Below are positions 1-64,000 of a DNA stretch of 64,000 nucleotides, one piece after another. Made by a program: the position numbers and the translations under genes. The notes beneath the pieces were generated by a model, which worked only from the letters and a program-made list of their open reading frames with translations, was not told the origin of the DNA and made no database searches. The DNA lies in NCBI GenBank assembly GCA_013791935.1, contig VMSV01000196.1, forward strand, positions 1,745-65,744, in the 5' to 3' direction. Within the stretch, counting starts at the first letter, position 1, and the number at the start of each line of letters is the position of its first letter. Origin of the DNA: Desulfobacteraceae bacterium. GTDB lineage: Bacteria; Desulfobacterota; Desulfobacteria; Desulfobacterales; UBA5616.

Positions 1-890
1 TTAAAGCCATAATATCAAAAATCGAACAGCATGGTTTCAAAATACAGGGGTACCTTGGTGCAGGTGGCTGGGGGATTGTATTTCACATGCTCCGCTCTAC
101 TGATCATGCCACGGTCGCACTTAAAATACTCAAGCCCCCATATAGCGAGGAGTGGCGCAAGCGTTTCCTTCGGGAGGTCGAAATCTTGAGCCTTCTTGCC
201 AACGATCTCAGGTTAGGGGGGCTGCTTGGAGCCCCATTTGATGTGGACGGACTGATGTGCCTTCCAATTCGATTTATCAGCGGGCGACCTCTGTCAGAGC
301 TCGCTCTCCCCATCAATACACGTGATGCCCTAGAGATCGTGTGCGATGTGCTGTCCGTCCTTGACACCTTTCACAAGAAAGGCGTCATCCATCGTGATCT
401 TCATCTTGGTAACGTAATTCTGGGTTCCGATGGGGCACTTGTCGTTGTGGATTTTGGTGTTGCTCGTCAAGAACAGGTTACAGATTACACCTACACATTT
501 AGACCCGTCGGGGCGATGTCACATTGCGCGCCGGAAAAATGGACGGATCCATCTACAGTAGGTGCACCTTCAGACGTCTTCTCTGTCGGTGTCATGTTGT
601 ATCGCCTTCTTACTTCTAAGTTCCCTTTCTGGGCTGAAAGCTACATTAGACTATATGAGCAAATCAGAAACGGCCGGTTCACTGATGTCAGCGAGGCCAA
701 TCCGAACGTTCCGCCTTTCATAAATATCGTGTTGAAGTCGTTGTTGGAACCAGACCGCCAACAAAGACCAGGGAAAGCCTCAGAGGCTCTCACTATGGTG
801 GGTCATGCCAAAGCACTAGTCGACTTGGACGAAAGACAAAGAAGGAGACGGCATTCACCCCAACAATCTGCTCGACGCGGACGCACATAA
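1..890 (+). CDS. Hanks-type Ser/Thr protein kinase, 5'-truncated by window edge; probable integron cassette ORF
   Basis: Frame is open from position 3 and contains Gly loop LGAGGWGIV upstream of the ORF-track ATG; VALK, HRDLHLGN, DFG, APE and SDVFSVG motifs; attC follows at 995. Confidence 0.9.
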   Translation, partial: KAIISKIEQHGFKIQGYLGAGGWGIVFHMLRSTDHATVALKILKPPYSEEWRKRFLREVEILSLLANDLRLGGLLGAPFDVDGLMCLPIRFISGRPLSELALPINTRDALEIVCDVLSVLDTFHKKGVIHRDLHLGNVILGSDGALVVVDFGVARQEQVTDYTYTFRPVGAMSHCAPEKWTDPSTVGAPSDVFSVGVMLYRLLTSKFPFWAESYIRLYEQIRNGRFTDVSEANPNVPPFINIVLKSLLEPDRQQRPGKASEALTMVGHAKALVDLDERQRRRRHSPQQSARRGRT

Positions 891-994
891 GGTGGGGAAA
901 GTGGGACGCTCGTAAAAAAGTAAATAATGAGGGAATAATATCTTGCACAAGGTGGCAGTGCACCATTGACAAAGGGCAGAAGTAAATAATAAAG

Positions 995-1050
995 GCCCAA
1001 CAAAGGCAATACAGCCGATCGCTGCGCTCCGGCTGATTTTTTCGTTAGCA
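995..1050 (+). mobile_element. Integron attC site
   Basis: R'' GCCCAAC (995-1001) and R' GTTAGCA (1044-1050) with internal inverted repeat CAGCCG...CGGCTG; 56 bp, between two ORFs. Confidence 0.85.
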
Positions 1051-1065
1051 TAAAATGAGGAAATA

Positions 1066-1653
1066 ATGACATTCGAAACAGCAAAAATTATAGCTGCTTT
1101 TGGTGGTTTTGGACTCGGGATACTAAATTTGGGTATTTCAATTTACAAAGAATTTATAAAGAGACCCAAGTTAGAACTGGAAATTGTAATGTCCAATGTT
1201 TTTTACGTGAATGAAGGGGAATACAATTTTCAAATAAATATTTCATTAATTTCAAAAAATGGCCCCTGTTATTTAAAGGATATTTTTATAAAGCATCCTA
1301 CAAACTGTATTGGCGGATACTCATCTTCAAATATTGTTAATTTCAATAAAGCTATCCAATATACATCAGCAGACCTTTTAGATAATTCTCAGGAAGAATT
1401 TAAAGATAATCTTTTAAAATTATTCAAAAATTCTATCTCCATGAGGGATTTAAAGATTGATGACAACTCCAGGAAATCGATGACTTTTGCTGATCGATTA
1501 ATTACAAGACGTGAAATGGACGGCTATGAAGATTTCCCTCTGAAAAATTGGATCATTGTTATTGATTACGGGGATAAAACAATAACCAAATCTTTAACTT
1601 GGAATATTCATTCTAAAAGTAAAAAAGAAGGTTGCTGGGATAATCATCTATGA
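1066..1653 (+). CDS. Hypothetical protein with N-terminal TM helix; integron gene cassette
   Basis: 195 aa ORF, GAGG RBS, AT-rich, bounded by GTTAGCA on the left and its complement TGCTA|AC (split by the intron) on the right. Confidence 0.8.
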   Translation: MTFETAKIIAAFGGFGLGILNLGISIYKEFIKRPKLELEIVMSNVFYVNEGEYNFQINISLISKNGPCYLKDIFIKHPTNCIGGYSSSNIVNFNKAIQYTSADLLDNSQEEFKDNLLKLFKNSISMRDLKIDDNSRKSMTFADRLITRREMDGYEDFPLKNWIIVIDYGDKTITKSLTWNIHSKSKKEGCWDNHL

Positions 1654-1663
1654 AATTATAAAA

Positions 1664-2429
1664 TGCTAATCGGGTAGCCGGGGGTTATTAACCCCCAGCC
1701 CCCACACCACCCGGCATTCGGGTCCGCACCGGGCGGTTCGCGAAGATACCGGGCCATAGCCGGGTAATGACCTAAAACAGTTCTTTGAAAAACTGACGGC
1801 AACTGCTTTTGATCATCAGAAGCACCTTGTCCCATGACGCGCCTGTTTAGTTGCTCCCCCGTTCGGGTTCATCGCATTTCAGAGCTCATGGGGTATGCCA
1901 CTGTTCTTCGCGTTTGGCCCTTCAGTGGGGTGAGACCTCCGCCGCCTCCGCATATGCGGGTCGCAGCTCGTTTCCGCTTGTCATTCCGCCAATAACAATG
2001 TCCGCACCTACTATGGCCTCTGCTGACTTCTGCCTGATCACCCTGCATGTTGCCATGCAAAGCGCTGTCTTTCGACCGCATGTCAGGCAGATCTCCCCGG
2101 ATAAGAACGTGAATTTCACTACACAACCGCAGCATTTACCCTATCTCCTGAATCCCGGGCTTCGTCATGTTGTGCTGACTTACCCGGAGACTGGGCCTTT
2201 TATGCTATTTCTGATCGTCGGTTCATAGTTTTGCGCTCGGGCTTCCTTCAGACCTTTCCTCGCCGAAACGCCCTTGCCGTCGGCTAATGTTTGTGTCAAT
2301 GTCTTTCGACATTGACAGGATTCACACATAGGGGACTTACACCCCATTAATTCACGCCCATGCCGGGCGTACACAATGCTTTTTCAGCGGAGCGCAAAAA
2401 ACAGCGCCCGCTGAAAAGCGGCGTTATAT
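1664..2429 (+). mobile_element. attC site split by group II intron (1664-1668 + 2373-2429)
   Basis: Removing 1669-2372 restores TGCTAAC-AATGCTTTTTCAGCGG...CCGCTGAAAAGC-GGC-GTTATAT, an attC hairpin. Confidence 0.85.
1669..2372 (-). ncRNA. Group IIC-attC intron, ORF-less (RT/maturase internally deleted)
   Basis: Minus-strand 5' end TTGT|GTACGCCCGGCATGGGCGTG; 3' end domain V GAACCGCCCGGTGCGGACCCGAATGCCGGGTGGTG and domain VI ending CCCGAT|TAGCA; only 704 nt, no RT motifs in any frame. Confidence 0.88.
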
Positions 2430-2524
2430 TTGGGAATAAAATGGGAGAATACCTGTTTATAGCTATCGTTTCAGTTTTTTTAATTGAGGCTATAGGATTT
2501 GGAACTTGGTATTAAGGAGAAATA

Positions 2525-3100
2525 ATGACTGGAACTCTTGACTCAGAGGAAAAAAGAAAACTACATTCCGAAATTAATCAGTTAGTAAATCAAAGATTTG
2601 TGTTAAATGGCGCCGCGATCACTCTTTTTGGCGTTATCACAGCTTGGGCCATCCCCAAAAATCAGTCACTACCAGACCCGAATGCTGCAAAACTGGCCTT
2701 TACCGCATCTATATTATTAATAATATTGTTATTTGCCCTTTACCTTGTTAGTCACCTTGCGAGACTTACCACACGAACACTCACAACTTATTTGATTGTA
2801 CGTGGCGAATCACAATGGGAGTGTGATTGGAAAAATTATCGTGATAAAAAGAGCTACATTGCATACACAAAAAGTCAAACGTTACTTTTCTTAGTGCTTG
2901 GCTTTTTATCCACAATTGCACCATTAATTTTCCTATCCATATTTAAAATCACTCTCAATCCAAAAGAAGCGCTTTATGCTTTAGTGCTTTTTGAGCTTTT
3001 GTACACAGTTTTTGTTGCAGGGATGGGGTTCGGCAACTGGTTTTATCCGGAGCAAGATATTGAAAACCGATGGAATGAAGTGTTGAATAATAATCGGTGA
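2525..3100 (+). CDS. Multi-pass (about 4 TM) membrane protein of unknown function
   Basis: AAGGAG RBS; charged N-terminal helix followed by four hydrophobic segments. Confidence 0.8.
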   Translation: MTGTLDSEEKRKLHSEINQLVNQRFVLNGAAITLFGVITAWAIPKNQSLPDPNAAKLAFTASILLIILLFALYLVSHLARLTTRTLTTYLIVRGESQWECDWKNYRDKKSYIAYTKSQTLLFLVLGFLSTIAPLIFLSIFKITLNPKEALYALVLFELLYTVFVAGMGFGNWFYPEQDIENRWNEVLNNNR

Positions 3101-3138
3101 CACATGATACTCATTCAAACAACTTTTAGGACTTTGAT

Positions 3139-3792
3139 ATGGATTTATTCAATAAGATTACTATCTCCAATTTAATTTGGTATATCGTTCCTGGACTGGG
3201 AATGATTTTTTTTGTTTTATTTCCAATATTAGCCTTAAACCCTCACATTGTGAAATTATTTTATGAGCAAATTGGTGAAATTGGCTTATTAATTTTAGGA
3301 ACCATTCTTGGGTTTCTATTTGAAGGTTTGCGCTTATATAGGTTCAGGCCAGGTTATTCGACAATAAAAAAGGGATTCTTTGATGAACTTACGAAAACTA
3401 TTGGAACTGATTTGAATCCTTACTTTGTCCAATCGCATGTGGATGATTTTGCTAGAACAAAAAATTATGTGGGTCTAAGCTTGCATCATGCAATTTGGAT
3501 AATGTTAGGTCAATTTACCATATTGTTTTTATTCGAGGCCCTTTTTTGGGGAATAATGGCCATATATAATTATTATTATATCACTCAATACTATTCTCTA
3601 TTCGGTTTGAATATATCAAGAATAGAATACATAACATATTGCGGAGCATTCTCGGTCACTTTTTTATCAATTGGTTTGCGGTTAATGGTGACCTCAACTC
3701 AAGATCAGAAAAATACAAATAATATGTTTTTAAATTTTGCAAAACAGTATCGACATGACCTTCAAAAATTACTTAATATGGAGGTAGATTGA
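3139..3792 (+). CDS. Multi-pass membrane protein of unknown function
   Basis: 217 aa, about 4 hydrophobic segments, YIVPG motif near N-terminus. Confidence 0.8.
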   Translation: MDLFNKITISNLIWYIVPGLGMIFFVLFPILALNPHIVKLFYEQIGEIGLLILGTILGFLFEGLRLYRFRPGYSTIKKGFFDELTKTIGTDLNPYFVQSHVDDFARTKNYVGLSLHHAIWIMLGQFTILFLFEALFWGIMAIYNYYYITQYYSLFGLNISRIEYITYCGAFSVTFLSIGLRLMVTSTQDQKNTNNMFLNFAKQYRHDLQKLLNMEVD

Positions 3793-3851
3793 TAAAATGT
3801 TTGTAGGTTATGAATAAATTATATTAACCAGATTATCATAGACTAAATATT

Positions 3852-4748
3852 ATGCCGGAAATTAAACAACATTTTTTTTATTTTGAAGGTAAAACAGCCG
3901 ATTTTTTCCCATCAGTAGGATTAAAACTATCGGGAAATTGCAGATTCAAATGCCCCTTTTGTTGTGAGCCAAATCGAACTCAACAAGTATATCCCTTGAA
4001 TAATTTTATTTCCATAGCAAACATTCTTAAAAAATTGGGCACAAGACGATTATGTTTTACGGGGGGCGACCCGCTATCACATAAAGATATAGGGGCCTTG
4101 CTGCAGTACACCAAGTCTTTAGATTTTTTTAATTTGTTATTAACAACAGATGCCAAGGCTCTAAAAGAAAAGCAAAGAGAGGTGATACCATTTGTTAGTG
4201 CCGTGCGTTTTAGTGTTCATGCAATTGGTTCAGAACATGATAATATAGTTGGCTGTCGTGGCTCTTTTAGAGCTACAGAAAAAATGATTGATGTCTTGCA
4301 CGCAGAAAAGATTCCCTGCTACGTCACAACAGTTATAACTACAAAAAATATTATGTTCGTTAAAAATATTTTAGAATGGTGCGTTAAAAATGGAATTCAA
4401 TCATATTTTATATTCGGTCTCATGCGAAGCGGTTTAGGCAATGACTTTATAAGAAAGTATGGGCAAGTTTCAGAACAAGAAATTTCAAATATTATTTCTA
4501 TACTAAGAAATAAATATTCTCCTGAAGATATCGAAATTATATATTATGACTACTATAAACAGGCTGATTGTGTATTGGTATATGGTGATGGAAAAATTAT
4601 AATTGATCCATATCCAAAGCCGCCTACTTTTCAACTAGAAATTGGAAATATTTTCTCAGATACTCGAGAAGACATTTTGAAGTTTTTTTCACACGATCCA
4701 AAGAATTACGATGGTTATGTTAATCACTTTTTGAAGCACAAGAAATAA
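3852..4748 (+). CDS. Radical SAM enzyme (no full SPASM Cys set; viperin/MoaA-like architecture)
   Basis: CRFKCPFC (CxxxCxxC), FTGGDP, FSVH, C-terminal VLVYGDG...IGNIF. Confidence 0.9.
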   Translation: MPEIKQHFFYFEGKTADFFPSVGLKLSGNCRFKCPFCCEPNRTQQVYPLNNFISIANILKKLGTRRLCFTGGDPLSHKDIGALLQYTKSLDFFNLLLTTDAKALKEKQREVIPFVSAVRFSVHAIGSEHDNIVGCRGSFRATEKMIDVLHAEKIPCYVTTVITTKNIMFVKNILEWCVKNGIQSYFIFGLMRSGLGNDFIRKYGQVSEQEISNIISILRNKYSPEDIEIIYYDYYKQADCVLVYGDGKIIIDPYPKPPTFQLEIGNIFSDTREDILKFFSHDPKNYDGYVNHFLKHKK

Positions 4749-4786
4749 GAGCTTTTTTGTATACACCTATAATACCGAATTATTTA

Positions 4787-6646
4787 TTAAGGTTTCTTTG
4801 GGCTTAAAATTATTAAATATTCCATAACATTTTTTTGGGCGGTTCCGCCATGTGATTTATGAACAAATTTCGCAGAATATGAGATAACTTCACAGCCTGT
4901 TTTCTGATAGACGCGTTCAACCACCTCACATATATCGGCTTGACCATTATCAGAGTAGCTCCAAGCGCAATGCCAACCTCTATTCAATATCTTTATAATA
5001 ATATCTATTATTGTAGCTGTGGGCCTGCTGTTAGTTTTTGTGAAGAATTCAGATCGGAACCTATCGTTAGGTTTTGGAGTCAGGCCTATACCACTACAAG
5101 AAGGATATCTATATTCCACGAGAGTCTCTAAAACGTGATAAAAACGGCTATATTCTTCTCTTTTGTAAGGAGCATCAAGGTAAACTATAACTGGCACATT
5201 ATATATCAGCGTATCTAAAGTACATAATGCACTTTCCCAAGGGCCAGGAATCGTTTCAATTTGATTTTTTGTAGAATGGCTTATTTCTGATAGATTGAGT
5301 AACCTGGCTGTAAATTCATGAGTTATTGATTGTGACCTTTTATATAAAATATCAGATATATTGTTTTCGTTTAGAGCTAAATAATTTCTTATTGGAGGTT
5401 GAGCAAAATGCCCACCATAAGTTGTCCCCAAGAAGCTTGTAGTAGTAATCAAAGCTCCTAAAGCCCACATTCTCTCTTTCTTTTCTTTTATTATGTCAAT
5501 TGCATAACGCAAACTATCAATTTCCAAACATTGTCTGAGCCCAAAAAATACATTGGCAAAATATGTTGTAAATAGACAATAAGGGTAAATTGAATTGTCT
5601 TTCCTTCTAATTTGAACCTCTGAGGTTGGGGACCAATCTTTTGTATTACTTGGTTTGCACAAAACTGGGAACTCGCGGACAAATCTTTTATAATCTTCAA
5701 GCAAAGAATCGTCTATCTCTCTACAAAAAACATCCTCTTCGTTTTCAATTTCATCGGCTAATAATGATTGTAACTCGATAAAATGTTTTTTTGCAATTGG
5801 CAAAATTCGCGATAGAAGATCTTTTGCTCCATTCCGGCTAAAACCTCCGCCATGAACTACTGACAATATTCTGCAAAACTCTTGAGCATCGGACGAGTAC
5901 GTTTTCCATATTTTATTAGTGGCACCCGAGACAATTCCAGAACCACACATTAAATCGACTACTACTCCAGACTCTGGGAGCACGGAAGCGATAGCTTCAA
6001 CAATAAAACCACATAATGCTCTTTTTGATCCCATGTAGTAGGCTGACCGGGCAAATTTGTTGATTTCGGTATTATCGATTATTTTTGCGCGATTTAACTG
6101 CGCTTTCACATACTCAATCACTTTGGGGTTAAGAGTGGCGATTGAAGCTTCTGATAAGTATTTACATTTATTTTTATTTATAAGATTATTTTCAGTCGAT
6201 ATCAGTTTATTATGTGATGATATTAAATTTTTTGTTGCTGAATAAAATAATGGATCTGTTATAGAATCTTTATTCAATAAATCTATTATCGTATGAGGGT
6301 TTATTCGGATAGTATCTTGTTCAAACAATTTCTGAGATCTAGGTTTTTCATCATTTTTATCACCACACAAAATGATTGAGTCTATCAAGGCTCTTACATC
6401 TTTCTTTAATACGAATGAGTGCTTCTCAAACTGATAGGTGGGAAGAATACCTACCTCTAATATATATTTTAGCTTTTCAGGATCGATGTCCTTTCCTAAT
6501 TCATTTTGGAGGAAGTCTCTAATGCATTTCTCATTAATAAAAAGGTCCATTTTAGGAGAATTGGCTGATTTGTTCGGCAAATCAATATCGTCTTTATAAG
6601 TATGAACATGAAAAGAAATATTTGTTTTTGTCAATTTATCTTCCAT
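4787..6646 (-). CDS. DNA adenine methyltransferase-like protein (D12/FokI-type) with about 190 aa N-terminal extension and DAPY motif
   Basis: YYMGSK, DLMCGSG (SAM binding), YLDAPY...YSRFYHVLETL. Confidence 0.8.
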   Translation of the reverse strand: MEDKLTKTNISFHVHTYKDDIDLPNKSANSPKMDLFINEKCIRDFLQNELGKDIDPEKLKYILEVGILPTYQFEKHSFVLKKDVRALIDSIILCGDKNDEKPRSQKLFEQDTIRINPHTIIDLLNKDSITDPLFYSATKNLISSHNKLISTENNLINKNKCKYLSEASIATLNPKVIEYVKAQLNRAKIIDNTEINKFARSAYYMGSKRALCGFIVEAIASVLPESGVVVDLMCGSGIVSGATNKIWKTYSSDAQEFCRILSVVHGGGFSRNGAKDLLSRILPIAKKHFIELQSLLADEIENEEDVFCREIDDSLLEDYKRFVREFPVLCKPSNTKDWSPTSEVQIRRKDNSIYPYCLFTTYFANVFFGLRQCLEIDSLRYAIDIIKEKKERMWALGALITTTSFLGTTYGGHFAQPPIRNYLALNENNISDILYKRSQSITHEFTARLLNLSEISHSTKNQIETIPGPWESALCTLDTLIYNVPVIVYLDAPYKREEYSRFYHVLETLVEYRYPSCSGIGLTPKPNDRFRSEFFTKTNSRPTATIIDIIIKILNRGWHCAWSYSDNGQADICEVVERVYQKTGCEVISYSAKFVHKSHGGTAQKNVMEYLIILSPKKP

Positions 6647-6651
6647 CTATA

Positions 6652-7593
6652 TCACAACTTATTCAATTCTTCTTTATATCTTCGTGCGTGAATAACAGTT
6701 TTCAACGCCTCAATAGCGCCATCAAGTACACCCCTTCTAGCTACGTAATCACTACATTTTTTTGCTTCTTCTGAGGCCGTTTCAACAGAGACACCAATTC
6801 CTGACCATGATAGCATTTCAGCATCGTTGTCATTATCCCCAATTCCAAGAATTTGCTCTCGTGTAAGTCCAAGGATATTGGCAACAATTTTCAAAGCCTC
6901 ACCTTTATTGCAATTTATAGGTTTTACTTCAATATAAGTACTGCCATGCGTAAATGAGATATCAGCTATCCCCTTCAAGCTCTTACTTATATCAGCCATT
7001 ACCTGCGTATTGCCCAAGGTGTGAATTACAACTGCAGATGGGCTTATTGATTTATCAATTTCAGACCATTCCAGCCATTTAACAGGCATGAAATTATATT
7101 CCTTATAAGGTTTATCAACAGATGACCACCCGATAGCGTGCTCTTCAAAATCATCTTCTCCAAACCATTTACAGCAGTATGCGATAACTTTCACTCGAAA
7201 TTTTGAAGAAATTTGAACTACCCGAATCATCGACTCATTTGATATTTTTTCTTGATGAATAGGCTTATACTTTTTTAAGATTTGACAATCTTTACCATAT
7301 TTGTACTTTTTTTTAATTATGACACTCCCGTTGTATAATATTATCGGAGTTCCATTTTTAATCGGGAGCTTCGCAATCAAATGCTCTGCTCCTGACAGTG
7401 TGCGGCCTGTCGCTATGATTATCTTAATGTTAGAATTTTTAAATTTATTGGCGAAACTTAATATTTTTTCTGGAAGTTCAGATTCATTAGATTCTAGTAA
7501 CGTCCCATCAAGATCTACGGCAATAAGCCTAATCTTCGAGAAGGGTCTATACAATTCTAAATTATCTATTGAACTAGGTAATAAATTAGCCAT
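6652..7593 (-). CDS. Cof-type HAD-IIB phosphatase
   Basis: AVDLDGTLL, IATGR, YNG, NKGEAL, GDNDNDAEML. Confidence 0.92.
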   Translation of the reverse strand: MANLLPSSIDNLELYRPFSKIRLIAVDLDGTLLESNESELPEKILSFANKFKNSNIKIIIATGRTLSGAEHLIAKLPIKNGTPIILYNGSVIIKKKYKYGKDCQILKKYKPIHQEKISNESMIRVVQISSKFRVKVIAYCCKWFGEDDFEEHAIGWSSVDKPYKEYNFMPVKWLEWSEIDKSISPSAVVIHTLGNTQVMADISKSLKGIADISFTHGSTYIEVKPINCNKGEALKIVANILGLTREQILGIGDNDNDAEMLSWSGIGVSVETASEEAKKCSDYVARRGVLDGAIEALKTVIHARRYKEELNKL

Positions 7594-8584
7594 TTTTAAC
7601 TATATATAGATGGTGCCTTGTTTTAATTGGAGATATTTTGGTTCTATATCCCTTACAATCAATGATAAAATCATTAATTTTTCCAAATGGAGAAAGGATT
7701 TCTTCAATATTTTTTGAAGGAATGATACCATTATCAGCATAATGAAAAACCAACAATTTAAACTTTGCGTTATTTAGAACATCCAATAAAGCTTGCTTTG
7801 ATTCTATCTTGTTATTAAATTTTGATTTAGTGTTAATTTTAATTGGGATGCCTGATTGACCATGCACTACAGGAGTCCCTTCTAAGGCTATTGTCTCAGG
7901 CAAATGATAATAGTGACCATATGAACGTTGATTGTAGGGGGGATCAAGATACAGAATATCAAAATCGCGTCTTTTAACAAGTTCTTCTGCGGTTTCATTA
8001 AAACAATGGCCTTTTCCGTTTAAAGAAGCAGGCATTATAAATTGGAAACGGAATTGGTTCAAAGCCTTTCGGTGCCATTTTTTTAAAAATGCATAATAAG
8101 TGCCTGCTGTATTCGCGACTTTATCTAGACTGTTTATAAGAGAGGCGAGCATTACAGCTTTTTCTTCCCCATTAATCCAGCCTTTTGCCGACCAAAATGC
8201 AATTGCCCTTCTACATGATTGAATCTTTTTTGCGTTATAATTTGTAAAATACTGTCTATTTTCAGAATATTCCCTTACAAACCAACCATTCTTTGGAGGT
8301 AGCGAGTTCATAAAGGTTTCCAAATCTGTTAGGTTATTAAGGTTCAGTTTGTTAATAATTTTCTTAAAAGATAGTGGCTTTTCATATTTTAGTCGTGCTT
8401 TTTGGAATAGAAAAGGAAATTTCAAAATATCTCCACTCCAAACATCATAACCCATCGATTTAAAATGTGATGCAACTGAGCCTAAGCCCCCAAAAGGATC
8501 GCAAAAGGAACCTATTGGTATTTGCCTTGAAACCAATTCATATATATTATTTATTGTAGATATTTTAGAACCTATATATCTCAT
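7586..8584 (-). CDS. DNA adenine methyltransferase (D12 class, FokI/NlaIII-like)
   Basis: MRYIGSK, DPFGGLGSV, VANTAGTYYAFLK, YLDPPYNQRSYGHYYHL. Confidence 0.9.
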   Translation of the reverse strand: MRYIGSKISTINNIYELVSRQIPIGSFCDPFGGLGSVASHFKSMGYDVWSGDILKFPFLFQKARLKYEKPLSFKKIINKLNLNNLTDLETFMNSLPPKNGWFVREYSENRQYFTNYNAKKIQSCRRAIAFWSAKGWINGEEKAVMLASLINSLDKVANTAGTYYAFLKKWHRKALNQFRFQFIMPASLNGKGHCFNETAEELVKRRDFDILYLDPPYNQRSYGHYYHLPETIALEGTPVVHGQSGIPIKINTKSKFNNKIESKQALLDVLNNAKFKLLVFHYADNGIIPSKNIEEILSPFGKINDFIIDCKGYRTKISPIKTRHHLYIVKNG

Positions 8585-9341
8585 TTAATTATCAATATTA
8601 TTATTATATTTAATGTTCTAAACGATGAAACAATATGCATCACATACACAAAACAACGATATTTTGGAATATTAAATCAATACAAAATTATGCAGAACCT
8701 TTGCTAATAAGTAAATGGAATTTTAGGTTACGCAATGAAAGACATTCCCTATAGAATATGAGTACCTCAAATTTTTTCTTAAGCCAATCACAATTCATTC
8801 ATTCATATTTACATGATAATTATAGCAGGGGTTTTTTATCGGCAAATTAATAAAATGGAACAATTATTTTTTATGAAGGATTACACATTGATTTGGTGTT
8901 GATAACATTATTTATTATTAACATATTGATCAATTAATTAAAAGCCTCAGCTTACTCGAATAGTTATCATATGAATTAAGAATTTATTCCTATTCTTTTT
9001 CATAATAAATATTATTTGTTTATTATGAAATAAATTTAACCCCCCCCACCTGCTGGTAATTCACAGTCATTAAAAAGAGTATGGGGTTTTGTGAAGCCCA
9101 ATCATCAACCACTTTTCCAAATAATGAATGCATATTTGAAACATCAAGCATATCAAAATTCTCAGAACAAATTTCTTTTTCTCCCATTATTTTTTCACCT
9201 TCTGATTTTTGATATTTTCAGCGCAGCTAAGCCTGACTCCGTCTATTTAGCCTTCAGAATATTCAAGTGTGTACTGGTAGGCCCTTAAACCACGTTGTTT
9301 TTTACATCGGTAAAACCTTTAAAATAAAAACTTTGTTCAGG

Positions 9342-10169
9342 TTAGGCTTTGCCATTGGAAGGGGTTTTAAAAATTTCCTCAACAACCCCTTCAAAAGATG
9401 AAACCGTGTCCGCCAACCCTATTTGAACTGCCTCTCCACCGCTAAAAAGGCCAGCCATGGTGTCATTAACCATTTTTTGATCAAGTTTCCGGTTTCTGGC
9501 CACTGCCTCCACAAGAATCTGATAGGCGTAATCAACCTGTTTCTGAATAGCCTCCCTGCCCCGATCCGATAAGGGGGCATCCGATGACCTTTCATTTACT
9601 TTTTCACCGGCATATACAGTGGTATATTTTACTCCAAATTTTTCATTGTAGCTGGATAGATCCTCATGAACCGCAATAATTCCGATAGACCCAACTATCG
9701 CAGTCCTGGAAAGAAATATTTTATCCGTTGCCGAGGCAATCAGATACCCTGCTGAAAGGGCCTTTTCGTTTGCCATGGCATAGATAGGTTTAATTTCCCT
9801 GGAGTTGTATATTTCATCTGCAAAATCGAAAACACCGGCAATGTCTCCCCCTGGTGTGTCCAGGTCAAATAGGATGGCCTTGACATCCGGGTTTTTTATA
9901 GCCGAACGAAAATCTTTCCGAAGATCCATGTAAGAGGTGCGCCAACTCCATCCGGATCTCTTATAAACCATCCCACCGTTTACAGAAATCACGGCAAGGC
10001 CGTCAGAAACCTCCAGGCAGCTTGTAGAGTCTTCAAACATGGACACGGAGGTTTCGGTATTTTGATTGTTTAATGCGACAAGGATTTCTCTTGCAGCCTC
10101 GATAGAAACCGCCAAAGGTTTTTGGATCAGGTGAAAGGGAGAAAAATGGTTTTCATTCATTTTAAACAT
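9342..10169 (-). CDS. S49 family peptidase, lambda gpC-type prohead maturation protease domain
   Basis: LAVISVNG, ILFDLDTPGG, ALSAGYLIAS, VGSIGII, VARNR, GLAD motifs. Confidence 0.88.
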   Translation of the reverse strand: MFKMNENHFSPFHLIQKPLAVSIEAAREILVALNNQNTETSVSMFEDSTSCLEVSDGLAVISVNGGMVYKRSGWSWRTSYMDLRKDFRSAIKNPDVKAILFDLDTPGGDIAGVFDFADEIYNSREIKPIYAMANEKALSAGYLIASATDKIFLSRTAIVGSIGIIAVHEDLSSYNEKFGVKYTTVYAGEKVNERSSDAPLSDRGREAIQKQVDYAYQILVEAVARNRKLDQKMVNDTMAGLFSGGEAVQIGLADTVSSFEGVVEEIFKTPSNGKA

Positions 10170-10301
10170 CAGCGTTTCCTTTTATGGATTCTTTATGAAA
10201 TCCCGGTCCGGCAAGGTGAACATGGAAGGTTTGGGGAGACACCTTGCCGGTCCATGGCCCCCGGGATTGCCATTTAACATGGAGCTTTCTCCCCAAAGCA
10301 A

Positions 10302-11051
10302 TTACCCGGTCATCACACAGGGGTCAGTTCTGCATGAAGAACATTGGGCTTTACCCGTATCTTCGATTGCAAGGCAATTCGAGAACGTGTTCAGCCCGGC
10401 CTTTTCCAGAATCCTTTGGATCTCGGTTTCCGGGTCATAATTTTCAAGGGATTTTTCAAGACCGGCTTTTTCCTTTGACAGTCTGTTCAATTTCATTTTC
10501 ATCGAAGTCCCATCTGTAGTTGATTTTCTTTCCTTTTCAACCTGCCGTTTAAAATATTCGTAATCCTGGCCCAATAGCGTTGACCGGTTTATGTTCAACT
10601 CAGGGCCTGTTTTCATAAGCCCTGTGCTGGGTGTGTAAGAGTATCTTTCGCCTTCAATTTGTTCAAAATAAACCTGACATTTAGCCGCCATAGAGAGGAA
10701 TTCGTTTAGGCTTTCTTGCTTAATTCGTGACAGATTGGTGCATTCTTGTTTGATCTCATCAGCCCGCCTTTTAAAAGTAACAGGGATAGAATCGGCCAAT
10801 TTGCCTTTTAGCTTTTTCAAATAAAGAGAGCAGGCGTCAATTTTCGACTTGGTATCGGCAAACACCCTCTTTTCCTGTTCAAGCAGTTCTCCGACCTCCT
10901 GGTTCATAAAGGCTTTTAATTGCAAATCAGTGACACGCTCATTTGCAGCGTTGTATTGCGCTCTTAAATCATTTTGAAATTGAACGACCTCAACAAAATT
11001 TTGGGCCAATTCTTCCAAGCTTGCGTTTTCTTTCGACAGTTTTGAAAACAT
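10302..11051 (-). CDS. Hypothetical coiled-coil protein with C-terminal Cys cluster
   Basis: 249 aa helical/heptad-rich ORF with AAGGA RBS, co-oriented in satellite operon. Confidence 0.7.
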   Translation of the reverse strand: MFSKLSKENASLEELAQNFVEVVQFQNDLRAQYNAANERVTDLQLKAFMNQEVGELLEQEKRVFADTKSKIDACSLYLKKLKGKLADSIPVTFKRRADEIKQECTNLSRIKQESLNEFLSMAAKCQVYFEQIEGERYSYTPSTGLMKTGPELNINRSTLLGQDYEYFKRQVEKERKSTTDGTSMKMKLNRLSKEKAGLEKSLENYDPETEIQRILEKAGLNTFSNCLAIEDTGKAQCSSCRTDPCVMTG

Positions 11052-11090
11052 TGGGATATCCTTTCTTGGTTTAAAGAGAATCAGGTATTC

Positions 11091-11309
11091 TTACATAGTA
11101 CTTTGATGCGTTTTATCTTCCCGGAAGCCTTTGGCCCTGGCTTGTGCGTTTTCAATTAAATGATTGCCCTGGCCGCTTGCCGGAAAGCCTGATTCTGACT
11201 TTTCAATTAATGTATCATTTCTTTTTTTTGCATCAGCAATCAAGGGATTGCCGGTTGATGAAATGATTCCCCGATTTTCTGGCTTGTTTGATTGTATGGT
11301 GCTTAGCAT
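11091..11309 (-). CDS. Small protein with two GNxLIxxAxxR repeats (scaffold-tail-like)
   Basis: 72 aa; GNPLIADAKKR and GNHLIENAQAR; AAGGAAAGAG upstream; start overlaps previous ORF. Confidence 0.6.
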   Translation of the reverse strand: MLSTIQSNKPENRGIISSTGNPLIADAKKRNDTLIEKSESGFPASGQGNHLIENAQARAKGFREDKTHQSTM

Positions 11310-11632
11310 GGCTCTTTCCTTTCTTTGGGTTTGGTATGGTTTTTAAAATCGACCTTAATCACTTTGTTCCCTATGGGTCGCTTGGTAAAGGCTTCCACGT
11401 GTCTGTCTATTTCCTGGACCGTATGAAACATGGGTTTGGACTGCTCAAACAGCGTCATCATGGCTTGGACCCCAAACGGACTTTTAAAGGAGTACTTGTC
11501 ATTCAGATCCAGGCTCTTTTTAACGATGTCGGTAATGTCGTTGGCCAGGTGTTTTAATTTCTTAATTTCCTCTAAATTTTCGCGTCTCATCATAAGAATG
11601 TTTTTCGTCCGTTCCCCGCAAAACCAATCCAA
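11303..11632 (-). CDS. Hypothetical protein
   Basis: 109 aa ORF directly downstream of origin; ends with phage-typical NKVIKVDF; true start may be a downstream Met. Confidence 0.55.
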   Translation of the reverse strand: MDWFCGERTKNILMMRRENLEEIKKLKHLANDITDIVKKSLDLNDKYSFKSPFGVQAMMTLFEQSKPMFHTVQEIDRHVEAFTKRPIGNKVIKVDFKNHTKPKERKEPC

Positions 11633-11686
11633 GGAGAGGAATGGTCCTGTGGTCTTTTGGTTAAAGGTTCCGACCGTTTTTTAAAT

Positions 11687-11881
11687 GGTCACCGTTTAGG
11701 TGACAATCCGGTGACTATCCAGGTGAGGGTCGACCATCAGCAAACCCGTTTCGGTTCTATCTTTGGTGACTATGGTGACTATTTTTCTAGCAAATATTAA
11801 ATATTAAAAAATAAAATATTAATAATAATAAAGTTATGTAAAAAAGCGTGTAAAAGTCACCTAAGGTCACCAAAGGTCACC
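11687..11881. repeat. Iteron replication origin of the satellite
   Basis: GGTGAC at 11699, 11710, 11765, 11774 and inverted GTCACC at 11688, 11856, 11866, 11876 (10-bp phasing) around an almost pure A/T core (about 11781-11845), immediately 3' of the helicase gene. Confidence 0.85.
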
Positions 11882-11885
11882 GGAA

Positions 11886-13559
11886 TCAGATTTCAAGTTT
11901 AAGCCCAATTCCATAATATCGATAAACACCCGAGACCCTTCTTTTCTCAAAGCGCTTGGTCATCATGGACCCAAAGGCCTTCATTTTTGGCACCCGTTTT
12001 GAAATGTTCAGTTCAAACCATTCCTCGAAGGCCTCGTATAATTCTTTTGCCCCGGCGGTCGCATCCGGGTTGATGATGCAGCAGTCATCCAGAAAATCAG
12101 CCAGCATGTCAGAATCCCTTTTGAATTCTGCGGTTGCTTCCACAACTTTAAGAGGCGGGCAAAGGCCTTGCTTTTGATACAGATGGCACCCCCGGATCAG
12201 CCAAGCCAGTATTTCGGGTGCCTCATCCTTCATTTTCTCAAACAAATGCTTATCAGCCCGCCGCTCATTGTCTGCCTGGGGCTCACGATTGACAAAGGAC
12301 ACCTCAAAACGCACTCTTAAGCACCTCTCCCAAAAAGCGAAGTCGTCCGCCGGTGCATTCGGGATATGGTTTGTGGATAGGATAAGGGTGTGGGTCGGTT
12401 CAAATTTGGTGAACATCTTATCGTGGGGAAGGCGTGCGATCACGGTATCGTCACTTGACAACCACTTGACCCTGGCCGGTGAAATCTTTTGATGAGGGTC
12501 CGTTTCCGACGCAATGGCAAGGTTAACCCGGTAAAGCATCATCAGATCCGGTGAAGGCCCGGAGGAATTTTTAAACCGTCCCTGGTCGAGAAGCATCTCG
12601 CTTGGAATGACGGTTGCCATTGGACCCAGGATGAACAGCAATATTTTGATCAGAAGGCTTTTGCCGTTTCTGCCCTGGCCTTCAAAAATGATAAATATGT
12701 GATCCTTGTTTTTTCGAAGAAGGGTCATGCCAAGCAGCCGCTGGAGGAACAAAACCATTTCCGGATCACCGTTCATGGTTTCATACAGAAACTTGAGGAA
12801 TCTCTTTGGGGTACCATACCAATCAGCCAATGGATGAGGGATGCATTGGGATTTCAGATCTTCCGGGAGACCTGGCCGGACAAGGCTTGAAACAAGGTTG
12901 TAAATATTTTTCTCGCAATGGGAAAAGCAAATTTCATTGGGCTCCGTGTCGAACTCTTCATTTAAAACGCCAAGGCCATTATAAGTGGTATGGGCGAAAA
13001 ACACACACTCGTTCCGGCCTTTGTTTGTCCGGAGCCATCTCGCCAGTTTCAGGCACCCCTTCATGGTTTTTTTCAGCCTGAATATTTTCGGGCTTTCCGG
13101 ATCAAGTTCTTTGATCTCCTTGTCAATGTCAAAGGCCTCTTCCAAGAGCCATTCCACGATGCCCTCAATAGCTGCCAGATACTGCCCTTTTTGATCAATT
13201 TGCCAGTTCGGCCCTTTGTCGTAGAACTCCCATTGACTGGTGGTTTTGTTGTGCAAAAAACATTTTCTATATCTGAACTTATAGAGTTCTGAGACGCCAA
13301 CAGCCCCGGTATCGTAGTACCCGGTATCCCGGATTAAGGCCTTTGCGCTTTCCCTTGATGGCTGGATACTTGTGGACCCAGATCCACCGTCATCCAGATC
13401 CGGTCCGGATTCTTCGGAAACCCTTAGCTTGACCACATCGGCGATCTGCCTATCGGTTTGCTGTAGAATAAAAGAATCAAGGCATGATACCGGGAAGCCC
13501 GGATCTTCGTCCGCCTCACCGTGTCCTGAGACCCTATATTCAATATTATCATCAGGCAT
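11886..13559 (-). CDS. P4/D5-family primase-associated SF3 helicase (D5_N + helicase + C-terminal wHTH)
   Basis: Walker A GQGRNGKS, Walker B IASE, STNHIP, AFWERC, LYEAFEEW, YYGIGLK. Confidence 0.9.
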   Translation of the reverse strand: MPDDNIEYRVSGHGEADEDPGFPVSCLDSFILQQTDRQIADVVKLRVSEESGPDLDDGGSGSTSIQPSRESAKALIRDTGYYDTGAVGVSELYKFRYRKCFLHNKTTSQWEFYDKGPNWQIDQKGQYLAAIEGIVEWLLEEAFDIDKEIKELDPESPKIFRLKKTMKGCLKLARWLRTNKGRNECVFFAHTTYNGLGVLNEEFDTEPNEICFSHCEKNIYNLVSSLVRPGLPEDLKSQCIPHPLADWYGTPKRFLKFLYETMNGDPEMVLFLQRLLGMTLLRKNKDHIFIIFEGQGRNGKSLLIKILLFILGPMATVIPSEMLLDQGRFKNSSGPSPDLMMLYRVNLAIASETDPHQKISPARVKWLSSDDTVIARLPHDKMFTKFEPTHTLILSTNHIPNAPADDFAFWERCLRVRFEVSFVNREPQADNERRADKHLFEKMKDEAPEILAWLIRGCHLYQKQGLCPPLKVVEATAEFKRDSDMLADFLDDCCIINPDATAGAKELYEAFEEWFELNISKRVPKMKAFGSMMTKRFEKRRVSGVYRYYGIGLKLEI

Positions 13560-13574
13560 ATGCAGGAGAGCCTT

Positions 13575-13964
13575 TTACCGGTTTACGAGGAGTTGTTCGG
13601 CTATCTTTTCCCGCCAGCGTCTCACGGTGGATGCATTGGCTTTGATCGCTTTGGCGATTTCTACATCCTTCCACCCGAGTTTAAAAAGAAGGCAGCACAA
13701 AAAAATGGCGGAAAAAGGGACCTTGTTATGTGAAAAAATAGTGTCGGTGATGGCAAAAAACTTTTCCTTGCAGACCATGCAGAAGCATTGCTGGTTTGAC
13801 CAGAACCTTTCCGGCAGCTGGCCATATTCAGCGCCACAATGTGGGCAGGCCGGAGACTTATGGATCTTCCTGATAAAATAATCCTCGCACCGCTCTTCAT
13901 TGAAAAGATTTGGCGAAATGTCATTGAATACATCATTTATGAAGTCTATTCCCATGAACATCAA
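13575..13964 (-). CDS. Zn-ribbon + HTH small protein
   Basis: CPHCG...CMVC and C-terminal HTH EIAKAIKANASTVRRW. Confidence 0.75.
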   Translation of the reverse strand: MMFMGIDFINDVFNDISPNLFNEERCEDYFIRKIHKSPACPHCGAEYGQLPERFWSNQQCFCMVCKEKFFAITDTIFSHNKVPFSAIFLCCLLFKLGWKDVEIAKAIKANASTVRRWREKIAEQLLVNR

Positions 13965-14032
13965 ATTCCTTTCATTGATTGTGATTTAACTCCCAGTTCA
14001 TTTTCCATTCCATTTCTAAATTTCAAATGTAA

Positions 14033-14085
14033 CCGAAACCCGCGCCTCTGTGACCCGTATAGAAAAAAAGTTCCGGGAAGGACCC
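14033..14085 (-). other. Lambda-type cohesive-end packaging site (cosQ + cosN-like)
   Basis: Minus strand GGGTCCT-TCCCGGAACTTTTTTTCTATACG-GGTCACAGAGG-CGCGGGTTTCGG versus lambda GGGTCCT-TTCCGGTGATCCGACAGGTTACG-GGGCGGCGACCT-CGCGGGTTTTCG. Confidence 0.75.
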
Positions 14086-14367
14086 GCAGGCCTCGGGCAT
14101 TGCCTGAGCCCGTTTGACCTTTGGCCTGTTTGGTTTTGGTGGGTGGTCCGGAGGGAGATAAAACCGGCTTTTTTTGACCAGAAAATCGATAAATAAGAAA
14201 TAAATATAGTCTGTAAAAAGTATAAAATAAAAAGATGGATAGAGATAATTTTAAATGAGTAGAGAGAGTGTTTCATTTTTCGATTCCGCTTCGGACCAAT
14301 ATATTCCGCAAATTGCCTAAATTTATCCGGATAGAAAGAAGGGTGGAATTATATTATTTGTGATTAT

Positions 14368-14613
14368 TCAACATTTGGTTCTTGAATTTAACCATCCAAC
14401 AAGATGGGTTCTCAAGACCGCTGGGGATCGCCCCACATGAAAAATCTTAGAGGCGATCGCTTCATCACGGGTTTTGCCAGTAACCATATTTCGAAAGCCA
14501 CCACGTGAATAAGGAAACCCAGGCAGTCTATCTTTATCAGCTTCTTTAAGTAAAATAGGATTAGGCCAACCATTTTCCTCTGCGATACCTTCCCAAAGTT
14601 TATTGTCTTCCAT
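14368..14613 (-). CDS. AlpA/excisionase-like small wHTH protein
   Basis: 81 aa; YSRGGFRN...IFHVGRSPAVLRTHLVGWL pattern; position typical of alpA in satellites. Confidence 0.65.
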   Translation of the reverse strand: MEDNKLWEGIAEENGWPNPILLKEADKDRLPGFPYSRGGFRNMVTGKTRDEAIASKIFHVGRSPAVLRTHLVGWLNSRTKC

Positions 14614-14688
14614 TTTTAATACCCTTTCTTAAAAAAAAATTATATTTAACTGTACGATCTGACGCAAAAATACATTGTGCATCAATAA

Positions 14689-14791
14689 TTGCAATACGTG
14701 CAAATGGCTTATTTTTGCAAACCCAAGAGTTGCAAATTAATAGGTTTGCAATCCAAAGGATTGCAAATTTGGATAGTTGGTTCTTATGCAG
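14689..14791. promoter_or_regulatory. Array of TTGCAA palindromes, putative operator of alpA-like operon
   Basis: TTGCAA at 14689, 14715, 14730, 14746, 14761 plus variants at 14698 and 14786; 15-16 bp periodicity. Confidence 0.6.
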
Positions 14792-14852
14792 AAAAATAAG
14801 GGGCGGATTAAATCAATTCACTTTAGGTGACAAAAGAATGATCATTTGAAGA

Positions 14853-15761
14853 CTAAAGCAAACCTTCTTCTTGAAGGTCTCTTCTTATAGTTGCGGTGGT
14901 TACTATCATTTCACTAACCATTTTTTTTAAGCTATTTATTTCTTCTGTTGTAGCGGCACTCTGAAGCAATTTCATTAATGCATCAATTTCTTTCTTTTTA
15001 ATCCCAGGTTTCAACAAAGCCGACTCAACTATCCTATATTTCAAAACTGCACCAATAAGTCGATCTCTAACCATTGCAGATTTATTTAAACGCACATCCT
15101 CGAACTGTTTCTCATGAAATGCGCTTGCCACTAATGTCTTTCTTTCACGTTTACGAGTCGAAATTATTTTTATGCCTTTTTTACTTTTGTCGGAATTCGG
15201 ACCTTTTATCGAGCCCGAAAGTATGGTTTCGCTTAAGGCTTTATGAATAATTCTTTCTGTTGGTAAACTCAGTAGGAATAACGAGGTAAAGTTTATTTTG
15301 TCCAAATTACTTTCAAGCCATACATAGAAAAATATTAAGACTTCCAAATGAACAAAAAACAGATCTTCGTCATCAGGTGGGAAGTAATATGGGCTAAGCA
15401 TATCTTCAAAAAAATCTGTTATCAAATAATAATCAGGTTCGTGAAAAAAATCATACTTAAAATTGCTTACTTTAATAAGGCTTTGGTCTTTTTCGGGAAA
15501 TCTAGGTCTTATGCCAAAATCCTTTTTCCCCCTAAGCTCTTTATATAACTTATCAAGTGTCTCGTGATAATATTTATTTTCACTTTTAGACGCAACAAGA
15601 GCCTTACGGGATATATGGTACCGAAAGGCCAACTTTCTGAGGAAAAAAGATTGTTGAGAAATTACTTGAAAAATTAATATGTTATCTATTCGATTCTCCG
15701 ACGCTATCAATTGACTGATAAAGTATTTGTCTAATTTATCATTTTCTGTTTTCTCATTCAT
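14853..15761 (-). CDS. Hypothetical protein with C-terminal HTH (putative element regulator)
   Basis: 302 aa; C-terminal VTTATIRRDL resembles a DeoR-type recognition helix; sits between int and alpA-like gene. Confidence 0.65.
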   Translation of the reverse strand: MNEKTENDKLDKYFISQLIASENRIDNILIFQVISQQSFFLRKLAFRYHISRKALVASKSENKYYHETLDKLYKELRGKKDFGIRPRFPEKDQSLIKVSNFKYDFFHEPDYYLITDFFEDMLSPYYFPPDDEDLFFVHLEVLIFFYVWLESNLDKINFTSLFLLSLPTERIIHKALSETILSGSIKGPNSDKSKKGIKIISTRKRERKTLVASAFHEKQFEDVRLNKSAMVRDRLIGAVLKYRIVESALLKPGIKKKEIDALMKLLQSAATTEEINSLKKMVSEMIVTTATIRRDLQEEGLL

Positions 15762-15849
15762 GCCTTCTGCAATTCCTTCTTAGATGACCCGGCAATGCTT
15801 GCAAGGGTAGTAAACTCTTCGATTCATCAACCTATGCCGGGTCAGATAA

Positions 15850-17097
15850 TCATGCCTTTTCAGTCCTTTTCAAATCATAAAATTCCGAAATCTTTTGTTG
15901 ACTTTTTTCCAGCCGTTTAACAGCAGCTTTAAAGGTGTCCGGCTGCAAATGCGCATAACGCCGGACCATCGCAAAAGAACTATGACCCATCAATCCTTGC
16001 AATATATATAGATCGGTGCCAGCCGCCGCATGCCAACTTGCAAACGAATGCCGGCAACTGTAAAAAACCAGTTTATGCCTTCTGTCAGTGATTCCGTCAT
16101 TAAAACCTTTTTGATCAACCACCTCCTGGAACAGACGCGGTGTTTCAAGATATGGCCTTTTCCCGGATCTCATGAAAATCAATGTATCTGGCTTGGCGTC
16201 TTGGGACTTTGAATGACGATCGACCAGAACTTGCTTTAAATCATCGGTCATGAATGCATGTCTGTTTTTGGAGTTCTTGGTATCCAGAATTTGAATTTGT
16301 TCGTTTCCAAAATCTATTACTCCCCAGGTCAATTTTAAAATTTCACTGGATCTCAGACCGCACCGGAAAGCCAACAAAACCATTGTATATGTGTCCAGGT
16401 CTTTGGTTTTTAATTCAGATAGGAGATTGTCGGCTTCATCCCGAGAAAAAAAGCTTAACCGACTGTTATCCGCTTCCGGAGGCTTAACCTGGGAAACAGG
16501 ATTCTTCCCATAAAAAATGTCATTGCGAATCGCATAATTAAAAACCTGCCGTGCAACAGCAAGAGCATATTTAATGGTACGGGGAGTAAGATGCAAGTCA
16601 CCCATGTTTTTTTTGATCATTTCAAAATGAAAAGGTGCTATTTTCCCGATCGGAAGGTTTCCGATCACGGGCGCTAAATATCTCTCAAAGAGTGGGACCT
16701 CGCGTTTCCATCCTTTTCGGGTTCTTTTGGTGGCTTTGTTAATTTCTAAATATTTACCCCACACATCGGAAAATTTAATGTTTTTTCGCTCTATTTCTTC
16801 GTCAGCCTTTTTTTGGGCCTTCTCATCTTTATTTTGCTTAAGTCTTTTAGCCTTTAAAGTAGTCGGTCCTGTACCATGGGTTTTGTTCTCTTTGAGCTCG
16901 TGAACTTTGCTTATGGCTTTTTCAAGGGTCATACCATCAAAGAGCCAGCCAAATCCTTCCTCAAGCCTCGTCTCACCAACAGTGTGGCGATATTGGTAAA
17001 ATACATCGCGCTGGGTTTTTATCCCCTTTTTTCGGGTTCTGGTAGGGTGGTAGCGGAACCTTAATCCCTTAACTGATGTTTGGTGCCATGTGAACAT
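15850..17097 (-). CDS. Tyrosine recombinase/integrase
   Basis: Catalytic GLRSSE, K (TKNSK), YSCRHSFAS, LMGHS, RRYAH; N-terminal arm-binding domain. Confidence 0.95.
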   Translation of the reverse strand: MFTWHQTSVKGLRFRYHPTRTRKKGIKTQRDVFYQYRHTVGETRLEEGFGWLFDGMTLEKAISKVHELKENKTHGTGPTTLKAKRLKQNKDEKAQKKADEEIERKNIKFSDVWGKYLEINKATKRTRKGWKREVPLFERYLAPVIGNLPIGKIAPFHFEMIKKNMGDLHLTPRTIKYALAVARQVFNYAIRNDIFYGKNPVSQVKPPEADNSRLSFFSRDEADNLLSELKTKDLDTYTMVLLAFRCGLRSSEILKLTWGVIDFGNEQIQILDTKNSKNRHAFMTDDLKQVLVDRHSKSQDAKPDTLIFMRSGKRPYLETPRLFQEVVDQKGFNDGITDRRHKLVFYSCRHSFASWHAAAGTDLYILQGLMGHSSFAMVRRYAHLQPDTFKAAVKRLEKSQQKISEFYDLKRTEKA

Positions 17098-17127
17098 TTA
17101 TTCCCCCGGTATTTTGCCAATTTTAAA

Positions 17128-17392
17128 TGGTGGCTAAGCATGGGTGGTGGTTAAATTAATAATCATTTAATAATAAATAGTTACGTTTAATCAACTCTCT
17201 TTTTATACTTGATCTAAGGCTTTCTTTTCAGGGAAATCCTCCGGGTTAAAAAACGGTGGCGAAGTGGTGGTTTCTCCATAAAGCCTTGCTCTGTAAGGCC
17301 TTACGGGAAGCGCCTTGGGCGATTTTTAAAAAAATAATTCATTTTGATTTTGATAAATTCCTCCGTAAATTTCGCCACCAAAAAACCACCAT
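17128..17392. repeat. Putative integrase arm-type sites
   Basis: Paired GGTGGC...GTGGTGGTT motifs near 17128-17152 and 17255-17272, inverted CGCCACCA...AACCACC near 17372-17392. Confidence 0.5.
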
Positions 17393-17507
17393 TTAATTAT
17401 GATTTTGGATGATTTTAGATTTTGAAGGATGAAGCACACATTAGATGTATATAAATGATATGTCAACAAAAAATGACAGAATGTTGAAATACGTGATGGT
17501 CAATTTT

Positions 17508-17567
17508 GAGGACTCAAAATCCTCCGGGGGCAACCCCATGGGAGTTCGATTCTCCCCCTCGGCACCA
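17508..17567 (+). tRNA. 3' fragment of tRNA-Leu(CAA), att site (not a full tRNA)
   Basis: GAGGA-CTCAAAA-TCCTC anticodon arm, long variable arm, GTTCGATTC T-loop, CCA end; no D-arm or 5' acceptor strand upstream. Confidence 0.88.
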
Positions 17568-17577
17568 TTATAAAATC

Positions 17578-17612
17578 AAGGGGTTAGCCTTTTTGGGTTA
17601 ACCCCTTTTTTG
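17578..17612 (+). terminator. Terminator-like hairpin after tRNA fragment
   Basis: AAGGGGTTAGCC-TTTT-GGGTTAACCCC followed by T-run. Confidence 0.6.
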
Positions 17613-17825
17613 TGCCGAAATCGCGGATTGTGCCCGAAATTGTGTCCATGAGTGATTTTAGGTAGGCCTCCTGGCGCTGTTCGGCAAGTATTAGATCCGC
17701 ATCATTGACGATATTGTATCGGTCAAATACGGCACGCGTTTTATGGCCTGAAATCATCATTGCCACTCTTTCGGGGATGCCGGACCGGATCATGTTCCGG
17801 ACCGCGGTTCTGCGGAAATCATGCT
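17584..17825 (-). pseudogene. C-terminal remnant of a second tyrosine integrase
   Basis: [36 protein letters not shown]; rest of gene missing. Confidence 0.88.
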
Positions 17826-18015
17826 CTCAATATTGTAATAAGAAAGCGGTCAAATCATCGAGGTCTCCAGCCTCGCCCAAAAGGCGGGAGGGAAATTTCA
17901 TGTTTCGTCTAAAATAAGAAAAAAAGTTGCAATGTGGCTTATTATGATTTAATTTAGACTCAAAGGTGACAATTTGGCACCAAAAAAACCGCTATTAGAT
18001 TGGAAAGGCAAAAAT

Positions 18016-18300
18016 ATGTTGGCCAATAATAAAAAAATAGAACGCATCACTGCAAGGGTGTCTGAGGATATCAGAAACAGACTTGCTGAAGCGGCAGCCT
18101 TTTCCGGGGCCACATTGAATCAGTTTTTGGTTCAGGCAGGCGTGGAGAAGGCAGAGTCCATTATCGAAAAAGAACGTATCGTCAACCTGTCATACAAGGA
18201 TGCCGAAGTCTTTTTCAGTGCCATTGAAAGTCCGCCAAGGCCAAATTCAAAATTAAAGAAAGCCGCAAAAAAATTCAAGGCTTCCGGACTGAATGAATAA
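18016..18300 (+). CDS. DUF1778 RHH antitoxin (TacA/AtaR-like)
   Basis: ERITARV...AAA.SG.TLNQF...FFSAIESPPRPN.KLKKA; overlaps GNAT gene. Confidence 0.9.
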   Translation: MLANNKKIERITARVSEDIRNRLAEAAAFSGATLNQFLVQAGVEKAESIIEKERIVNLSYKDAEVFFSAIESPPRPNSKLKKAAKKFKASGLNE

Positions 18301-18799
18301 TTATAAAATAGAGCCTTTAAGCAAACATCATAATCGGAAAGATTTTGACTGCGGTGAAGAAGCGTTAAATCAATATCTACTGGCGGTGGCTTCTCAACAC
18401 GCGAAAAAGAGCGTTTCAAGAACCTTTGTTCTAATTGAAGTTGATCGTCCTGAAAAGATTTTAGGATTTGTTACATTAACAGCTTGTGAAATCAGGGCAG
18501 AATTCCTGCCTGATCCATATCCCAAAAAATTCCCTTCGAAAGTGTCAGGGGCTAAAATCGGAAGATTAGCCATTGATAAAGCCCACCAACAAAAAGGTTT
18601 CGGAAGTCAACTTATGGTTTTTGCCATGAGCCAGGCCCTTATTGTCCATGGAAGCATTGGACTGGTTGGTATGATGGTTGATGCCAAAAACGATGAAGCA
18701 AAAGCGTATTACAGGCATTACGGATTTATACCACTTCCGGATAATTCATTGACGTTGTTCCTTCCAATCAAAACCATCCAGGAAGCGGTTGAAGATTAA
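18293..18799 (+). CDS. GNAT acetyltransferase toxin (TacT/AtaT-like)
   Basis: FDCGEEALNQYL, IGRLAID, QKGFG, VDAKN, YYRHYGF. Confidence 0.92.
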   Translation: MNNYKIEPLSKHHNRKDFDCGEEALNQYLLAVASQHAKKSVSRTFVLIEVDRPEKILGFVTLTACEIRAEFLPDPYPKKFPSKVSGAKIGRLAIDKAHQQKGFGSQLMVFAMSQALIVHGSIGLVGMMVDAKNDEAKAYYRHYGFIPLPDNSLTLFLPIKTIQEAVED

Positions 18800-19026
18800 T
18801 AAGGATCTCGATGTTTCCCCCTTTGCCGTGCACTTCAAACCTATCTTTCAGTTGACCGAAGTAAGGACCTTTAAAAAGGCCCTTTAGCTGCCCCTGCCCG
18901 ATGTGATTAGCTTCGGAAATGTTAAGCACCTTTTTCAGGTCCTGTTTCAGAACAGGCCCGAGTGCACCCTATATGCACCCCCAATAAAAAAAAGGTGTCG
19001 AAATGTATCGTAACCCATTGAAAATA

Positions 19027-19072
19027 TGGTGCAGAGGGACAGAATTGAACTGCCGACACGGGGGTTTTCAGT
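19027..19072 (-). tRNA. 3' fragment of tRNA-Phe(GAA), att remnant
   Basis: Minus strand ACTGAAAACCCCCGTGTCGGCAGTTCAATTCTGTCCCTCTGCACCA; no 5' half; TGCACCC direct repeats nearby (about 18963-18980). Confidence 0.75.
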
Positions 19073-19360
19073 AGGCAATTAGCTGATTGATTCAGATCTT
19101 TACAATAGATTATGGCAAGATATCTGAAATTTGATGAAAGTGCGGCTTTCAAAGTGTAATCACAAGATAATCGCCTTGTCCCAGTTTCTAAATTATGTTT
19201 CCAGATAGCTTTTCTTAAACCCATCTTTTGAAGCCCAAAAAGATATGGCTAAGAGGTTTTTAAGCCAATAATTAAAGCCTTTTGTAAATTAATTCAGAAT
19301 ATTGATTTGGTCCGACAAGGTTTCATTACGGGTCAATTTATGTGCGAGAATGGTTGCGTA

Positions 19361-19410
19361 TTGACACTTGAGGATATTTGGTATACTTTATCCGGCATAC
19401 CGTATACCAT
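19361..19410 (+). promoter_or_regulatory. sigma70 promoter with GTATAC operator palindromes for AbrB-PIN TA
   Basis: TTGACA-N15-TATACT with TG extension; GTATAC repeated. Confidence 0.5.
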
Positions 19411-19425
19411 AAATTAGGAGTAACC

Positions 19426-19659
19426 ATGAGCAAGGTAACCGCTAAATTCCAAATCACCATCCCATCTGAGGTGCGAACGGAAATGAACATCATGCCGGGT
19501 GTGGAGATGGGGTTTAAAAAAGAGAAAAATCGCTATTATCTGACCAAGAACCCAAGAGTTAACCCCATTGAAAAATGGCGTGGGGCAATTAAAGGCAAGA
19601 TGCGTTCAGATGAAATGATGAAAAACATGAGGGGGTATGGCATTGAAAGTATCGATTGA
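19426..19659 (+). CDS. AbrB/MazE/SpoVT antitoxin
   Basis: MSKVTAKFQITIPSEVR; AGGAG RBS. Confidence 0.9.
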   Translation: MSKVTAKFQITIPSEVRTEMNIMPGVEMGFKKEKNRYYLTKNPRVNPIEKWRGAIKGKMRSDEMMKNMRGYGIESID

Positions 19660-20101
19660 TACATGTATATTACTGGATCTTCTTTTCGACGACAATATTG
19701 AAAGTATTAACAAGATTCAGAAATGCCATGAAGATCACGAGGAGTTGGTTATCTGCGGGGTTGTATATGGAGAACTATGCCCGGCTTTCATAAAGGACGG
19801 CAAGGACATCGATCTTTTCCTCTCTGAAATGGATATAATGGTTTCGTTTTGTAACTTATCGGATTATCGGTATGCAGGAGAAAAATGGAACGAATATATT
19901 CGCAGGAGACGATTCATCTGCCCTGCCTGTGGTGGAACCATTGAATTAAAATGCGATAAATGTGGGGAAGAGATCAAGTTCCGACAGCATATACCATCTG
20001 ATTTTCTGATAGGTGCGTTTTCTGCGAACCAGTGTGATAGTCTGTTGACCCGCGATTACGGATATTACAGAACCTATTTCCCGGGGCTCCGACTTTTTTG
20101 A
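19637..20101 (+). CDS. PIN-domain (VapC-like) toxin with internal Zn ribbon
   Basis: IDTCIL, VYGEL, DFLIGA, LLTRD; CPACG...CDKCG insertion. Confidence 0.88.
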   Translation: MALKVSIDTCILLDLLFDDNIESINKIQKCHEDHEELVICGVVYGELCPAFIKDGKDIDLFLSEMDIMVSFCNLSDYRYAGEKWNEYIRRRRFICPACGGTIELKCDKCGEEIKFRQHIPSDFLIGAFSANQCDSLLTRDYGYYRTYFPGLRLF

Positions 20102-20123
20102 TAATGGGTTGGGTGAAAGCATT

Positions 20124-20360
20124 TTAAAGACCTGTCGAAACAGTTTTTTCAAGCTTTTCAGCAATCCATACTTTGATCAGGGATTGCCGGGGGACTCCCA
20201 AACGTTTTGCTTCCTTATCCAAAAGCTGAATCATCCAGGTGGGGAAGTCTACATTTACCCGTTTTTGTTCTTGTCCGGGTCTGGTTGCCTTTGAAATATC
20301 AAAGTGTTCGAGAACGTTTTTGCCTTCATCAAAATTTTTATCTAATGTTTTAGCTTTCAT
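20124..20360 (-). CDS. brnA: CopG/BrnA-type RHH antitoxin
   Basis: KRVNVDFPTWMIQLLDKEAKRLGVPRQSLIKVWI; coupled to brnT. Confidence 0.85.
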   Translation of the reverse strand: MKAKTLDKNFDEGKNVLEHFDISKATRPGQEQKRVNVDFPTWMIQLLDKEAKRLGVPRQSLIKVWIAEKLEKTVSTGL

Positions 20361-20610
20361 AAATTTCAATTTCCTCAGTGCGAGAACTTCGCACAGAAAT
20401 TAGTCTTATGTTTTCGCCTCTATAAGTGAATATTGCCGACCAATATCTGTTGTTGATTTTGCCTATCATCATAAAACGGGGCTCATCAACGTCTCTTGCC
20501 GGAATTTGTACTCGATCAGGATCAGTCCAGAGCAACTGGGTATCCTCAAAGTTTATGCCATGCTTTAATTCATTCGAATCGCTTTTTCTCTTGTCATACT
20601 CAAAGTCCAT
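20350..20610 (-). CDS. brnT: BrnT family RNase toxin
   Basis: FEYD..KS.SN..KHGINF, EPRF..IG, IRLISVR. Confidence 0.92.
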   Translation of the reverse strand: MDFEYDKRKSDSNELKHGINFEDTQLLWTDPDRVQIPARDVDEPRFMMIGKINNRYWSAIFTYRGENIRLISVRSSRTEEIEIYES

Positions 20611-20718
20611 ATTGATATAATATATATACCTTTTATATACCTTTTGTCAATTGTGCAGGCATAATATGAATAAGTTTATAGTATAAATTAGTTTATAAAA
20701 ATATACCAAGGAGGCAAA

Positions 20719-21117
20719 ATGGGAAAGGTAACCGATAGTCAGATTGAAAAACTGATGGAGGATATTTCCTTAATAAAATCGGCCATCAGCCGGAACAAAA
20801 ATGTGACTCGAATGATATTGCTGCCAGCCCATTTTAAATTTATGTACTTGGTTTCGGGTATCAGCATAATCGGTTTTTCACTGTTATTCTATTTGTTACT
20901 GTCACATTACGGCAATTACTCTGCAATCCCCGGCAATTTTAAAACCCTTGTAATCGGTATCATTGTGCTGGTTTGGGTTTTGGTGGTTTTTATCAAATAT
21001 TATAAATGGAGCAACTTGATGTCGAAGATCGATGAACGATACGACCTGGGATATGGTTTTGAAAGAATGTTCTCTTTTCCGATTGGCTGGATTCCCCAAG
21101 CGTCGAAAGGGGAATAA
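20719..21117 (+). CDS. Membrane protein, possibly C-terminally truncated
   Basis: AGGAGG RBS; DI..IK.AI helix plus only two TM segments, abrupt end. Confidence 0.6.
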   Translation: MGKVTDSQIEKLMEDISLIKSAISRNKNVTRMILLPAHFKFMYLVSGISIIGFSLLFYLLLSHYGNYSAIPGNFKTLVIGIIVLVWVLVVFIKYYKWSNLMSKIDERYDLGYGFERMFSFPIGWIPQASKGE

Positions 21118-21121
21118 AAAA

Positions 21122-21418
21122 GTGGCAGCTATAGATAAGATCATTCATGAACCCGCCCGTCTGCTTATATTGACCTACTTGGTCGGCAATGAAAAAGATG
21201 AGATTAGCTTTAGCGAGCTTTTGGAGAATCTGGAGCTGACTTCAGGCAACTTGTCGATCCAGTTGAAAAAACTAAAGGAGGCCAAATACTTGGAAATGAG
21301 CAAAACGTTTAAGGACAACAGGCCATACACTACGGTTTCAATTACCCCACATGGCATAGCTGCCCTTGAACGTTATGTTGAAGGCATGAATACCATAATC
21401 AAATCGCTAAAAAAATAA
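21122..21418 (+). CDS. Winged-HTH transcriptional regulator (HTH_34/ArsR-MarR-like)
   Basis: IDKIIHEPARLLIL...LTSGNLS.QL.KL; GTG start. Confidence 0.88.
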   Translation: MAAIDKIIHEPARLLILTYLVGNEKDEISFSELLENLELTSGNLSIQLKKLKEAKYLEMSKTFKDNRPYTTVSITPHGIAALERYVEGMNTIIKSLKK

Positions 21419-21481
21419 GCTCTTTCAGACGGTATTTTTTCAAAGTGCTCTCCGATAATCTGATGAAAGGGGGAAAATGAC

Positions 21482-22336
21482 ATGAATTTTATCAATTCAG
21501 AGCGAATAACTGAGGAGTTGGTAACAATGCCAGAATTCGATCAAAAAAGTCTCTGTCCGTCCTGCAGAAAGATAATTCTACTTCCCACACCCATTGGTGT
21601 CCAGGGAATTGTCTGCCCCCATTGCCAGGCTTTATATCCAAAGACTGAAGGCTTTCTTGATTTTTTGCCGCCTGCGCCTACTGGCCAAAGCGTGGCCCAA
21701 AAATTTATGGACCGGCCCCGCTTCATCAGTGCTTATGAGGGGAAATATTGGCGAAAAAGTATTTTTTTCGCTTTTATAGCCGGCATTTCTTTTTCCCATG
21801 AGTTTGATTTGATAACTAAAGCGGCTGATTTAAGCGGGACGGAGGTAATATTAGACCTGTCCTGCGGTCCCGGCATCTACACTAGACCCTGGGCAAAGAA
21901 GCTGGCCCAAGGATTTGCCGTTGGATTGGATATTTCCAAGCCTATGCTGTCGTATGCCGTGGCCAAGGCAGAAGAAGAGAAGATAAAAAACATTCTCTTT
22001 GTTCATGCGTCTGCCCTCAGTATACCGTTTCCGGACGGCGCATTTGATCGGGTCAACTTCTGTGGCGCATTGCATCTGTTTCCTCATGTTGAAAAGGTGT
22101 TGGGTGAAATCCATCGAGTAATGAAACCCGGGGGAATTTTAACCACCGCATCAGCCCGGAACTGGCTGCCCGGGAAGCTTTCCGACCGGATTTTCGCCTG
22201 GTATAAAAAATTGGGCGTAACACATTTTCGGCATCATGAATTGGTGGCGTATTTCAAGGAAGCAGGGTTCGAAGAGATTAATACGCTGCATGCCAAACAC
22301 TGTTTGTTTATTATAACTGCCGCCAAGTCCTCATAA
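21482..22336 (+). CDS. Class I SAM methyltransferase with N-terminal Zn ribbon
   Basis: CPSC...CPHC, LDLSCGPG, LDIS..ML, MKPGG. Confidence 0.88.
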   Translation: MNFINSERITEELVTMPEFDQKSLCPSCRKIILLPTPIGVQGIVCPHCQALYPKTEGFLDFLPPAPTGQSVAQKFMDRPRFISAYEGKYWRKSIFFAFIAGISFSHEFDLITKAADLSGTEVILDLSCGPGIYTRPWAKKLAQGFAVGLDISKPMLSYAVAKAEEEKIKNILFVHASALSIPFPDGAFDRVNFCGALHLFPHVEKVLGEIHRVMKPGGILTTASARNWLPGKLSDRIFAWYKKLGVTHFRHHELVAYFKEAGFEEINTLHAKHCLFIITAAKSS

Positions 22337-22782
22337 GGGTACGAGATGTCCAGCCATGATCATGATTCTTTCGACTCAAAATTGAATTGGATAAAAATTT
22401 TGGGGTGTCTTCATATAACCATAATTGTCCTATTGTTAAATTTGGACCGATCGGAATATTGAAGGGATACTGAATGCAAACAACACCCCGAGTTTTTAAT
22501 AAGGTTTCATCTATAAATTAAGGCCATTTTCTTTGCTGGTGGTCATTTAAGCAGCTTGCTAAAATATCGATAGTTATTAAATTTTCTTCCCAATTGTTAT
22601 CGCGTGTTTTAGCCTTTTGGGGTCTCTGCGTTGATCAATGAGAGCCTCCATGGCAGATGAGAGCATCTTATTTTCATTCAAATTTTTTCCAGAGTTCTTT
22701 CTTGAAATACCCCTGAATTTTAACTATATTTCTAAATATAAATGTATTTATATCAGAATGTATCCTAACATAACGAAAGAAA

Positions 22783-23766
22783 GTGTTTCCAGTGATAAAA
22801 AAATGCCCCCTTTGTGGCAAAACAAAAGGCAAGCGAGGATGCCGACTGCATGACATGAAATTGATATGCCCGCGATGTTGTGCCGGTATTCGAAACGCGG
22901 AATGCGATCCCTGTTCACATCATCACTCTGCTGAGAATTACCAGGCTGATAAATATCAAAAGTCGGGTGGCCGAGGGTTTGTGATTGAGTTGGATGAAAC
23001 GATCGAGAAACAGGTGGACAAGGCGTTGGGAGAAATTGAAAGGGAACGTTTTACCGAAGCCCGGGAAATATTATCGCCCCTTTTTCAGTCGCATCCGCAC
23101 AACCATTATATTCACTACGGTATGGGCGTTTTTTTTGCCTTTAAGGGCGAAAATCAGAAAGCGATCGTGCATTTTCAAAAGGCCGTTGAAATATTCCCCT
23201 ATTTTGTGGAAGCGCATTATAATTTGGGCATTGCCTACAAGGAAGAGGTGAACATTGCCGGAATGGGGAGGGCTTTTCGAAAGGTGGTCAGATTGGGGGA
23301 ACCGGATGATTCCGTTTGCCACGAAGCAAAAAAAATGCTGGCGGTACTGGAGAAGTCGGTCAGAGAAGTGAATGGAACGGATCTGGACACCTTTATCAGG
23401 GCACAGGATTTTTTTGAAAAAGGAATGTCGTTGATGGAAAAAGGTGAATGGATGAGGGCCATCGATGCGTATAAGGAAAGCCTGACCCTCAATGCCAGTA
23501 CCCCGCAGGCATATGGCAACATGGGGCTTTGTTACGCAAGGTTGGGAAAGAAAGAGGCCGCCATGGAAGCCTTTGATAAAGCCTTGGCCATCGATCCTGA
23601 TTACGAAGTCGCCATTGCCAATAAATTGGTCGCCGAAAAACTGGCGCCCGGGGAGGCGTTGGAAACACCGATACAAATCGTTGAGTACTATAAAGATTAT
23701 AAAAAAGAAGGACGATCGTATCTTGAAGAGCGGGCGCAAGAATTAAAAAACCAACCTGAAATTTGA
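22783..23766 (+). CDS. TPR-repeat protein with Cys-rich N-terminal domain
   Basis: CPLC...C...CPRCC...C..C; TPRs AHYNLGIAY, AYGNMGLCY. Confidence 0.85.
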   Translation: MFPVIKKCPLCGKTKGKRGCRLHDMKLICPRCCAGIRNAECDPCSHHHSAENYQADKYQKSGGRGFVIELDETIEKQVDKALGEIERERFTEAREILSPLFQSHPHNHYIHYGMGVFFAFKGENQKAIVHFQKAVEIFPYFVEAHYNLGIAYKEEVNIAGMGRAFRKVVRLGEPDDSVCHEAKKMLAVLEKSVREVNGTDLDTFIRAQDFFEKGMSLMEKGEWMRAIDAYKESLTLNASTPQAYGNMGLCYARLGKKEAAMEAFDKALAIDPDYEVAIANKLVAEKLAPGEALETPIQIVEYYKDYKKEGRSYLEERAQELKNQPEI

Positions 23767-25046
23767 CGCTCAAATTTAACGAAAAGGCATCCTCCGTGTC
23801 CATCACCACTTTCCAAGGATTTTTAGCCACAGCAAACCTGCACCAAGGGCTGCTGGTGGACCTGTGCGCCGAGCCGGGGGTGATCAGCCGTGCCAAGCTG
23901 CTCACCTATATGGAGCGGCACGGGATTTCGCCCGCAGATAAGGACCGACTCATCGAGCGCTACTGTCGAACGTCCATTCTATATGAAGAGGCGGATTTCG
24001 AATACAGCGTTAATCCGGTGGTGGTCGGCCTGGTCAATTTTTATGAGCGACGGGGACGGCTGACCCATGCGGGATTTCTGAGGGATCAGATCTTCGAGAT
24101 CGGAAAACTCACTGACACCCTGCAACAGCTGCTTTTTGCTGAATTACCGGAAATGGATGGGATCATCGATACGGTGGACAAAATCTATCTGGTGGTTCGG
24201 GAAGTGCGGGAAAGTGGCTACCAGCACTACCAGGCCTGTATGCGCGCTTTCGGGGACATGAAGCGAAATAGTGGGGAACGGCCCATCGATGTGAGAATCG
24301 AGGAGCTAAAAACCGTGCACCGGCGGTATATCGAACCGCTCAGGGAACTCATCGACCCCAACGCAGAGCCGGTCCGGAAGATGGCATTACTTCGCCGCCG
24401 CATGGCCGATCTCGGGGTCGATGCCGGACTTCTTTCCGAATCCGTTGAACTCGATATCCGGCGGGCCCGGCTTGCCATCGATATCCAGTACATCGACCAT
24501 GTCCTGATCCGGCATTTTGAAACCCTGATCGATACCAGCCGGGCGCTACTGAACTCACTTTTAGAGGAAAAAAGCATTAAGGATGCGCTGGCCGCCTGTC
24601 TCGGCGACCTCGGCGGAATCTGGGAAAACCTGACAGCAGATACCATCGTACTCACCGGTTTTCAGGCCAGCCAGACGGCAGGCATGGACAGACAGGGGGC
24701 TTTTTTCAATGACGTGATCCACGGAAAATTCATCCCTCGACCTCGGCCTCTTTCCATCACACTGCCAAAAGAGGAACGGGCCGACCACCTACTTCTTTTC
24801 GATGATCTTCTTCTTTCGCGGATGGAGAAGGATCGTCGCATTGACAGCTGGCCGGGGTTTGTGATTCGGGAATATGTCGCCTACCCCCCTGATGAGCGGC
24901 TAAAAGCCATTGCCTTGCCGCTAATCATGGCGAATCCCCCGTTTGTCGTTCGGATGAGCGAGCAGACGTTTTCAGGGGATTTGAAGGAGTATACAGTGGA
25001 GTTGACCGATTTCGATATTGTCTGGGAGGGTGACAATGGGCGATGA
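23763..25046 (+). CDS. jetA: Kleisin-like subunit of Wadjet/MksBEFG (JetA/MksF-type)
   Basis: First of four coupled genes; helical 427 aa, YIEPLRELID motif; called mainly by position. Confidence 0.7.
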   Translation: MTLKFNEKASSVSITTFQGFLATANLHQGLLVDLCAEPGVISRAKLLTYMERHGISPADKDRLIERYCRTSILYEEADFEYSVNPVVVGLVNFYERRGRLTHAGFLRDQIFEIGKLTDTLQQLLFAELPEMDGIIDTVDKIYLVVREVRESGYQHYQACMRAFGDMKRNSGERPIDVRIEELKTVHRRYIEPLRELIDPNAEPVRKMALLRRRMADLGVDAGLLSESVELDIRRARLAIDIQYIDHVLIRHFETLIDTSRALLNSLLEEKSIKDALAACLGDLGGIWENLTADTIVLTGFQASQTAGMDRQGAFFNDVIHGKFIPRPRPLSITLPKEERADHLLLFDDLLLSRMEKDRRIDSWPGFVIREYVAYPPDERLKAIALPLIMANPPFVVRMSEQTFSGDLKEYTVELTDFDIVWEGDNGR

Positions 25047-25620
25047 CACGCCGGAAGAGACCGCCAGAATCATTCAGATCCTGCTGCGGGGCTACCAGTT
25101 CAGCGATGCCGATCTGTTCAAACCCGGCTATGACCGCTGGTACAATATCCTGGACCGTCATTTCGACTGGTTCCGGGAGCATCTGAGTTTAAGCGGATTT
25201 TCGCTACGCCGGGACCATTCAGTGATTTTCCTTGAAAAGGAAAACAAGCTCCTGAGCCAGGAGGAAAAGCAGATTGTGGTCGTGCTTTTTCTACTGACCG
25301 ATCTGTGGTTGGAAAAGGGGAAGAGTTTCGGTGATCTGTTCCAGCTCAGCGTTTCCTGGACGGAGCTGGACTGGTTCCGGGACGGCTATGGCCGCGAGTA
25401 TCTGGGCCAGGTGGGCATTGAAATGGGTGACGACGGTGAAATGGAACAGCTTTTCAGACGGCTTTCAAATAAAGGGTTTTTAGAATACAGCACAGCGTCG
25501 CGGACCCTGACCCTTCGAAGACCTGCAGAACGGTTGATCAATATGGCCCGTCGGTTGCACCGGCAGATCCAGGCCGCAGGGGTCGATGCCCGGAAGGAGG
25601 AAGCCCGGAACCATGAGTGA
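25036..25620 (+). CDS. jetB: KITE subunit of Wadjet/Mks (JetB/MksE-type)
   Basis: About 195 aa between kleisin and SMC genes; LLRG...LSGFSL...RLSNKGF tandem wHTH pattern. Confidence 0.75.
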   Translation: MGDDTPEETARIIQILLRGYQFSDADLFKPGYDRWYNILDRHFDWFREHLSLSGFSLRRDHSVIFLEKENKLLSQEEKQIVVVLFLLTDLWLEKGKSFGDLFQLSVSWTELDWFRDGYGREYLGQVGIEMGDDGEMEQLFRRLSNKGFLEYSTASRTLTLRRPAERLINMARRLHRQIQAAGVDARKEEARNHE

Positions 25621-28348
25621 TTATACCGCAAGCATCCGCCGGATCGGCCTCATCAACAGCGGCATGTTCGATACCCTGTCTCTCAATTTCGACGTCAAAG
25701 CCATTCACCTGGTCGGGGCCAACAACGTTGGGAAAACGAGTCTGATCGCCGTGATTCAGTTCCTGTTTTTCCCGAATTTCAACGAAATGACCTTCATCAA
25801 ATCATCCGGTGAGTCCATGGGGTTTTATTTCCGGCCCGAGGGCTCCTACATTTTGTTTGAAGTGCGCACCATCACCGGAAGCATCCGGACAGTCGGTATT
25901 TACGGCACCGGCGAGTCGGACGGCCGGGTCAATTTCGTGTTCAATGGCGGGTTTGATCTTAATGAATTTTTGAGCGAAGAGAGCACGCCAAAGCCGCTTC
26001 AGGAGCTTCAAGCCGTATTTTTCAGCCGGAACTTCCATCGGTTCGACCGGTTCGAGCGTTATGAGGAGGCGCTTCTGGGCCTTCACACCCACGGCGAATA
26101 CAATGTACCCATGTTCGATCTTTCCAAGACCAATTTCAGGCTGCTTCGAAAGCTCATGCAGGGCCTGCTTCGGCTCGATCGCATCGATGCGGCGGAGGTC
26201 CAGGATCTTCTGGTACGGATTGTGGAGAGGGGGGCGGTGAAAACCCGTTTCAACATGCTCCAGGATTTCGAGCAGAAGTACCGTCATATCAATCAGGTCC
26301 GGATTGAGCTTCGGGAACTGGAGGCACTGAAGCCAGTGGTGGCCCGGTACCAGAAGATACGCGCCCGCATAGGCGAGACAGAGGAAAAGAGAAGATCTCA
26401 TTCCGAGCGGCTGTTTCATCTCTCTTCGGTTTACATGGCCAGGCTTGAAAAAGAAAAAGAGACCCTTGCCCGGGAATTCAAAACCCAGGAAACGCAGCAT
26501 GAAACCCTCGGCGAACAGATCAAGGCCCGGATGAAGCGCATCGGTGATGCGGAGTCCGCCTTAGCTTCGGTCAAAGAAGCAAAGGAGCGATTGGAGGCCT
26601 TGACGGAAATCTGCAGGCAGCATTCGGAATCTCTCATCCGTCGGGAGCGGGACGAACGAGCTCATGCCAAGGTGGTGCTTGAAAACGCCCTGTCCACCGC
26701 CAGGCCCCAAAACATTCCGGACCTCAAACGTCAGCTGATGTCGATCCGCCGGGAACTTGCGGGGGCAAGAAGGCGGATGGAAGCCAAAACCCTGCAACAG
26801 GTCTGGGTGGATGCCGGTTTCGATGAGATGCACCGGGCTCTTCTTTCATTTCTGGTGTCCAATGATCTGTCCAGCCTTTCGGCCTCCGATTGTATGCAGA
26901 ACCGGCAGGCGTTTGTCGATGCCTCGTTGCAAGCGGCGGACTATCTGGATGCAGAGGGCAACTTCAAGGGGTTTGGCCTGAACGTTCCACGGTCGCTCTG
27001 GTTTGTTCCAGAAATGGAACAAGAACCACTTATGGCCCAGTGTGACCGGCTTGAAGAGAATATGGCGAAAATTCATGGCGAGATCGATATCGCAGAAAAT
27101 CAGGAAAAGAAACGACAGGAACTCTCGTCCCTGACAGCGGAGATTCAAGCCAGGGACACCCTGCTTGGCCGGTTTACCGAACTTGCCAACCTCAGCGAAA
27201 GATGGGAAAGCCCGGAAAATATCGAAACCAAACACGCTCAACAGGCCGATGAATTAAAACAGCTCGGTGATGCCGTTGATACCATGGAGGCGGAGGCCCG
27301 GTCCTTACGCCAGACCCAACACCGGACCCACAGCGCTCTTGAAGCGGCAGAAGCGCGGTGGCGGCAAGTCTGCCGGGAGCATGAATCGCTAACGGCGTTT
27401 ACGTCCGTTCTACCGGAAATATTGGATGCGCTTACCCTGGAAGCATTACGGGATGAATACACCCTGGTCCGCGGGAATCTCTCCGAGATCGTGAAATCAC
27501 TGGATAGGTACCAGATGGAGCTTGACGAACCGAGGGTAGAGCTGGAAGCCCGGTATGAAAAGTCAGGGGCGGATGTCGGCTTCGAAAAATGGCTGGTGCT
27601 AAAAACGAACCTTGCGGGAGAAATTACGGGGCTGGAAGCGCAGCTGACGCGGGAGTACGAGGGGATTTTTACCGTGGTCCGGGCAAAACTCTCCAAAATC
27701 ACCCAGGCCTATGAGAGCGTGGAGGCCGAGGTGGCGGCGCTCAACAAGGGTATTCGAAACGTTCGGATTTCCAATATCGAACAGATCGGAATCGCCCTGG
27801 AAAAAACCAGCCTGCTGGATGCCATCGACCTGAGCGTTCCCGGCCAGTTGGATCTGTTTGCCACCCGGTCCGGCGGTGGTTCCCTGGAGGAAGCCCACGC
27901 TCAAGTGGAGGACTATTTCAACCATATCAAGCAGTACGGCAACGAAATCAATCTGAAGGACATGTTCCGGATCAAGTTTTCCGTAAAGTTCAACCATCAG
28001 GCTCAGCCGGTGGAGCGATACGAGATACATCGGTTCGAGTCCAACGGTACAGAGACGGGGGTGAAAATCGTAATTTATCTCGGACTGATCGGACTTCTTC
28101 AGGAGCGAAAAAATGTTGTCGCAACCAGAATCCCGTTTTTCCTGGACGAGGTCGGCAGCATCGATTCGGAGAACTTGAATCAACTCATAGCCTACTGCAG
28201 CCTCAACAACTTCCTACCGATTTTCGCCAGTCCGGAAATTCGCAAGGATATTTCTTGCAACTATCTTTTCAGACGAAACGGAAGCCGAAGCTTATTGGCG
28301 TCCGTGGTTAAAATCTCTGAAAGGAAACCTTCGGCAGGTAGCACATGA
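25613..28348 (+). CDS. jetC: SMC-like ATPase (JetC/MksB-type)
   Basis: Walker A GANNVGKT, long coiled coils, signature ESNGT, Walker B FFLDEVG. Confidence 0.9.
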   Translation: MSDYTASIRRIGLINSGMFDTLSLNFDVKAIHLVGANNVGKTSLIAVIQFLFFPNFNEMTFIKSSGESMGFYFRPEGSYILFEVRTITGSIRTVGIYGTGESDGRVNFVFNGGFDLNEFLSEESTPKPLQELQAVFFSRNFHRFDRFERYEEALLGLHTHGEYNVPMFDLSKTNFRLLRKLMQGLLRLDRIDAAEVQDLLVRIVERGAVKTRFNMLQDFEQKYRHINQVRIELRELEALKPVVARYQKIRARIGETEEKRRSHSERLFHLSSVYMARLEKEKETLAREFKTQETQHETLGEQIKARMKRIGDAESALASVKEAKERLEALTEICRQHSESLIRRERDERAHAKVVLENALSTARPQNIPDLKRQLMSIRRELAGARRRMEAKTLQQVWVDAGFDEMHRALLSFLVSNDLSSLSASDCMQNRQAFVDASLQAADYLDAEGNFKGFGLNVPRSLWFVPEMEQEPLMAQCDRLEENMAKIHGEIDIAENQEKKRQELSSLTAEIQARDTLLGRFTELANLSERWESPENIETKHAQQADELKQLGDAVDTMEAEARSLRQTQHRTHSALEAAEARWRQVCREHESLTAFTSVLPEILDALTLEALRDEYTLVRGNLSEIVKSLDRYQMELDEPRVELEARYEKSGADVGFEKWLVLKTNLAGEITGLEAQLTREYEGIFTVVRAKLSKITQAYESVEAEVAALNKGIRNVRISNIEQIGIALEKTSLLDAIDLSVPGQLDLFATRSGGGSLEEAHAQVEDYFNHIKQYGNEINLKDMFRIKFSVKFNHQAQPVERYEIHRFESNGTETGVKIVIYLGLIGLLQERKNVVATRIPFFLDEVGSIDSENLNQLIAYCSLNNFLPIFASPEIRKDISCNYLFRRNGSRSLLASVVKISERKPSAGST

Positions 28349-29172
28349 ATCTTCCGTCCTGGCTCACCACACTGGTGAATAGGGGGGTGGTGGCACACTC
28401 GGCCGCGAACCCGAAAATACTGGCCGAATTGATTACCCTGGGAATCGTGGCCATCAAAACAGCCGGCATCCGCCGAACAGTCGTTGAAGCCAAACCGGAA
28501 CAGCTCCGCATATGGCTTGATGCCCGGTATCCGGATCACGGCAGGATCCCGAATGCGGCCCGTATCCGGGAGGGGAACATTCTACGCAGCGGCGGCAGCA
28601 AAGCCGGAAGCAGCGCCCACGGGGTGCTCTCGTTTCAGTTCAAGTGGTTCGGCAAGGAGGATGATTTATGGACACAAATGACCAGAACGTATGGGGTGGC
28701 GGCGGTTCTGACCGACCGGTTGGCGGTTCTCACGCTGTCGGCCAGGTGGCGCCTTTTAACCATTGAAAACTGGGAGCCTTTTTTCCGGGCGGATTATTCC
28801 GGAGCACCGGTTCCGGTCATGGTGGCCTACCTGGGCGGGAATGCACCCGGGAGCGTGATGGATGCGCTGAAAACATTTCCAACCCCGCCTGTATCGGTTC
28901 TTCATTTCGGAGATTACGATTGGGAGGGGCTGTATATCTTTCAGCGCCTGCAGAAGGTTCTGCCACAGGCCAGGCTTTATATCCCGGACAATATCGAGAC
29001 ACTTTTCAAACAGTTCGGCAAGCTGAATTTGATCGAAAATCAGAGGCGTAAAGCCTTGTTTGATGAAAATAACATGGAATGCCTTCCAGTGATAAAACTC
29101 ATCGAGCAGCACAACGCCGGTCTGGAGCAGGAAATCGTCGGATTGCCGGGGACGGCACATATCTCATCCTAA
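28345..29172 (+). CDS. jetD: Toprim nuclease (JetD/MksG, topo VI-A-like)
   Basis: LTIEN, HFGDYDWEGLYI, GLEQE; ATGA overlap with SMC gene. Confidence 0.85.
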   Translation: MNLPSWLTTLVNRGVVAHSAANPKILAELITLGIVAIKTAGIRRTVVEAKPEQLRIWLDARYPDHGRIPNAARIREGNILRSGGSKAGSSAHGVLSFQFKWFGKEDDLWTQMTRTYGVAAVLTDRLAVLTLSARWRLLTIENWEPFFRADYSGAPVPVMVAYLGGNAPGSVMDALKTFPTPPVSVLHFGDYDWEGLYIFQRLQKVLPQARLYIPDNIETLFKQFGKLNLIENQRRKALFDENNMECLPVIKLIEQHNAGLEQEIVGLPGTAHISS

Positions 29173-29359
29173 AACATGAAAATGGCGCTGCGGAGTGTAG
29201 CGCCCCAGGCCTTGGTCCATGACCGGATCATGCCCTTCAGAGACATAAATTCCACGGAAAACAGGATCTGCGGAGGTTCACCCCCCGGGTCTTTTGTACC
29301 TAAATTGTGCCCATGAGCTATTTCAGAAGGGTGAGAACTACACCCGCGAAGGAAAGTGA

Positions 29360-30844
29360 ATGCATCCATTTGTTATCGAAGAAGCAACGATTGCCCAAGT
29401 ACATCAGCGCATGAAAGACGGCACCTTGACGTGCCGTAAGCTCGTAGAAAATTATTTAGCCCGGATTGAAGCCTATGATCAACAAGGGCCCAAACTGAAT
29501 TCAGTGATTTCTATCAATCCGAAAGCCTTGGATGAAGCAGAGGCCTTGGATCGGAATTGTATCGCGCGGGGTCTATCCGGTCCTTTGCACGGGATTCCGG
29601 TCTTGCTCAAAGACAATATCAATACCCATGATATGCCGACAACCGGAGGGTCGTTGAGCTTGGAGGGCTTTACTCCGGAGCAGGATGCCTTTATCACACG
29701 CAAGTTTAGAGAGTCCGGCGCTTTAATCTTAGCCAAAGCAAACCTCCATGAATTTGCCATCTGGGGCGAGACCATCAGTTCCATTTTGGGACAAACATTG
29801 AATCCTTACGATCAGACCCGCACACCCGGCGGCTCCAGCGGCGGAACCGGAGCTGCCATAGCCGCGAACTTCGGCCTGGTCGGCATCGGAACAGATACGG
29901 TCAATTCCATTCGTTCGCCTGCATCCGCGAATAATCTGGTGGGGATTCGTCCAACCATCGGGCTGGTGAGCCGTGATGGCATCCTTCCTTATTCCTTTAC
30001 CCAGGACACGGCCGGACCCATTTGCAGAACGGTTGAAGATGCGGTGCGCGTGCTGGACGTGATTGCGGGCTATGATCCGGCCGATGACCAAACCGCCTGG
30101 TCGATCGGCCGCAAGCCGACATCTTATGGTGCGTTTTTAAAAGAGAGTGGGCTCAAAGACAAGCGCCTTGGGGTACTGGAAAGCTTTTTTGGCACAGACG
30201 CCATCCATAATGAAACGAATAAAGCTGTAAAAAGAAGCATTGAAGCCATGAAAGACCAAGGCGCAGAGATCGTATCTTTAAATGAAACGATTGATTCCGG
30301 CTATCTTGTAGATGAAGTCAGTGTTCACACGCATGAGCTTAAAGATCATTTGAACGTCTATCTGGGAGCTCTTCCGGATCATGCTTCCGTCCATTCTGTC
30401 GAAGAAGTTCTGGCCTCAGGTAAATACCATCCGGGCATCGAAGAAAACCTGAAGCAGGCAATGGCCTTAAGCACAGGGACCCCGGAATACAACCAACGGC
30501 TGGCCGAAAGAAGCAGGCTTCAAACCCGGATTATGAAACTGATGGCCGATGGCCGGCTGGATGCACTGGTTTATCCCCATCAAAAGCAGCTGGTCTGTGG
30601 AGTGGGGAGGAGCCAAAAGGAACGCAATGGGGTTTTGGGATCCGTGACGGGATTTCCCGCAATCTGCGTTCAAGCTGGCTTTTCAACGCCTACCGCAACG
30701 GCACCAATCGGGGTACCCATCGGCATGGAGATCTTGGGGCGGCCTTTCAGCGAGGCCACGCTGATCGAAATTGCCTATGGTTTTGAACAGGCAACCCATC
30801 ACCGCAAGCCGCCGTTCAGCGCTCCGCCGCTTAGGGTTTACTAA
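29360..30844 (+). CDS. Amidase signature family protein
   Basis: GPLHGIPVLLKDN, GGSSGGT, GTDTVNSIRSPAS. Confidence 0.93.
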   Translation: MHPFVIEEATIAQVHQRMKDGTLTCRKLVENYLARIEAYDQQGPKLNSVISINPKALDEAEALDRNCIARGLSGPLHGIPVLLKDNINTHDMPTTGGSLSLEGFTPEQDAFITRKFRESGALILAKANLHEFAIWGETISSILGQTLNPYDQTRTPGGSSGGTGAAIAANFGLVGIGTDTVNSIRSPASANNLVGIRPTIGLVSRDGILPYSFTQDTAGPICRTVEDAVRVLDVIAGYDPADDQTAWSIGRKPTSYGAFLKESGLKDKRLGVLESFFGTDAIHNETNKAVKRSIEAMKDQGAEIVSLNETIDSGYLVDEVSVHTHELKDHLNVYLGALPDHASVHSVEEVLASGKYHPGIEENLKQAMALSTGTPEYNQRLAERSRLQTRIMKLMADGRLDALVYPHQKQLVCGVGRSQKERNGVLGSVTGFPAICVQAGFSTPTATAPIGVPIGMEILGRPFSEATLIEIAYGFEQATHHRKPPFSAPPLRVY

Positions 30845-30969
30845 AAGATAAATTCACAATTTTAGACATTGCGGCACCCGGCCGGAAAGGCGCGAAAACG
30901 AAGGGATATGGGGATATTCCGAGCTTTCGAGATATAGGGGAAAAAGCACGTAAGAAAATTACAGAATGA

Positions 30970-31743
30970 TCATTTTTGATTGTGATACAACCAGCCATCC
31001 TGCTCAGCTTTTCTTCGATATTTAAATCCATTCTTCAATAGCTTTAGACTTAGTGCTTGGTAAAACCTATTCCTTAAGGAGTTGTTTTTATTTGGGGGTA
31101 ATGTGCTCTTGTGAACGAGACTTTCGACCTCAGGAGTCATCTGAAGTTCGCCAGAAAACTGATGGACAATATCAGCAAAGGCAATGGCTTCTTGGTCCAA
31201 GTCATGAAAAATTCCAACTCTTTTGTTATTATCAAAGTAATCTAAATTTCCGCCTGGCACTTCCCCGAACATAGTAAATCCAGTCAAAAATAGTTTTTCC
31301 AATGGAAAAAGCCTTAATATAGTATACAAAGCGTATGTCCCCGTCGTGAACCATCTCGTCCTAATACCTGATGTAATGCCAAAAATATCAGGCGCCAAAG
31401 AAATCACGTAAGGAATATCACCAATCCATTCTTTTAATTTACCAAGGTCAAGATCTCTTTTGGGTTGTACAAAGACAACAATACATTTTGGCTGCAATGC
31501 TTCTGATGGAAGGGGGGACCTTTCAATACAGTTAATGTCATTTGAAAATAACACATCGGTTTTACTGCCTATATTTTCTTCAAATCCTTTTGTGTAGGCT
31601 CTATTAAAGCGAACCACCATATCGTGGGAGTCAATTGTCCGACCGTTATTCCAAGAGGTGATCGAGGAAGAATTTCCGACAAAGGCAGCAGAACGAACAT
31701 GCGAAAACATGTCACGAAAATCAAAAATATCTATTTTCTCCAT
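30970..31743 (-). CDS. GT29 sialyltransferase-like glycosyltransferase
   Basis: Sialylmotif L (VGNS...IDSHDMVVRFN...GSKT), S (TTG...TGF), III (Y) and VS (HDLDQE). Confidence 0.85.
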   Translation of the reverse strand: MEKIDIFDFRDMFSHVRSAAFVGNSSSITSWNNGRTIDSHDMVVRFNRAYTKGFEENIGSKTDVLFSNDINCIERSPLPSEALQPKCIVVFVQPKRDLDLGKLKEWIGDIPYVISLAPDIFGITSGIRTRWFTTGTYALYTILRLFPLEKLFLTGFTMFGEVPGGNLDYFDNNKRVGIFHDLDQEAIAFADIVHQFSGELQMTPEVESLVHKSTLPPNKNNSLRNRFYQALSLKLLKNGFKYRRKAEQDGWLYHNQK

Positions 31744-31818
31744 TATTAGCTTTCATCTTTTAAAAACAGTTCTTGTCTGCAAATGTGGTTTTAAGTGACT
31801 GCTCTTTTGTTGTCCCCT

Positions 31819-32517
31819 CTAACAACTGACTGTTATGGGTCTGAGTTCGGGGAGACCGTCCATGATTGCATATTTCAAAATAAAGTCAAAACGATCGACA
31901 TCTGTACAAAAATCAAAATCCGCCTCCGATGCCCAGTGGATATCAGAATCAAAAAATTTTTTGGCATCCGGTGAAATACGGAGTCTTGCCCTGATTTCGA
32001 CCCGACTCATGCGCTCTCCGTTGAGCGCCCGGCATATATATTCGGCACACAGTGTATCCTCATCTGAAGGGCGTATATCTCTGTGGCCCATACACATCAG
32101 AGAAACACTATCCGGGTTCTGTTTCTGGATATAGCGGACAATTGCCCCTGCATTGCAGAAACTACCACTAACAAGCTCTGATGCTCCGACTGCTGCCTGA
32201 AAACCCTGCGTACCGGCACTGGTCGTGAAAACAACCGTTCTGCCCTTAAGGTCCAGTTCTATCGCCTTTGAAGGTGAATTGCCAAAATCCGCTTCAGGTA
32301 GTTTTTCTCCAGCCCGCTCTCCTGCAAAAAAGAAATCGGGATTGTGTTGTTTTAGATCATACGCTTTTCCTGCATCTGCCAATGGAATCAATCTTTTTGC
32401 ACCTCTCTCAATAAAGCAGCAAGCTGTTGTGAAAGCTCGAAACACATCAATAATCACCGTCAAACCCTCAGCCTTCACTCCCTCCCGGCTCTGCTGCAAG
32501 ATGCGAATATCAAACAT
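31819..32517 (-). CDS. comB: 2-phosphosulfolactate phosphatase family
   Basis: VIIDVFRAFTT, AGER.G, DFGNSP, TTSAGT, EDTLCA. Confidence 0.9.
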   Translation of the reverse strand: MFDIRILQQSREGVKAEGLTVIIDVFRAFTTACCFIERGAKRLIPLADAGKAYDLKQHNPDFFFAGERAGEKLPEADFGNSPSKAIELDLKGRTVVFTTSAGTQGFQAAVGASELVSGSFCNAGAIVRYIQKQNPDSVSLMCMGHRDIRPSDEDTLCAEYICRALNGERMSRVEIRARLRISPDAKKFFDSDIHWASEADFDFCTDVDRFDFILKYAIMDGLPELRPITVSC

Positions 32518-33415
32518 GCGTTGTCTGCCTCAGCTCTGGGGCATAACGGCTGATGGTCTCTAGAACACAAACCATTTGCCTGACACGTTCCTCGATCTCA
32601 TTCTGACTCGGGAGATGATTCTGATGACCTTGTGAAACTGCACCACATTTGAGATATACCGGAGCACATAGACGGATAATCTCCGGAATTTGTGGTGTAC
32701 GAATCATGCCACCTGCATCAGCAGCAGTATCCGAGAAGATATCCAGTGTGCAGGACACCGCTTGTCTAACAGCCGACAGCATCGGTAACTCCAGATCTGG
32801 AACCAGATTAATGCTGTCCGCCCCCACCTCTGAAAACAGGGCCGCCGCAGCCGGATTAGCACAACCGCTATGCACTGAAAGTTTGAGCCGGATGTCCCCG
32901 GGAAGCTCACCCTTATTTCTCAGTTTGCTGATCACTGAAAGCAGTCCTTCATCATAAACTAGAAAATCCCTAACCCCGAGTTCCACCCCCTTGATCACAT
33001 CATCCAGAGCGTACATAACGTTATCCATGCCCCTGAGCCGGTAACCCACCCGAACACCGTTCTTGGCTCTTACGAAGCCACCCGTGTCATAAACCGCACG
33101 GGGGCCAATGGAGAACACCGGTGCAATGTTCCGCTCGCGACAAAGCACTACCATTTCAGAAATTTCTTTTTCCGGGAGTCGGAAAATTCCGCGGCACTCA
33201 TCTACTCGATTAACGCGTACCCCTGCGGCATCCGTCAAAGTCAACACAGTTTCAAGTATCTTTAAATTATTGATACTTGAAAGCTCTATACCAAAAGCGC
33301 CCCCGTCCGGAAAGCTAAGTTGTGAAGATGGCAACCCGTAATTATCTCGACCTGGCAGAGATATCGTTTCCAACAATTCATGTGATCGCAGCATGCTCCA
33401 ATTCCTTCCATCCAA
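32510..33415 (-). CDS. U32-peptidase-like TIM-barrel protein of unknown function (start may be 33394)
   Basis: SFPDGG...GPRA.YD.G...RLRG...DEGLL...KLSVH...GADSIN...PVYLKCG, resembles divergent U32-annotated family. Confidence 0.65.
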   Translation of the reverse strand: MDGRNWSMLRSHELLETISLPGRDNYGLPSSQLSFPDGGAFGIELSSINNLKILETVLTLTDAAGVRVNRVDECRGIFRLPEKEISEMVVLCRERNIAPVFSIGPRAVYDTGGFVRAKNGVRVGYRLRGMDNVMYALDDVIKGVELGVRDFLVYDEGLLSVISKLRNKGELPGDIRLKLSVHSGCANPAAAALFSEVGADSINLVPDLELPMLSAVRQAVSCTLDIFSDTAADAGGMIRTPQIPEIIRLCAPVYLKCGAVSQGHQNHLPSQNEIEERVRQMVCVLETISRYAPELRQTTHV

Positions 33416-34109
33416 TTTTCTTGAGAAGATACTCGGTCATACAGATGTCCTCAAGGGAGTGCACATCCCCGCCAGAAACATTCTCAATATACAGAATCTT
33501 GTTCCCAAGGTAGGAAAACGGTGGTTGTCCGTTGGGCGGGAAACAATGGTTGTAACGTATTACCCTTACTGCGCCGTCCAAAACAAAACAGGGCTCCAGA
33601 TTTTGCCTGTTGGTAGATGTGTTTTCTGGCATCTCCAGCCAAGTGGATAGTGTGCCGTTGGATGTGATTTTCTTGGTCCGGTACGGGTGGATGGAATGAT
33701 CAATATAGCCGCTCACACAAGAATCTGCTTCTGGCGCACCAGCGAGTTTCTCTATCGCTTCATCGACTATGCCCTGCCTGTGCACTCCGCAATTGCAGTG
33801 CATGGTGATCAAAAAATTAATCTCGCAACCGATACTCTCAACCGCATGATTAATCGCATCAACAAGTTCTGAGCTGTCCTGAGCCAGAGCATGAGGGCGG
33901 TCAATAATACATACACCCATTTCTCGGGCTACACGTTTTATATCCTCACAATCCGTGGAAACATAAACATCATCAATAAGCGTCGCCTCTTTTGCAGCAT
34001 GCATGGCGTAGTAGACAAGAGGCCGCCCCAAGACCGGATAAACATTCTTGCCTTTCACAGATTTGCTTCCACCTCTTCCGGTAAGCAACACAATATTTTT
34101 TCCACTCAT
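33378..34109 (-). CDS. Acylneuraminate cytidylyltransferase (NeuA/KdsB-like)
   Basis: GRGGSKSVKGKN, VSTD, IDRP..LAQD, RQNL, DVHSLED. Confidence 0.9.
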   Translation of the reverse strand: MSGKNIVLLTGRGGSKSVKGKNVYPVLGRPLVYYAMHAAKEATLIDDVYVSTDCEDIKRVAREMGVCIIDRPHALAQDSSELVDAINHAVESIGCEINFLITMHCNCGVHRQGIVDEAIEKLAGAPEADSCVSGYIDHSIHPYRTKKITSNGTLSTWLEMPENTSTNRQNLEPCFVLDGAVRVIRYNHCFPPNGQPPFSYLGNKILYIENVSGGDVHSLEDICMTEYLLKKIGWKELEHAAIT

Positions 34110-34722
34110 ATTTAATCACTCCATTCTTATTACAGCGAGGTAATGCGGCTCTAATCATCGCATGGTCAGCACCCTTATCCTTGGTCCATATATGCCGGCC
34201 TGGCTTAATGACGCGGACCTTTAAAAAGCAGTCCGTGATGTGTTCAGCCAGGCAGCTCGGGAGTGATTTTCAAACATGCTGATGCCAGCTGTCTTCCAGC
34301 CTGTGAACAGCTTTCTCTCTTCGCACAGCGCTTGTTCTACTTGTCTCCGTTATTGCTTTTACAAGTCATCTCAAAAATAATATCATCACCCCATGGCGGG
34401 GTTGTGACCCTTTTCCAAAGACTCAGGATGGTTTTTTTATGATTACCTGATTCTTTAGGAAAATCCAACCTATTTTAGTGGCCATCCTGAATGGGGAGAA
34501 AAGCGAGAGCCTCTATGATTTAACTCTGCGCTGAACTTTCTTCACCCAATCCAATATCCCAACTTCGCTTTGCCTGGCACGTGTCCATAAAATAATTTAA
34601 AAATAATTGATTTGTTGAGGAAAAATGGTGTAAAAACAGAATCAACTCACTTCAAAATCGACCTGTCAAGAAGTAGTCATAAAGGACGCTCAACAACCGA
34701 TTGTTCTTAAGGACGCCTCAAT

Positions 34723-35091
34723 ATGAATAAAAACGAATTGAAAAAACAATATGCCCAAACCGTCCAACCCATGGGGGTTTACCAGGTCATCAACAAGGCC
34801 AATGGAAAAGTGTTCATAGACAGCAGCCTGGGTATTCAAGGGAAAATGAACCGGTGCAAGTTCCAGCTTGCCCATGGGTCCCATATGAACAAGACCCTCC
34901 AGAAGGATTTTAATCTGAGCGGCCTGGAAAATTTTTCATTTGAGGTATTGGACCTTCTGGAACCTGAAAAAGATTTGAAAACGGATTACAGAGAGGATCT
35001 GAAAATGCTTGAAGCCATGTGGATTGAGAAAATCCAGCCCTTTGATGAAAAAGGATACAATGACCGAAAACAAATGAAGCTGAAACCATGA
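34723..35091 (+). CDS. Small GIY-YIG-like family protein
   Basis: MGVYQVIN...KVFI.SS...H.N..LQ.DFN...F.FEVL. Confidence 0.75.
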   Translation: MNKNELKKQYAQTVQPMGVYQVINKANGKVFIDSSLGIQGKMNRCKFQLAHGSHMNKTLQKDFNLSGLENFSFEVLDLLEPEKDLKTDYREDLKMLEAMWIEKIQPFDEKGYNDRKQMKLKP

Positions 35092-35678
35092 AAATATCCG
35101 TGATTTTGGCCCATCCCGATCCTGGGAGCTTCAACCATGCCATGGCAGTTGCGGCTTTAGAAACATTGCATCACAACCGGCATGAGGTTTTATTTCATGA
35201 TTTGTATGCTGAAAAATTTGATCCCCTGCTTCCGGTTTGGGAAATCTCCAAGGACGCTTCCCTGCCGCCGTCAATTGCCCGGCATTGCCAAGAGATTTCC
35301 GAGGTGGACGGAATTATTATCATTCATCCCAACTGGTGGGGACAGCCTCCGGCCATTTTAAAAGGTTGGGTGGACCGGGTGATTCGACCGGGCGTGGCCT
35401 ATGAATTCCTGGAAGAGGACAACGGAGAAGGGGTCCCCAACGGGTTGTTGAAAGCAAAAGCAGCCCTGGTTTTCAACACCTCCAATACGGAAGCCCGAAG
35501 GGAAAAGGAGGTTTTTGGTGATCCCCTGGAAACCCTTTGGAAAAACTGCATCTTCGGCCTGTGCGGGATTCCTGCCTTTCATCGAACCATGTTCGGGGTT
35601 ATGGTCGTTAGCTCTGATCAGCAGCGCAAAGCGTGGCTGGAGCAAGTCCGGCAAACCGTGCAGGACCATTTCCCGTAA
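35088..35678 (+). CDS. Flavodoxin-fold NAD(P)H:quinone oxidoreductase
   Basis: AHPDPGSFN, PNWWGQPPAILKGWVDRV. Confidence 0.92.
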   Translation: MKISVILAHPDPGSFNHAMAVAALETLHHNRHEVLFHDLYAEKFDPLLPVWEISKDASLPPSIARHCQEISEVDGIIIIHPNWWGQPPAILKGWVDRVIRPGVAYEFLEEDNGEGVPNGLLKAKAALVFNTSNTEARREKEVFGDPLETLWKNCIFGLCGIPAFHRTMFGVMVVSSDQQRKAWLEQVRQTVQDHFP

Positions 35679-35698
35679 TAAAGAAAGGAATCTTCCCC

Positions 35699-36949
35699 AT
35701 GTTTGATTTTATGATGACCGAGGACCAGAAAAAGCTTCGGGATGAGGCCAGGGCCTTTACCAACTGGGTGCCCCGTGAATTGATTTTGGACATGGATGCG
35801 GAAAAGATCCAGTTCCCCCATGAATATCTTAAGGAAGCCGGAAAAAGAAATCTCCTGGGCCTGCGAATTCCAAAAGCGTATGGGGGCAGGGGGCTGGGCT
35901 GGGTTGAAAATGGCATTGCCGCGGAAGAAATCGGAGTGGCGAGCTATTCCCTGGCCTGTCTCTGGGGGGTGGGGGCGGATATTGTCTGCGATGCTATTGT
36001 TCAGTTTGGTACCGAGGAATTGAAGCAAGAAATCGTGGTGCCTCTGCTGAAGGGAGAAGTCTACGCCGCCGAGGGGTTGACCGAACCCAGAGGCGGGTCG
36101 GATTTTTTCGGTACCACCACCCGAGCGGTGAAATCCGGGGACGATTGGGTGTTGAACGGGCAAAAACGGTTTATTGTGGGAGCGGAAGGGGCCGACTGGT
36201 TTTTGATCTATGCGGCAACCCGCCCGGATGGTCCCCCCCATGAGCGGCTTTCCGCTTTCATGGTGCCCAGAACGGCCAAGGGACTTGAAACCAAATATAT
36301 CTATGGCCTTATGGGAGTCCGGGGCGGGGGAGCGGGACGTTTATTGTTAACGGATGTGCACGTGCCGGAGCGGTTTGTTTTAAACGGCATCCATGGCGGA
36401 GCCGAGGTGTTCCAGCGCATGATGATTCCCGAGCGGCTGGGAACCGCGGCCATGACCCTGGGATCCGTAAGACCCGCAGTGGAGATTGCCACCCGGTATG
36501 CCTCCCGGCGAAAAGCCTTTGGGCAAAAGATCATGAATTTCCAGGCCGTGGGGTTTAAAATTGCGGATTGCGTCACCCTGATGGACACGGCCCGGTCCCT
36601 GGTTTACAGCACCTGTCTTGCCATTGACTCCGGAACCGTGGATGCCGGCAGGATTCGAAGAATGATTTCCCAGTCCAAGAAAGTATCCAGCGAGGCCGCC
36701 TGGGAGGTGATCAATAAATGCATGCAGGTGGTGGGAGGCATCGGATATACCAATGTTTATCCCCTGGAACGCATCCTTCGGGATATCCGCCTTTCCATGA
36801 TCTGGGTGGGAACCAATGAGATCATGCAGGTGATCATTCAAGCGGAATGGGTCAAGGAATACGAAAAAGTCCATGCCAAGGCCCCTGTCCGGGATGTTGA
36901 AAATGATGCTCCCAATGCGTATGAAATTGAGGAAAAAATATATGAATAA
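35699..36949 (+). CDS. Acyl-CoA dehydrogenase
   Basis: LTEPRGGSD, LNGQKRFI, R.AFG..I..FQAV, GGIGY, GTNEI. Confidence 0.93.
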   Translation: MFDFMMTEDQKKLRDEARAFTNWVPRELILDMDAEKIQFPHEYLKEAGKRNLLGLRIPKAYGGRGLGWVENGIAAEEIGVASYSLACLWGVGADIVCDAIVQFGTEELKQEIVVPLLKGEVYAAEGLTEPRGGSDFFGTTTRAVKSGDDWVLNGQKRFIVGAEGADWFLIYAATRPDGPPHERLSAFMVPRTAKGLETKYIYGLMGVRGGGAGRLLLTDVHVPERFVLNGIHGGAEVFQRMMIPERLGTAAMTLGSVRPAVEIATRYASRRKAFGQKIMNFQAVGFKIADCVTLMDTARSLVYSTCLAIDSGTVDAGRIRRMISQSKKVSSEAAWEVINKCMQVVGGIGYTNVYPLERILRDIRLSMIWVGTNEIMQVIIQAEWVKEYEKVHAKAPVRDVENDAPNAYEIEEKIYE

Positions 36950-39900
36950 AAAGTATCGCCCCTTTGGTCTTTTCCATCTGCGACTTCTTGTTTTTATAAC
37001 CCTTGGGGTGGCGATGATTTCCGAGCCGGTTTTTGCACGAGAGGAAAGCCTTGATCCCGGGGCTGGAACTATCCGGTCCGCCTCCGAAATCGACTACCCT
37101 CCATTCTGCCTGGTGGACGCAAACGGTGAGGCCGACGGGTTTTCCGTGGAACTGCTCAGGGCATCCCTTAAGGCCATGGGCCGTGACGTGACCTTTAAAA
37201 CCGGCACCTGGAATGAGGTGAAAGGCTGGCTGGAAAAAGGGGAAATCCAGGCCCTGCCCCTGGTGGGGCGGACCCCGGAGCGGGAATACATCTATGATTT
37301 CACTTTTCCGTATATGACGCTTCACGGCGCCATTGTGGTTCGAAAGGGGACCAATGACATCCTGAACCTGGAAGATCTAAGGGGGCGGACTGTTTCGGTC
37401 ATGAAGGGGGACAATGCAGAAGAATTTTTAAGACGGGAAGACCGGGAAATTCTGATTCATACGACAGATACTTTTGAAAAAGCCCTGAAGGATCTTTCCC
37501 GAGGCCTTTGTGAGGCCGTGGTGGTTCAGAGGCTTGTGGCCGTCAGATTGATCAGTAACAAAGGGCTTGAAAATCTCGAAATCGTAAACCGGCCCATCGA
37601 AGGTTTTCGCCAGGATTTCTGCTTCGCCGTCAAGGAAGGAGATCGGGAGACCCTGGCCCTGCTCAATGAAGGTCTTGCTCTGGCCATGGCGGACGGCACT
37701 TACAGTCACTTCCACTCCAAATGGTTCGCAGACCTGGAGCTTCCGACCAACAAGCATATCGTGATCGGTGGGGATGAGAACTATCCGCCCTATGAATACC
37801 TGGATGAGAGCGGGCATCCGGCTGGCTATAATGTGGATCTCACCCGGGCTATAGCCCTTGTCACAGGCCTGGACATTGAAATTCGTTTGGGACCCTGGCC
37901 GAGCATACGGGATGCCCTGGCAAAGGGTGAAATAGACGCTCTCCAAGGGATGTTTTACTCCCCAGAAAGGGATCTGACCTTTGATTTCACCCCTCCCCAC
38001 ATTGTCAACCATTGCGTTGGAGTTGTTCGAAAAGGCGAAGGAAAACCACCGGCCAGCCTGTCGGATCTGAGAAAGAAACGCATCGTGGTTCAGGCTGGCG
38101 ACATCATGCAGGAGTTTGCAGTGGAAAACGGCTTGAAGGAGCAGCTTGCCGTGGTGGACTCCCAGGCGGATGCCATCCGGGGCGTATCGGAAGGGCGGTA
38201 TGATTGCGCACTGGTTTCCAGGTTAACCGCTCTGTACTGGATCAAAAAGATAGGACTGAACAATCTTGCCGTTGGAGAAAAATCGTTTCTCTCCCCCGAC
38301 TACTGCTATGCTGTCCCCCAAAATCATAAGGCCCTCCTTGCCCAACTTGGAGAAGGCCTGAAAATGGTTGCCGACTCCGGAGAATTCTATCGTATTAATC
38401 AAAAATGGATGGGCGTTTACGAGGAACCCCCGCGGGATATGATGGGGATTCTGCGTGATGGGGCCAAGATCATTGTCCCTCTGGGATCCCTTCTGCTGGT
38501 TTTTTTCCTCTGGTCCTGGTCCCTTCGCAGGCAGGTTGCGATTCGAACGGAGGAATTGGGAAAAAGCGAAGAACAATACCGGCTGCTGGCCGAAAACACC
38601 ATAGATGTCATTTGGACCATGAATCTCGATCTCGAGCTAACCTATGTCAATCCCGCCTGTCTCGATGTATTCGGTTTCACGGCGGAAGAATTGACCGGCA
38701 TGCCGTTATCTCAATATCTGGACAAGAAAAATCTGGCCAGGACAGCCCGGCTAATCAATGATGAAATATCCAGAGGATCGGAAGCCAAGGGCTTTATTTT
38801 CGAAACCGATATCATCCGGAAAGACGGTCAAACCCTCCCCATGGAAGTTCACAGCAAGGTGATTTACGATGACCAAGGAAAGGTGGCAGGTTTCCAGGGG
38901 GTTACCCGGGATATTTCCGAACGGAAGAAGGCGGAAGCGGTATTGCATCATCAGGAGGTTCTCCTTCGGGAAATGGGTTCCATGGCCAAAATAGGCGGAT
39001 GGGAAATTGATACGGCAACCGGCAAGGGAACACGAACCGAGGAAACGGCCCGCATCCATGACCTGGACCCTCAAATAGAAACCCGATTGGGAATTGGGTT
39101 GAACCTTTATCTCGAGGAATCCAGGGAAAAACTGAAAAAGGCTGTTCTTGAAGCCGCTGAACAAAGCAAATCCTTTGATCTGGAGTTGGAAATCATCACA
39201 GCCAAAGGGGTTCACAAATGGATCAGGGCCATGGGGAAGCCGAGGATTGAAAATGGGAAAGTCGTCAGCGTCCGGGGCTCTTTCCAGGACATCACCGAAC
39301 GGATGCAATACCGCCAGCGCATCGAGCACCTGAACCAAGTGCTTCGTGCCATCAGAGATGTGAACCACCTGATCGTGCATGAACGGAATCCCCAGCACCT
39401 CATCCAGGAGGGGTGCCGCCTTCTGGTGGACAACCGGGGGTATTTAACCGCGCTGATTATTTTGACCAATGAAAAAGGCCAGCCCGAAACCTGGGCCCAG
39501 GCCGGAATGGGGCATAAATTTGAGGAGATGTCCGATCAGCTCCGGAGCGCGGAAATGCCGGTGTGTTGTGGTTTTGTAATGCATACCGAGAAGGTGTTCC
39601 TCATTCAGGACAAGCTTGGGATCTGCAGCCAATGCCCTTTGGGTGAACTGAATGCAGACCTGGACGCCTTCTGCATTCGTTTAAGCCATGGACAAACCGT
39701 TTTCGGTTATCTGATTGCATCAACGGCCAAGGGGCTTGCCGGCGATCTCGAAGAGCAGAGTCTTTTTTCCGAAATAGCCGGGGACTTTGCGTATGCCCTC
39801 TTTGTCCTGCGCTCGGAAAAAACTCACAAAGATATGGAAGACCAGAAGAAAATTCTGGAAGATCAGCTCATTCAAGCTCAAAAAATGGAATCCGTGGGAC

Positions 39901-41009
39901 GACTGGCCGGAGGCGTGGCCCATGATTTCAACAACATGCTCAGCGTTATCCTGGGGTATACGGAAATCGCCATCGAAAAGACTCTGCCGGATGGGCCCAT
40001 CCTCCAGGATTTACACGAGATCCAGAACGCTGCGGTTCGGTCCGCGGACATTACCCGCCAATTGCTGGCCTTTGCCCGCCAGCAGACCATAGCCCCCAAG
40101 ATCCTGGATCTTAACGAAACCGTGGAGAGCATGCTCAAAATGCTTCGGCGGCTCATGGGGGAAGACATTGACCTGGCTTGGATGCCGGGGTTGGATTTGT
40201 GGCCGGTGAACATGGACCCGACCCAGGTGGACCAGATCCTGGCGAACCTGGTCATCAATGCCAGAGATTCCATCTCCGGGGTGGGAAAGGTCACCATTGA
40301 AACGGAAAACATCCGGCTGGATGAAGCCTATTGTAAGGATCATCCAGGGTTTGTTCCCGGAGAATTCGTCATGCTCGGGGTGAGCGACGATGGTTGCGGC
40401 ATGGACCGGGAAATCCAAAAAAAGGTTTTCGAACCCTTTTTCACCACCAAAGGCATCGGCAAGGGAACCGGTCTGGGGCTTGCCACGGTTTACGGCATTG
40501 TCAAACAGAACAACGGGTTCATCAACGTCTACAGTGAGCCGGGAGCCTGGGCTACGTTTAAGATTTATCTTCCGAGATTCTTGGACCAGACCCTTTCAAG
40601 CCTTGATGGGGTCGAGGAAAAGGCCATTCTTCCCGGGGGCCATGAAACCGTGTTTCTGGTGGAAGATGAAGATGCCATTCTTAAGATGGGAAAAAGGATG
40701 CTGGAAAGTCTGGGATACAGGGTGATGGCATCGGCTTCACCCGTGGAGGCCCTGGAAATGGCGCAAAAGCATTCGGAGGGTCTCGACCTGCTGATCACCG
40801 ATGTGGTGATGCCGGAAATGAACGGGCGGGATTTGTCCCGTCAGCTGCAGCAAATTCATCCCGGGCTTAGATCGCTTTTCATGTCCGGATACACCGCCAA
40901 TGTCATCGCCCACCGGGGGGTGTTGGATGCCGGGGTTCATTTCATTCAAAAACCCTTTTCAAAAAAGGATCTGGCCATGAAGGTGAGGTCTATTCTGGAC
41001 AATGAATAA
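36942..41009 (+). CDS. Hybrid sensor histidine kinase (2x SBP family 3, PAS, GAF, HisKA, HATPase, REC)
   Basis: [44 protein letters not shown]. Confidence 0.95.
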
Positions 41010-41044
41010 CGGGGCAACAGGCTTTGAATCACCCGGACCCGGCC

Positions 41045-42400
41045 TTAAGCAAGATTCAGAATGAATTTCGCCAGGTAGAAATAGATGAGAAGACCGGTGG
41101 CATCCACCAGGGTGGCCAGAAGGGGGCTGCTGATCACCGCCGGATCAAGACGAAAATGACTCAGGAGAATGGGCAGAAGGCTGCCCAGCAGATTGGACCA
41201 CATGATCACGGCGATCATGGACAGACCGATGACCAGTCCCACTTCCAGGCCCCCCTGCCAGAAATAGCTCCTTAAGAAGAGGGTGACGCCCAGGGTGATT
41301 CCAAGCATGGCTCCGATGATCAGCTCTTTCTTCACCACATCCCACCACCGGGCCAGATTAAGATCCCCTACGGCAATGGCGCGAATGATCAGGGTGGAGG
41401 ACTGGGAAGCCGTATTCCCGCCGCTGCCGATCAAAACCGGAATAAAAAAGGCCAGCACAATCACCGATTGCAGAGCATCATGGAAGTGGGCGATGATATT
41501 GGAGGACAAAAACCCCGAAACCAGCAGGAGCATGAGCCATCCCACCCTTTTTTTGTACAACAAGACCACCGAAGCCATGGCATAGGATTCCTCCACCGGG
41601 ACAATGGCGGCAACCTTATGGAAATCTTCCGAGACTTCTTCTTCCAGAACATCAATGATGTCGTCGATGGTGACAATCCCCAGGAGAATACCATTGGAAT
41701 CCACCACGGGAAGGATGTTGAGGTTGTATTTTTTCATGTGTGAAACAGCCAGTTCCTGATCATCGTAAGCCGTTATGGACACACATTTGCTGTCCATAAT
41801 GGTCTCCACGGTCTCCGTATTGCCGGCCAGGATGAATTTCCGGATGGGAATATCGCCCTTCAACTTCCATTCTTTATCCACCACGTAGACAATATTGATG
41901 GTTTCGGCAACCTTATCCCTTCGGCGAATATGGGCCCTGGCCTGTTCAATATCCCAGTTCTGCCTCACCGCCACGTAATCCGGCGTCATGAGCCTGCCCA
42001 CGCTTTCCTCGGGGTATCCCAGAAGGCCCAGGGCTTCTTTTCTTTCATCCAGGGGAAGCAGGTTCAGAATTTTCTGGGTCAATTCACCGGGGATTTCTTC
42101 AAAAATATCGGTTCTGTCATCCGGCGGCAATTGAAGCATTAATTCCTTCAATTCCTGGTTCGCAATGGACCGGATGATGGTTTCCTGGCGGTTGGGCTCC
42201 ACTTCGCTGAAAACAAGGGAGGCCCGGTCCGTGGGCAACAGTCTGAAAACGATCACGGAATCTTTTTCATCCAGGCTGTTCAACAGATCTGCAATGTCCG
42301 GTTCAAGCCATTCCTTGAAAACCTCTTTGAGATCCTTCCAGTTGCTTTCCCGAACCAATTCGAGAATTTCCGGCTGCAAAAGTTTGGAAACCATCACCAT
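41045..42400 (-). CDS. mgtE: Magnesium transporter MgtE
   Basis: YPEESVGRLMT, CBS pair, GSGGN, DPA.ISSP...VD.TG. Confidence 0.95.
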   Translation of the reverse strand: MVMVSKLLQPEILELVRESNWKDLKEVFKEWLEPDIADLLNSLDEKDSVIVFRLLPTDRASLVFSEVEPNRQETIIRSIANQELKELMLQLPPDDRTDIFEEIPGELTQKILNLLPLDERKEALGLLGYPEESVGRLMTPDYVAVRQNWDIEQARAHIRRRDKVAETINIVYVVDKEWKLKGDIPIRKFILAGNTETVETIMDSKCVSITAYDDQELAVSHMKKYNLNILPVVDSNGILLGIVTIDDIIDVLEEEVSEDFHKVAAIVPVEESYAMASVVLLYKKRVGWLMLLLVSGFLSSNIIAHFHDALQSVIVLAFFIPVLIGSGGNTASQSSTLIIRAIAVGDLNLARWWDVVKKELIIGAMLGITLGVTLFLRSYFWQGGLEVGLVIGLSMIAVIMWSNLLGSLLPILLSHFRLDPAVISSPLLATLVDATGLLIYFYLAKFILNLA

Positions 42401-42439
42401 AAGATTGGTCCTAATTGAAGTTGTGAATGGATGAAACCG

Positions 42440-43198
42440 TTATTCTTCATCCGGAGATTCCTCATCATTTTCCATTCCCTCCGGAGCAAAGGGGTTGCCC
42501 ATGGTTTCGGTTTTCACCCCCGGGGGTAATTTGAAAAGAGACCCGTCAATGGATTGATTCAGAGTCACCTCGGTGACCACGGATTCTGTTTTGGAACCGG
42601 GCATTTTTATGCTTTGCCCCATCATGGTCATGGTTTGGCCGGGAATCGTCACAATGCTTTTCATGGGAAACTGTTTTTCGTTCCACACCCATTCCCGGAC
42701 ATTGCTGGTGATATTGGCCATGGTGCTTGCGTATTCCTTGATGGTGCATGCTTTCCCGTTGATGGTTTCGGTACCAACGGTTTTTGCGGCTTTGCGGTTT
42801 TCCGCTGCCTGCTTAAAGGAATCGCTGCTTAATAGTCCGGAAGACATGCTCTTCATCATGGCATTCATGACCATGGCGGTTTTTTTTGCAGGGTCATAGA
42901 GGTATTGCTGTTTTCCATCGTCGATGATGATTTGGGTTTCACCTGTGGCCTCATCCTGGATTTCCATTCGCACCTGGTTGCCTGAGATCCAGAATTTCTG
43001 GGTGGATTTTTGAATCTTTCCGTTTCCATCTTCCTGGGTGGTTTTAGAGATCCACCGGGCGGTTTCAAAATCAAAGCCCGAGGCTTTCATGGCTTCGGCC
43101 ATGTTGGTGGGATCTTGGGCAAGGGCCGGAGAAAGGTTTAAGATTGCCATCAGGCTGGCCAGGGCAGTGATCATGAGAAGTTTTTTCGCTGAAGTCAT
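42440..43198 (-). CDS. Exported LolA/DUF4412-like protein
   Basis: Signal peptide; RMEI...YLYDP.KKTA, GTETINGKAC, SLFKLP. Confidence 0.7.
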   Translation of the reverse strand: MTSAKKLLMITALASLMAILNLSPALAQDPTNMAEAMKASGFDFETARWISKTTQEDGNGKIQKSTQKFWISGNQVRMEIQDEATGETQIIIDDGKQQYLYDPAKKTAMVMNAMMKSMSSGLLSSDSFKQAAENRKAAKTVGTETINGKACTIKEYASTMANITSNVREWVWNEKQFPMKSIVTIPGQTMTMMGQSIKMPGSKTESVVTEVTLNQSIDGSLFKLPPGVKTETMGNPFAPEGMENDEESPDEE

Positions 43199-43495
43199 GC
43201 TGATCCTCCTTCAAATGGTTTTAGATCTTTGGGCTTGGGTTTTCTTGTTCATTCCAGGGTTTTTTTCATACGGTCTTTTTATGTGGCCGTTTTCGAATCG
43301 TAGGACATTATAGATCCAACCCGAAGATCCGGCAAGCATAAGATGATCGGGGGGCGTGAAATAAATGTTTGTTAACCGGGCCATCCTTAAAATGGTGCTT
43401 GCAAAATAAAAGGAATCCATTTATGAAATAAAAAACGTAAATAATATTTACATTCACATCAAAATCCCCCTGTTAGCGACCATCTATCCTAACAT

Positions 43496-44815
43496 ATGAT
43501 TAAGGAAAGGAAATTTACCGTGTCTGAACCGATTCAAATGCCAATCCCCTCCAAACCGTTTTACGGCTGGATCAATGTGCTTTTGCTGACCTTTATTTAT
43601 ATGGCCACCACCGGCCTGGTTTTCTATGCTTTTTCCGTCATTTTTCCGGTGATGCTTAAGGCCACCGGCTGGAGCCGCGGGGATGCCTCCATCGCCATAT
43701 CCGTCAACATGCTGGCCGGTGGATTTCTGATCCCTTTTGCAGCCAAATTTCTGAACAAATACGGCAGCCGGAAAGTGATCATCGTGGGGCTGGCTATTCT
43801 GTTTCTGAGCCTGCTGCTCCTGTCCACCGCCACCACGAAACTCTGGCATTGGATCGCCATCTGGGGTGCGATCATTCCCATCGGGCGGGTGCTTTGCGGA
43901 CTTTTGCCGTCCCAGGTGAACATCATGATGTGGTTCAGCCGCAAGCGAGCCATGGCCATAGGACTATTAATGACCGGTGCGCCCATTGGAGGAATTTTCG
44001 CGCCACCGGTCTACACCTGGTTTATGAATTATATGGGGGGCTGGCGATCCGGATGGTTTCTATCCACCGGCGTGGTGTTGATGGCGTTGGTCATGAGTTT
44101 CTGGGTCAAAAGCAAACCCTCGGACATGGGGCAGCATCCTGACGGCATCGTCCCGGGCTCGGTGCAGGCAAACGGCCAAGTCACTCCGCACGGCTCTCGG
44201 ACTTATCGAACCACCGTCGTGTGGACCCTTCGGGAGGTGCTGAAAACCCGGGTTTTCTGGCTCATCACCGTGGTCAACATCACCCAGGGAATGGGACTGG
44301 GTCTGATCGTCTACCATGGCGTGCTCCACATGACGGATGTGGGGTATTCGGCCATGAATGCTGCGTATATTCTTTCCATGATCATGGGAAGCAGTGGCGT
44401 GGTGCGTTTCCCCATCGGCTGGCTGGGGGACCGGGTGGAGCCCCGTTGGATTATCTTCAGCGCTCTTATCATCATGATCATTGGTTTTATCGGCATCTGG
44501 CAAGCCCCGAGTTTTGGCCTTCTCATGATTTTGGGACCCATCTACGGCATTTCCTACGGAATCATGCTCACCATCATGCCCACCATCACAGGCAACTATT
44601 TCGGGCCTGAAGTTTACGCCAACATCAACGGAGCTGTGGGACCTGTTTTAACCGTCATCGGCGCTGCGGTTCCCACCATCGCCGGGTATGCCGTGGAAAA
44701 AACGGGCAGCTACAACGAGGTTTTTCTGGTGATTACGAGTCTTATTGTTATAGGATTGGTTTGCAGCGCATTCCTGGCCCCGCCCCATAAAAAAGAGGTG
44801 TCATCGTATTCTTAA
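43496..44815 (+). CDS. MFS transporter (MCT/OFA-like)
   Basis: FYGW, about 12 TM, WFSRKRAMAIG, GWLGDR. Confidence 0.92.
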   Translation: MIKERKFTVSEPIQMPIPSKPFYGWINVLLLTFIYMATTGLVFYAFSVIFPVMLKATGWSRGDASIAISVNMLAGGFLIPFAAKFLNKYGSRKVIIVGLAILFLSLLLLSTATTKLWHWIAIWGAIIPIGRVLCGLLPSQVNIMMWFSRKRAMAIGLLMTGAPIGGIFAPPVYTWFMNYMGGWRSGWFLSTGVVLMALVMSFWVKSKPSDMGQHPDGIVPGSVQANGQVTPHGSRTYRTTVVWTLREVLKTRVFWLITVVNITQGMGLGLIVYHGVLHMTDVGYSAMNAAYILSMIMGSSGVVRFPIGWLGDRVEPRWIIFSALIIMIIGFIGIWQAPSFGLLMILGPIYGISYGIMLTIMPTITGNYFGPEVYANINGAVGPVLTVIGAAVPTIAGYAVEKTGSYNEVFLVITSLIVIGLVCSAFLAPPHKKEVSSYS

Positions 44816-44845
44816 ATCAAAACCTAAATCGAAAGGAACTGAGCC

Positions 44846-46141
44846 TTGATTGATATTACCGGAGCCATGCCGGCCAAACAACCTTTTTATGGATGGAAAA
44901 ACGCTTTTTTACTTTCTTTTATTTATCTTGCCACGTCGGGAATGGTGTTTTACGCCTTTTCAGTGATTTTCCCGTTTATGCTAAAGGAAACCGGATGGAA
45001 CCGGGGGGATGCTTCCATCGCGATTACGATCGCAACCCTGGCCGGAGGCTTTCTGATTCCTCTTGCCGCGAAACTTCTCAATAAATACGGAAGCCGCAAG
45101 CTGATCATCATCGGCTTGGCCATCTCGTGCGTCAATCTTCTGCTGCTCGGCACGGTGGTCACCAAGCTCTGGCACTGGATCGCCATTTGGGGTCTTCTTC
45201 TCCCCTTGGGTCGCCTGCTTAGCGGACTTTTGCCTTCCCAGGTCAACATCATGCTCTGGTTCAACCGGAAACGGGCCACGGCCATGGGGCTATTGATGAC
45301 CGGCGCCCCCATCGGAGGGGCTCTGGCTCCCCCGGTATTTACGTGGTTTATTGCCCACATGGGGGGATCACGCTATGGATGGTATCTGTCCGCCGGGGTA
45401 ACCTTTCTCGCCCTGATCGCAAGTTTCTGGGTGGTCAGCAAACCTTCGGATCTGGGCCAGTATCCGGACGGCATCGCTCCGGGAACGCTTGCGCCGGGTG
45501 AACAGGCCGGGGTAGCGTTTAAAGACCGGACCTTCCGGTCCAGCTCGGTCTGGACCCTCCGTGAGGTCTTGAAATCCAGAACCCTTTGGCTGTATACCTT
45601 GGCAGGCTTGGCCCAGAGTCTTACGTTGGGAATCGTCGTCTACCACGGTGTCCTGCATCTCACGGACATCGGAATCAGCAAAATGAATGCCGCCATGGTT
45701 TTGTCCTCGGTAACCATCAGCAGCGGAATCGTGCGCTTTCCCATCGGCTGGCTGGGAGACCGGGTGGAGCCCCGGTGGATTTATTTCACAGCCCTGATTT
45801 TTAGCCTCATCGGGTTTGTAGGCATCTGGAAGGCCCCGAGCATTCCCTTGCTTATGGTTTTAGGATCCATTTACGGCATTGGCTACGGCTCCATTCTCAG
45901 CATCGGCTCCACCTTGCTCGGAAATTATTACGGGCCTGAAGTCTTCCCCAGCATCCGGGGAGCTTTAGGGCCTTTTCTCACGCTGTTTGGCGCCGGTGTT
46001 CCCACCATCGCCGGGTATGCCATGGAAATACAGGGCAATTACAATTCGGTTTTTTTCTGGTTGGCCGTTTTTCTGGGAGTGGGCATCCTCTGCAGCGCAT
46101 TTTTAACACCGCCACAAAAACCGGCCCAAGAAGCTGTTTAG
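44846..46141 (+). CDS. MFS transporter, tandem paralog of upstream gene
   Basis: Collinear and visibly similar to 43496..44815. Confidence 0.92.
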   Translation: MIDITGAMPAKQPFYGWKNAFLLSFIYLATSGMVFYAFSVIFPFMLKETGWNRGDASIAITIATLAGGFLIPLAAKLLNKYGSRKLIIIGLAISCVNLLLLGTVVTKLWHWIAIWGLLLPLGRLLSGLLPSQVNIMLWFNRKRATAMGLLMTGAPIGGALAPPVFTWFIAHMGGSRYGWYLSAGVTFLALIASFWVVSKPSDLGQYPDGIAPGTLAPGEQAGVAFKDRTFRSSSVWTLREVLKSRTLWLYTLAGLAQSLTLGIVVYHGVLHLTDIGISKMNAAMVLSSVTISSGIVRFPIGWLGDRVEPRWIYFTALIFSLIGFVGIWKAPSIPLLMVLGSIYGIGYGSILSIGSTLLGNYYGPEVFPSIRGALGPFLTLFGAGVPTIAGYAMEIQGNYNSVFFWLAVFLGVGILCSAFLTPPQKPAQEAV

Positions 46142-46144
46142 AAT

Positions 46145-46174
46145 AGCAAGGGCGGGCTAACGCCTGCCCTTGCT
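46145..46174 (+). terminator. Hairpin after MFS pair
   Basis: AGCAAGGGCGGGC-TAAC-GCCTGCCCTTGCT; weak U-tract. Confidence 0.5.
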
Positions 46175-46320
46175 CTCCATCCTCCTCATTCAATTCCAAG
46201 ACCTTTGTGGTTTGACCTTTGGAAATAAAAAGGTTAGAAGGCCTGGAATAAAATTTCTCCGAGATCATTTTCATCGACAACCCTGAAATTCTATAAGGAT
46301 AAATTTAATAAGTTACAGTC

Positions 46321-47382
46321 ATGTTTGAAAATATATCAGTTCTTGCCGGCAGCAGTGCCCTCCGGATGATTCGTGAAGAGGGGCTCAACTTAAACCGGGT
46401 GAAAGTCCTTGCCGGGGCTTCCGGAGCAGCCAAGTTTCTCGTACTGACGGGCATCGATAGGGTATTGATGTCCTTGTTCAAGGATCGAAAGGACCCCCTT
46501 TTCCTCATCGGCACCTCCATTGGCGCTTTCCGGATGGCAGCCTATTGCCAGAAAGACCCCATTGCCGCTCTGAACAACCTGGAAAGGGAATATATTGCCC
46601 AGCATTATGATACAAAGCCCTCGCGCCAGGAAATCACAAAGGAATCCTGGCGGATTCTCAATGCCTATATTGAGGATTCTGAAATAGAACCCATGCTCCA
46701 TCACCCTTTCATGAGGATGACCTTTCTTGCCAATCAATGCCGGGGTCTGATGAAATCGGAAAATCTGTTTTTTCAATCCCTGGGCATTGCCGCGGCTGGT
46801 TTGGGGAATTTGATCCACAGGAGCACCCTGGGCTGTTTTTTTGAGAGGGCCCTGTTCTGTGCACCGGGAAGCCCTCCTCCCTTTGCCGGCATGAACCAGT
46901 TCCCCTTGAAGCGCCATGATCTCAATGCGTCCAATTTTAAAACCGCTCTCCTGGCATCGGGTTCCATTCCCTTTGCAATGGAAGGGGTATCCAATATTTC
47001 CGGAGTACCGGGAATATTCCGGGACGGAGGCATTCTGGATTATCACCTGGACATTCCTTTTCTTCCTGAAGAGGATGGCCTTGTTTTATACCCCCATTTC
47101 TATGACTACATCATTCCCGGCTGGTTTGATAAAAACCTCCGGCGAAAGCCCGACCCGGAAAACCTGAAAAATGTCGTGCTTCTATCTCCCTCCAAAAAGT
47201 TTGTCGATGCCCTGCCCATGGGAAGAATACCGGACAGAAAGGATTTTAAAATCTTTTTCAAAAAAGATGCGGAAAGAATAAAACTCTGGAAAGCGTCTGC
47301 TGAAAAAAACGCAGTCCTCGGAGAAGAATTCCTTGAAGCCATGGAATCGGGTAGAATACGGGACAGGGTGAAGCCTCTCTAA
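46321..47382 (+). CDS. Patatin-like phospholipase family protein
   Basis: GASGAAK, GTSIG (GxSxG), ASGSIP, DGG. Confidence 0.88.
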   Translation: MFENISVLAGSSALRMIREEGLNLNRVKVLAGASGAAKFLVLTGIDRVLMSLFKDRKDPLFLIGTSIGAFRMAAYCQKDPIAALNNLEREYIAQHYDTKPSRQEITKESWRILNAYIEDSEIEPMLHHPFMRMTFLANQCRGLMKSENLFFQSLGIAAAGLGNLIHRSTLGCFFERALFCAPGSPPPFAGMNQFPLKRHDLNASNFKTALLASGSIPFAMEGVSNISGVPGIFRDGGILDYHLDIPFLPEEDGLVLYPHFYDYIIPGWFDKNLRRKPDPENLKNVVLLSPSKKFVDALPMGRIPDRKDFKIFFKKDAERIKLWKASAEKNAVLGEEFLEAMESGRIRDRVKPL

Positions 47383-47610
47383 AACGGTTTCCATTTTCAT
47401 TCTTTTATGATAATTGTTATCATATTAGTTCATGAATTCAAAAAGTAACAAATATTATAGAGAACTATTACCTTTATTTCATAATTTCAGTTTTTGGAAC
47501 CATGCGGTCCGGAGAGCCGAGGTGTGATCCTTTTCGATGGGTTGAGAATTAATGCAATAACATCATATAGTTGCTATCAACATTCTTTTTAAGGGTTTGT
47601 GAAAAGTGTA

Positions 47611-47627
47611 TTGGCATTTATATTGCT
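47611..47627 (+). promoter_or_regulatory. sigma54 (-24/-12) promoter
   Basis: TTGGCATTTATATTGCT = GG-N10-GC, about 40 bp before ATG 47670. Confidence 0.7.
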
Positions 47628-47669
47628 AATACAAAGGCCACGAATCAAAAAACAGAGGAATGGAAAATA

Positions 47670-48188
47670 ATGAACTCATATTCAGCACTTAGCAGCGATT
47701 TTATGGAAAAAACCAATGAGGCTTTTCAGCGTTTTCAAACGGAAAAAGTTCCTTTTTCTGCTTTACGATTGGCCATTCCCGGTGATTATGCAAATGATGC
47801 GGCTTTTGATCAGGTAGTAAAAAAACATCTCAGGGAAACAGACAAAGTTCTCGGAAACCAAGACGACTTCTATGCTATTTTAATGGAAGGGACATCCTTT
47901 GACGCTGCGGTATCCGCCTCCAAGCGGCTTGCCGGAAGCCTTTTACAGCTTCACAAAACAAGACCGAGAAGTTCAAGCCGCAAGGACCTGCAAGCCTCCT
48001 TTGAAATTATCGGGTGCAAAACGGGGTCCGATCATCTTTGCAGAACCTATCTTGATTTGAACAGTCCTTGGAAAACAACCGTTGGGATGAAACCGATTCC
48101 AAGGGAAGTTCAGGTCTATCTTGATGCTTCCCAACCCATGAGCAGAAAATCAGGCAACCATGATGGAATGGTGAATATAAAGGTATAA
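47670..48188 (+). CDS. Degenerate GGDEF-fold-like protein
   Basis: PFSAL...LRETD.V...DDFYAILM.GTS...A....KRL; signature is NQDDF rather than GGDEF. Confidence 0.55.
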   Translation: MNSYSALSSDFMEKTNEAFQRFQTEKVPFSALRLAIPGDYANDAAFDQVVKKHLRETDKVLGNQDDFYAILMEGTSFDAAVSASKRLAGSLLQLHKTRPRSSSRKDLQASFEIIGCKTGSDHLCRTYLDLNSPWKTTVGMKPIPREVQVYLDASQPMSRKSGNHDGMVNIKV

Positions 48189-48199
48189 AGGGCATTCCT

Positions 48200-48514
48200 A
48201 TGAACCAGCATGACAGCAGATCATTCAATAAAAACCAGGACAGGCTGAGCGAAATCAAAAAACCATCCGGGACGGAGGATGTGAATATGGAAGAAAAATA
48301 CCGAAGAGAAATTGACCGGTTGCTGGAATTGCGTCCTGAAATGGCTGATTTTCAGAGAGAAATCGAAAGACGGCTTTCCCATGCCGGAACTTTTGAAAAT
48401 AGAATGGCGGTTCTGGGGATCATGATGGAGGATAAGCTCTGTCAGCTTAAATATCATTTGTCCATACTGGCGGAAAAAGTTAATTCCTGGGAGGCCATGG
48501 CCAACCGAAGGTAA
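48200..48514 (+). CDS. Small helical hypothetical protein (start may be 48287)
   Basis: 104 aa ORF; GGAGG before internal Met; followed by hairpin. Confidence 0.65.
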   Translation: MNQHDSRSFNKNQDRLSEIKKPSGTEDVNMEEKYRREIDRLLELRPEMADFQREIERRLSHAGTFENRMAVLGIMMEDKLCQLKYHLSILAEKVNSWEAMANRR

Positions 48515-48528
48515 GCCATCAGATGGGA

Positions 48529-48557
48529 AATGCCCTGATTCAGGCAATCAGGGCATT
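48529..48557. terminator. Hairpin terminator between convergent genes
   Basis: AATGCCCTGATT-CAGGC-AATCAGGGCATT. Confidence 0.65.
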
Positions 48558-48617
48558 AAAAAATCGTTATGCCCTTGAAAAATCCGATCCCATTTGTGCG
48601 GTATGGAGAATCTGAGT

Positions 48618-49145
48618 TTAGAATTGTCCGGCTTCATGCTGCACATGAATCAGTTTTTTTGTGTCAAAACCCAGTTCCCCGGCTTTTTGAATCAGGTCTG
48701 TTTTAAGGGATTCGGGCATATCGGGCCTTCTGGCAAGGAGCCAGAAATAGGATCTGTTCGGACCGCAGACCATGGCGTACGAATACTGGTCCTGATCCAG
48801 ATCAATGATGTTGTACGCCCCGTAAAAAGGTCCGAAGAAAGACACTTTCAATCTGCCCACATGGGGGTCTTTCACAGAATAGGCTTTTCCTTCGGCTTGT
48901 TTCCATTTGCCGGTTTTTGGATTAAATCCCCGATTGATTACACGAATGCCGCCGTCCGATCTTATACTGTACTCTGCGGAAACCGAGTCAAGATCTTTTT
49001 CAAAGGAATGGTCCAGTCGGACGATCTCATACCAGGTTCCGAGATAACGTTGAAGTTCAAATCCCTTCACCGGGCTGATTCCTTTGGGGATCCCCACACA
49101 TCCAGGCAGGAAAATAAACATGAGAAAAAGAAAAATGTTTTTCAT
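48618..49145 (-). CDS. blc: Outer-membrane lipocalin Blc
   Basis: Lipobox LPGC, RYLGTWYEI.RLDH.FE, LKVSFFGPFYG.Y. Confidence 0.93.
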   Translation of the reverse strand: MKNIFLFLMFIFLPGCVGIPKGISPVKGFELQRYLGTWYEIVRLDHSFEKDLDSVSAEYSIRSDGGIRVINRGFNPKTGKWKQAEGKAYSVKDPHVGRLKVSFFGPFYGAYNIIDLDQDQYSYAMVCGPNRSYFWLLARRPDMPESLKTDLIQKAGELGFDTKKLIHVQHEAGQF

Positions 49146-49319
49146 TTACTTTCTCCGTATCCGATAGTAATAAAACCAATAGATTTAATAACGTTGGCAT
49201 ACCTTCATGGAAAGGGTATACCCTTTTTAAATCTCATATGCAAATGCAGAACAGCGCATTTCTAGAACGGCTTTGCTTTTTCCACGGACCACCATCTGTT
49301 TTAACAAAGGAGGGAACAT

Positions 49320-49742
49320 ATGTTGCGTAAGTGCCTATTATTTATGTTTGTGATTACCATGGGGGCTTTATTCATGGCTTGCGGTGACAAATACGGCGAA
49401 GCCGTGGATGTCAACAAGCAGTTTGCAGCCGCCATGGAGGAATACGTCATGGCTCTGGATAAGGCGGAAAACGCCCAGGCTGTGGCCAATGCCATGGACG
49501 ATTATACCGCCAAAATGGAAAAGATAGTCCCGAAAATGAAGAGCATTGCCGATAAATACCCGGAATTGAAAACCACCACCGAAGTGCCGGAAGAACTGAG
49601 AGTCAGCAGGGAAAAAGCCGAGGCCGCAGGTGGAAAAATGGCCGGGGCCATGATGAAGATGGTTCAATACATGACGGATCCCAAAGTGCTTGAAGCCCAA
49701 CAAAGGATGCAAAAGGCTATGACCGCATTAACCACAGAATGA
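49320..49742 (+). CDS. Helical lipoprotein of unknown function
   Basis: Lipobox FMAC; GGAGG RBS. Confidence 0.8.
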   Translation: MLRKCLLFMFVITMGALFMACGDKYGEAVDVNKQFAAAMEEYVMALDKAENAQAVANAMDDYTAKMEKIVPKMKSIADKYPELKTTTEVPEELRVSREKAEAAGGKMAGAMMKMVQYMTDPKVLEAQQRMQKAMTALTTE

Positions 49743-49745
49743 GCC

Positions 49746-49891
49746 TACAAGTTATCTCAAAATAATCTTTTGGCCCAAACTCTTCGTTGTCGGCAAATTT
49801 TAAATCCTCGAAATACTTAAGTATGTCTCCGGTTTAAAATTTACCTCCGCCTCGATTTTGAACCAAAATCTTTATTTTGAGATGGCTTGTA
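49746..49891. repeat. 146-bp palindromic MITE-like element
   Basis: Terminal inverted repeats TACAAGTTATCTCAAAATAA / TTATTTTGAGATGGCTTGTA (18/20) with nested internal inverted repeats; TA at both ends; related end at 34360-34380. Confidence 0.75.
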
Positions 49892-49907
49892 ACAACAACC
49901 CCATGTG

Positions 49908-49944
49908 AAAGGCCGGGATTTTTGCTGAAAAATTCCCGGCCTTT
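49908..49944. terminator. Bidirectional rho-independent terminator
   Basis: AAAGGCCGGGA...TCCCGGCCTTT with T-run. Confidence 0.75.
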
Positions 49945-49977
49945 TTATTTTTGCGCGTCCGGGGTGGCCCGGTGTAT

Positions 49978-50817
49978 TCAGGCAAAAATTTCCCCGAAGA
50001 TTTCCCCTTTGGCCACGCGAGTGACTGGTCCTGTAAGGGTGATGGCATAGTCCTCCGCGATTTCGATTTCCAGAATGCCGCCCGGCATGTGAACCGTGAT
50101 TCGATCATCGCAAAGGCCAAGTTTCCGGGCCACGGCGGCGGAAGCACTTGAACTGCTTCCGGAAGCCAGGGTGTATCCTGCCCCCCTTTCCCAGATTTCA
50201 ATCCGGATGTTGTTTCGATCCAGCACTTTCATAAACTGCACATTAATGCGATTGGGAAACCAGCCATGAACTTCCAGTTGGGCCCCCAGTCGACGAACCT
50301 CCATGGGTTCGAGATTTTCACAGGGAATTACGCAATGGGGGTTGCCGATGGTGGCGGCGCAGAAAACCAGATCCTTTCCATCGATGATAATGGTTTCATT
50401 GATCACCTCCCGGACAGGGCCTTTCACCGGAATCTCATCGCTTTGAAAGCTGACTTTGCCCATGTCCACTCGAATGGATTTGGCGCTTTTCGACAATTGG
50501 GCCTTCACGACACCGCCCGGGGTGGAAATGGTAAACGGGGCCTCTTTCACCAGGCCCAGATCCCACAGGTAACGGGCGAAAATTCGAATGCCATTGCCGC
50601 TTTTTTCTGCTTCACTGCCGTCTGGGTTGAAAATCCGCAACCCGAAATCACAGTCCGAAGAATGCATGGGGCCAAGCAGAATGCCGTCCGATCCCACCCC
50701 GAAATTTCGGTGGCAGATTCGAATAATCTTTTCTTCATCCAGCACCAAACCCTCCAGATCATCCGGATGGATCACGATATAATCATTTCCCAGAGCATGG
50801 TATTTTGAATACTTCAT
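49978..50817 (-). CDS. dapF: Diaminopimelate epimerase
   Basis: KYHALGNDY, G.GSDG, NPDGSEAEKSGNGIR, GNPHC, WERGAG.TLASG (Ser in place of both catalytic Cys). Confidence 0.92.
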   Translation of the reverse strand: MKYSKYHALGNDYIVIHPDDLEGLVLDEEKIIRICHRNFGVGSDGILLGPMHSSDCDFGLRIFNPDGSEAEKSGNGIRIFARYLWDLGLVKEAPFTISTPGGVVKAQLSKSAKSIRVDMGKVSFQSDEIPVKGPVREVINETIIIDGKDLVFCAATIGNPHCVIPCENLEPMEVRRLGAQLEVHGWFPNRINVQFMKVLDRNNIRIEIWERGAGYTLASGSSSSASAAVARKLGLCDDRITVHMPGGILEIEIAEDYAITLTGPVTRVAKGEIFGEIFA

Positions 50818-51201
50818 TTTGAAATCCTTTCTCAAGACCTTTCCATGGCACTGTCTAAATTCAACTGATCCTACTCCAACGGACAGGGGATATCAAGCCT
50901 GTGCAGGTATAAATTTGTGAGTACTTTCCACGGGGAATCCGGTGGAAGTAACATGGACCATGAGCACGAAACCCCGGAAATCATGGCCGGTGGATTCTCC
51001 ATAGGATAAAGATGGCCACCACCGCCTTTCAAAACAAGAAAATGGATTCAAAAAAGATTTGAGTTCTGTCCATTCTGACCGATAAGATCAATTATATCCA
51101 GCTACATTTTTGCATTTCTTCCCCTGTGGAAAAGAGAATGAAAAAAGGTTGAGAAAGTTGGCGAATCGGGGAAACAACTATTTTAACAAAAGGGAAAAAA
51201 T

Positions 51202-52860
51202 ATGTTCAATGATGCGAAATTAGGCACGAAATTGATGGCGGGTTTTTCTGCAGTGGCGTTGATCACCTTAATTTTAGGCTTATCGGGTTATTATGGTGCA
51301 GTCAAGAACGGAGATTCGGTAAGTGCAATCGGGCGAGTGAAGCTTCCCGGCGTGAAAAGCCTGCTGACCATGAGCCAGTCGCAGACGGCGGTTGTGGTAG
51401 GGGAAAGTGGACTCATCAACCGGCGAATGATGGACCATGAAATCCGGCAATCCAATTACCGGTATATAGATGAGGCGTTTGCGAGGGCGCAGGAGGCATG
51501 GCGTATCTATGAAACCCTGCCTAAAACCACGGAAGAAGAGGAAGTGTTCAAGCGGTTTGTTCCGGAATGGGAAAAATGGAAGAATGCTCACGGGGTGGTC
51601 CGAAGCTTGTCCGAGGACAAAGACCGTATGATTGCTTCCGGCATTCCTCAAAGCGATCCCAAGATTGATGAAATCGACAAGAAAAATTTCGGTGAAATGC
51701 TTAAGGCCAGGGAGTCTTTTTTGTCTTCCGAGGCCCTGCTTAACAAACTCGTACAAATCAACAGCGAAAGTGCCCAAAGTGTGGCAACCCAAGCCCTGGA
51801 ACAAAGTGCATCCCTGAAAATTTTTACCCTTATCTCGTCCATTGCCGGGGTGCTGCTGGCCATTGTTTTAGGGCTTCTCATCACCCGCTCCATCACTAGA
51901 CCCATCCATAGAATTATCGCAGGCCTCAGCTCCGGAGCAGGCAAGGTGGCCTCGGCTTCCGAACAGGTTTCTTCAGCCAGCCAGTCCCTGGCCCAAGGCG
52001 CCAGTGAACAGGCCGCATCCATTGAAGAAACAGCTGCATCTCTGGAGGAAATGGCTGCCATGACCAAGCAGAATGAGGATAGCGCAAGGCAGGCGGATAT
52101 ATTGATGGGTGAAAGCAAGGAAGTGGTTTCCAGGGCAAATGCATCCATGGAGTCCTTGACAGGGTCCATGAATGAGATCTCCAAAGCCAGTGAAGAGACC
52201 TCAAAAATTGTAAAGACCATCGACGAGATTGCATTTCAGACCAATCTTCTGGCGTTGAATGCGGCGGTTGAGGCGGCAAGAGCCGGAGAGGCTGGAGCCG
52301 GGTTCGCCGTGGTGGCCGACGAAGTCAGGAATCTTGCCATGCGCGCGGCTGAAGCGGCGAAGAATACAGCTGCGCTGATCGAAGGAACCGTTAGAAAAGT
52401 CAAGGATGGCTCGGGGTTGGTGAGCATGACCAATGAGGCTTTTCATCAGGTCGCTGAAAGCTCATTAAAAGTGGCCGGGTTGGTGGGAGATATTGCCGCC
52501 GCATCCAAAGAACAGACCCATGGCATTGAAGAGGTCAACACTGCGGTGATCGAGATGGACAAGGTGACCCAGGAAAATGCGTCCAATGCCGAAGAATCCG
52601 CATCCGCCTCAGAGGAATTGAGCGCCCAGGCCCTGAAGATGCAGACCATGGTGAATAAACTCATGGCCATGACGGGTACTTTCATTATTGGGAGCGTGCA
52701 AAAGGAGAAAAAACCAGCGGCCGTACCCGGGACTGTGAAAGCCCTCGCCCCGAAGGGAAAGAACAGGATGAAGGTTCCAAGGCTTCCGGCCATCCAAAAG
52801 AATGGAAATTCGCCGGAGCAGGTCATCCCCTTTGATGAAGATGACCTCGCCGGTTTTTAA
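51202..52860 (+). CDS. Methyl-accepting chemotaxis protein (4HB sensor)
   Basis: [37 protein letters not shown]; two TMs; C-terminal pentapeptide-like DLAGF. Confidence 0.95.
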
Positions 52861-52893
52861 TTCGGTTTAAGCAACCCCCGTCATCGGGAAATC

Positions 52894-52923
52894 AAGGGCC
52901 GCCCGGATAGGTGGCCCTTTTTC
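52894..52923. terminator. Rho-independent terminator
   Basis: AAGGGCCGCC-CGGATA-GGTGGCCCTT followed by T-run. Confidence 0.7.
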
Positions 52924-52932
52924 TTTCCGCGC

Positions 52933-53343
52933 CTATGCCAGTTTCTTCCCGGCGCCCGGTCCGGGGGATACTCCGAAAATCTCCTCAATTTTCAAAATCA
53001 CAGCGCCCTTGGACTTTAAGGGAAAACCCGCCTTATTGCCCATCTCTTCAATCCATTTGGCGGTTTCTTCATAGCGTTTTCCGGTGGTTTCAATGGTTAC
53101 CGTGCCTTTGATCTGATACCCCTCATGACCTTCCCAGAAGGTGACGGCCACCTTGGGATTGGCTTTGATGTTGGCCAGGGTTTTGTTCAAAAACTGATCT
53201 GAAATAAGGATGGTTTCGCTATCGATGATTTTTTTTGCTCCCACGGGAACCGCATTGGGGGTTCCGTCGGCTGTTGCCGTGACAAGCACCGCAGCAGGGA
53301 CCTTATTCAATAATTCCATCATTCTTTCCGTCATTTGTGCCAT
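52933..53343 (-). CDS. Pyridoxamine 5'-phosphate oxidase-like FMN-binding protein
   Basis: TA..DGTPNAVP, KT.ANI.ANPKVAV, GYQIKG, PGP.AG. Confidence 0.88.
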   Translation of the reverse strand: MAQMTERMMELLNKVPAAVLVTATADGTPNAVPVGAKKIIDSETILISDQFLNKTLANIKANPKVAVTFWEGHEGYQIKGTVTIETTGKRYEETAKWIEEMGNKAGFPLKSKGAVILKIEEIFGVSPGPGAGKKLA

Positions 53344-53361
53344 TTTTCCGTCCTCCTTTTT

Positions 53362-54621
53362 TTAAGACCATTCAAAATCATAATACCCCAAAGCCGTATC
53401 CAGCATGGCCCTGTGGGGTCCGCCCAGCCACAGGCTGAGTATTTTAACATCCCTTAAATATTTTTCAATATGGTAGTCAAATGCATACCCGTAAGATCCC
53501 ATGAGTTCCATGGCATGATGGGTCACCCATTCGGTGGCTGCGCAGGCATAGGCCTTGGCCGACGAGCATTTGGACAACAATACGGGCTCCCCCGAGCTTC
53601 CGAATTTGCCGGAGCCCACCATCTTCCCCACCTGTTGGGCATAGGCTCTGGCGGATTCGATCTTCTGGGCCATCTCCCCCAGAATGGAGGCATGCAAGGA
53701 CCGGGACCGAACAGGGCGCCCTGCGATTTCCCTGGTTTTGGTCCATTTCAGAACGATTTCAAAGCAAGCCTGGGCCGCTCCCAGAGCCATGTGGCAGGTA
53801 CCCAGACGACCCATGCCCACGATATCGTGAAGGATTTTGGCATCCTTGCCTGGCCCGGCCACCCGGTATTTCTTCGGAACCCGGACATGGTCAAAAAAGA
53901 TTTCCGTATTCACATCCGTATAACACATGCCCATTTTTTCATAGGGCTTGCTGAAGGTCATGCCCGGGGCATCCGGCGGCACATAAATCAGGGCCACCCC
54001 GTCATCCCCTGTTCCGGGATCCGTGCTGCACACCACACAATAGGCGATATCGGCCTTGCTGGCACCGCTGGGCCATATTTTGTGCCCGTTGATCACCCAA
54101 TGATCCCCGTCTTCCTCGGCCAGGGTATGAATGGTTCTGCCGTGCTGGGTGGGGTCTTCCGCGTTGGTTCCACCGGTAGGTTCGGTGATGGCCATGCAGC
54201 AGCCGTGGGGCCGATCATCACAAATCTTGGGCACAAACTCCTGCAAAAGGTCCATTCTTCTGCCCCGCATGGCCCCGGACATGGCCCAGTTGATGATGGA
54301 CATGTGGGTAGCAAGTCCCACATCCCCCCGTGCAATTTCCTCGATGATCATGTTGTAAACCGTACCGCTGACCCCCAGACCCCCGAGCTTTTCCGGCCAC
54401 GTGGCCCGTTGAACGCCTAAATCCACCAGCCCCTGCTGAATTTTATGAAATGTCTTCCCGGCGAGTTCTTCGTCCCGGTGCCATCCCCCTTCCAAATCCT
54501 GGCGCCGGGGCATGATTTCACCATCCACAAATTCGCGGACGGCCCCGACAATCCGCAGATCATCATCTGTGATATCCAGAGCGCCCAGATATTGTTTTCT
54601 TAGATCAAGCAGTGATGCCAT
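53362..54621 (-). CDS. Acyl-CoA dehydrogenase family protein
   Basis: AITEP.GG, INGHKIW, KMG, MGSYGY, EKYLRD. Confidence 0.9.
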   Translation of the reverse strand: MASLLDLRKQYLGALDITDDDLRIVGAVREFVDGEIMPRRQDLEGGWHRDEELAGKTFHKIQQGLVDLGVQRATWPEKLGGLGVSGTVYNMIIEEIARGDVGLATHMSIINWAMSGAMRGRRMDLLQEFVPKICDDRPHGCCMAITEPTGGTNAEDPTQHGRTIHTLAEEDGDHWVINGHKIWPSGASKADIAYCVVCSTDPGTGDDGVALIYVPPDAPGMTFSKPYEKMGMCYTDVNTEIFFDHVRVPKKYRVAGPGKDAKILHDIVGMGRLGTCHMALGAAQACFEIVLKWTKTREIAGRPVRSRSLHASILGEMAQKIESARAYAQQVGKMVGSGKFGSSGEPVLLSKCSSAKAYACAATEWVTHHAMELMGSYGYAFDYHIEKYLRDVKILSLWLGGPHRAMLDTALGYYDFEWS

Positions 54622-54759
54622 AGGGTATTTTCCTTCCGTTCAGGTCCATTTGTGGTTGGAGATCTATTGGAACAGGAACAACCTTAGCGTGAAAAGCCTA
54701 TAAAATAAAGCACCATCAACGGCATTTAACGCCTGTTTTGCGTCATTCCGTGGGAAGGA

Positions 54760-55170
54760 CTACTCCTCAATGGGCCCATAAACCTTCAATTTATATTTAA
54801 TATTGTCCGGCTGAATGAGCATTTCTTTTATTTTTGAGGCTTTCACGGAATCAATGCCAGGGATCTGAATCAGGATTCTTATGCTTCCCTTCTGTCGAAC
54901 CGTGGCACCCGGAATATCGAGGCCTTGGACCCGTGCCTGATATTCTATCAAGGTTTTCTCCATGGCCAGTTTTATTTCCTCTTTGGTGAGCTCTTCAACC
55001 ATTATTTTTACAATAAACCCTGTTCCTTTAATGCGTTCATCGGGCATGGTTCTATCAATCCGGTTTTCAAAGGCAAAATAAAAACCAAGCCCGCAGAGGG
55101 CGATCACCATCAAACTTCTCCAGTTCATGATCTTTATAAATTGCATATTAACCATCCAAATTGAGGTCAT
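54760..55170 (-). CDS. Small membrane-anchored protein with a SecD P1-like subdomain
   Basis: One TM then RVQGLDIPGATVRQKGSIRILIQIPGI; ATGA overlap with Fe-S gene. Confidence 0.55.
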   Translation of the reverse strand: MTSIWMVNMQFIKIMNWRSLMVIALCGLGFYFAFENRIDRTMPDERIKGTGFIVKIMVEELTKEEIKLAMEKTLIEYQARVQGLDIPGATVRQKGSIRILIQIPGIDSVKASKIKEMLIQPDNIKYKLKVYGPIEE

Positions 55171-55727
55171 CCTGCTTTTTTAGGTTTGAAGATCACAGCA
55201 GGTTTTGTTCGGGCAGAATAGGTGAACCCTTCGGCCTCCGTGATCTCCCCGTATTTTGCTTTCAAATCATCCCATGATCCTGTGTCAAAGGCGCGGGTTG
55301 GGCAGGCTTCTACGCAAACAGGCAGCTTTCCTTCCATCCATCGTTCCAGGCAGAAATCACATTTGGTCATCTTGGCTTCCGGTTCCGGCCCGAACTGGGG
55401 GGCATCATAGGGACAGGCTTTTAAACATTTACTTCCGCAGCCCTCTTTGCCCATGCAGGCTTCCTGGTCTACCACCACAATGCCGTCTTCCGGTCTTTTT
55501 TGAATGGCGTCTACTGGGCAGGCCGGAACGCACACCGGGGAAATGCAGTGATAGCAGGGAACAGCCAGATATCCCACAAAAAGCGCCGGAAATTGTCCTT
55601 TTTCCGTGTAAACCAGCCGCATCCACTTTTCCGGCCCCGGCGCGATGTCGTTCCAGTCCTTGCAGGCCACCATGCAGGCGCTGCATCCCGTGCATCTTGT
55701 CTGGTCAAAATAAAATCCCGTTTGCAT
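55167..55727 (-). CDS. DmsB-like 4Fe-4S electron transfer subunit
   Basis: CTGCSACMVACK, CYHC..P.CV.ACP, C.G...C.KACPY, KCDFC...CVEACP. Confidence 0.92.
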   Translation of the reverse strand: MQTGFYFDQTRCTGCSACMVACKDWNDIAPGPEKWMRLVYTEKGQFPALFVGYLAVPCYHCISPVCVPACPVDAIQKRPEDGIVVVDQEACMGKEGCGSKCLKACPYDAPQFGPEPEAKMTKCDFCLERWMEGKLPVCVEACPTRAFDTGSWDDLKAKYGEITEAEGFTYSARTKPAVIFKPKKAG

Positions 55728-55743
55728 GTGCTTTGCCCTCCTG

Positions 55744-57969
55744 TTATATTTTTTTTACTTCAACCAGCACGGTTTTTAAGGCTGAGGCTCCCGCCGGCGA
55801 ATAATCATCCAGGGTAAGGGTGTTGGCGCAGCCCCCCTGATCCACACCGTCCTCATCCGGAGCATACCAGGCCCCTTCGGTGACGGCAATCACTCCGGGA
55901 ATGATCCTTCGGGTCACCCAGGCCTCGATGGCGAGGGTCCCCCGGTCATTAAACACATGCATACGATCCCCGGTTTGAATGCCCCTTTGATCGGCATCCA
56001 CGGGATTGATCCAGGCCCGGTGGGGTTCCACCTCAGCGAGCCATTCCACTTTATACATGGTGGAATGGGTTCGGCTCCGGGGATGGGGAGACATCATCTG
56101 AAGGGGATATTTTTCAATCAAAGGATCAAACCGGTCTTCCCGGACCCTTCGGTATTTGGGAATGGGTGGTACATTTTCAGGATCATGGAGGTCTGCGGCC
56201 CGTTGGGAGAAGATTTCGATCCTGCCTGAAGGGGTTTGGAACGGGTTGTTCTCAATATCGTCGATCTGGTCTTTGAAAGCAACGATGGGGGTTTTGAGTT
56301 CTACCCGGTGAACCCCTTGTTTTTTGAAGGTGTCATAATCCGGGATCCCTTTTCCGGTTTCCGGATTATTTTCAATGAACATGCGAAGGTATTCATCATC
56401 GGTCAAGGGTTTGAAATCTTTTATGCCTAATTTCTCCGCCAGCTCAGCTGCGATGGTAAGGTCGGACTTGCATTCACCCAGGGGTTCAATGGCCTGGTTC
56501 ATGAAAAGATAATAAGGCCCGGAAGGCCAGGGCCGTACGGTGTCGGTCCTTTCCGCAGAAGAGGTTACGGGAAGGATAATGTCCGCATAACGGGCCGTGG
56601 GGGTCATGAACAGGTCATTGACCACCATGAAGTCCAAGCCTTCATAGGCTTTGGCCGCCTTGTTGGCATTGCCCAGCTGATTTAAATGATTGCAGCCGAT
56701 GGTGAAGACGAATTTGATATCAAATGGATAACCGCCTGCCTTGCCCTTCAGCATGGCGTCATGCATCACATTGGTATGGACCCGCTTTATCAGCCGCAGG
56801 TTCAAATCCAGGGTGCCCCGAATGGACGGGCCGCCGGCTTCCACCGGGTTTTTTCCTGCTGGAATGGCGGACCCGAAGAACATGTGTCCCAGGGGAATAC
56901 CCATGAGACCCCCGGCAGCCGAGCCGCCGTGTTTCCCCGTGTTCCCCGTCATGTTGGTTAGCGTCATGGCAAACCGGTTATACTGCTCCCCGATGGCGGA
57001 TCGGGCAGGCCCCTGGCAGTCCATGAGGCAAGCCGGTTGGGTGAGGGCGTATTCCCTGGCAATCCGTTCAATGGTTGCTGCCGGAACACCCGTGATGGCC
57101 TCGGCCCAGGCCGGGGTTTTGGCAATGCCGTCTTCATCTCCCATCACGTAATCCTTGAACTTTTCAAAACCCGTGGTGTATTTGTCCAGAAAGCCTTGGT
57201 CCTGAAGATTCTCCCGGATCATCACATGGGCCATGGCCGCCATCATGGCCGTGTCCGTGCCGGGGTAGATGGGAATCCACTCATCCGCCACCACCGCAGC
57301 CGTGTCTGAATATCGGGGGTCAATGGCCACGACCCGAGCTCCGTTTTCCTTGGCCTTGATGAGATGATACATGGTATTGGTGCCGGAGATCATGCGGGCC
57401 GGGTCCCAGCCCCAGAGGAGAATGAGTTTTGAATTCATCATGTCTTCCCGGCTGTGCCCCACCATCACCGACCCGTAATGGGTCAGGCAAGCCCACACGG
57501 CCCCTTCGGAGGATACATTGCCGTAATGAGAGGAATATCCTCCCAGGTGATTGAGCAGCCTTGCAAAAGCCGATCCTCCGCCGTGCAGGGACGCCTGATA
57601 ACCGCCGCCGGTGTTGAGAAAAACGCTGGAATTCCCATAGGTATCGATGGAGTGTTTTAGCTTCTCAATAATGGTTCCGTAAGCCTCATCCCATGTGATG
57701 CGGGTGAACTCCCCCTTGCCCTTGGGACCGGTTCTTTTCATGGGATAAAGGAGCCGTTCGGGATGGTAAATGTACTTCCGCAGGGCCCGGCATCTTAGGC
57801 AGGTCCGTAACTGATCCTCAGGGCCTGCCGTGTCGTCACCCTCCACCCGGACGATCTTGCCTTCTTTTACATGCAGCCGTAAAGGACATCTCCCGCCGCA
57901 GTCAAAGGCGGCGCAGGTTCGAACAATGCTTTCCTCATCATTATCGGGATTGATTTTTATGGTATCCAT
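55744..57969 (-). CDS. DmsA-like molybdopterin oxidoreductase catalytic subunit, no Tat signal
   Basis: CAAFDCGGRC...CLR, RLLYPMKR, PGTD.A, TPTARYADIILP, TPSGRIEIFS; AGGAGG RBS before 57969. Confidence 0.92.
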   Translation of the reverse strand: MDTIKINPDNDEESIVRTCAAFDCGGRCPLRLHVKEGKIVRVEGDDTAGPEDQLRTCLRCRALRKYIYHPERLLYPMKRTGPKGKGEFTRITWDEAYGTIIEKLKHSIDTYGNSSVFLNTGGGYQASLHGGGSAFARLLNHLGGYSSHYGNVSSEGAVWACLTHYGSVMVGHSREDMMNSKLILLWGWDPARMISGTNTMYHLIKAKENGARVVAIDPRYSDTAAVVADEWIPIYPGTDTAMMAAMAHVMIRENLQDQGFLDKYTTGFEKFKDYVMGDEDGIAKTPAWAEAITGVPAATIERIAREYALTQPACLMDCQGPARSAIGEQYNRFAMTLTNMTGNTGKHGGSAAGGLMGIPLGHMFFGSAIPAGKNPVEAGGPSIRGTLDLNLRLIKRVHTNVMHDAMLKGKAGGYPFDIKFVFTIGCNHLNQLGNANKAAKAYEGLDFMVVNDLFMTPTARYADIILPVTSSAERTDTVRPWPSGPYYLFMNQAIEPLGECKSDLTIAAELAEKLGIKDFKPLTDDEYLRMFIENNPETGKGIPDYDTFKKQGVHRVELKTPIVAFKDQIDDIENNPFQTPSGRIEIFSQRAADLHDPENVPPIPKYRRVREDRFDPLIEKYPLQMMSPHPRSRTHSTMYKVEWLAEVEPHRAWINPVDADQRGIQTGDRMHVFNDRGTLAIEAWVTRRIIPGVIAVTEGAWYAPDEDGVDQGGCANTLTLDDYSPAGASALKTVLVEVKKI

Positions 57970-57988
57970 TTGATCCTCCTGGTGAGGG

Positions 57989-59542
57989 TTATCTTTCGAT
58001 GATATCAAACCAAACCGTTCGTTCTTCCTCAAAGGGCGCAGACACCTGCCTTGTTTCCTTCCCGAAAATCATGGTTTTCCGGGATGCCGTGTCATAGGGG
58101 TCCCAGGTTCCGATGCCGCCATGGGAAGGATTGCCGGTTTTAGCAAAAGCCGCCCAGGCATCCATCATCTCCAGGGAGAGTTTTTCAACCCCTGGCCCGG
58201 TTCCGGCGAATTTATCCTGTCCCGGAACCAAATAGGTGCCGAAAACAAAGGGCAAATCCAGGGCATGACAGGCTCCCAAGGCCCCCCTTCGGGCCGGAGA
58301 TTCCCAGGTAAACAAATAACAAAACACGTTGGGCTGATGCTTCACCTGGGCCTCCAGAAGCTTCATGCCGGGAATCCGGAATTTGGAGTCCCCACCGATG
58401 GCATCCAGTATGGCATTGTTGTCAAAACCCAACCCCATTTTCTGCCGGGAGGCTTTATACATGCGGATCATCTTTACAACCCTGTCCGGCGCCACTTTTC
58501 CTTCTCCATCCTTGTCCCGAATGGTTTCTGGAATCTGCTCCATCACCTTTTGAATCAGGGTTCCATCCTCCATGGGCGGCGGATCGGGAACCAGCATTCG
58601 GGTGAAGAGTTTTTCTTCATCCCGATTGTTCCCCACAATCAGTGGAATGTCGGAGGATGACCCGTTCAAAATAGCGTCAATGGGCCGAAGGGGCAGGGAG
58701 GGCGTTTCATACACCGGCACATATCGAAGGCCCGGGCCGGAGGATCTGGCCCCGCCGGTTACTTTGGCCTGAAGATCCACGATCTTTTCAGCAGAAAGGT
58801 CCCACAGGGCGTCAATGGTGTCCACCCCTGCAGTTTTCATAAAAGCCAAGGCCAGGTCATCGGCTTGGGCTTTGGACAGGGCGTTATTGGCTCCCCCGCT
58901 CTGGCAGATGGCTTTTTTGAAAAGGCCTTTGGCGTCGGGCATGGCAAGGAGGGTGGCCACAGCCATGCTCCCTGCGGATTCTCCGAAAATTGTTACATCA
59001 TCCGGATTTCCCCCGAAAGCCGCAATATTTTTCCGGACCCATTGAAGTGCTGCGATCTGGTCCAGTTGCCCGCAATTGGCAATCGCTCCTCGTTTTTCGC
59101 CACCGATGCCGGAAAGGTCTAAATAACCCAGGGCTCCGAGCCGGTAGTTGATGGTCACCAGAACCACATCGTGCCGGGAAAGCAGAGGCCCGCCGTGATA
59201 CATGGGGGTGGTTCCGGAGCCGCCGACAAAGGCTCCTCCGTGAATCCAGAACATCACCGTGCGTTTTTTATCGTCTGCCCCGGGAGTATAGACATTCAGA
59301 TACAGGCAGTCTTCATGGAAGGGGCCTGACGGGGTCATGCCGGGAAGACCCCGGGACTGGGGGGCCGAAGGCCCGTATTTTGAAGCCTCGTAAACCCCGC
59401 TCCAGGCGTCACAGGGTTGGGGGGCGCAGAATCGCAAGGGCCCCACAGGGGGTTTTGCAAAGGGAATCCCCAGAAATTCAACATGCCCTGGTTTATCAAC
59501 GCCTGCGATTTGTCCTTTGTCCGTGGATACGATCACTGCCAT
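57989..59542 (-). CDS. Type-B carboxylesterase
   Basis: FLGIPFAKPP, EDCLYLNV, WIHGGAF, FGESAG, CHALDL. Confidence 0.95.
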   Translation of the reverse strand: MAVIVSTDKGQIAGVDKPGHVEFLGIPFAKPPVGPLRFCAPQPCDAWSGVYEASKYGPSAPQSRGLPGMTPSGPFHEDCLYLNVYTPGADDKKRTVMFWIHGGAFVGGSGTTPMYHGGPLLSRHDVVLVTINYRLGALGYLDLSGIGGEKRGAIANCGQLDQIAALQWVRKNIAAFGGNPDDVTIFGESAGSMAVATLLAMPDAKGLFKKAICQSGGANNALSKAQADDLALAFMKTAGVDTIDALWDLSAEKIVDLQAKVTGGARSSGPGLRYVPVYETPSLPLRPIDAILNGSSSDIPLIVGNNRDEEKLFTRMLVPDPPPMEDGTLIQKVMEQIPETIRDKDGEGKVAPDRVVKMIRMYKASRQKMGLGFDNNAILDAIGGDSKFRIPGMKLLEAQVKHQPNVFCYLFTWESPARRGALGACHALDLPFVFGTYLVPGQDKFAGTGPGVEKLSLEMMDAWAAFAKTGNPSHGGIGTWDPYDTASRKTMIFGKETRQVSAPFEEERTVWFDIIER

Positions 59543-59790
59543 GGCCGGCCTCCTTCTGATCGAGTTTCAAAGATGTATCTTGTTATTTAGCATGGGGGAA
59601 TGGACACTGAATTACGATGGTGATTATGGCATCGAATATCCTTTCAGGCAATTAAAAAAATATCGCCCTAATGTTGCCCGATAGGTTGGCCGATATTAAA
59701 TCTTAATTACCACTTAACCCTTGATGTAAATCACCTGATGCATTAAGGTTTCTCCCTTTAAAGAAAAGAAAACCTCTGGAAACGGAATAC

Positions 59791-62700
59791 ATGAAGGCAA
59801 TCCATAGATCTCAGAAAACCCCGCAGCGTGGCCTGCCTGCCCTGGTTGTTTTGGCAAGTATTCTCGCTGCTGGCGTTTTTTTCATAGGGTGGGTAGCCGC
59901 CCATAAAGATAAGGTGTTAAGGGAGAATTACCTTTTCCAGACACAGCTTATTGGCAAAGCCATAGACCTGGATATGATTCGCACCCTTTCGGGAAGCCCT
60001 ACAGATCTTTCTTCCAAACAATACCTCAAGCTTAAGGATCAACTCGCCCGGGCCAAAACCATCAATGGAGATTGCCGGTTCCTTTATCTCATGGGGAAAA
60101 GGGAAAACGGCGAGGTGTTTTTTTTTGCAGACAGCGAACCCCAAGGGTCGGAGGACGAATCCCCGGCGGGTCAGATTTACCATGAGGTCTCACCCCAATT
60201 TTCAGCCGTGTTAAATCAAAAGATCGCTTTGACAGAAGGCCCTGTCACAGACCACTGGGGAACATGGATCAGCGCTCTGGTTCCCTTGCTGGATCCTAAA
60301 ACCCATGACCTGGTGGCGGTTCTGGGGATGGATTTTTCCGCCAGGGATTTCAGGAAAACCCTTTTCTCAGCCGCACTTCCCCCTTTTCTGGCCACCCTTT
60401 TTGCCCTGGTCGTCCTGATTTTCGGCTCATTGCTTATTCACCAATTCGCTCGTCATGGCCGTGCATTGGCTTTTTATCCCGGGGATTCCAGGTTGATTTT
60501 CATCATCGTGGTGACCGGATTTTTTCTCAGTGGTTCTTCCGCCTGGATTATTCATGAAAAAGTTGCCCGCTCTCGATGCAATACATTTCAGAAATTGGCC
60601 ATGGAAAGAACCGAAGCCATTGCCACGGCATTGGACACCCTGCTTGATCTGGAACTGGAGGCTCTGGCTCGTTTCTATGAAGCCAGTGATTCCGTGAGTC
60701 CGGAAGCGTTTTCCAGTTACACGGATTTTATTTTGAAGAATCCTGCAATCCAGGCCTTGGAGTGGGTTGAACCCGTGACCGATGCCCAAAAGGCAAACTT
60801 CCAGGCTCGGCAACGGGCCGAAGGACAGGCCGGGTTTTCCCTGTGGGAAAGGAACGGGGACGGGGTATCCCGGCCTGCAACGGGAAGAAACCTATACTAC
60901 CCCGTTGTTCGGATCTCTCCCCGGACGGGCAATGAGGAAATTCTGGGCTTTGACCAGGGGTCTGATTTTTTGCGGCGAAAGGTCCTGGAAGAATCCATGG
61001 AAACCGGGCTTCCCGAATGCAGTGAATTCATACCCCTTATCCAGGAAGAGACTCCCACACAAGCCCTTCTGGTTTGTCGGCCTGTTTTCAGTCCGGAATC
61101 GGGCTCAAATCTCAAGGGATTTGCCGTGGGCGTTTTGAGGATTGAGTATCTTCTGAAAATCGCTCTTCAGGATGATGATATGATCTTCAACTTGGTTCCT
61201 GAAACCAGGCTTGCGGTATTGCAAGACTCACAAGACAGCGATCTCCCATCCCCTTCTGAATTTTCCATCCTTCGGCCTGTTTTTATATTTAATAAGGTCT
61301 TTTTTCTATCCGCCACGGCCGGACCGGGGTTTAAAAGGCTATATCCAGTACGGGGGCCTTTCCCGGCGGCTTTCGGAGGAATTGTTTTCACCCTCCTCAC
61401 AGCAACGATGGCTGGAATGATTCTGCGTAAGCGAGGGCAATTGGAAGAAATGGTCTTTGAAAGCACCGAAAAGCTCGATGAGGCGGAAAATAGAATTGAT
61501 CTGGCCATCCATGGCGCGGACCTGGGCATCTGGGATTGGGATATTGAAACCAGCGAACTGGTTTTCAATGAACTCTGGGCGGAAAAACTCGGGTACAACG
61601 CACAAGAGATTCGGCAGACGCTTTTTGACTGGGAAAAATCCGTTCCACCGGAGGATTTGCCCCTTGTGATTCAAGCCATGACCCAATACCTGGAAGGAAA
61701 CTCGGAATTTTTTGAAATGGAGCATCGGTTGATTCCCAAGTCCGGCTCTTCCGTCTGGGTTCTGGTCCGGGGGCGCACCATAAAAAAGAACGATCAAGGA
61801 AAACCCCTTCGAATCTGCGGAACCTATCTGGATATCACCCAACGCAAACAGGCTGAAGAAGATCGGGAGAGCCTCCAATCTCAACTGATCCAGGCACAGA
61901 AGATGGAGGCTGTGGGCCGTCTGGCCGGCGGGGTTGCCCACGACTTGAACAACATGCTTTCCCCCATAATCGGTTATGGTGAAATGCTGGTTGAAGATCC
62001 TGTCCTGGGGGATGATCAAAAGGAATTTGTAAAAGCCATTCTCAGTGCAGGATTTCGGGCCAGGGACATGGTTCGCCAGTTGCTGGCCTTTGGGCGGAAA
62101 CAGACCCTTGAATTCAAGCTCATTAACATGAATAAGACCATTGAAAAATTTGAAAAGCTTCTCAGGCGTGCCATTGCCGAAAACATCGATCTTCAGATCG
62201 TTTTGTCTTCCGTTATTCAGGCTGTGAAAGCAGATCAGGGGCAAATAGAGCAGGTGATCATGAATCTTGTGGTAAACGCAGCCCAAGCCATGCCCGACGG
62301 AGGGGTATTAACCATCAAAACCGGTCCTTTGGAACTGGACGAAGCTTATGCCGACCAACACCCTGATGTGAAACCCGGCCCCCATGTGGTGCTGGCGGTG
62401 AGTGACACGGGCTGTGGCATGGATGAGGCTGTGCGCGAGAAAATATTTGAACCCTTCTTCTCCACCAAGGGAGAGATGGGAACGGGTTTAGGGCTTGCCA
62501 CGGTGTACGGCATCATCAAACAGCATGGCGGGGACATCGGGGTTTACAGCGAACCGGACCGGGGAACCACCTTCAAGGTTTATCTGCCTGTTTCCACGGA
62601 AGATCATGGGATCATCCCGGAGCGACACAACAAGAGGCTGGAGAAGGTTTTTTTCGGGGATGAAACCATTCTGCTGGTGGAAGACAACGATAGCGTTCGT

Positions 62701-63036
62701 CAAATGGTGTTGTCCATTCTTGAGCGACAGGGATACCATGTGCTTCTGGCGGAAAATGGCTCTCGAGCTCTTTCTGTGGCGGCAAACCACCACGGACCAC
62801 TCCATCTACTTCTCACCGATGTGGTCATGCCGGGCATGAATGGCAGGGAGCTTTTTCAAGAAACCCTGAAAACCCGTTTAGATTTAAGGGTTCTCTACAT
62901 GTCCGGGTACGCAGAGGATGTCATTGCCCATCATGGGGTGCTTGATGAAAAAATGGCTTTTATTCAAAAGCCTTTTACGGTTCAGTCGCTATCCGCCAAA
63001 GTAAGGGAAAGACTGGATCAAGATGAAGGCCGGTAA
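59791..63036 (+). CDS. Hybrid histidine kinase (Cache-like, CHASE, PAS, HisKA, HATPase, REC)
   Basis: D.WGTWISA, ALEW.E.V...YYPV...[29 protein letters not shown]. Confidence 0.95.
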   Translation: MKAIHRSQKTPQRGLPALVVLASILAAGVFFIGWVAAHKDKVLRENYLFQTQLIGKAIDLDMIRTLSGSPTDLSSKQYLKLKDQLARAKTINGDCRFLYLMGKRENGEVFFFADSEPQGSEDESPAGQIYHEVSPQFSAVLNQKIALTEGPVTDHWGTWISALVPLLDPKTHDLVAVLGMDFSARDFRKTLFSAALPPFLATLFALVVLIFGSLLIHQFARHGRALAFYPGDSRLIFIIVVTGFFLSGSSAWIIHEKVARSRCNTFQKLAMERTEAIATALDTLLDLELEALARFYEASDSVSPEAFSSYTDFILKNPAIQALEWVEPVTDAQKANFQARQRAEGQAGFSLWERNGDGVSRPATGRNLYYPVVRISPRTGNEEILGFDQGSDFLRRKVLEESMETGLPECSEFIPLIQEETPTQALLVCRPVFSPESGSNLKGFAVGVLRIEYLLKIALQDDDMIFNLVPETRLAVLQDSQDSDLPSPSEFSILRPVFIFNKVFFLSATAGPGFKRLYPVRGPFPAAFGGIVFTLLTATMAGMILRKRGQLEEMVFESTEKLDEAENRIDLAIHGADLGIWDWDIETSELVFNELWAEKLGYNAQEIRQTLFDWEKSVPPEDLPLVIQAMTQYLEGNSEFFEMEHRLIPKSGSSVWVLVRGRTIKKNDQGKPLRICGTYLDITQRKQAEEDRESLQSQLIQAQKMEAVGRLAGGVAHDLNNMLSPIIGYGEMLVEDPVLGDDQKEFVKAILSAGFRARDMVRQLLAFGRKQTLEFKLINMNKTIEKFEKLLRRAIAENIDLQIVLSSVIQAVKADQGQIEQVIMNLVVNAAQAMPDGGVLTIKTGPLELDEAYADQHPDVKPGPHVVLAVSDTGCGMDEAVREKIFEPFFSTKGEMGTGLGLATVYGIIKQHGGDIGVYSEPDRGTTFKVYLPVSTEDHGIIPERHNKRLEKVFFGDETILLVEDNDSVRQMVLSILERQGYHVLLAENGSRALSVAANHHGPLHLLLTDVVMPGMNGRELFQETLKTRLDLRVLYMSGYAEDVIAHHGVLDEKMAFIQKPFTVQSLSAKVRERLDQDEGR

Positions 63037-63118
63037 CCGGGATTCAAGGCTCGAACCAACAGGGATTTATTCCCCATTGTCTTGATTATTTTCGCTGTAT
63101 CTGATTATAAAAATAACC

Positions 63119-63841
63119 ATGATGAATTATAAAAAAATCAAGACCCTGTTCCTGGATGTGGGCAACACTCTCATCTCCATGGATTTCAATTGGATCAGTG
63201 AAAAGCTTTTTGAGCTTGGAATTCCATGTGATCCAGGCGCCATCCAGCGGGCCGAGGCTGCCGCCCGCCCGGGGTTGTCTGCAAAAATCCATGAATCCGG
63301 AAATGATCCGGGATTCAATACCCGGGCGTTTTTTTTCTCCAACCTCCTGGAAAACCTGCCCATGGAAGCCCGGATGACCGTTGAATCCATTGAACCCATG
63401 GCCCAACGACTGATTATAGACCTTTTCCCTGAAGGCAGCGCCCTGGGGTTATGGTCCCATGTTTTGCCAGGAACCCATGAGGCCCTGGAAAGATTTCAAG
63501 CCATGGGATTTCCCATGCATGTCATCAGCAACTCGGACGGCACGGTTGAAAAACAGCTCATCCAAACCCGGCTTCGGTCGTTTTTCGGTGAGGTGATCGA
63601 TTCATGGGTGGTTAAGGTTGAAAAACCCGATCCCCGAATCTTTGAGATGGCCCTTGAAATGGCCGGATGCAATGCCGAGGATGCCCTTTATGTGGGGGAT
63701 ATCTATCATGTCGACATTCTGGGGGCTCAGTCCGCGGGGATGCAGGCGGTTTTGCTCGACCCTTATTCGGACTGGGGGGACATTCCCTGTGAGCGGGTTC
63801 AGAATCTGACGGCCTTGGTGGGGCGGTTTCTTGAGGAATAG
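63119..63841 (+). CDS. HAD-IA family hydrolase
   Basis: LDVGNTL, ISNSD, EKPDPRIF, YVGDIY.VDI.GA. Confidence 0.92.
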   Translation: MMNYKKIKTLFLDVGNTLISMDFNWISEKLFELGIPCDPGAIQRAEAAARPGLSAKIHESGNDPGFNTRAFFFSNLLENLPMEARMTVESIEPMAQRLIIDLFPEGSALGLWSHVLPGTHEALERFQAMGFPMHVISNSDGTVEKQLIQTRLRSFFGEVIDSWVVKVEKPDPRIFEMALEMAGCNAEDALYVGDIYHVDILGAQSAGMQAVLLDPYSDWGDIPCERVQNLTALVGRFLEE

Positions 63842-63931
63842 TGATGAGTGATGAGTGATGAGTGATGAGTAATGGGTGATGAGTAATGAGTGAGGAGTGA
63901 GGAGTTAGGAGTGAGGAGTTAGGAGTGATGA
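63841..63931. repeat. Heptamer tandem repeat (GTGATGA/GTGAGGA/GTTAGGA) x13
   Basis: 13 consecutive 7-bp units beginning at the HAD stop codon. Confidence 0.9.
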
Positions 63932-64000
63932 AAACCATAAGCGTGCTTGTGAACCATTTATGACAAAACGCCCCGTAACATTTACCTACATTGTTTTTTA

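Follow-up and report, generated by a model that had tools for sequence, protein, structure and literature searches.

The window, the whole stretch of 64,000 nucleotides that was analysed, carries six open reading frames between positions 2525 and 8584, which are followed by a long intergenic stretch.

TM1, 2525–3100, plus strand: 191 amino acids, with 4 transmembrane segments predicted by a hydropathy script
TM2, 3139–3792, plus strand: membrane protein of 217 amino acids, with 3–4 transmembrane segments by hydropathy
rSAM, 3852–4748, plus strand: radical SAM enzyme of 298 amino acids, PF04055 match at 5.9e-14, with CxxxCxxC
MT619, 4787–6646, minus strand: D12-class N6-adenine DNA methyltransferase, PF02086 match at 1.3e-08
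HAD, 6652–7593, minus strand: Cof-type HAD-IIB phosphatase of 313 amino acids, PF08282 match at 6e-43
MT332, 7586–8584, minus strand: D12-class N6-adenine DNA methyltransferase of 332 amino acids, PF02086 match at 3.4e-24
Intergenic AT-rich stretch, 8585–9341, no strand: 757 bp, GC about 0.25, no long open reading frame

The two gene groups converge, and the stops of rSAM and MT619 are 38 bp apart (4749–4786). MT332, the first gene of the methylase operon, overlaps HAD by 8 nt (7586–7593) and a gap of 5 nt (6647–6651) separates HAD from MT619; translation of HAD is probably coupled to that of both methylases. A spacer of 38 bp separates TM1 from TM2, the next gene downstream, and TM1 shares the AT-richness of the other genes. 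In 500-bp windows, the GC content is 0.30–0.38 across 2501–8500 (about 0.33) and 0.25 at 8501–9000, and on both sides most flanking windows show 0.45–0.50, with one AT-rich window at 1001–1500 (0.32). The six reading frames, their motifs, the spacings and the low GC content described in a sequence-only reading of this DNA are all confirmed. The intergenic stretch lies upstream of MT332 and contains a C8 tract (9040–9047) and several inverted repeats. It presumably holds the promoter or other regulatory elements of the methylase operon and marks the border to the protease gene of the neighbouring island, a function that we infer, because promoter-like matches in it are no commoner than in shuffled sequence.

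Both methylases and the phosphatase between them retain their characteristic motifs. MT332 has DPFGGLG as motif I and DPPY as motif IV; D29, F31, G32, G33, D214, P215, P216 and Y217 are unchanged in all 27 sequences, and the protein matches the PADLOC model MTase_II (PDLC03287) at 5e-64 over positions 1–317 of the 646-position model. The core of MT619 (about residues 200–619) also matches MTase_II and has DLMCGSG as motif I and DAPY as motif IV. DAPY had been taken as the sign of an atypical methylase; it marks neither an atypical nor a dead enzyme but is an ordinary variant of the family, in which three of six aligned members have DAPY and three have DPPY. The methylase core alone shares 22–30% identity with ordinary type II methylases. 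HAD carries the motifs DLDGT and GDNDND, and all four catalytic motifs (I–IV) are intact, with D27, D29, G30, T62, G63, R64, K230, G252, D253, N256 and D257 invariant (24/24). It scores above the threshold of TIGR01484 (93.3 bits, cut-off 41.8) and below that of the narrower Cof subfamily model TIGR00099 (120.6, cut-off 137); among proteins of solved structure, YidA-type sugar phosphatases are nearest to it in sequence. Three features of these enzymes count against the pyrimidine-nucleotide reading given below: the methylase core alone looks like that of ordinary type II enzymes, the chemistry of adenine methylation shows no obvious connection with pyrimidine enzymes, and HAD resembles generic sugar phosphatases.

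The N-terminal domain of MT619 is specific to its family and rare: of 1.84 billion representative clusters, just 108 contain it. Its model (pLDDT 76) has no Foldseek match at E<=0.001; the best VIA match has a Z-score of 5.7, and MerR/Xis rows recur at Z 4.3–5.5, weakly suggesting that residues 34–94 may form a MerR/excisionase-like winged helix. No nuclease domain was found in the six reading frames by Pfam, NCBIfam or PADLOC, a result compatible with a novel nuclease fold, and Foldseek and VIA found no nuclease fold in residues 1–215 of MT619, the only unassigned soluble region. The earlier description of the module as lacking a nuclease thus stands. The constant core of the family is a D12 methylase, a Cof-type HAD phosphatase and a wHTH-D12 methylase. 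This core probably acts as a complex, because HAD, or a SAM methylase in another variant, is often fused to the long methylase. A HAD~MT619 fusion is present in six of 13 loci of the variant with TM2 and rSAM; among the 108 clusters with the MT619 N-terminal domain, four are HAD~MT619 and nine are SAM-MTase~MT619.

In rSAM, the cysteines of C30xxxC34xxC37 are invariant in all 28 aligned family members, and three extra cysteines (C38, C68 and C240) are invariant as well. The motif T70-G71-G72-D73-P74, in which T70, G71, G72 and P74 are invariant, reads GGD, where the SAM-binding motif of viperin is GGE in the available text of bioRxiv 10.1101/2023.09.13.557418; at the sequence level this appears to be a conservative substitution. 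The AF2 model (pLDDT 93) is predicted to be viperin-like in fold over its full length. The best ten structural matches are all viperins (Z 25.2–27.4, RMSD 2.1–2.4 Å), led by mouse viperin (6q2p_B; Z 27.4, RMSD 2.3 Å, 266 of 298 residues over 8–298), and SkfB comes after them at Z 24.5. The predicted structure contains the partial (βα)6 barrel and the closing C-terminal extension, which agrees with the earlier comparison with viperin-type enzymes. Judged by sequence, rSAM falls outside the viperin family: its identity to viperins is 13–16%, and it scores 30.9 bits against NCBIfam NF038283 (viperin_w_prok; cut-off 180), below the family threshold, and 27.3 bits against TIGR04278 (cut-off 450). 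The PqqE, AhbD and MoaA models of NCBIfam outscore the viperin model. A PADLOC run (v2.0.0, the 2023 release, so that the screen covers the systems modelled there) returned the methylase matches that had been expected, as well as weak, partial pVip matches to residues 25–168 of rSAM only (6e-12). The family of rSAM comprises just 65 clusters. The score below the curated viperin threshold and the higher scores with the other models count against the reading proposed below.

The two membrane proteins differ in their conservation. TM2 lies directly upstream of rSAM in six of six genome loci and in all metagenome loci of this variant whose contigs cover the region, and is the constant, dedicated membrane partner of rSAM. 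Its alignment has 26 invariant columns, including R65, Y67, R70, Y73, H117, R181, Q190 and N194, and its conserved polar motifs include GLRLYRFRPxY, HHAIWIM and (E/Q)DQxxTNxMF. It belongs to no Pfam, NCBIfam or PADLOC family, and an Atlas search returned unnamed clusters only. TM2 has no recognisable ligand- or nucleotide-binding domain, which counts against the reading proposed below. TM1 matches no Pfam or NCBIfam family; among 5.8 billion proteins it has only three clusters of homologues besides its own entry (42–46% identity), and none of 73 related loci carries a counterpart (0/73). The sole PycTM match by PADLOC falls on TM1 and is not significant (E 0.098). By hhalign, TM1 is unrelated to TM2 (probability 0.3%). 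TM1 probably stands outside the conserved unit, as accessory or unrelated cargo. Since it is not conserved, the unit comprises five genes, and the six-gene module proposed earlier holds for these five and not for TM1.

The five genes are kept together in most of the loci found. Of 16 related loci, 15 have TM2 and rSAM next to the MTase–HAD–MTase genes, with three different gene orders among them, which supports the earlier proposal that the two convergent operons belong together. An rSAM profile located six genome loci, all with TM2 and rSAM and five with MT332, HAD and MT619 adjacent; an independent scan anchored on MT619 found both modules in ten further loci among 67. In the first gene order the modules converge (the window, L005, L008, L010–L012, L014, L023 and L064). 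The second, TM2-rSAM-MT332-HAD-MT619, is found in L006, L007, L015, L016 and L018, where rSAM and MT332 are 1–39 nt apart on one strand and the five loci look like one operon. The third is MT332-HAD-MT619-TM2-rSAM (L004). In a quick tree of MT619, every locus with both modules falls into a single clade (SH-aLRT 98); the co-occurrence therefore reflects a single acquisition and its later retention, and not repeated independent gains. The modules are also separable: L009 carries TM2-rSAM without the core, and 30 variant-B loci carry the core with another module. The single-clade co-occurrence and the occurrence of each module alone count against a single system. No full-length homologue was found in the 40 related genomes searched.

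The second module beside the core is exchangeable and always made of nucleotide enzymes, and the core adjoins some such module wherever its flanks are visible. One alternative module consists of a GGDEF protein (PF00990 in 19/19) and a class I SAM methyltransferase. The C-terminal domain of the GGDEF protein is thymidylate-synthase-like (hhalign probability 86.9%, E 4e-6), and this cyclase is confined to the sister variant, outside the window. In L040, from a different clade, another, unrelated radical SAM protein with a deoxynucleoside kinase and a transmembrane protein directly follows MT619; L057 has an NTP-transferase, a UPRTase and a guanylate-kinase~dCTP-deaminase-like fusion; and the core-less TM2-rSAM of L009 adjoins a deoxynucleoside kinase (dNK), a dCMP deaminase and a dCTP deaminase. 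The nucleotide theme of the sequence-only reading is thus borne out by the neighbours and the swapped modules. No nuclease lies beside the same core in the other variants.

The surroundings of the cassette are mobile or defence-related. On its right is an island with an integrase, a D5-type primase and a head maturation protease; these three genes make up the 'satellite core' named earlier. On its left are a PD-T4-6-like Ser/Thr kinase, an ORFan and a group II intron fragment, where integron cassettes had been proposed. The latter find no support: a general search for repeats and inverted structures found no attC-like or direct repeats and no repeated inverted structures at 850–2560, and the sole integrase in the window is a phage-type gene (15850–17097). 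The kinase also adjoins the cassette in L007. Tn7-like TnsB/TnsC/TniQ genes are present in L006, a second pVip-like gene in L008, a serine recombinase in L009, and a prophage head gene in L095, in keeping with the mobile-element and defence contexts expected earlier. Among 2.9 million viral contigs there are no rSAM loci and one MT619 locus, and 50,697 phage records gave no full-length match.

To place the cassette, we compared it with known systems. Like viperins and pVips, it has a radical SAM enzyme of about 300 amino acids with CxxxCxxC and a predicted match of the full-length architecture, a nucleoside or nucleotide kinase adjoins relatives of the enzyme (L009 and L040), and the contexts are mobile or defence-related. 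In contrast to them, its rSAM has low sequence identity, GGD and the extra invariant cysteines, is always paired with a separate 3–4-TM protein, and is joined to the methylase–HAD–methylase operon. The pair of intact D12-class m6A methylases, both of which have large recognition regions, recalls type II/IIS restriction–modification; however, there is no endonuclease, HAD is encoded between the methylases and often fused to one, and MT619 has its family-specific N-terminal domain (108 clusters only). BREX/Pgl systems combine a methylase with a phosphatase-type enzyme and discriminate by methylation without an obvious nuclease. The cassette likewise pairs a methylase and a phosphatase-type enzyme with no obvious nuclease and would also discriminate by methylation, but no PglX, PglZ, BrxC/PglY or BrxL model of PADLOC v2.0.0 matches the six proteins, the phosphatase is of the HAD and not the alkaline-phosphatase family, and there is no ATPase. 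A nucleotide-acting enzyme beside a small multi-pass membrane protein may be analogous to CBASS/Pycsar/Panoptes-type systems, although the window contains no CD-NTase, cyclase or mCpol (CBASS/Pycsar-type cyclases and CD-NTases were searched by Pfam and PADLOC) and TM2 has no recognisable nucleotide-binding domain. In the sequence-only reading, rSAM and HAD may make or tune a nucleotide signal that membrane effectors would read.

Two further systems share part of the chemistry. The PUA-Calcineurin-CE-HAD system also ties a HAD phosphatase to N6-adenine methylation and nucleotide pools; in the available text of bioRxiv 10.64898/2026.01.15.699771, this phosphatase is the dNTP-depleting effector of a system triggered by m6-dAMP, and a link of N6-adenine methylases with operons for modified-base synthesis is noted where restriction enzymes are absent. 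In contrast, no PUA or calcineurin-like family occurs in any reading frame of the cassette (E<=0.1), whose HAD is Cof-type IIB and methylase-fused in relatives; only a HAD is shared. Ophion (rSAM, PHP and PRTase) is also a multi-gene radical SAM defence with proposed nucleic-acid or nucleotide chemistry, but in the available text of bioRxiv 10.1101/2025.09.30.679545 its partners are a PHP phosphoesterase and a phosphoribosyltransferase, with no methylases, HAD or membrane protein.

We favour, tentatively, the reading that the window carries one functional five-gene cassette of a rare, modular family, and that this cassette is a single defence system, nuclease-free and linked to methylation, which acts on pyrimidine nucleotides; we give the whole reading, defence role included, a probability of about 0.45. 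Judged from context alone, the most likely role is nuclease-free defence against phages or mobile elements. In the mechanism that we infer, the two methylases would put m6A on both strands of an asymmetric site and so mark self DNA, and the methylase/wHTH complex would recognise DNA that lacks the mark. The nucleotide pool would be the target of the viperin-like enzyme and of the HAD attached to the complex, which would act most likely on cytidine or other pyrimidine nucleotides. rSAM may convert an NTP to a ddhNTP-like analogue, HAD may dephosphorylate nucleotides and thereby deplete them or process the analogue, and TM2 may anchor, gate or export at the membrane.

Other readings have to be weighed against this one. 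The cassette could be a DNA-modification module of a mobile element (anti-restriction or epigenetics), in which methylases and precursor-supplying or remodelling nucleotide enzymes protect element or host DNA and immunity plays no part. This is unlikely, although the genes always lie on mobile or accessory DNA (the satellite-like island, the Tn7-like element, the prophage-like L095 and a recombinase/DUF3987 element), two intact sequence-specific methylases occur without a nuclease, and the dCTP deaminase, dCMP deaminase, dNK and TS-like domain may resemble phage base-hypermodification toolkits. Against it, the family is nearly absent from the phage collections, DNA modification has no place for a conserved membrane protein so tightly coupled to rSAM, pyrimidine precursors are not substrates of adenine methylases, and the genes include neither a DNA polymerase nor a transferase that would handle modified pyrimidines at the DNA level.

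Somewhat less likely still, two independent systems could travel together, a viperin-like rSAM with its membrane protein and an orphan methylase pair with HAD. Defence genes cluster, each module is found alone (L009; the 30 variant-B loci) and all loci with both come from one clade. However, the linkage persists through three rearrangements and in relatives whose MT619 and rSAM are only about 40% identical, no gene insertion between the modules was ever seen, and rSAM and MT332 nearly abut on the same strand in five loci. The constant presence of a nucleotide-enzyme module beside the core where flanks are visible, and the unrelated set directly after MT619 in the different clade of L040, also argue against independence.

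A nucleoside-type antimetabolite is improbable. Here rSAM would make a modified nucleotide, HAD would remove phosphates, TM2 would export the product, and the methylases would serve self-protection or regulation; the predicted viperin-like fold, the intact HAD with its capped architecture of the small-molecule type, and the polytopic TM2 with its invariant Arg, Tyr and His residues would suit this. However, TM2 has only 3–4 helices and no transporter-family match, variant B lacks membrane proteins altogether, and the contexts are mobile or defence-related and not biosynthetic clusters; we know of no D12 methylases acting as nucleoside-antibiotic resistance determinants. Lastly, a classical type IIS-like system with its endonuclease hidden in the N-terminus of MT619, in TM1 or in TM2 is very improbable: paired D12 methylases usually accompany an asymmetric-site endonuclease, and a distant plasmid homologue of the MT619 core (H2) adjoins a BglII/BstYI-family endonuclease in one case, but no reading frame matches a nuclease family, the best VIA matches of the N-terminal domain are small DNA-binding winged helices (Z<=5.7), TM1 and TM2 are membrane proteins, and the core lacks a neighbouring nuclease in other variants too.

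In summary, the single defence system remains our preferred reading. The cassette is best explained as accessory, horizontally acquired cargo of the integrase/primase/head-protease island, and may well be a new antiviral system that works by nucleotide chemistry and has no nuclease.

The stretch from 2525 to 8584 encodes six ORFs, all intact and with exactly the coordinates that a sequence-only reading had assigned to them.

Genes of the convergent module (window coordinates, strand, Pfam match)
2525-3100, + strand: TM1, membrane protein, intact ORF
3139-3792, + strand: TM2, membrane protein, intact ORF
3852-4748, + strand: rSAM, radical SAM enzyme (PF04055, 5.9e-14)
4787-6646, - strand: MT619, D12-class adenine methylase of 619 aa (PF02086, 1.3e-08)
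6652-7593, - strand: HAD, Cof-type HAD-IIB phosphatase (PF08282, 6e-43)
7586-8584, - strand: MT332, D12-class adenine methylase of 332 aa (PF02086, 3.4e-24)

The 8-nt overlap, the 5-nt gap and the 38 bp between the convergent stops follow directly from these coordinates. The AT-rich block noted by the same reading is equally evident, with a GC content of 0.30-0.38 over 2501-8500 and 0.25 over 8501-9000, compared with 0.45-0.50 in most flanking intervals. As had been expected, PADLOC v2.0.0 recognizes just the two methylases, in addition to weak partial pVip matches on rSAM. The 38-bp convergent gap holds no significant hairpin (z -0.38), and scans for promoters and terminators returned sites at numbers not above those in shuffled sequence (32 versus 31.8 and 6 versus 4.4, respectively). 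The 757-bp stretch at 8585-9341 has a GC content of about 0.25, numerous inverted repeats and a C8 run (9040-9047), and could be regulatory or phase-variable.

To define the conserved unit, we compared the window with related loci from two surveys. First, 185,579 species genomes were scanned with an rSAM profile, which gave six loci, all in Desulfobacterota-type MAGs. Comparison of the neighbours by tblastn placed TM2 adjacent to rSAM in all six, and MT332, HAD and MT619 adjoin this pair in five of the six. Second, a scan of metagenome contigs anchored on MT619 gave 67 loci, ten of which (L010-L016, L018, L023 and L064) have TM2, rSAM or both next to the methylase genes. TM1 is absent from 73 of 73 loci, has just three homologous clusters besides its own entry and is unrelated to TM2, which rules it out as a TM2 paralogue; the supposed six-gene module is therefore a conserved unit of five genes, composed of the core (MT332-HAD-MT619) and the TM2-rSAM module. 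Among the window and the unique loci (L013 duplicates L005), the gene order is convergent, as in the window, in nine; TM2-rSAM-MT332-HAD-MT619 on one strand in five, with a gap of 1-39 nt between rSAM and MT332; and MT332-HAD-MT619-TM2-rSAM in one. A foreign gene was never found between the two modules in loci carrying both, and this arrangement, kept through three gene orders, bears out the earlier proposal that the two operons belong together. In a quick maximum-likelihood tree of 50 MT619 sequences, all of the TM2+rSAM loci lie within one clade (SH-aLRT 98), which comprises 13 rows of the five-gene type, L023 with both genes, and L017 and L019, both truncated upstream. Loci with a different architecture surround this nested clade. 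Thus, the core and TM2-rSAM became associated a single time, and the association has persisted down to about 40% protein identity, through rearrangements and fusions, which is evidence of selection for linkage and not of repeated independent assembly.

The rSAM family comprises 65 clusters in 5.8 billion proteins, with identities of at most 59%. Cys30, Cys34 and Cys37 are invariant, as are Cys38, Cys68 and Cys240, and the SAM-binding motif is GGD. When the AF2 model (pLDDT 93.0, pTM 0.90) was compared with solved structures using VIA, the best ten chains were all viperins or viperin-like proteins (Z 25.2-27.4, rmsd 2.1-2.4 Å), and mouse viperin with CTP (6q2p_B) aligned 266 residues over model residues 8-298. 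The runners-up were SkfB (Z 24.5), SuiB (23.7), BlsE (23.0) and MoaA (20.3). The predicted fold of rSAM is viperin-like. Judged by sequence, rSAM lies outside the viperin family: it scores 30.9 bits against the curated viperin model, for which the cut-off is 180, the PqqE, AhbD and MoaA models score higher, and the PADLOC pVip match (6e-12) covers residues 25-168 only. A role as a peptide maturase is disfavoured, because the gaps flanking TM2 and rSAM, none above 100 bp, leave no room for a precursor-peptide ORF and because the RRE and SPASM parts are absent from rSAM; the exception would be TM2 itself serving as the substrate.

Neither membrane protein belongs to a Pfam or NCBIfam family. A hydropathy script predicts four transmembrane segments for TM1 and, for members of the TM2 family, three to four. 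TM2 has 26 invariant columns, including Arg65, Tyr67, Arg70, Tyr73, His117, Arg181, Gln190 and Asn194, and this pattern suggests ligand binding or catalysis over a simple pore. The Atlas search with TM2 returned unnamed clusters only, and its structure matches were all at TM<0.5; no longer, fused forms of TM2 were found, which we regard as weak evidence.

The three enzymes of the core retain their catalytic motifs. All four motifs of HAD are invariant (24/24), as are motifs I and IV of MT332 (27/27); among solved structures, HAD is closest to generic sugar phosphatases of the YidA type. In MT619, motif I is invariant and motif IV reads DAPY in three and DPPY in three of the six aligned members. 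The DAPY motif, for which MT619 had been called an atypical methylase, is a normal family variant, and MT619 is probably catalytically active. The MT619 core (residues 204-617) shares 22-30% identity with ordinary adenine methylases from plasmids and phages; one of these adjoins a BglII/BstYI-family endonuclease. The same genome encodes a second D12-type methylase on another contig (G000:C104:79582-80481), in a 421-aa frame that is 31% identical to MT619 residues 201-519. Sequence searches of solved structures with MT619 and MT332 gave nothing useful. The N-terminal 215 residues of MT619 are modelled with moderate confidence (pLDDT 76) and have no Foldseek match at E≤0.001 and nothing at Z≥8 in a wide VIA search; neither method found a nuclease fold there, in agreement with the earlier description of the module as nuclease-free. 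Residues 34-110 repeatedly match MerR-type or excisionase winged helices in VIA (CvkR 5.5, GIsul2 excisionase 5.4, Pukovnik Xis 5.1 and BmrR 4.9), a weak but consistent hint that the N-terminus contains a DNA-binding domain.

A profile of this N-terminal domain matched 108 representative clusters among 1.84 billion. By BLAST labels, 83 are stand-alone MT619, nine are fused to a class I SAM methylase and four to HAD; the remainder are one HAD fragment and 11 unlabelled clusters, mostly short fragments. HAD and MT619 likewise form a single protein of 913-945 aa in six of the 13 loci with a visible junction. These fusions in relatives point to physical coupling of MT619 with HAD or, in the second architecture (variant B), with the SAM methylase X2. 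Variant B, found in 30 of the 67 metagenome loci, encodes MT332, HAD, X1, X2 and MT619 without TM2 or rSAM. X2 (243-314 aa) is the class I SAM methylase. X1 (812-911 aa where complete) contains an intact GGDEF domain (PF00990 in 19/19), and four of these proteins also match the Cas10 palm model. Its C-terminal part is presumably thymidylate-synthase-like, as its motifs suggested and hhalign supported; in the hhalign comparison, the last ~330 residues match a PF00303 profile of ten thymidylate-synthase-family proteins with a probability of 86.9% (E 4e-6, 267 columns). PLGL takes the place of the catalytic-cysteine motif PPCL. Beyond GGDEF, neither Pfam nor a sequence profile of solved structures gave any match to X1, and the Atlas search was likewise uninformative. 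Examples of the GGDEF~thymidylate-synthase-like protein lie at L022:5782-8337 and L030:6483-9218 and in 17 further loci. The C-terminal part of X1 may be a nucleotide-sensing domain coupled to the cyclase. The thymidylate synthase family itself was matched in just 17 of 41 sampled genomes of the window's phylum, by short, divergent proteins (223-340 aa, 32-45 bits), which suggests that most of the sampled genomes use another dTMP route.

Other partners recur around the core. At L040:1534-4726, MT619 is followed by a different radical SAM enzyme, a deoxynucleoside kinase and a 515-aa protein carrying a pair of C-terminal transmembrane helices. This radical SAM enzyme has a GGE motif and MoaA-like C-terminal cysteines and matches the PADLOC pVip models at 6e-17; the locus sits in another clade of the MT619 tree than the TM2+rSAM loci, and its three-gene set is unrelated. 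In L056-L058, an NTP-transferase, a UPRTase and a guanylate-kinase~dCTP-deaminase-like fusion lie directly upstream of MT332. The fusion of L057 matches no PADLOC model, and we do not claim identity with the known defensive dCTP deaminase. In L009, TM2-rSAM occurs without the core, and its flanking genes encode a deoxynucleoside kinase, one deaminase each for dCMP and dCTP, a serine recombinase and a DUF3987 protein. Neither TM2-rSAM nor the X1-X2 genes of variant B are seen in 27 of the 67 loci, 22 of which are uninformative, being cut within 401 bp upstream of MT619. The recurrent theme of the partners is nucleotide enzymology, mostly of pyrimidines, and one module of the family is swappable around the core. 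The cassette is a conserved, rare and modular family.

Features surrounding the cassette (window coordinates)
1-890, left of the cassette: Ser/Thr kinase, full ORF G000:C44:1333-2634, 433 aa
1066-1653, + strand: AT-rich ORFan of 195 aa, GC 0.32
1980-2269, - strand: group II intron fragment (Rfam D1D4-3, 125.9 bits; D1D4-1, 53.7 bits)
9342-10169, right of the cassette: head maturation protease (phrog_53 at 3e-77, PF01343)
11886-13559, right of the cassette: D5-type DNA primase (phrog_1156 at 4e-67)
15850-17097, right of the cassette: tyrosine integrase (phrog_1 at 1e-52)
17483-17567, beyond the integrase: tRNA-Leu(CAA)

Because the protease, primase and integrase lie together on the right, 'satellite core' is a reasonable label for this small mobile island. 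The island (9342-17567) also encodes three ORFs of unknown function (249, 109 and 302 aa), and its integrase is oriented toward the 5' side of the tRNA-Leu(CAA) gene, an unusual arrangement for an island integrated at a tRNA. A search of positions 1-18500 yielded no att-type direct repeats. The integron cassettes proposed on the left find no support: an integron integrase is not seen, and general repeat searches, used in place of a dedicated attC model, turned up neither repeats nor attC-like structures. The kinase ORF begins 411 bp before the window start and matches the PD-T4-6 defence models at 4e-46, covering 8-277 of 292 model positions. L007 has a comparable kinase (PD-T4-6 at 2.9e-55), 1.7 kb upstream of its TM2 gene; the presence of such a kinase in two of 16 loci may be a coincidence or a loose link. 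Pfam, PADLOC and PHROGs gave no match to the 195-aa ORF, which may be further cargo of the island. The intron fragment has no reverse-transcriptase ORF nearby and probably represents a truncated intron that separates kinase and cassette. Elsewhere, in a Geobacter MAG (L006:14652-19592), Tn7-like TnsB, TnsC and TniQ are immediately downstream of the five-gene cassette, which may be transposon cargo; L008 has a second pVip-like gene in the neighbourhood, and L095, a variant-B locus, comes from an IMG/VR contig that also encodes a major head protein (prophage context). The contexts of these loci and of the window are those of mobile elements and defence. No full-length MT619 homologue was found in 40 related genomes (five of the same family and 35 of the same order). 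The five-gene cassette is accessory and horizontally acquired. The window DNA, which stems from a groundwater metagenome-assembled genome and not from a pathogen, occurs in eight runs, all labelled groundwater metagenome.

We propose, with a probability of about 0.45, that the cassette is one nuclease-free, methylation-linked defence system acting on pyrimidine nucleotides. In the mechanism that we infer, the two methylases would mark both strands of an asymmetric site and a methylase/winged-helix complex would tell unmarked DNA apart. HAD and the viperin-like enzyme would then deplete or poison the pyrimidine nucleotide pool, with TM2 at the membrane as an anchor, gate or exporter. The single SAM- and nucleotide-based system of the sequence-only reading is partly borne out in this form, favoured by the conserved linked unit, the intact enzymes and the viperin-like predicted fold, and is stripped of TM1, the integron context and the 'atypical' methylase. 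A broader and more doubtful reading is a new nuclease-free immune class, in which the core, as a complex, would write an m6A self mark on each strand of an asymmetric site, sense unmarked DNA and be wired to a swappable set of pyrimidine-nucleotide weapons. These would be the viperin-like radical SAM enzyme together with its membrane partner, kinase~dCTP-deaminase-like fusions, and a GGDEF cyclase whose fused thymidylate-synthase-like domain, catalytically dead, would sense nucleotides.

Among the rival explanations, the cassette could be an element-encoded DNA-modification or anti-restriction module; this is unlikely, as the cassette is nearly absent from phage collections and includes a membrane protein. 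Somewhat less likely still are two independent neighbouring systems, against which stand the operon-like spacing of the modules and the second set of radical SAM enzyme, kinase and transmembrane protein after MT619 in L040. We consider a nucleoside antimetabolite pathway with export improbable, and a restriction system with a hidden nuclease highly improbable.

A precedent for the proposed role of HAD is PUA-Cal-HAD (bioRxiv 10.64898/2026.01.15.699771), a system triggered by m6-dAMP in which the HAD turns dATP into dADP and so acts as a dNTP-depleting effector tied to m6A. The cassette itself falls outside PUA-Cal-HAD, BREX and CBASS/Pycsar; it lacks the endonuclease of restriction-modification, and the curated score places rSAM outside pVip. 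Ophion, composed of rSAM, PHP and PRTase, is a different radical SAM system. We found no published description of this gene combination; the supplementary neighbourhood tables of relevant papers might contain one. The cassette may operate as a hybrid that combines epigenetic discrimination with nucleotide attack of the viperin or depletion type.

If it is a single defence system, it would couple epigenetic self-marking with nucleotide-pool attack, by viperin-type analogues and dNTP depletion, in a nuclease-free form; the two have so far been separate fields of study. The constant core with its swappable nucleotide modules is a pointer to further nucleotide-based effectors. The family also provides new biochemical targets: an enzyme that is viperin-like yet no member of the viperin family, a HAD~DNA methylase fusion, a GGDEF-fused thymidylate-synthase-like domain without the catalytic cysteine, and TM2, a small conserved membrane protein. 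Lastly, if the broader reading is true, the viperin-like branch would be the first prokaryotic viperin relative to rely on a separately encoded membrane partner. Eukaryotic viperin is membrane-anchored, and a dependence of rSAM on the separate TM2 would echo this feature, so that the membrane link of viperin-like enzymes would reach bacteria.

Follow-up and report, generated by a model that had tools for sequence, protein, structure and literature searches.

Which genes allow a phage satellite without head or packaging genes of its own to exploit its helper is the question raised by a string of minus-strand genes within the window, by which we mean the whole 64,000-nt stretch of DNA analysed. 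An earlier note had read positions 9342–17567 as a satellite of a lambda-like cos helper, manipulating prohead assembly through a stand-alone S49 protease. The satellite-like character, the lambda-type cos and the lack of fit to any defined satellite family held up, but the S49 protein as effector did not. On balance we favour reading the region as the core of an integrative satellite, 18.8 kb long and of an undescribed family, that parasitises lambda-like cos phages with a gpA-type terminase and lambda-type head genes. Its likeliest capsid-hijack module would be a tail mimic paired with a coiled-coil protein, rather than the protease. If true, this would be a new way of hijacking virus capsids, by mimicking the tail of a head-assembly protease.

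Extent and integration site of the element

The element ends, as the earlier note had said, at a tRNA-Leu fragment. This attR (17508–17567, plus strand) is the 3' part of a tRNA-Leu(CAA), from the anticodon stem to CCA, and matches over 60 nt an intact tRNA-Leu(CAA) at positions 379–465 of the contig (C44:379–465), about 1.3 kb before the window start, inside which the attL partner lies. Because of this match, the element spans C44:466–19311 (18.8 kb); the 8.2 kb proposed earlier (9342–17567) had the wrong left border and left out 10.6 kb. The two att copies differ at two of the 60 aligned positions, both forming a compensatory pair in the variable arm. ARAGORN calls a tRNA at 17483–17567, which reaches only 30.7 bits with Rfam, below gathering, and does not resemble the intact copy in its 5' half.

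All core genes lie on the minus strand and all nine core ORFs are open. They begin with the integrase already recognised in the earlier reading, a 415-aa tyrosine-type enzyme (15850–17097; PF00589, E 7.9e-27; phrog_1, E 1.1e-52). To the left of S49 the element carries a 10.6-kb cargo of lower GC (36.5% versus 41.9% in the core), which occupies window positions 1–9341 and continues to C44:466. By family and profile matches, this cargo encodes two D12 DNA methyltransferases, a HAD hydrolase, a radical-SAM protein and a PD-T4-6-like Ser/Thr kinase (E 4e-46), and it contains a group II intron remnant. A weak pVip-like match was also seen in the cargo, and the host is a groundwater bacterium. As claimed previously, terminase, portal and capsid genes were found neither by family and profile searches of the 19 ORFs (nine core, ten cargo) nor by tblastn with 23 reference proteins.

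Replication genes and candidate origin

The D5/P4-type SF3 helicase named in the earlier note is well supported (11886–13559, minus strand; TIGR01613, 163 bits against a cut-off of 108.7; phrog_1156, E 4e-67). At 557 aa it is short and lacks the N-terminal primase domain; PHROG primase profiles of 750–860 positions match it only from profile position 345 or later. Directly after the gene lies a putative replication origin (11687–11881), likewise proposed before, where seven of the 19 GGTGACY matches in the window fall on both sides of an AT-rich stretch. Element-specific repeats follow the helicase gene in six of seven related elements.

Two regulatory assignments could not be verified. The 302-aa ORF at the spot expected for a regulator (14853–15761, minus strand), taken earlier for an HTH regulator, and p81, the supposedly alpA-like 81-aa ORF (14368–14613, minus strand), have no match in the Pfam, PHROGs, NCBIfam and PADLOC libraries, and an Atlas search with the 302-aa ORF yielded no usable match. 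A homolog of p81 with 61% identity occupies the same relative position in a related element (L119; G and L numbers label the other loci compared), whose integrase is 33% identical to that described here. Direct reading of the sequence upstream of p81 gave a cluster of TTGCA(A/C) repeats (14685–14770, minus strand), a possible operator. The three small ORFs noted downstream of the origin are present, with 109, 72 and 249 aa; the first, p109 (11303–11632, minus strand), has no family match in Pfam, PHROGs or NCBIfam.

A conserved cos-like site and its adjoining gene

The cos-like site (13995–14091, minus strand) contains a cosQ-like GGGTCCTT at 14085–14078, TACG with a cohesive-end-like block of 11–12 nt after it (approximately 14055–14044), CGCGGG and lastly cosB-like TGGAA repeats. 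The earlier claim of a cos-like site stands as far as the block is a truly conserved one; its similarity to lambda by itself does not exceed chance, as 46 of 300 shuffles score as well and so do other positions of the window. The lambda-type call rests on comparison across loci. GGGTCC(T/C)T is invariant in 10/10 aligned loci, and GGGTCC precedes the zn gene in all 15 zn-family loci. The cos motif precedes the short D5 gene by 104–221 nt in nine of 17 large short-D5 loci; six of the nine are prophages that encode a phrog_15-type TerL further downstream. Prophages from the same order conserve the motif, the nick-site-like block and the TGGAA repeats ahead of their gpA-type terminase modules, and the same block recurs in other tRNA-integrated elements of 9–16 kb with att repeats. 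The distance from motif to TACG is 30 nt, equal to our reading in lambda (L062), where a 7-bp element equal to the motif sits at what we take to be the cosQ position. Short-D5 prophages carry the motif about 4 kb upstream of TerS, an unusual placement. Passages of a published account report high conservation both of cosQ (7 bp) and of the CG pairs at the nick positions (PMC4669245).

The first gene after cos encodes zn129 (13575–13964, minus strand), a Zn-ribbon and HTH DNA-binding protein, in agreement with the earlier assignment: four Cys are invariant in 13/13 homologs, while Zn_ribbon_IS1595 matches six and HTH_23 nine of the 13 family members. Prophage homologs are placed between cos and TerS/TerL, and zn129 lacks their N-terminal part, with a stop after the ancestral start.

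A proposed tail mimic and a coiled-coil protein

The S49 gene is not the only recognisable head gene, as had been thought. In the 72-aa p72 (11091–11309, minus strand), the tail motif seen at the C-termini of gpC-type S49 proteases (N-P-L-I-x-D-A-x-K-R) occurs twice. A tail HMM built from eight homolog C-termini and run on 89,517 six-frame ORFs of the genome found p72 as its sole significant match, with two domains (E 3.2e-4). BLAST matches of p72 fall at the extreme C-termini of homologs, the motif match being short and single E-values ranging from 0.03 to 0.3 in a small database. A 119-aa ORF in the related element G001 matches the C-terminus of that element's own S49 protein (E 3e-8) and those of three prophage gpC-like proteins, and tail mimics agree with the tail type of the S49 clade of their own element wherever S49 is present.

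Next to p72 lies cc249 (10302–11051, minus strand), a predicted coiled-coil protein of 249 aa that represents a new family and fold. In a library of 1.84 billion proteins, 82 representative clusters match it at E ≤ 1e-3, and a PHROG scan of 45 family members returned a single marginal match (phrog_77, E 6.8e-4) and no other family. Its structural model (pLDDT 91.3) matched nothing in PDB or BFVD at E ≤ 0.001, and neither these fold searches nor the PHROG scan detected kinship with capsid, scaffold, Sid or Psu proteins. A lead from the Atlas to Psu (score 0.84, TM 0.38/0.48) was not borne out by the fold searches; 3rx6 ranked 47th with the first model (E 4.3) and was absent among the best 50 matches listed for the second, high-confidence model.

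A tail-bearing ORF adjoins the coiled-coil gene in all four elements with a strong coiled-coil match (the window element, G001, L110 and L119). L119, found later by the coiled-coil profile alone, has the module and lacks S49. Complex prediction for cc249 and p72 scored 0.39 (runs 0.01, 0.40 and 0.39), against 0.00 for the best of three controls, with a contact agreement of at least 27% and a partner pLDDT of at least 43. Of 80 solved complexes, 58 reached the mark applied, as did two of 110 mismatched pairs; only seven of the same 80 complexes, and both mismatches, did so with 0.60 or under, so that the model weakly suggests binding between the two proteins.

Related elements and the search for a helper

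The combination of cos and short D5 recurs elsewhere, as the earlier note had asked, in several tRNA-integrated elements of 9–16 kb bounded by att repeats. Seven elements of 9.4–18.8 kb lie between repeats of tRNA 3' parts (the window element, G001, L099, L102, L103, L108 and L119); the repeats measure 33 nt exactly, or 60 nt with two mismatches, in the window element, and range from 52 nt to 70 nt or more in the remaining six. The same 23 reference proteins detected no TerL, portal or capsid in the window element, G001, L096, L099, L102, L103 or L108 by tblastn, nor were these found in L119. These elements are probably cos-type phage satellites of a new family.

Related prophages have the gene order W-portal-S49-D-capsid, as in lambda, and those of the zn/cos type encode a gpA-type TerL (phrog_15). 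The cos/zn module of the window element resembles that of prophages whose gpC carries the other tail type, whereas prophages with a p72-type tail (G020) have no zn129 match; hence no single known phage combines both. The co-resident lambda-like prophage suggested earlier was not found: the host genome (98% complete, 270 contigs) lacks a gpA-type TerL, a lambda-type portal and a further phage-type S49, and a Mu-like prophage is the only recognisable one. Contigs of runs from several studies carry an identical element sequence at a depth similar to the flanks; neither an empty site nor a circle junction nor a cos end appeared in contigs of four runs, though contigs by nature cannot display ends.

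The S49 domain and alternative explanations

We consider it unlikely that prohead assembly is manipulated mainly by the stand-alone S49 protein (9342–10169, minus strand), as active enzyme or as scaffold acting on helper head proteins. The family assignment made earlier is firm: matches to PF01343 (106.8 bits; cut-off 24.9) and to phrog_53, annotated "head maturation protease" (E 3e-77), clearly place the domain among phage head-maturation proteins. Of 31 highly conserved columns it retains 26, among them that of the catalytic Ser, which all 36 homologs share, and a gene for a phage-type protease (of the S49 or the phrog_3244 type) occurs in four of eight satellite-like elements (the window element, G001, L099 and L102); serine proteases are listed for cfPICI and occasionally PICI in part of one source (PMC10085698). 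Against an effector role, the catalytic Lys of 34/36 homologs is replaced by Val (K191V, alongside F219L), at a position where the aligned SppA chain 3RST has Ala, and the K199A form of SppA is stated to be proteolytically inactive (PMC7568657). The protein is also shorter than its nearest homologs (415–422 aa), ending where their C-terminal extension begins, at the end of the protease domain, and no relic of the missing part was found downstream. In gpC-type proteins (lambda C/Nu3) that part would bring the protein into the procapsid. S49 is also absent from L119, which retains the coiled-coil/tail module. Most likely the tail-less S49 protein with its Val is an accessory, which may poison the helper protease as a subunit or be a decaying gene.

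It is also unlikely that the locus is a defective remnant, a former satellite or rearranged prophage piece fixed in the chromosome and immobile, with its phage-like genes decaying and its defence cargo under selection. The truncated and substituted S49, the shortened zn129, the genome without helper, the low-GC cargo with its intron remnant, the att differences and the identical sequence at flank-like depth with no empty site seen would all fit. However, every core ORF is open and both att copies are present, and the element order, given that the protease follows the portal in prophages, is unreachable from theirs by deletions. The closest S49 relatives with readable context lie in ordinary W-portal-protease-D-capsid prophage head modules and not in decayed copies of the element, in line with the earlier satellite reading. 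Modules are retained in distant relatives (33% identity to G001 for D5, 45% for zn, 34% for S49 and about 20% for the coiled coil), which argues for selection on them, and the compensatory att pair is expected if one copy arrived with the element rather than by decay. Very unlikely, finally, is an unpackaged island with a P4-type replicase, in which the GGGTCC block is a promoter, operator or RNA element and the tail mimic, coiled coil and dead protease are anti-phage decoys that would block head assembly of invading lambda-like phages. The block does always head a co-oriented gene string, and the kinase, methyltransferases and weak pVip-like match are defence-type cargo. Yet the motif equals the 7-bp element at the cosQ position of lambda, keeps the same 30-nt distance to a TACG|G nick-like site with CGCG following after 11–12 nt, co-occurs with gpA-type terminases, and is kept in small terminase-less elements, where a decoy-only island would not need it.

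Proposed life cycle and comparison with known satellites

Under the satellite reading, the element would excise upon helper induction, the short D5 helicase would replicate it from the adjacent iteron origin, and the helper terminase would cut and package it at its cos, with zn129 possibly serving as DNA-recognition factor in place of the Rpp or TerS of E. coli cos PICIs. The conserved p72–cc249 module would disturb helper head assembly: p72, a small protein that ends in, or consists of, the tail found on the helper's gpC/Nu3-type protease-scaffold, would offer tail copies as competitors of the helper scaffold at its capsid-protein site, and the coiled coil would alter shell curvature or size, by analogy with SaPI1 CpmB. 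The consulted portion of one study describes a common C-terminal motif in CpmB and the 80alpha scaffold and their competition for the capsid protein (PMC5644958). The logic proposed for p72 is that of CpmA/CpmB, in which a small satellite protein copies the capsid-binding C-terminal motif of the helper scaffold. There is no sequence relation to p72 or cc249, however; the copied tail here is that of an S49 protease-scaffold, with the motif twice in p72, and the partner is a coiled-coil protein of 210–280 aa with a putative role in size redirection. The S49 domain itself belongs to the family of lambda gpC, the protease with nested scaffold Nu3 (phrog_53), but differs in lacking the C-terminal extension, in its Val and in not lying beside a portal or capsid gene.

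Gram-negative cos-type PICIs (EcCICFT073 or PICI-A type, with lambda-like helpers) are similar in having a tRNA- or site-specific integrase, a replicase with adjacent origin and no terminase large subunit, portal or capsid genes. In the excerpted description, they also share a helper-like cosQ/cosN followed within about 100 bp by a small DNA-binding gene of about 130–150 aa (PMC9026076). Their cos-proximal protein is a winged-helix Rpp/TerS homolog, whereas that of the window element combines a Zn-ribbon with HTH_23 and has homologs in full prophages too. AlpA, TerS or capsid-morphogenesis homologs were not detected here with Pfam, PHROGs and NCBIfam, and the tail mimic, cc249 and S49 domain have no counterpart there. 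Compared with P4, the satellite of P2, the element has no Sid, Psu, Delta or Epsilon homolog, its helicase lacks the primase half and its cos is of the lambda rather than the P2 type. Both nevertheless have a cos site and the C-terminal domain of the P4-family primase/helicase (TIGR01613), and both are small relative to the helper. P4 also integrates at a tRNA-Leu and carries defence-type cargo, as does the window element.

An integrated element without packaging genes

The window contains most of a discrete, tRNA-integrated element which carries an integrase, a helicase, iterons and a conserved cos-type block, and has no packaging or shell genes. The nine ORFs of its core (9342–17567), which span 9342 to 17097, are all encoded on the minus strand. 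The earlier note had likewise placed them on a single strand, and its calls of an integrase, a Zn-ribbon/HTH protein, a D5/P4 helicase, iterons and an S49 protease were borne out. These are a tyrosine integrase (15850–17097, minus strand; PF00589, E = 7.9e-27), a Zn-ribbon/HTH protein backed by family searches (zn129; 13575–13964, minus strand), a helicase (11886–13559, minus strand; TIGR01613 “phage/plasmid primase, P4 family”, 163 bits against a cut-off of 108.7) and a phage-type S49 protein (9342–10169, minus strand; phrog_53 “head maturation protease”, E = 3e-77, positions 16–291 of a 583-position profile; PF01343, 106.8 bits). Against the phage primase profiles of PHROGs the match of the helicase was confined to the helicase half, hence we refer to it as a short D5. 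Seven of the 19 GGTGACY matches of the 64-kb window fall inside 11687–11881, where they surround an AT-rich stretch immediately past the helicase gene.

Two regulator calls found no match in four family libraries, namely a 302-aa “HTH regulator” and the 81-aa, supposedly alpA-like p81, the latter searched with the AlpA, HTH_17 and excisionase models included. The p81 gene occupies the position expected for an AlpA-type regulator, and six TTGCA(A/C) repeats within ~85 nt upstream of it (14685–14770, minus strand) may, by sequence, form an operator. Searches of zn129 against solved structures gave nothing beyond generic zinc-finger matches, and PADLOC returned no matches among the core ORFs.

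The element is bordered by copies of a tRNA 3′ part. ARAGORN called 17483–17567 as tRNA-Leu(CAA), with a 5′ half that is not tRNA-like and an Rfam score of only 30.7 bits. A second genomic copy of the 3′ part (60 nt, two mismatches) lies within an intact tRNA-Leu(CAA) at positions 379–465 of C44, the contig that carries the window, 1.3 kb ahead of the window start. Both mismatches fall in the variable arm and compensate each other, which would be expected had one tRNA copy come in with the element. The intact tRNA therefore sets the element at C44:466–19311, 18.8 kb, of which 10.6 kb is cargo left of the S49 gene. GC content is 36.5% in the cargo, 41.9% in the core and 48.6% in the genome.

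From their sequence, the cargo genes look like defence genes: a PD-T4-6-like Ser/Thr kinase (3–890, plus strand, starting at C44:1333; E = 4e-46), a radical-SAM protein that matches pVip weakly (3852–4748, plus strand; E = 6e-12) and a HAD hydrolase flanked by two D12 methyltransferases (4787–8584, minus strand). No restriction enzyme was recognised in the cargo. A group II intron remnant lies at 1980–2269 (minus strand; RF02001, 125.9 bits; RF01998, 53.7 bits), with no intact reverse-transcriptase ORF beside its RNA domains. Summed contig depth in four metagenome runs was 17–433 over C44:3336–4669, the intron included, versus ~0–36 elsewhere in the element, so the intron is repeated in multiple copies across these communities. 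Terminase, portal and capsid genes, which the earlier note had found missing, and also tail genes, were detected in none of the 19 ORFs examined, and tblastn agrees.

A conserved cos-type block

Likeness to lambda alone did not identify a cos site. When the lambda cos region, fetched by accession, was aligned locally to the window region, the alignment score was reached by 46 of 300 shuffles and equalled elsewhere in the window, and BLAST of the cos region against 50,697 phage records gave chance matches only (E = 5). The support comes instead from comparison across loci. A sample of 400 genomes from the same order yielded homologs of the Zn protein in 15. In full prophages the Zn gene lies between a D5 primase-helicase and TerS/TerL (lambda-like gpA type; phrog_15, E ~1e-142), and TerL is followed by portal, S49, decoration and capsid genes, which is the lambda order. 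The sequence GGGTCC occurs 59–243 nt upstream of the Zn gene in all 15 loci, and an alignment of ten Zn loci showed as invariant or nearly so GGGTCC(T/C)T, a GG at a nick-like site, C.CG and a TGGAA.AATGGAA block. The heptamer of the window is the one read in lambda at 48473–48479, which we take to be cosQ, and the distance from its first G to the TACG/G site is 30 nt in the window and the same in lambda. Among lambda-like phages, both cosQ (7 bp) and the CG pairs of the nick sites are described as highly conserved (PMC4669245).

A short-D5 profile searched against 400 genomes matched in 43 of them at E ≤ 1e-30, and 20 loci were fetched, 17 of them larger. The cos block lies 104–221 nt upstream of the short-D5 gene in nine of these 17. 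Another view of the same set is that six of the 17 are prophages with helicase and primase genes followed by a gpA-type TerL (TerS seen in five of the six, portal in two). In the lambda-like prophages L093, L095, L097, L100, L101 and L107, the cos-like block is separated from TerS/TerL by the short D5 gene and a separate primase gene; replication genes are not usually located there.

On sequence grounds the block qualifies as a putative lambda-type cos site, combining a cosQ-like heptamer, a CG-flanked nick pair 11–12 nt apart, downstream candidate protein-binding repeats and an association with gpA-type terminases. The conserved TGGAA repeats near the start of the Zn gene may act as a DNA site instead of encoding protein. 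A cosQ-like heptamer so deeply conserved with gpA-type terminases, far outside enterobacteria, would be an aid for finding cos sites and satellites in metagenomes. At 13999–14016 in the window, and at the same place in locus L024, the prophage-type ATG of the Zn gene meets a stop after 5–13 codons, and in both the gene restarts 121–243 nt from the cos motif.

Related small elements

When 23 reference proteins were run by tblastn against other loci with the cos/helicase core, TerL, portal and capsid genes proved to be missing there too. These loci are flanked by long direct repeats of a tRNA 3′ part. They comprise L102 (host genome G259, tRNA-Pro, about 10.4 kb), L099 (G231, tRNA-Arg, about 10.7 kb), L103 (G341, tRNA-Arg, about 16.2 kb), L108 (G165, tRNA-Leu(GAG), about 12.4 kb) and an element of about 15.9 kb in G001 (tRNA-Leu(GAG)), a genome of the same bacterial family as that of the window. 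Six of seven elements have their own short repeats immediately after the helicase gene. Identity between the G001 and window elements is 45% for the Zn protein, 33% for the helicase, 34% for S49 and about 20% for the coiled-coil protein described below, and gene order differs. The earlier note had named portal, capsid or terminase genes beside S49 in homologous loci, or an architecture that does not recur, as grounds for giving up its satellite; the architecture is found again elsewhere, and its relatives are not prophages in decay that have head genes next to the protease.

Gene content outside the core varies between elements. Tape-measure homologs (845–1088 aa) occur in G001 (phrog_991, E = 7e-50), L103, L108 and L096, with a weak one in L102, and tail-completion (Neck1) homologs in G001 and L103. 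The tape-measure and tail-completion genes were noted at L024 (2050–4728 and 10476–11102), L103 (6418–9638), L108 and L096. These genes suggest that satellites of the family may alter the tails of their helpers. L103 also has a TerS-like gene. Head-protease homologs are of S49 type in the window and G001 elements and of phrog_3244 type in L102 and L099.

Wider scans added little: with S49, genome contigs gave only two distant loci, in Herbaspirillum and Cupriavidus; with D5 and the coiled-coil protein, viral contigs gave nothing; and with a two-sequence alignment of the Zn protein, neither metagenome nor viral contigs gave a match.

A truncated S49 domain

The nearest homologs of the window S49 protein (58%, 48% and 42% identity) are 415–422 aa long. 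The nearest with readable context are four copies in G020 (43%), which are of gpC type, that is, lambda-like S49 head proteases with a C-terminal scaffold (Nu3) extension, and lie between portal and decoration/capsid genes. G020, of the same order, holds four copies of this lambda-like head module (L018–L021) with nearly identical gpC-type proteases. The window protein ends at residue 275, exactly where the C-terminal extension of its homologs (415–485 aa) starts; it has no Nu3-like scaffold extension, and no relic of one was found downstream of the stop.

Among 31 columns that are at least 80% conserved in 36 homologs the protein keeps 26, the catalytic Ser included (Ser139, in a column with Ser in 36/36 homologs). 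It has Leu in a column with Phe in 36/36 homologs, and Val191 stands where Lys, the equivalent of SppA K199, is found in 34/36, aligning with Ala of the crystallised Bacillus subtilis SppA chain 3RST. As K199A SppA is described as proteolytically inactive (PMC7568657), the domain is probably inactive, judged by its residues, unless the neighbouring Lys190 substitutes. The domain could be in decay, or it could be a poisoning subunit of a helper protease. [quoted passage not shown] Our confidence in any specific role of S49 is much lower than in the satellite reading.

A scaffold-tail mimic paired with a coiled-coil gene

A mimic of the scaffold tail, paired with a coiled-coil gene, is conserved among elements with a strong coiled-coil match. 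Two conserved tails occur at the ends of the C-terminal extensions of gpC-type homologs. The first, found in the clade of the window S49, ends N-P-L-(I/L)-x-D-A-x-(K/R)-R-A. The 72-aa ORF p72 (11091–11309) contains this motif twice. We built a profile from the final 32 residues of eight homologs, with no window protein among them, and ran it over all 89,517 six-frame ORFs of the genome; p72 was the sole significant match (E = 3.2e-4, two domains; runner-up E = 0.67). A 119-aa ORF of the G001 element has an end like the second tail type; it matches the S49 C-terminus of its own element (E = 3e-8) and also the C-termini of three prophage gpC-like proteins.

In the window and G001 elements the small tail ORF lies directly upstream of the coiled-coil gene (cc249 in the window), and L110, a 4.1-kb contig, has a helicase, a coiled-coil gene and an adjacent 98-aa ORF ending in the second tail type. 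Searched alone against the 400 genomes, the coiled-coil profile matched in five. The sole new strong match, L119, is a 9.5-kb element in tRNA-Lys with repeats of at least 70 nt, and an integrase 33% and a p81 homolog 61% identical to those of the window; its replicase is a different one, and S49 is absent. Immediately after the coiled-coil gene of L119 comes a gene for a 146-aa protein with the first tail motif in its last residues. A tail ORF is thus paired with the coiled-coil gene in all four elements with a strong coiled-coil match, and weaker matches (L120, L121 and one L102 ORF) had no tail ORF at E < 0.01. The phrog_3244-type protease of L099 (8080–9108, minus strand) ends in the second (D-F-M...) tail (tail HMM, E = 5.6e-6), hence this tail type occurs on two unrelated protease families.

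Relatives of cc249 numbered 82 representatives at E ≤ 1e-3 and 32 at E ≤ 1e-10 among 1.84 billion proteins, nearly all of them colinear and 200–280 aa long. A word-based homolog search found only cc249 itself, and 45 cc249 members searched against PHROGs gave a single marginal match (phrog_77, E = 6.8e-4). The structure modelled with the alignment of these relatives (pLDDT 91.3, a confident model) has a long helical hairpin, a beta-hairpin and a small helical domain, with no match at E ≤ 0.001 in PDB or BFVD. An Atlas lead towards Psu/Sid was dropped: 3rx6 ranked 47th (E = 4.3) with the first model and was not among the best 50 with the high-confidence model. Structure prediction weakly supports a complex of cc249 with p72, scoring 0.39 (runs 0.01, 0.40, 0.39) against 0.00 for the best of three controls. 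Of 80 solved complexes 58 reach the mark for a complex, as do 2 of 110 mismatched pairs, but only seven of the 80, and both mismatches, do so at ≤0.60. Contact agreement between runs was at least 27% and partner pLDDT at least 43.

Comparison with known satellite families

P4 core genes include the Sid/Psu capsid proteins and the Delta/Epsilon regulators, and the Sid, Psu, Delta and Epsilon families are absent from the window core ORFs. What the element shares with P4-like satellites is the integrase and, for its helicase half only, the alpha-type primase/helicase; an AlpA-type regulator is given as present in all P4-like elements (PMC10085698). With PICIs it shares integrase and replicase, the regulator being only a candidate. 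A homolog of the PICI small terminase or Rpp is absent from the core ORFs, tblastn with three TerS references was negative in the window element, and zn129 is a positional analogue only; neither form of PICI capsid-morphogenesis gene (capsid-like or Ppi) was detected. Of the genes described for cfPICIs, which encode their own TerL, portal, capsid, head-tail adaptor and connector (PMC10085698), none was found in the 19 ORFs or by tblastn, and the serine-protease component alone is present.

The element would work like a cos-type PICI or P4, yet it falls outside the definitions of both. SatelliteFinder, as described, defines PICIs by five core components, and elements with integrase, regulator and primase-replicase only are a “Type C” set aside by its authors; under this scheme the window element would at best be Type C (PMC10085698). 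We found no published description of this architecture at the level of search results. The earlier note had proposed a satellite of no defined family built around a lone S49 protease; the first part is supported, the element fitting none of P4, PICI and cfPICI, and the second is weakened by an S49 domain that lacks both the catalytic Lys and the tail.

Helper, mobility and mode of action

Several observations count against the satellite reading: a missing helper, a mismatch between module and tail, features that resemble decay, and no excision seen in contigs. The earlier note had advised looking for a co-resident lambda-like helper, and in the window's genome neither a gpA-type TerL nor a portal of lambda type was found, nor another phage-type S49; the one capsid-like match there belongs to the Mu-like prophage on C139 described below. 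No known phage joins a cos/Zn module of the window type to the first tail type: Zn-type prophages with readable gpC carry the second, and G020 gave no Zn-protein match. Features that look like decay are the altered S49, the shortening of the Zn protein and the remnant of the intron. The stretch is present in eight groundwater metagenome runs from five studies, of which two runs are possible sources of it. When contigs of four runs (four studies) were compared with C44:1–20000 at 90% likeness, contig pieces among those listed were identical to the element, and no empty site, circle junction or accumulation of ends was seen; a single long “skip” joint (633 to 13829) came from one contig with a side of 22, below the reliability bar of the method. 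As contigs cannot show ends, these data say nothing for or against packaging. Overall, we lean slightly towards reading the element as a cos-type satellite, current or recent, with a module that mimics the scaffold tail.

As such a satellite, the element would rely on a lambda-like helper for terminase, capsid and tail, and would be cut at its own cos, with zn129 in the place that Rpp is described to hold after the cos of Escherichia coli PICIs (PMC9026076). The tail mimic would compete with the helper protease-scaffold for capsid protein, as CpmB is reported to compete with the 80alpha scaffold (PMC5644958), and any effect of the mimic on the shell would come from the coiled-coil partner. Packaging of an 18.8-kb element would call for a smaller shell or for multimers. 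To our knowledge, CpmB of SaPI1 is the only worked-out scaffold-tail mimicry so far, and the present case, if true, would be a second and independent one, in which the copied part is the tail of an S49 protease-scaffold. We regard as improbable the fuller proposal of a widespread, undescribed lambda-cos satellite family that hijacks capsid assembly through a small protein made of hardly more than one or two copies of the capsid-targeting C-terminal tail of the helper protease-scaffold (gpC/Nu3) and through a neighbouring coiled coil of new fold that reshapes the shell, here with an S49 pseudo-protease, lacking tail and Lys, poisoning the helper protease, and whose members perhaps re-size tails in addition to heads.

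Phage satellites are, as far as we know, understood in detail from few families (P4, SaPI/PICI, cfPICI, PLE and PICMI), almost all in Proteobacteria and Firmicutes. If true, the present reading would add a new family from uncultured groundwater bacteria, marked by a lambda-type cos beside a short D5 helicase, with plausible helper lineages identifiable in the same bacterial order; it would also link a new protein fold and a candidate pseudo-protease to the assembly of capsids.

Other mobile elements in the genome

The only recognisable prophage found in the window's genome (G000) is a myovirus with a Mu-like head on contig C139 (33600–57800), which is unlikely as helper for a cos element. Its order is TerS, TerL, portal, Mu F-like protein, protease/scaffold, capsid, sheath, tube, tape measure and baseplate, the capsid match alone being computed and the remaining genes named by eye. 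Adjoining attR on its right, and reading towards the tRNA fragment, lies the C-terminal remnant of a second integrase (window 17584–17793, minus strand), followed at 17974–20101 (plus strand) by two gene pairs, toxin-antitoxin-like by eye. GC content right of attR is lower up to about 23000, and the region probably represents the decayed remains of an older island at this tRNA.

Follow-up and report, generated by a model that had tools for sequence, protein, structure and literature searches.

The closest described counterpart of the locus analysed here is the cos site of phage lambda with its terminase gpNu1/gpA. The part of PMC4669245 that treats cohesive ends defines a narrow lambda-like group consisting of lambda, 21, phi80, N15 and Gifsy-1, and it describes conserved CG flanks at the nick sites of cosN. 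The lambda R3 site is placed at bp 50-65 in the relevant part of PMC9026076. A second group to be considered are the cos-type PICIs of E. coli, such as EcCICFT073. These are small integrase islands that have a gene in the alpA position, a primase/helicase-type gene and a cosQ-cosN resembling that of the helper but lack a terminase, and the sections of PMC9026076 and PMC6092414 devoted to them describe how Rpp redirects the TerS of the helper.

The window, that is the whole stretch of 64,000 nucleotides from a Desulfobacteraceae bacterium that was analysed, holds a site of this kind on its minus strand. We regard it as highly probable that this site is homologous to cos sites. We also consider it likely that positions 14085-13990 form a genuine cos of the lambda/gpA-terminase type, which would be cut by a helper terminase in an island that lacks a terminase. 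This reading is directly supported by the sequence, its conservation, the association with gpA and the physical ends found in relatives. Read directly on the minus strand, 14085-14036 runs from GGGTCCT through a 23-nt spacer ending TACG to GGTCACAGAGG and then CGCGGGTTT. The complete layout is the following:

14085-14079, minus strand: cosQ-like heptamer GGGTCCT, the heptamer of all lambda-type stretches among the matches listed
14078-14056, minus strand: spacer TCCCGGAACTTTTTTTCTATACG, 23 nt, ending TACG, equal in length to lambda's spacing
14056/14055: predicted top-strand nick, placed by alignment with relatives
14055-14045, minus strand: predicted 5' cohesive end GGTCACAGAGG, 11 nt, deduced from contig ends of relatives
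14045/14044: predicted bottom-strand nick
14044-14036, minus strand: right flank CGCGGGTTT, with the conserved CG at the second predicted nick, as seen in the sequence and in lambda-type sites
14035-14014, minus strand: A/T-rich segment CGGTTACATTTGAAATTTAGAA, where lambda has its cosN-cosB segment and of putatively the same function
14013-13990, minus strand: TGGAA/TGGGA direct repeats ATGGAATGGAAAATGAACTGGGAG, candidate cosB, bp 43-66 from the predicted left end

The sequence-only reading had described an exact lambda cosQ, a 23-nt TACG spacer, a centre of 11 nt where lambda has 12 and a lambda-like flank, and all of this was borne out by the sequence and by stretches from IMG/VR. The comparison with lambda was made against IMG/VR sequences retrieved by pattern. 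The pattern GGGTCCT-N15-25-TACGG-N6-14-CGCGGGTTT has a single match in the window and none in 100 dinucleotide-preserving shuffles, a count that is weak by itself because the pattern was composed after the site had been seen. In IMG/VR it matches at least 120 stretches. Among the matches listed, 119 of 120 are 51 nt long and consist of GGGTCCT, 23 nt ending TACG, GGGCGGCGACCT or near variants, and CGCGGGTTT; the other one is a high-GC variant of 48 nt. Blocks, order and spacing equal those of the lambda-type cos, except that the centre has 11 nt here and 12 nt there. The 7-bp cosQ, the 23-nt TACG spacer, the CG at the nicks and the CGCGGGTTT flank are shared with lambda as far as its site is set out in the pertinent parts of PMC4669245 and PMC9026076. 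Also shared are an A/T-rich segment followed by repeats at about bp 45-65, and relatives with the head-gene order of lambda. CG dinucleotides border both predicted nicks (TACG/GGTCACAGAGG/CGCG), and in the family consensus positions 12-14 after the nick are C in 71, G in 56 and C in 74 of 98 sequences. The partial twofold symmetry of cosN extends to 8 of 14 non-central positions, compared with 10 of 16 in the lambda-type site. The A/T-rich segment has the clade consensus tttaa.ttt..aaa, and lambda-type sites have TATTTATGAAAATTTT at equal distance. The repeats are kept in the clade as GGaAaaatGgAA; other lineages of the cos family carry different direct repeats at the same distance. On this sequence pattern the TGGAA-type repeats are a candidate binding site of a small terminase or a specificity factor.

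There are also clear differences to lambda. The predicted overhang is the 11-nt GGTCACAGAGG instead of GGGCGGCGACCT, which places the site outside the narrow lambda cohesive-end group, and the repeats are of the TGGAA type and not R sites. In the clade, cos is separated from terS-terL by replication genes. The window has no terminase, and the adjacency of cos to terS-terL within the same element is absent from it while present in relatives. The host is, to judge by homologues, a relative of the Desulfobacterota. A near-identical cos was not found in any retrieved phage, the best being L167 with 48 of 62 positions in a pairwise alignment, and blastn-short with the cos block against all retrieved loci gave no match at E <= 1e-3. 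The exact 21-nt core of the window's cosN has no match in IMG/VR. The strict lambda-like pattern has none in five other genomes of the family and none in 400 other genomes of the phylum, which has little meaning since members of the family need not fit so strict a pattern. Metagenomes scanned for cosQ with the same cohesive end gave four matches, all unrelated; we dismissed them as chance, as they are coding-like, have neither ACG nor CGCG and lie among no homologous genes.

Conservation in relatives supports a packaging site as well. An element of about 110 nt upstream of the D5/P4-family helicase gene is conserved in 55 of 72 related Desulfobacterota loci, counted as loci that encode helicase relatives and show a same-strand GGGTCCT no more than 2 kb upstream. 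Relative to the extrapolated start of the gene, 47 of the 55 heptamers lie between 60 nt inside and 160 nt upstream, against a background of only 117 occurrences on both strands of 653,519 nt. The alignment consensus reads cGGGTCCTtcc.gg, about 18 nt, aCGGgt, about 10 nt, gC.Cg, an A/T-rich part and GGaAaaatGgAA. The sequence-only reading had proposed to search related phages for the motif upstream of terS/gpA genes, and motifs of the same family were found there. In 23 of the 72 loci a gpA gene follows no more than 6 kb downstream, and gpA is present in four of five host genomes. One of the loci, L214, holds the entire lambda head order of terS, terL, gpW, portal, S49 protease, decoration and capsid. 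In the wider cos family a gpA-type large terminase follows on the same strand in all five IMG/VR records checked, in four of them 0.8-0.9 kb from the motif, and a phage contig of a related genome (G801:C87) has the order cos, terS, terL, portal, protease, capsid. Conservation of the cos tracks the gpA terminase family and is not peculiar to the window's island. Its conservation beyond Enterobacteria had been called notable, an adjective that has to be tempered, as IMG/VR shows this family of cos sites to be widespread in phages with a gpA terminase, with related motifs on at least 120 contigs. The architecture of the lambda cos is accordingly no enteric peculiarity: cosQ, the spacer of fixed length, the staggered CG-flanked nicks and the repeats at a fixed distance travel with gpA terminases to distant phyla. 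Among cultured phages (158 records) the closest gpA relatives are at most 26% identical, and therefore no record with known termini is close enough to be used.

Physical DNA ends in relatives support cutting at the predicted nicks. In 38 of 80 IMG/VR loci the helicase match begins less than 800 nt from a contig end, and in 11 of these 38 contigs the first nucleotide is precisely the G after ACG; L229 is compatible with the same reading. Seven contigs stop less than 300 nt downstream of the motif. Five of them end 11-12 nt after ACG: four end 10-11 nt after ACGG, and the fifth, L412, passes after 10 nt into the adapter-like string AGATCGGAAGAGC..., which we take to be an Illumina adapter, and its twin L401 continues. 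Contig starts at ACG/G together with ends 11-12 nt further on indicate a 5' overhang of 11-12 nt in the relatives. With the conservation and the gpA gene downstream in every record checked, these starts and ends have strengthened the original lambda-like cosQ-cosN reading. They also confirm a simple sequence rule by which one could predict from metagenomes where the genomes of uncultured cos phages end and which overhangs they have. The far ends of five long IMG/VR contigs are not at cos, these records being fragments that are 40-73% complete. At the window's own site Logan contigs bridge the position (X1 contig 7000-15432) and have no termini there, but contigs cannot show the ends of molecules.

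The resemblance to lambda cos could in principle be fortuitous, since the motifs are short and the pattern was set after the site had been seen. This is refuted by a motif conserved in 55 of 72 loci, by its association with gpA and by the ends of the contigs, and we give it a negligible probability. A second explanation takes the element as a replication origin or as the promoter region of the helicase gene, with TGGAA as iterons bound by the helicase, and has nothing to do with packaging. On the model of P4 ori, an origin would be expected to show direct repeats beside the gene of a P4-family primase/helicase, and in the clade the element does lie directly upstream of the helicase gene. However, GGGTCCT, ACGG and CGC with lineage-specific repeats also stand 0.8-0.9 kb upstream of gpA where no helicase is adjacent, and the G801 copy follows the protease and a gene for a relative of the window's 249-aa protein. 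An origin would furthermore leave unexplained why contig ends and an adapter-like junction fall on single-nucleotide positions. The contig ends largely refute an origin as the sole function, which we consider very unlikely; a dual role of the repeats is conceivable, and TGGAA could double as origin iterons for the adjacent helicase. The same position upstream of a P4-family gene could suggest a structured leader or immunity RNA, comparable to the CI RNA region of P4. Here Rfam returned nothing with an E-value <4 for 13500-14700, and stems of at least 5 bp are found in 2.1% of cases compared with 2.6% in shuffles (47 of 56 sequences with a parsable spacer), so that an RNA of this type is in our estimate extremely improbable. 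Spacer palindromes that seemed apparent by eye in the family were likewise discarded, as the best perfect stem averages 3.04 and in shuffles 2.82.

The site belongs to an island at about 9342-17097, with an integrase-to-protease span of about 7.8 kb. All its ORFs are open:

9342..10169, minus strand: 275-aa head-maturation protease of the S49 family, similar to lambda gpC and consisting of the protease domain only (Peptidase_S49 1.4e-30; phrog_53 3e-77)
10302..11051, minus strand: 249-aa coiled-coil protein without a significant Pfam or PHROG family
11091..11309, minus strand: 72-aa ORF with two gpC-like protease tail motifs found by regex scan, NPLIADAKKR and NHLIENAQAR
11886..13559, minus strand: D5_N/P4-family primase-type helicase, 557 aa, the replication gene (D5_N 1.7e-6; phrog_1156 4e-67)
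13575..13964, minus strand: 129-aa Zn-ribbon and HTH DNA-binding protein, first gene downstream of cos
14368..14613, minus strand: 81-aa ORF without Pfam or PHROG match, "alpA-like" by position only
14853..15761, minus strand: 302-aa ORF with no family match below curated cut-offs and no homologue in the 72 related loci
15850..17097, minus strand: tyrosine integrase, 415 aa, at the island end (Phage_integrase 7.9e-27; phrog_1 1.1e-52)
17483-17567, plus strand: tRNA-Leu adjoining the integrase

A low-GC methyltransferase region abuts the island. The cos had been placed between alpA-like and replication genes. This position is correct, with the 81-aa ORF on one side and the 129-aa and helicase genes on the other; the alpA assignment goes no further than position. 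In the G460 island a homologue of the 81-aa ORF with 61% identity is flanked by integrase and primase. For the 129-aa family, profiles match Zn_ribbon_IS1595 in 22 and HTH_23 in 25 of 57 members. The protein has 296 relatives at E <= 0.001 and an AF2 pLDDT of 89.9; a word-index search with it returned only itself, and Foldseek against the PDB gave nothing at E <= 0.001, with generic HTH rows only. There is no case for a TerS or Rpp homologue, the Terminase_5 match being sub-threshold in the window's protein (0.031) and occurring in 7 of 57 relatives. The order cos, 129-aa gene, helicase is shared with G003 (45% identity) and L169. The helicase is full length and has 813 homologues, the best 46% identical and named P4-family primases of Desulfobacterales. 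In 55 of the 72 related loci, though not in the window, a separate DnaG-type primase follows the helicase.

As the sequence-only reading had noted, a terminase gene is not visible: Pfam, PHROGs and tblastn found no terL, portal or capsid in the window, remnants included. The genome bin (270 contigs, 98.16% complete) contains neither a gpA terminase (PF05876) nor a lambda-type portal (PF05136), and therefore no helper is known. A search of this genome for the motif, also proposed earlier, brought no second cos. The 181-nt region found only itself, and a relaxed cos pattern had one extra match, on C93, within the control rate. As it has no terminase of its own, the island, which comes from an uncultured groundwater relative of the Desulfobacterota, probably depends on a helper phage to spread and is a likely helper-dependent mobile element. 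The putative need for a helper terminase that the earlier reading had postulated fits the lack of a terminase in window and bin and a copied cos in G801 that is described below.

We infer the cutting of the window's own copy, the role of each block and the identity of the cutter, and the process could be as follows. The island would excise and replicate. A DNA-binding partner that sits on the TGGAA repeats, some 45-65 bp downstream, would put a gpA-family large terminase in place. This enzyme would then nick the top strand behind TACG (14056/14055) and the bottom strand 11 nt further (14045/14044), leaving 11-nt 5' cohesive ends GGTCACAGAGG. GGGTCCT, 23 nt upstream, would end packaging at the next cos of the concatemer, as cosQ does in lambda. 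In this way concatemers of the island may be cut by the helper terminase and packed in helper heads.

The gene content of the island agrees with that of a cos-type satellite of about 8-15 kb: it has an integrase, a replication module of its own and a cos of the helper type, and it lacks terminase and capsid genes. The island has all the features named above for the cos-type PICIs (PMC9026076, PMC6092414). A further likeness is the small DNA-binding-type gene right after cos, in the position that the sections on PICIs give to rpp and that is taken by terS in lambda. However, the 129-aa protein has no PDB fold match and is like Rpp by position. Moreover, the G801 island also copies cosB-like repeats of its presumptive helper, while the E. 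coli PICIs have a different cosB in the passages concerned, and the gpC-like protease and coiled-coil protein are not among the PICI genes that these parts of the literature describe.

Satellite P4 carries an integrase, a primase/helicase, a helper-derived cos, which is the 19-nt P2/P4 cos, and the genes psu, sid and delta. The island shares with the P4/P2 system an integrase, a P4-family primase/helicase gene, a helper-copied cos and the lack of terminase and capsid. Its cos is of the lambda/gpA type and not the 19-nt type, and in contrast to P4 its helicase has no N-terminal primase domain. Homologues of psu, sid and delta were absent from Pfam and PHROG scans of the window. With capsid-forming PICIs (cfPICIs) there is a likeness in L214-like relatives, which have integrase, primase, terS, terL, portal, protease and capsid, but the window's island has a protease fragment only and neither capsid, portal nor terminase, and the IMG/VR relatives, which reach 40-48 kb, attain full-phage size. 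We slightly favour the view that the island is a working helper-dependent satellite. If so, cos-type satellites extend to a group from which our literature search found none described.

The main competitor is a fossil cos in a decayed prophage. The island would then be a deletion remnant of a clade phage of 30-47 kb that is no longer excised, replicated or packaged. Several observations point that way. The relatives are full phages, as judged by IMG/VR contigs of 23-48 kb and the head module of L214. The S49 protein lacks the C-terminal third of most close homologues, which mostly have 399-480 aa (the four closest 415-422 aa, bar one of 348 aa), and the portal and decoration/capsid genes beside which it stands in relatives are absent. 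The tRNA-Leu/integrase side and the opposite end of the island share no att direct repeat of at least 13 nt, the bin holds no helper, and a low-GC methyltransferase region lies next to the island. Word depth in the X1 run is level across island and flanks (9.2 compared with 9-14; other runs are uneven), and contigs of four runs contain no excision joint. On the other hand, the open reading frames, the full-length helicase and the failure of tblastn to find remnants of terL, portal or capsid in the window speak against decay. Further, the unusual gene set of cos, S49 protease, 249-like protein, own integrase and replication genes without terminase recurs in G801 and G003, with different replication modules. 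It is improbable that decay has arrived at this set more than once.

On contig C142 of G801 an island similar to that of the window has integrase, replication genes, S49 protease, 249-like protein and cos, without any terminase, portal or capsid match in 38 kb. The cos comes after the protease and 249-like genes and not after a helicase. Its stretch of about 80 nt between ACGG and CCGGTTCCGGTTCCGGTT, both included, differs by two mismatches from the cos beside terS-terL of the co-resident phage on C87, and the flanks around this shared cosN-cosB block are unrelated. In sequence terms a satellite and its helper would be expected to share such a copy, and the gene set of the window's island is here paired with a matching phage cos. 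We regard the fossil as the less likely reading, but as a serious competitor. G003, the closest relative of the window's island, also has genes for tape measure and Neck1, unusually arranged, which blurs the boundary between satellite and remnant.

Tentatively, and aware that this may well not hold, we propose that the island is a member of an undescribed Desulfobacterota satellite family that parasitises lambda-head gpA phages by mimicry of their cos and protease module. The proposed family comprises G000, G003 and G801, with G460 as a looser relative. Its members would copy the helper cos (cosQ, cosN and repeat block) and carry a rearranged gpC-like protease/scaffold module, in which a protease domain is combined with a recurring coiled-coil protein and with N-x-L-[IV]-x-D-A-K-K-R, the C-terminal tail motif of helper proteases. 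This module might enter or remodel helper proheads, perhaps so that they suit a genome of about 8-17 kb or as a sabotage of helper heads, and the Zn-ribbon/HTH protein downstream of cos could be a packaging-specificity factor. The combination of protease, coiled-coil protein and tail motif suggests a head-hijacking route that, to our knowledge, is unlike known satellite routes. Homologues of the 249-aa protein occur in G801 (E 2.4e-22), G003 (8.5e-16) and G460 (3.8e-8), each time in a terminase-less, integrase-bearing compact island; it has no IMG/VR relatives and no PADLOC match, and it does not resemble the C-terminal portion of the protease of the G801 phage. The tail motif forms the extreme C-terminus of four close full-length homologues of the window's protease; in the window it would have been split off into the 72-aa ORF, in two copies. 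It stands likewise at the extreme C-terminus of both the phage and the island protease of G801, where 11 of 12 residues of PNALV(E/A)DAKKRA are common to the two.

The minus-strand site in the window is well supported as a lambda-type cos by four independent lines, namely its sequence, its conservation, its linkage to gpA (the lambda-type large terminase, terL) and the physical DNA ends of its relatives. On these lines the lambda-like cos of the sequence-only reading is real and was correctly interpreted. The blocks, as read from the sequence, are:

14085-14079, minus strand: cosQ-like heptamer GGGTCCT
14078-14056, minus strand: 23-nt spacer with a TACG end
14055-14045, minus strand: 11-nt centre GGTCACAGAGG
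14044-14036, minus strand: right flank CGCGGGTTT

A gapped pattern of these blocks had a single match in the window and no match in 100 shuffled sequences. The same pattern run over IMG/VR supplied the lambda reference, with at least 120 matching stretches. Among the matches listed, 119 of 120 are 51 nt long and consist of GGGTCCT, 23 nt with a TACG end, GGGCGGCGACCT or near variants and then CGCGGGTTTTCGCTATTTATGAAAATTTT; the remaining one is a 48-nt high-GC variant. Every block is the same in order in the window, where the centre has 11 nt instead of the 12 nt of lambda, and the window read and the IMG/VR comparison bear out each block as it had been described. Judged by alignment, the cuts would be made at 14056/14055 and 14045/14044, and hence where overhangs had been expected (near 14045-14056). 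Passages of three articles describe cosQ as a conserved 7-bp site required for ending packaging, conserved CG pairs beside the nicks, cosN symmetry at 10 of 16 positions, R3 at bp 50-65, a critical cosN-cosB distance, and E. coli PICIs with a cosQ-cosN nearly identical to that of the helper and rpp in the place of terS, the small terminase (PMC4669245, PMC9026076, PMC6092414). The cosN symmetry in the window extends to 8 of 14 non-central positions, and its TGGAA repeats lie at bp 43-66. The top-ranked cosQ phage literature outside subscription journals, judged by titles and the start of abstracts, deals with lambda-like enteric phages, PICIs or packaging in general, and no non-enteric cosQ was found in it.

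The motif is embedded in an island whose genes, from 17097 down to 9342, are all on the minus strand:

15850-17097, minus strand: tyrosine integrase
between integrase and motif, minus strand: 302-aa ORF, without a family match
between integrase and motif, minus strand: 81-aa ORF, without a family match
13575-13964, minus strand: 129-aa Zn-ribbon/HTH protein, the next gene after the motif
11886-13559, minus strand: D5_N/P4-family helicase, 557 aa
between helicase and protease, minus strand: ORFs of 109, 72 and 249 aa
9342-10169, minus strand: S49 head-maturation protease, 275 aa (phrog_53, 3e-77)
17483-17567, plus strand: tRNA-Leu, next to the integrase and outside this minus-strand run

Alignment of helicase relatives from species-representative genomes yielded 72 loci. 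The homologues of the helicase, named P4-family primases, belong to Desulfosarcina, Desulfobacula, NaphS2 and other Desulfobacterales, so that the host is a Desulfobacterota relative. GGGTCCT is present on the gene strand, at most 2 kb upstream, in 55 of the 72, and for nine of the 17 loci without it the upstream DNA is shorter than 500 nt. The heptamer falls between 60 nt inside and 160 nt upstream of the extrapolated helicase start in 47 loci, while both strands of the 653,519 nt together hold only 117 copies. A sequence element of about 110 nt is conserved across the aligned loci. Its 5' part reads cGGGTCCTtcc.gg, about 18 variable nt, aCGGgt, about 10 nt and gC.Cg; the 3' part continues with about 12 nt, the A/T-rich tttaa.ttt..aaa and, last, GGaAaaatGgAA-type direct repeats. 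Four blocks of this element match the lambda-type cos in order and spacing. Rfam gave no match in the conserved element of the window. Palindromes seen by eye in the spacer were discarded, their stems being no longer than those of shuffled spacers.

Terminase genes accompany the motif in related loci. By tblastn, 23 of the 72 loci have gpA within their 6-kb flanks, and 55 have a DnaG-type primase. Of five host genomes of helicase loci, four carry gpA; in each it follows the helicase, on the same strand, at a distance of a few kb. At locus L214 the motif is followed by the helicase, DnaG, a ParB-methyltransferase, a terS-like gene, terL (gpA), a gpW-like adaptor, the portal, an S49 protease, a decoration protein and the major capsid protein, which is the order of the lambda head genes. 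A looser family pattern (GGGTCCTTCYNR, 8-22 nt, AYACGG) gave at least 120 matches over IMG/VR, and among the 120 listed the motif is 27-32 nt long in 102. Counted after the G of ACG|G among the matches listed, position 12 is C in 71 of 98, position 13 is G in 56 and position 14 is C in 74; CG occupies positions 12-13 in 44 of 98, 13-14 in 11 and 11-12 in 4. This placement fits a CG-flanked overhang that would be 11 nt, sometimes 12 nt, long. Five records chosen for their differing repeat types all have gpA downstream on the same strand, at 0.8-0.9 kb in four, as in lambda, where this distance leaves space for terS, and at 4.6 kb in one. A search for the motif upstream of gpA in related phages, proposed from the sequence alone, was thus positive in five of five chosen IMG/VR records. 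The cos site itself belongs to a known kind, and its non-enteric conservation tracks the gpA terminase family. The direct repeats about 45-75 nt past the predicted nick differ by cos lineage at constant distance (helicase loci L130-L201, looser-pattern set L299-L418), examples being CCGGTT three times, GGTAACA twice, TGTCCCATG twice, GCCTAAAC twice and GGTTGAC; they would make a ready catalogue of candidate small-terminase binding sites.

Contig ends in public viral data coincide with the predicted nicks. In 38 of the 80 helicase-bearing IMG/VR loci the helicase match starts at most 800 nt from a contig end, and 11 of these 38 contigs (L215, L216, L228, L231, L243, L251, L253, L254, L255, L265 and L279; 4-33 kb, from different samples) start in one alignment column, at the G after ACG. 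L229 is compatible with the same start (11 nt, then CGCG), L230 starts one base earlier and L248 starts 5 nt inside. In seven of the 120 listed looser-pattern loci the motif is followed by less than 300 nt of sequence, and four of these contigs end 10 or 11 nt past ACGG (L358, L402, L381 and L418). Left ends at ACG|G and right ends 11-12 nt beyond are as expected from filled-in 5' cohesive ends. From 10 nt past ACGG, L412, another of these seven contigs, has AGATCGGAAGAGCACACGTCTGAA, which we take to be Illumina adapter, at a place where the otherwise identical L401 has phage sequence; this public viral contig thus retains untrimmed adapter-like sequence that marks a physical DNA end. Seven further viral records start exactly at the helicase start codon, just past the cos (L224, L242, L247, L249, L252, L280 and L289), which looks like provirus trimming; in these seven, boundary calling apparently follows gene starts and drops the cos.

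The type of island around the cos is a more novel lead than the cos itself. That no terminase gene is visible near the site held for the window, by tblastn with the L214 proteins, and for the genome bin (270 contigs, 98.16% complete), from which gpA terminase and lambda-type portal are absent. In the window, the L214 head proteins picked up nothing beyond the helicase and the protease domain. The 302-, 81-, 109-, 72- and 249-aa and S49 proteins have no homologue in the 72 helicase loci, and the 129-aa protein has one in three. We are confident that the latter has a Zn-ribbon plus HTH fold; no similarity to solved folds was found, hence there is no evidence of it as a TerS or Rpp analogue. Most near homologues of the protease have 399-480 aa (415-422 aa in the four closest, bar one of 348 aa), and in viral contigs they lie between portal and decoration or capsid genes. 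Given its short length and missing portal and capsid neighbours, the window protease is an orphan domain.

We lean slightly towards a helper-dependent satellite, a reading favoured by a recurring gene set and by an island in genome G801 that copies the cos of a neighbouring phage. Besides a gpA-type cos, the set comprises an integrase and replication genes of the island's own, part of a gpC-like protease and a relative of the 249-aa coiled-coil protein (249-like); the replication modules differ, and there is no terminase. Among 399 other genomes of the class, only G801 was found to have a relative of this protein, and a two-sequence profile added G003 and G460 from 399 other genomes of the order. 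The G801 island (contig C142) has the order integrase, RhuM/Fic, DnaD-like initiator, SF2 helicase, S49 protease (339 aa), 249-like and cos, with no terminase, portal or capsid match through 38 kb; all five gpA genes of G801 are on other contigs. One of the five belongs to a phage on contig C87, where cos is followed by terS, terL, the portal, a 433-aa protease and the capsid gene. From ACGG through a triple CCGGTT repeat, island and phage differ by 2 mismatches over about 80 nt; the shared block (island L431 11904-12010, phage L456 10965-10860) has unrelated flanks on both sides, and the cohesive ends of the pair are GGTAGGCAAGG and GGTCGGCAAGG. Their proteases are 30% identical, with PNALV(E/A)DAKKRA near both C-termini (11/12 residues). 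Four full-length proteins among the closest homologues of the window protease end in the same tail motif; this motif is not present in the shortened window protease and occurs twice (NPLIADAKKR, NHLIENAQAR) in the 72-aa ORF (11091-11309, minus strand). In this ORF the motif is detached from the protease gene, which lies 0.9 kb downstream; elsewhere it ends full-length gpC-like S49 proteases.

The island might instead be a decayed prophage, which we regard as a less likely but live alternative. It would account for the truncated window protease, the missing att sites (no repeats of at least 13 nt were found around the island), the lack of a helper in the genome bin and the structural genes of the relative in G003, from the host's own family. 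There, Xis, Neck1, S49, cos, a 129-like protein (45% identical), helicase and 249-like are followed by tape measure, ligase and integrase, and its cos has TTTCGGTTACATTT and TGGAAT repeats in common with that of the window. This stretch (contig C20, 6550-15823) is the nearest relative of the window island, with an odd partial virion set of tape-measure and Neck1/tail-completion genes plus a DNA ligase, and with no terminase, portal or capsid gene. G460 has an integrase, a homologue of the 81-aa protein (61% identical), a primase-polymerase and 249-like, and no GGGTCCT in the island; gpA was found neither in G003 (75% complete) nor in G460. For the window island, word depth in the assembled contigs of one sequencing run is flat over island and flanks, contigs bridge the cos, and no excision joints were found in contigs of the sequencing runs. 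No near-identical cos in a phage was found among the loci compared (best L167, 48/62 positions), and a metagenome scan for the window's cos returned chance matches only.

Left of 9342, a low-GC stretch (window about 3000-9000, 30-36% versus about 50%) contains two D12-class type II methyltransferase genes, one at 7586-8584 and one in 4787-6646 (C-terminal part). A HAD hydrolase is encoded at 6652-7593, and 3852-4748 has a weak pVip-like match; the stretch, which adjoins the island, is a possible defence or restriction-modification islet. Directly past the 3' end of tRNA-Leu lies a 69-aa C-terminal piece of a second tyrosine integrase (17584-17793), followed at 17974-18799 by a TacA-like antitoxin (PF08681, 2.7e-22) together with a GNAT acetyltransferase; these look like a TacAT-type toxin-antitoxin pair and may be left over from an earlier island at this tRNA.
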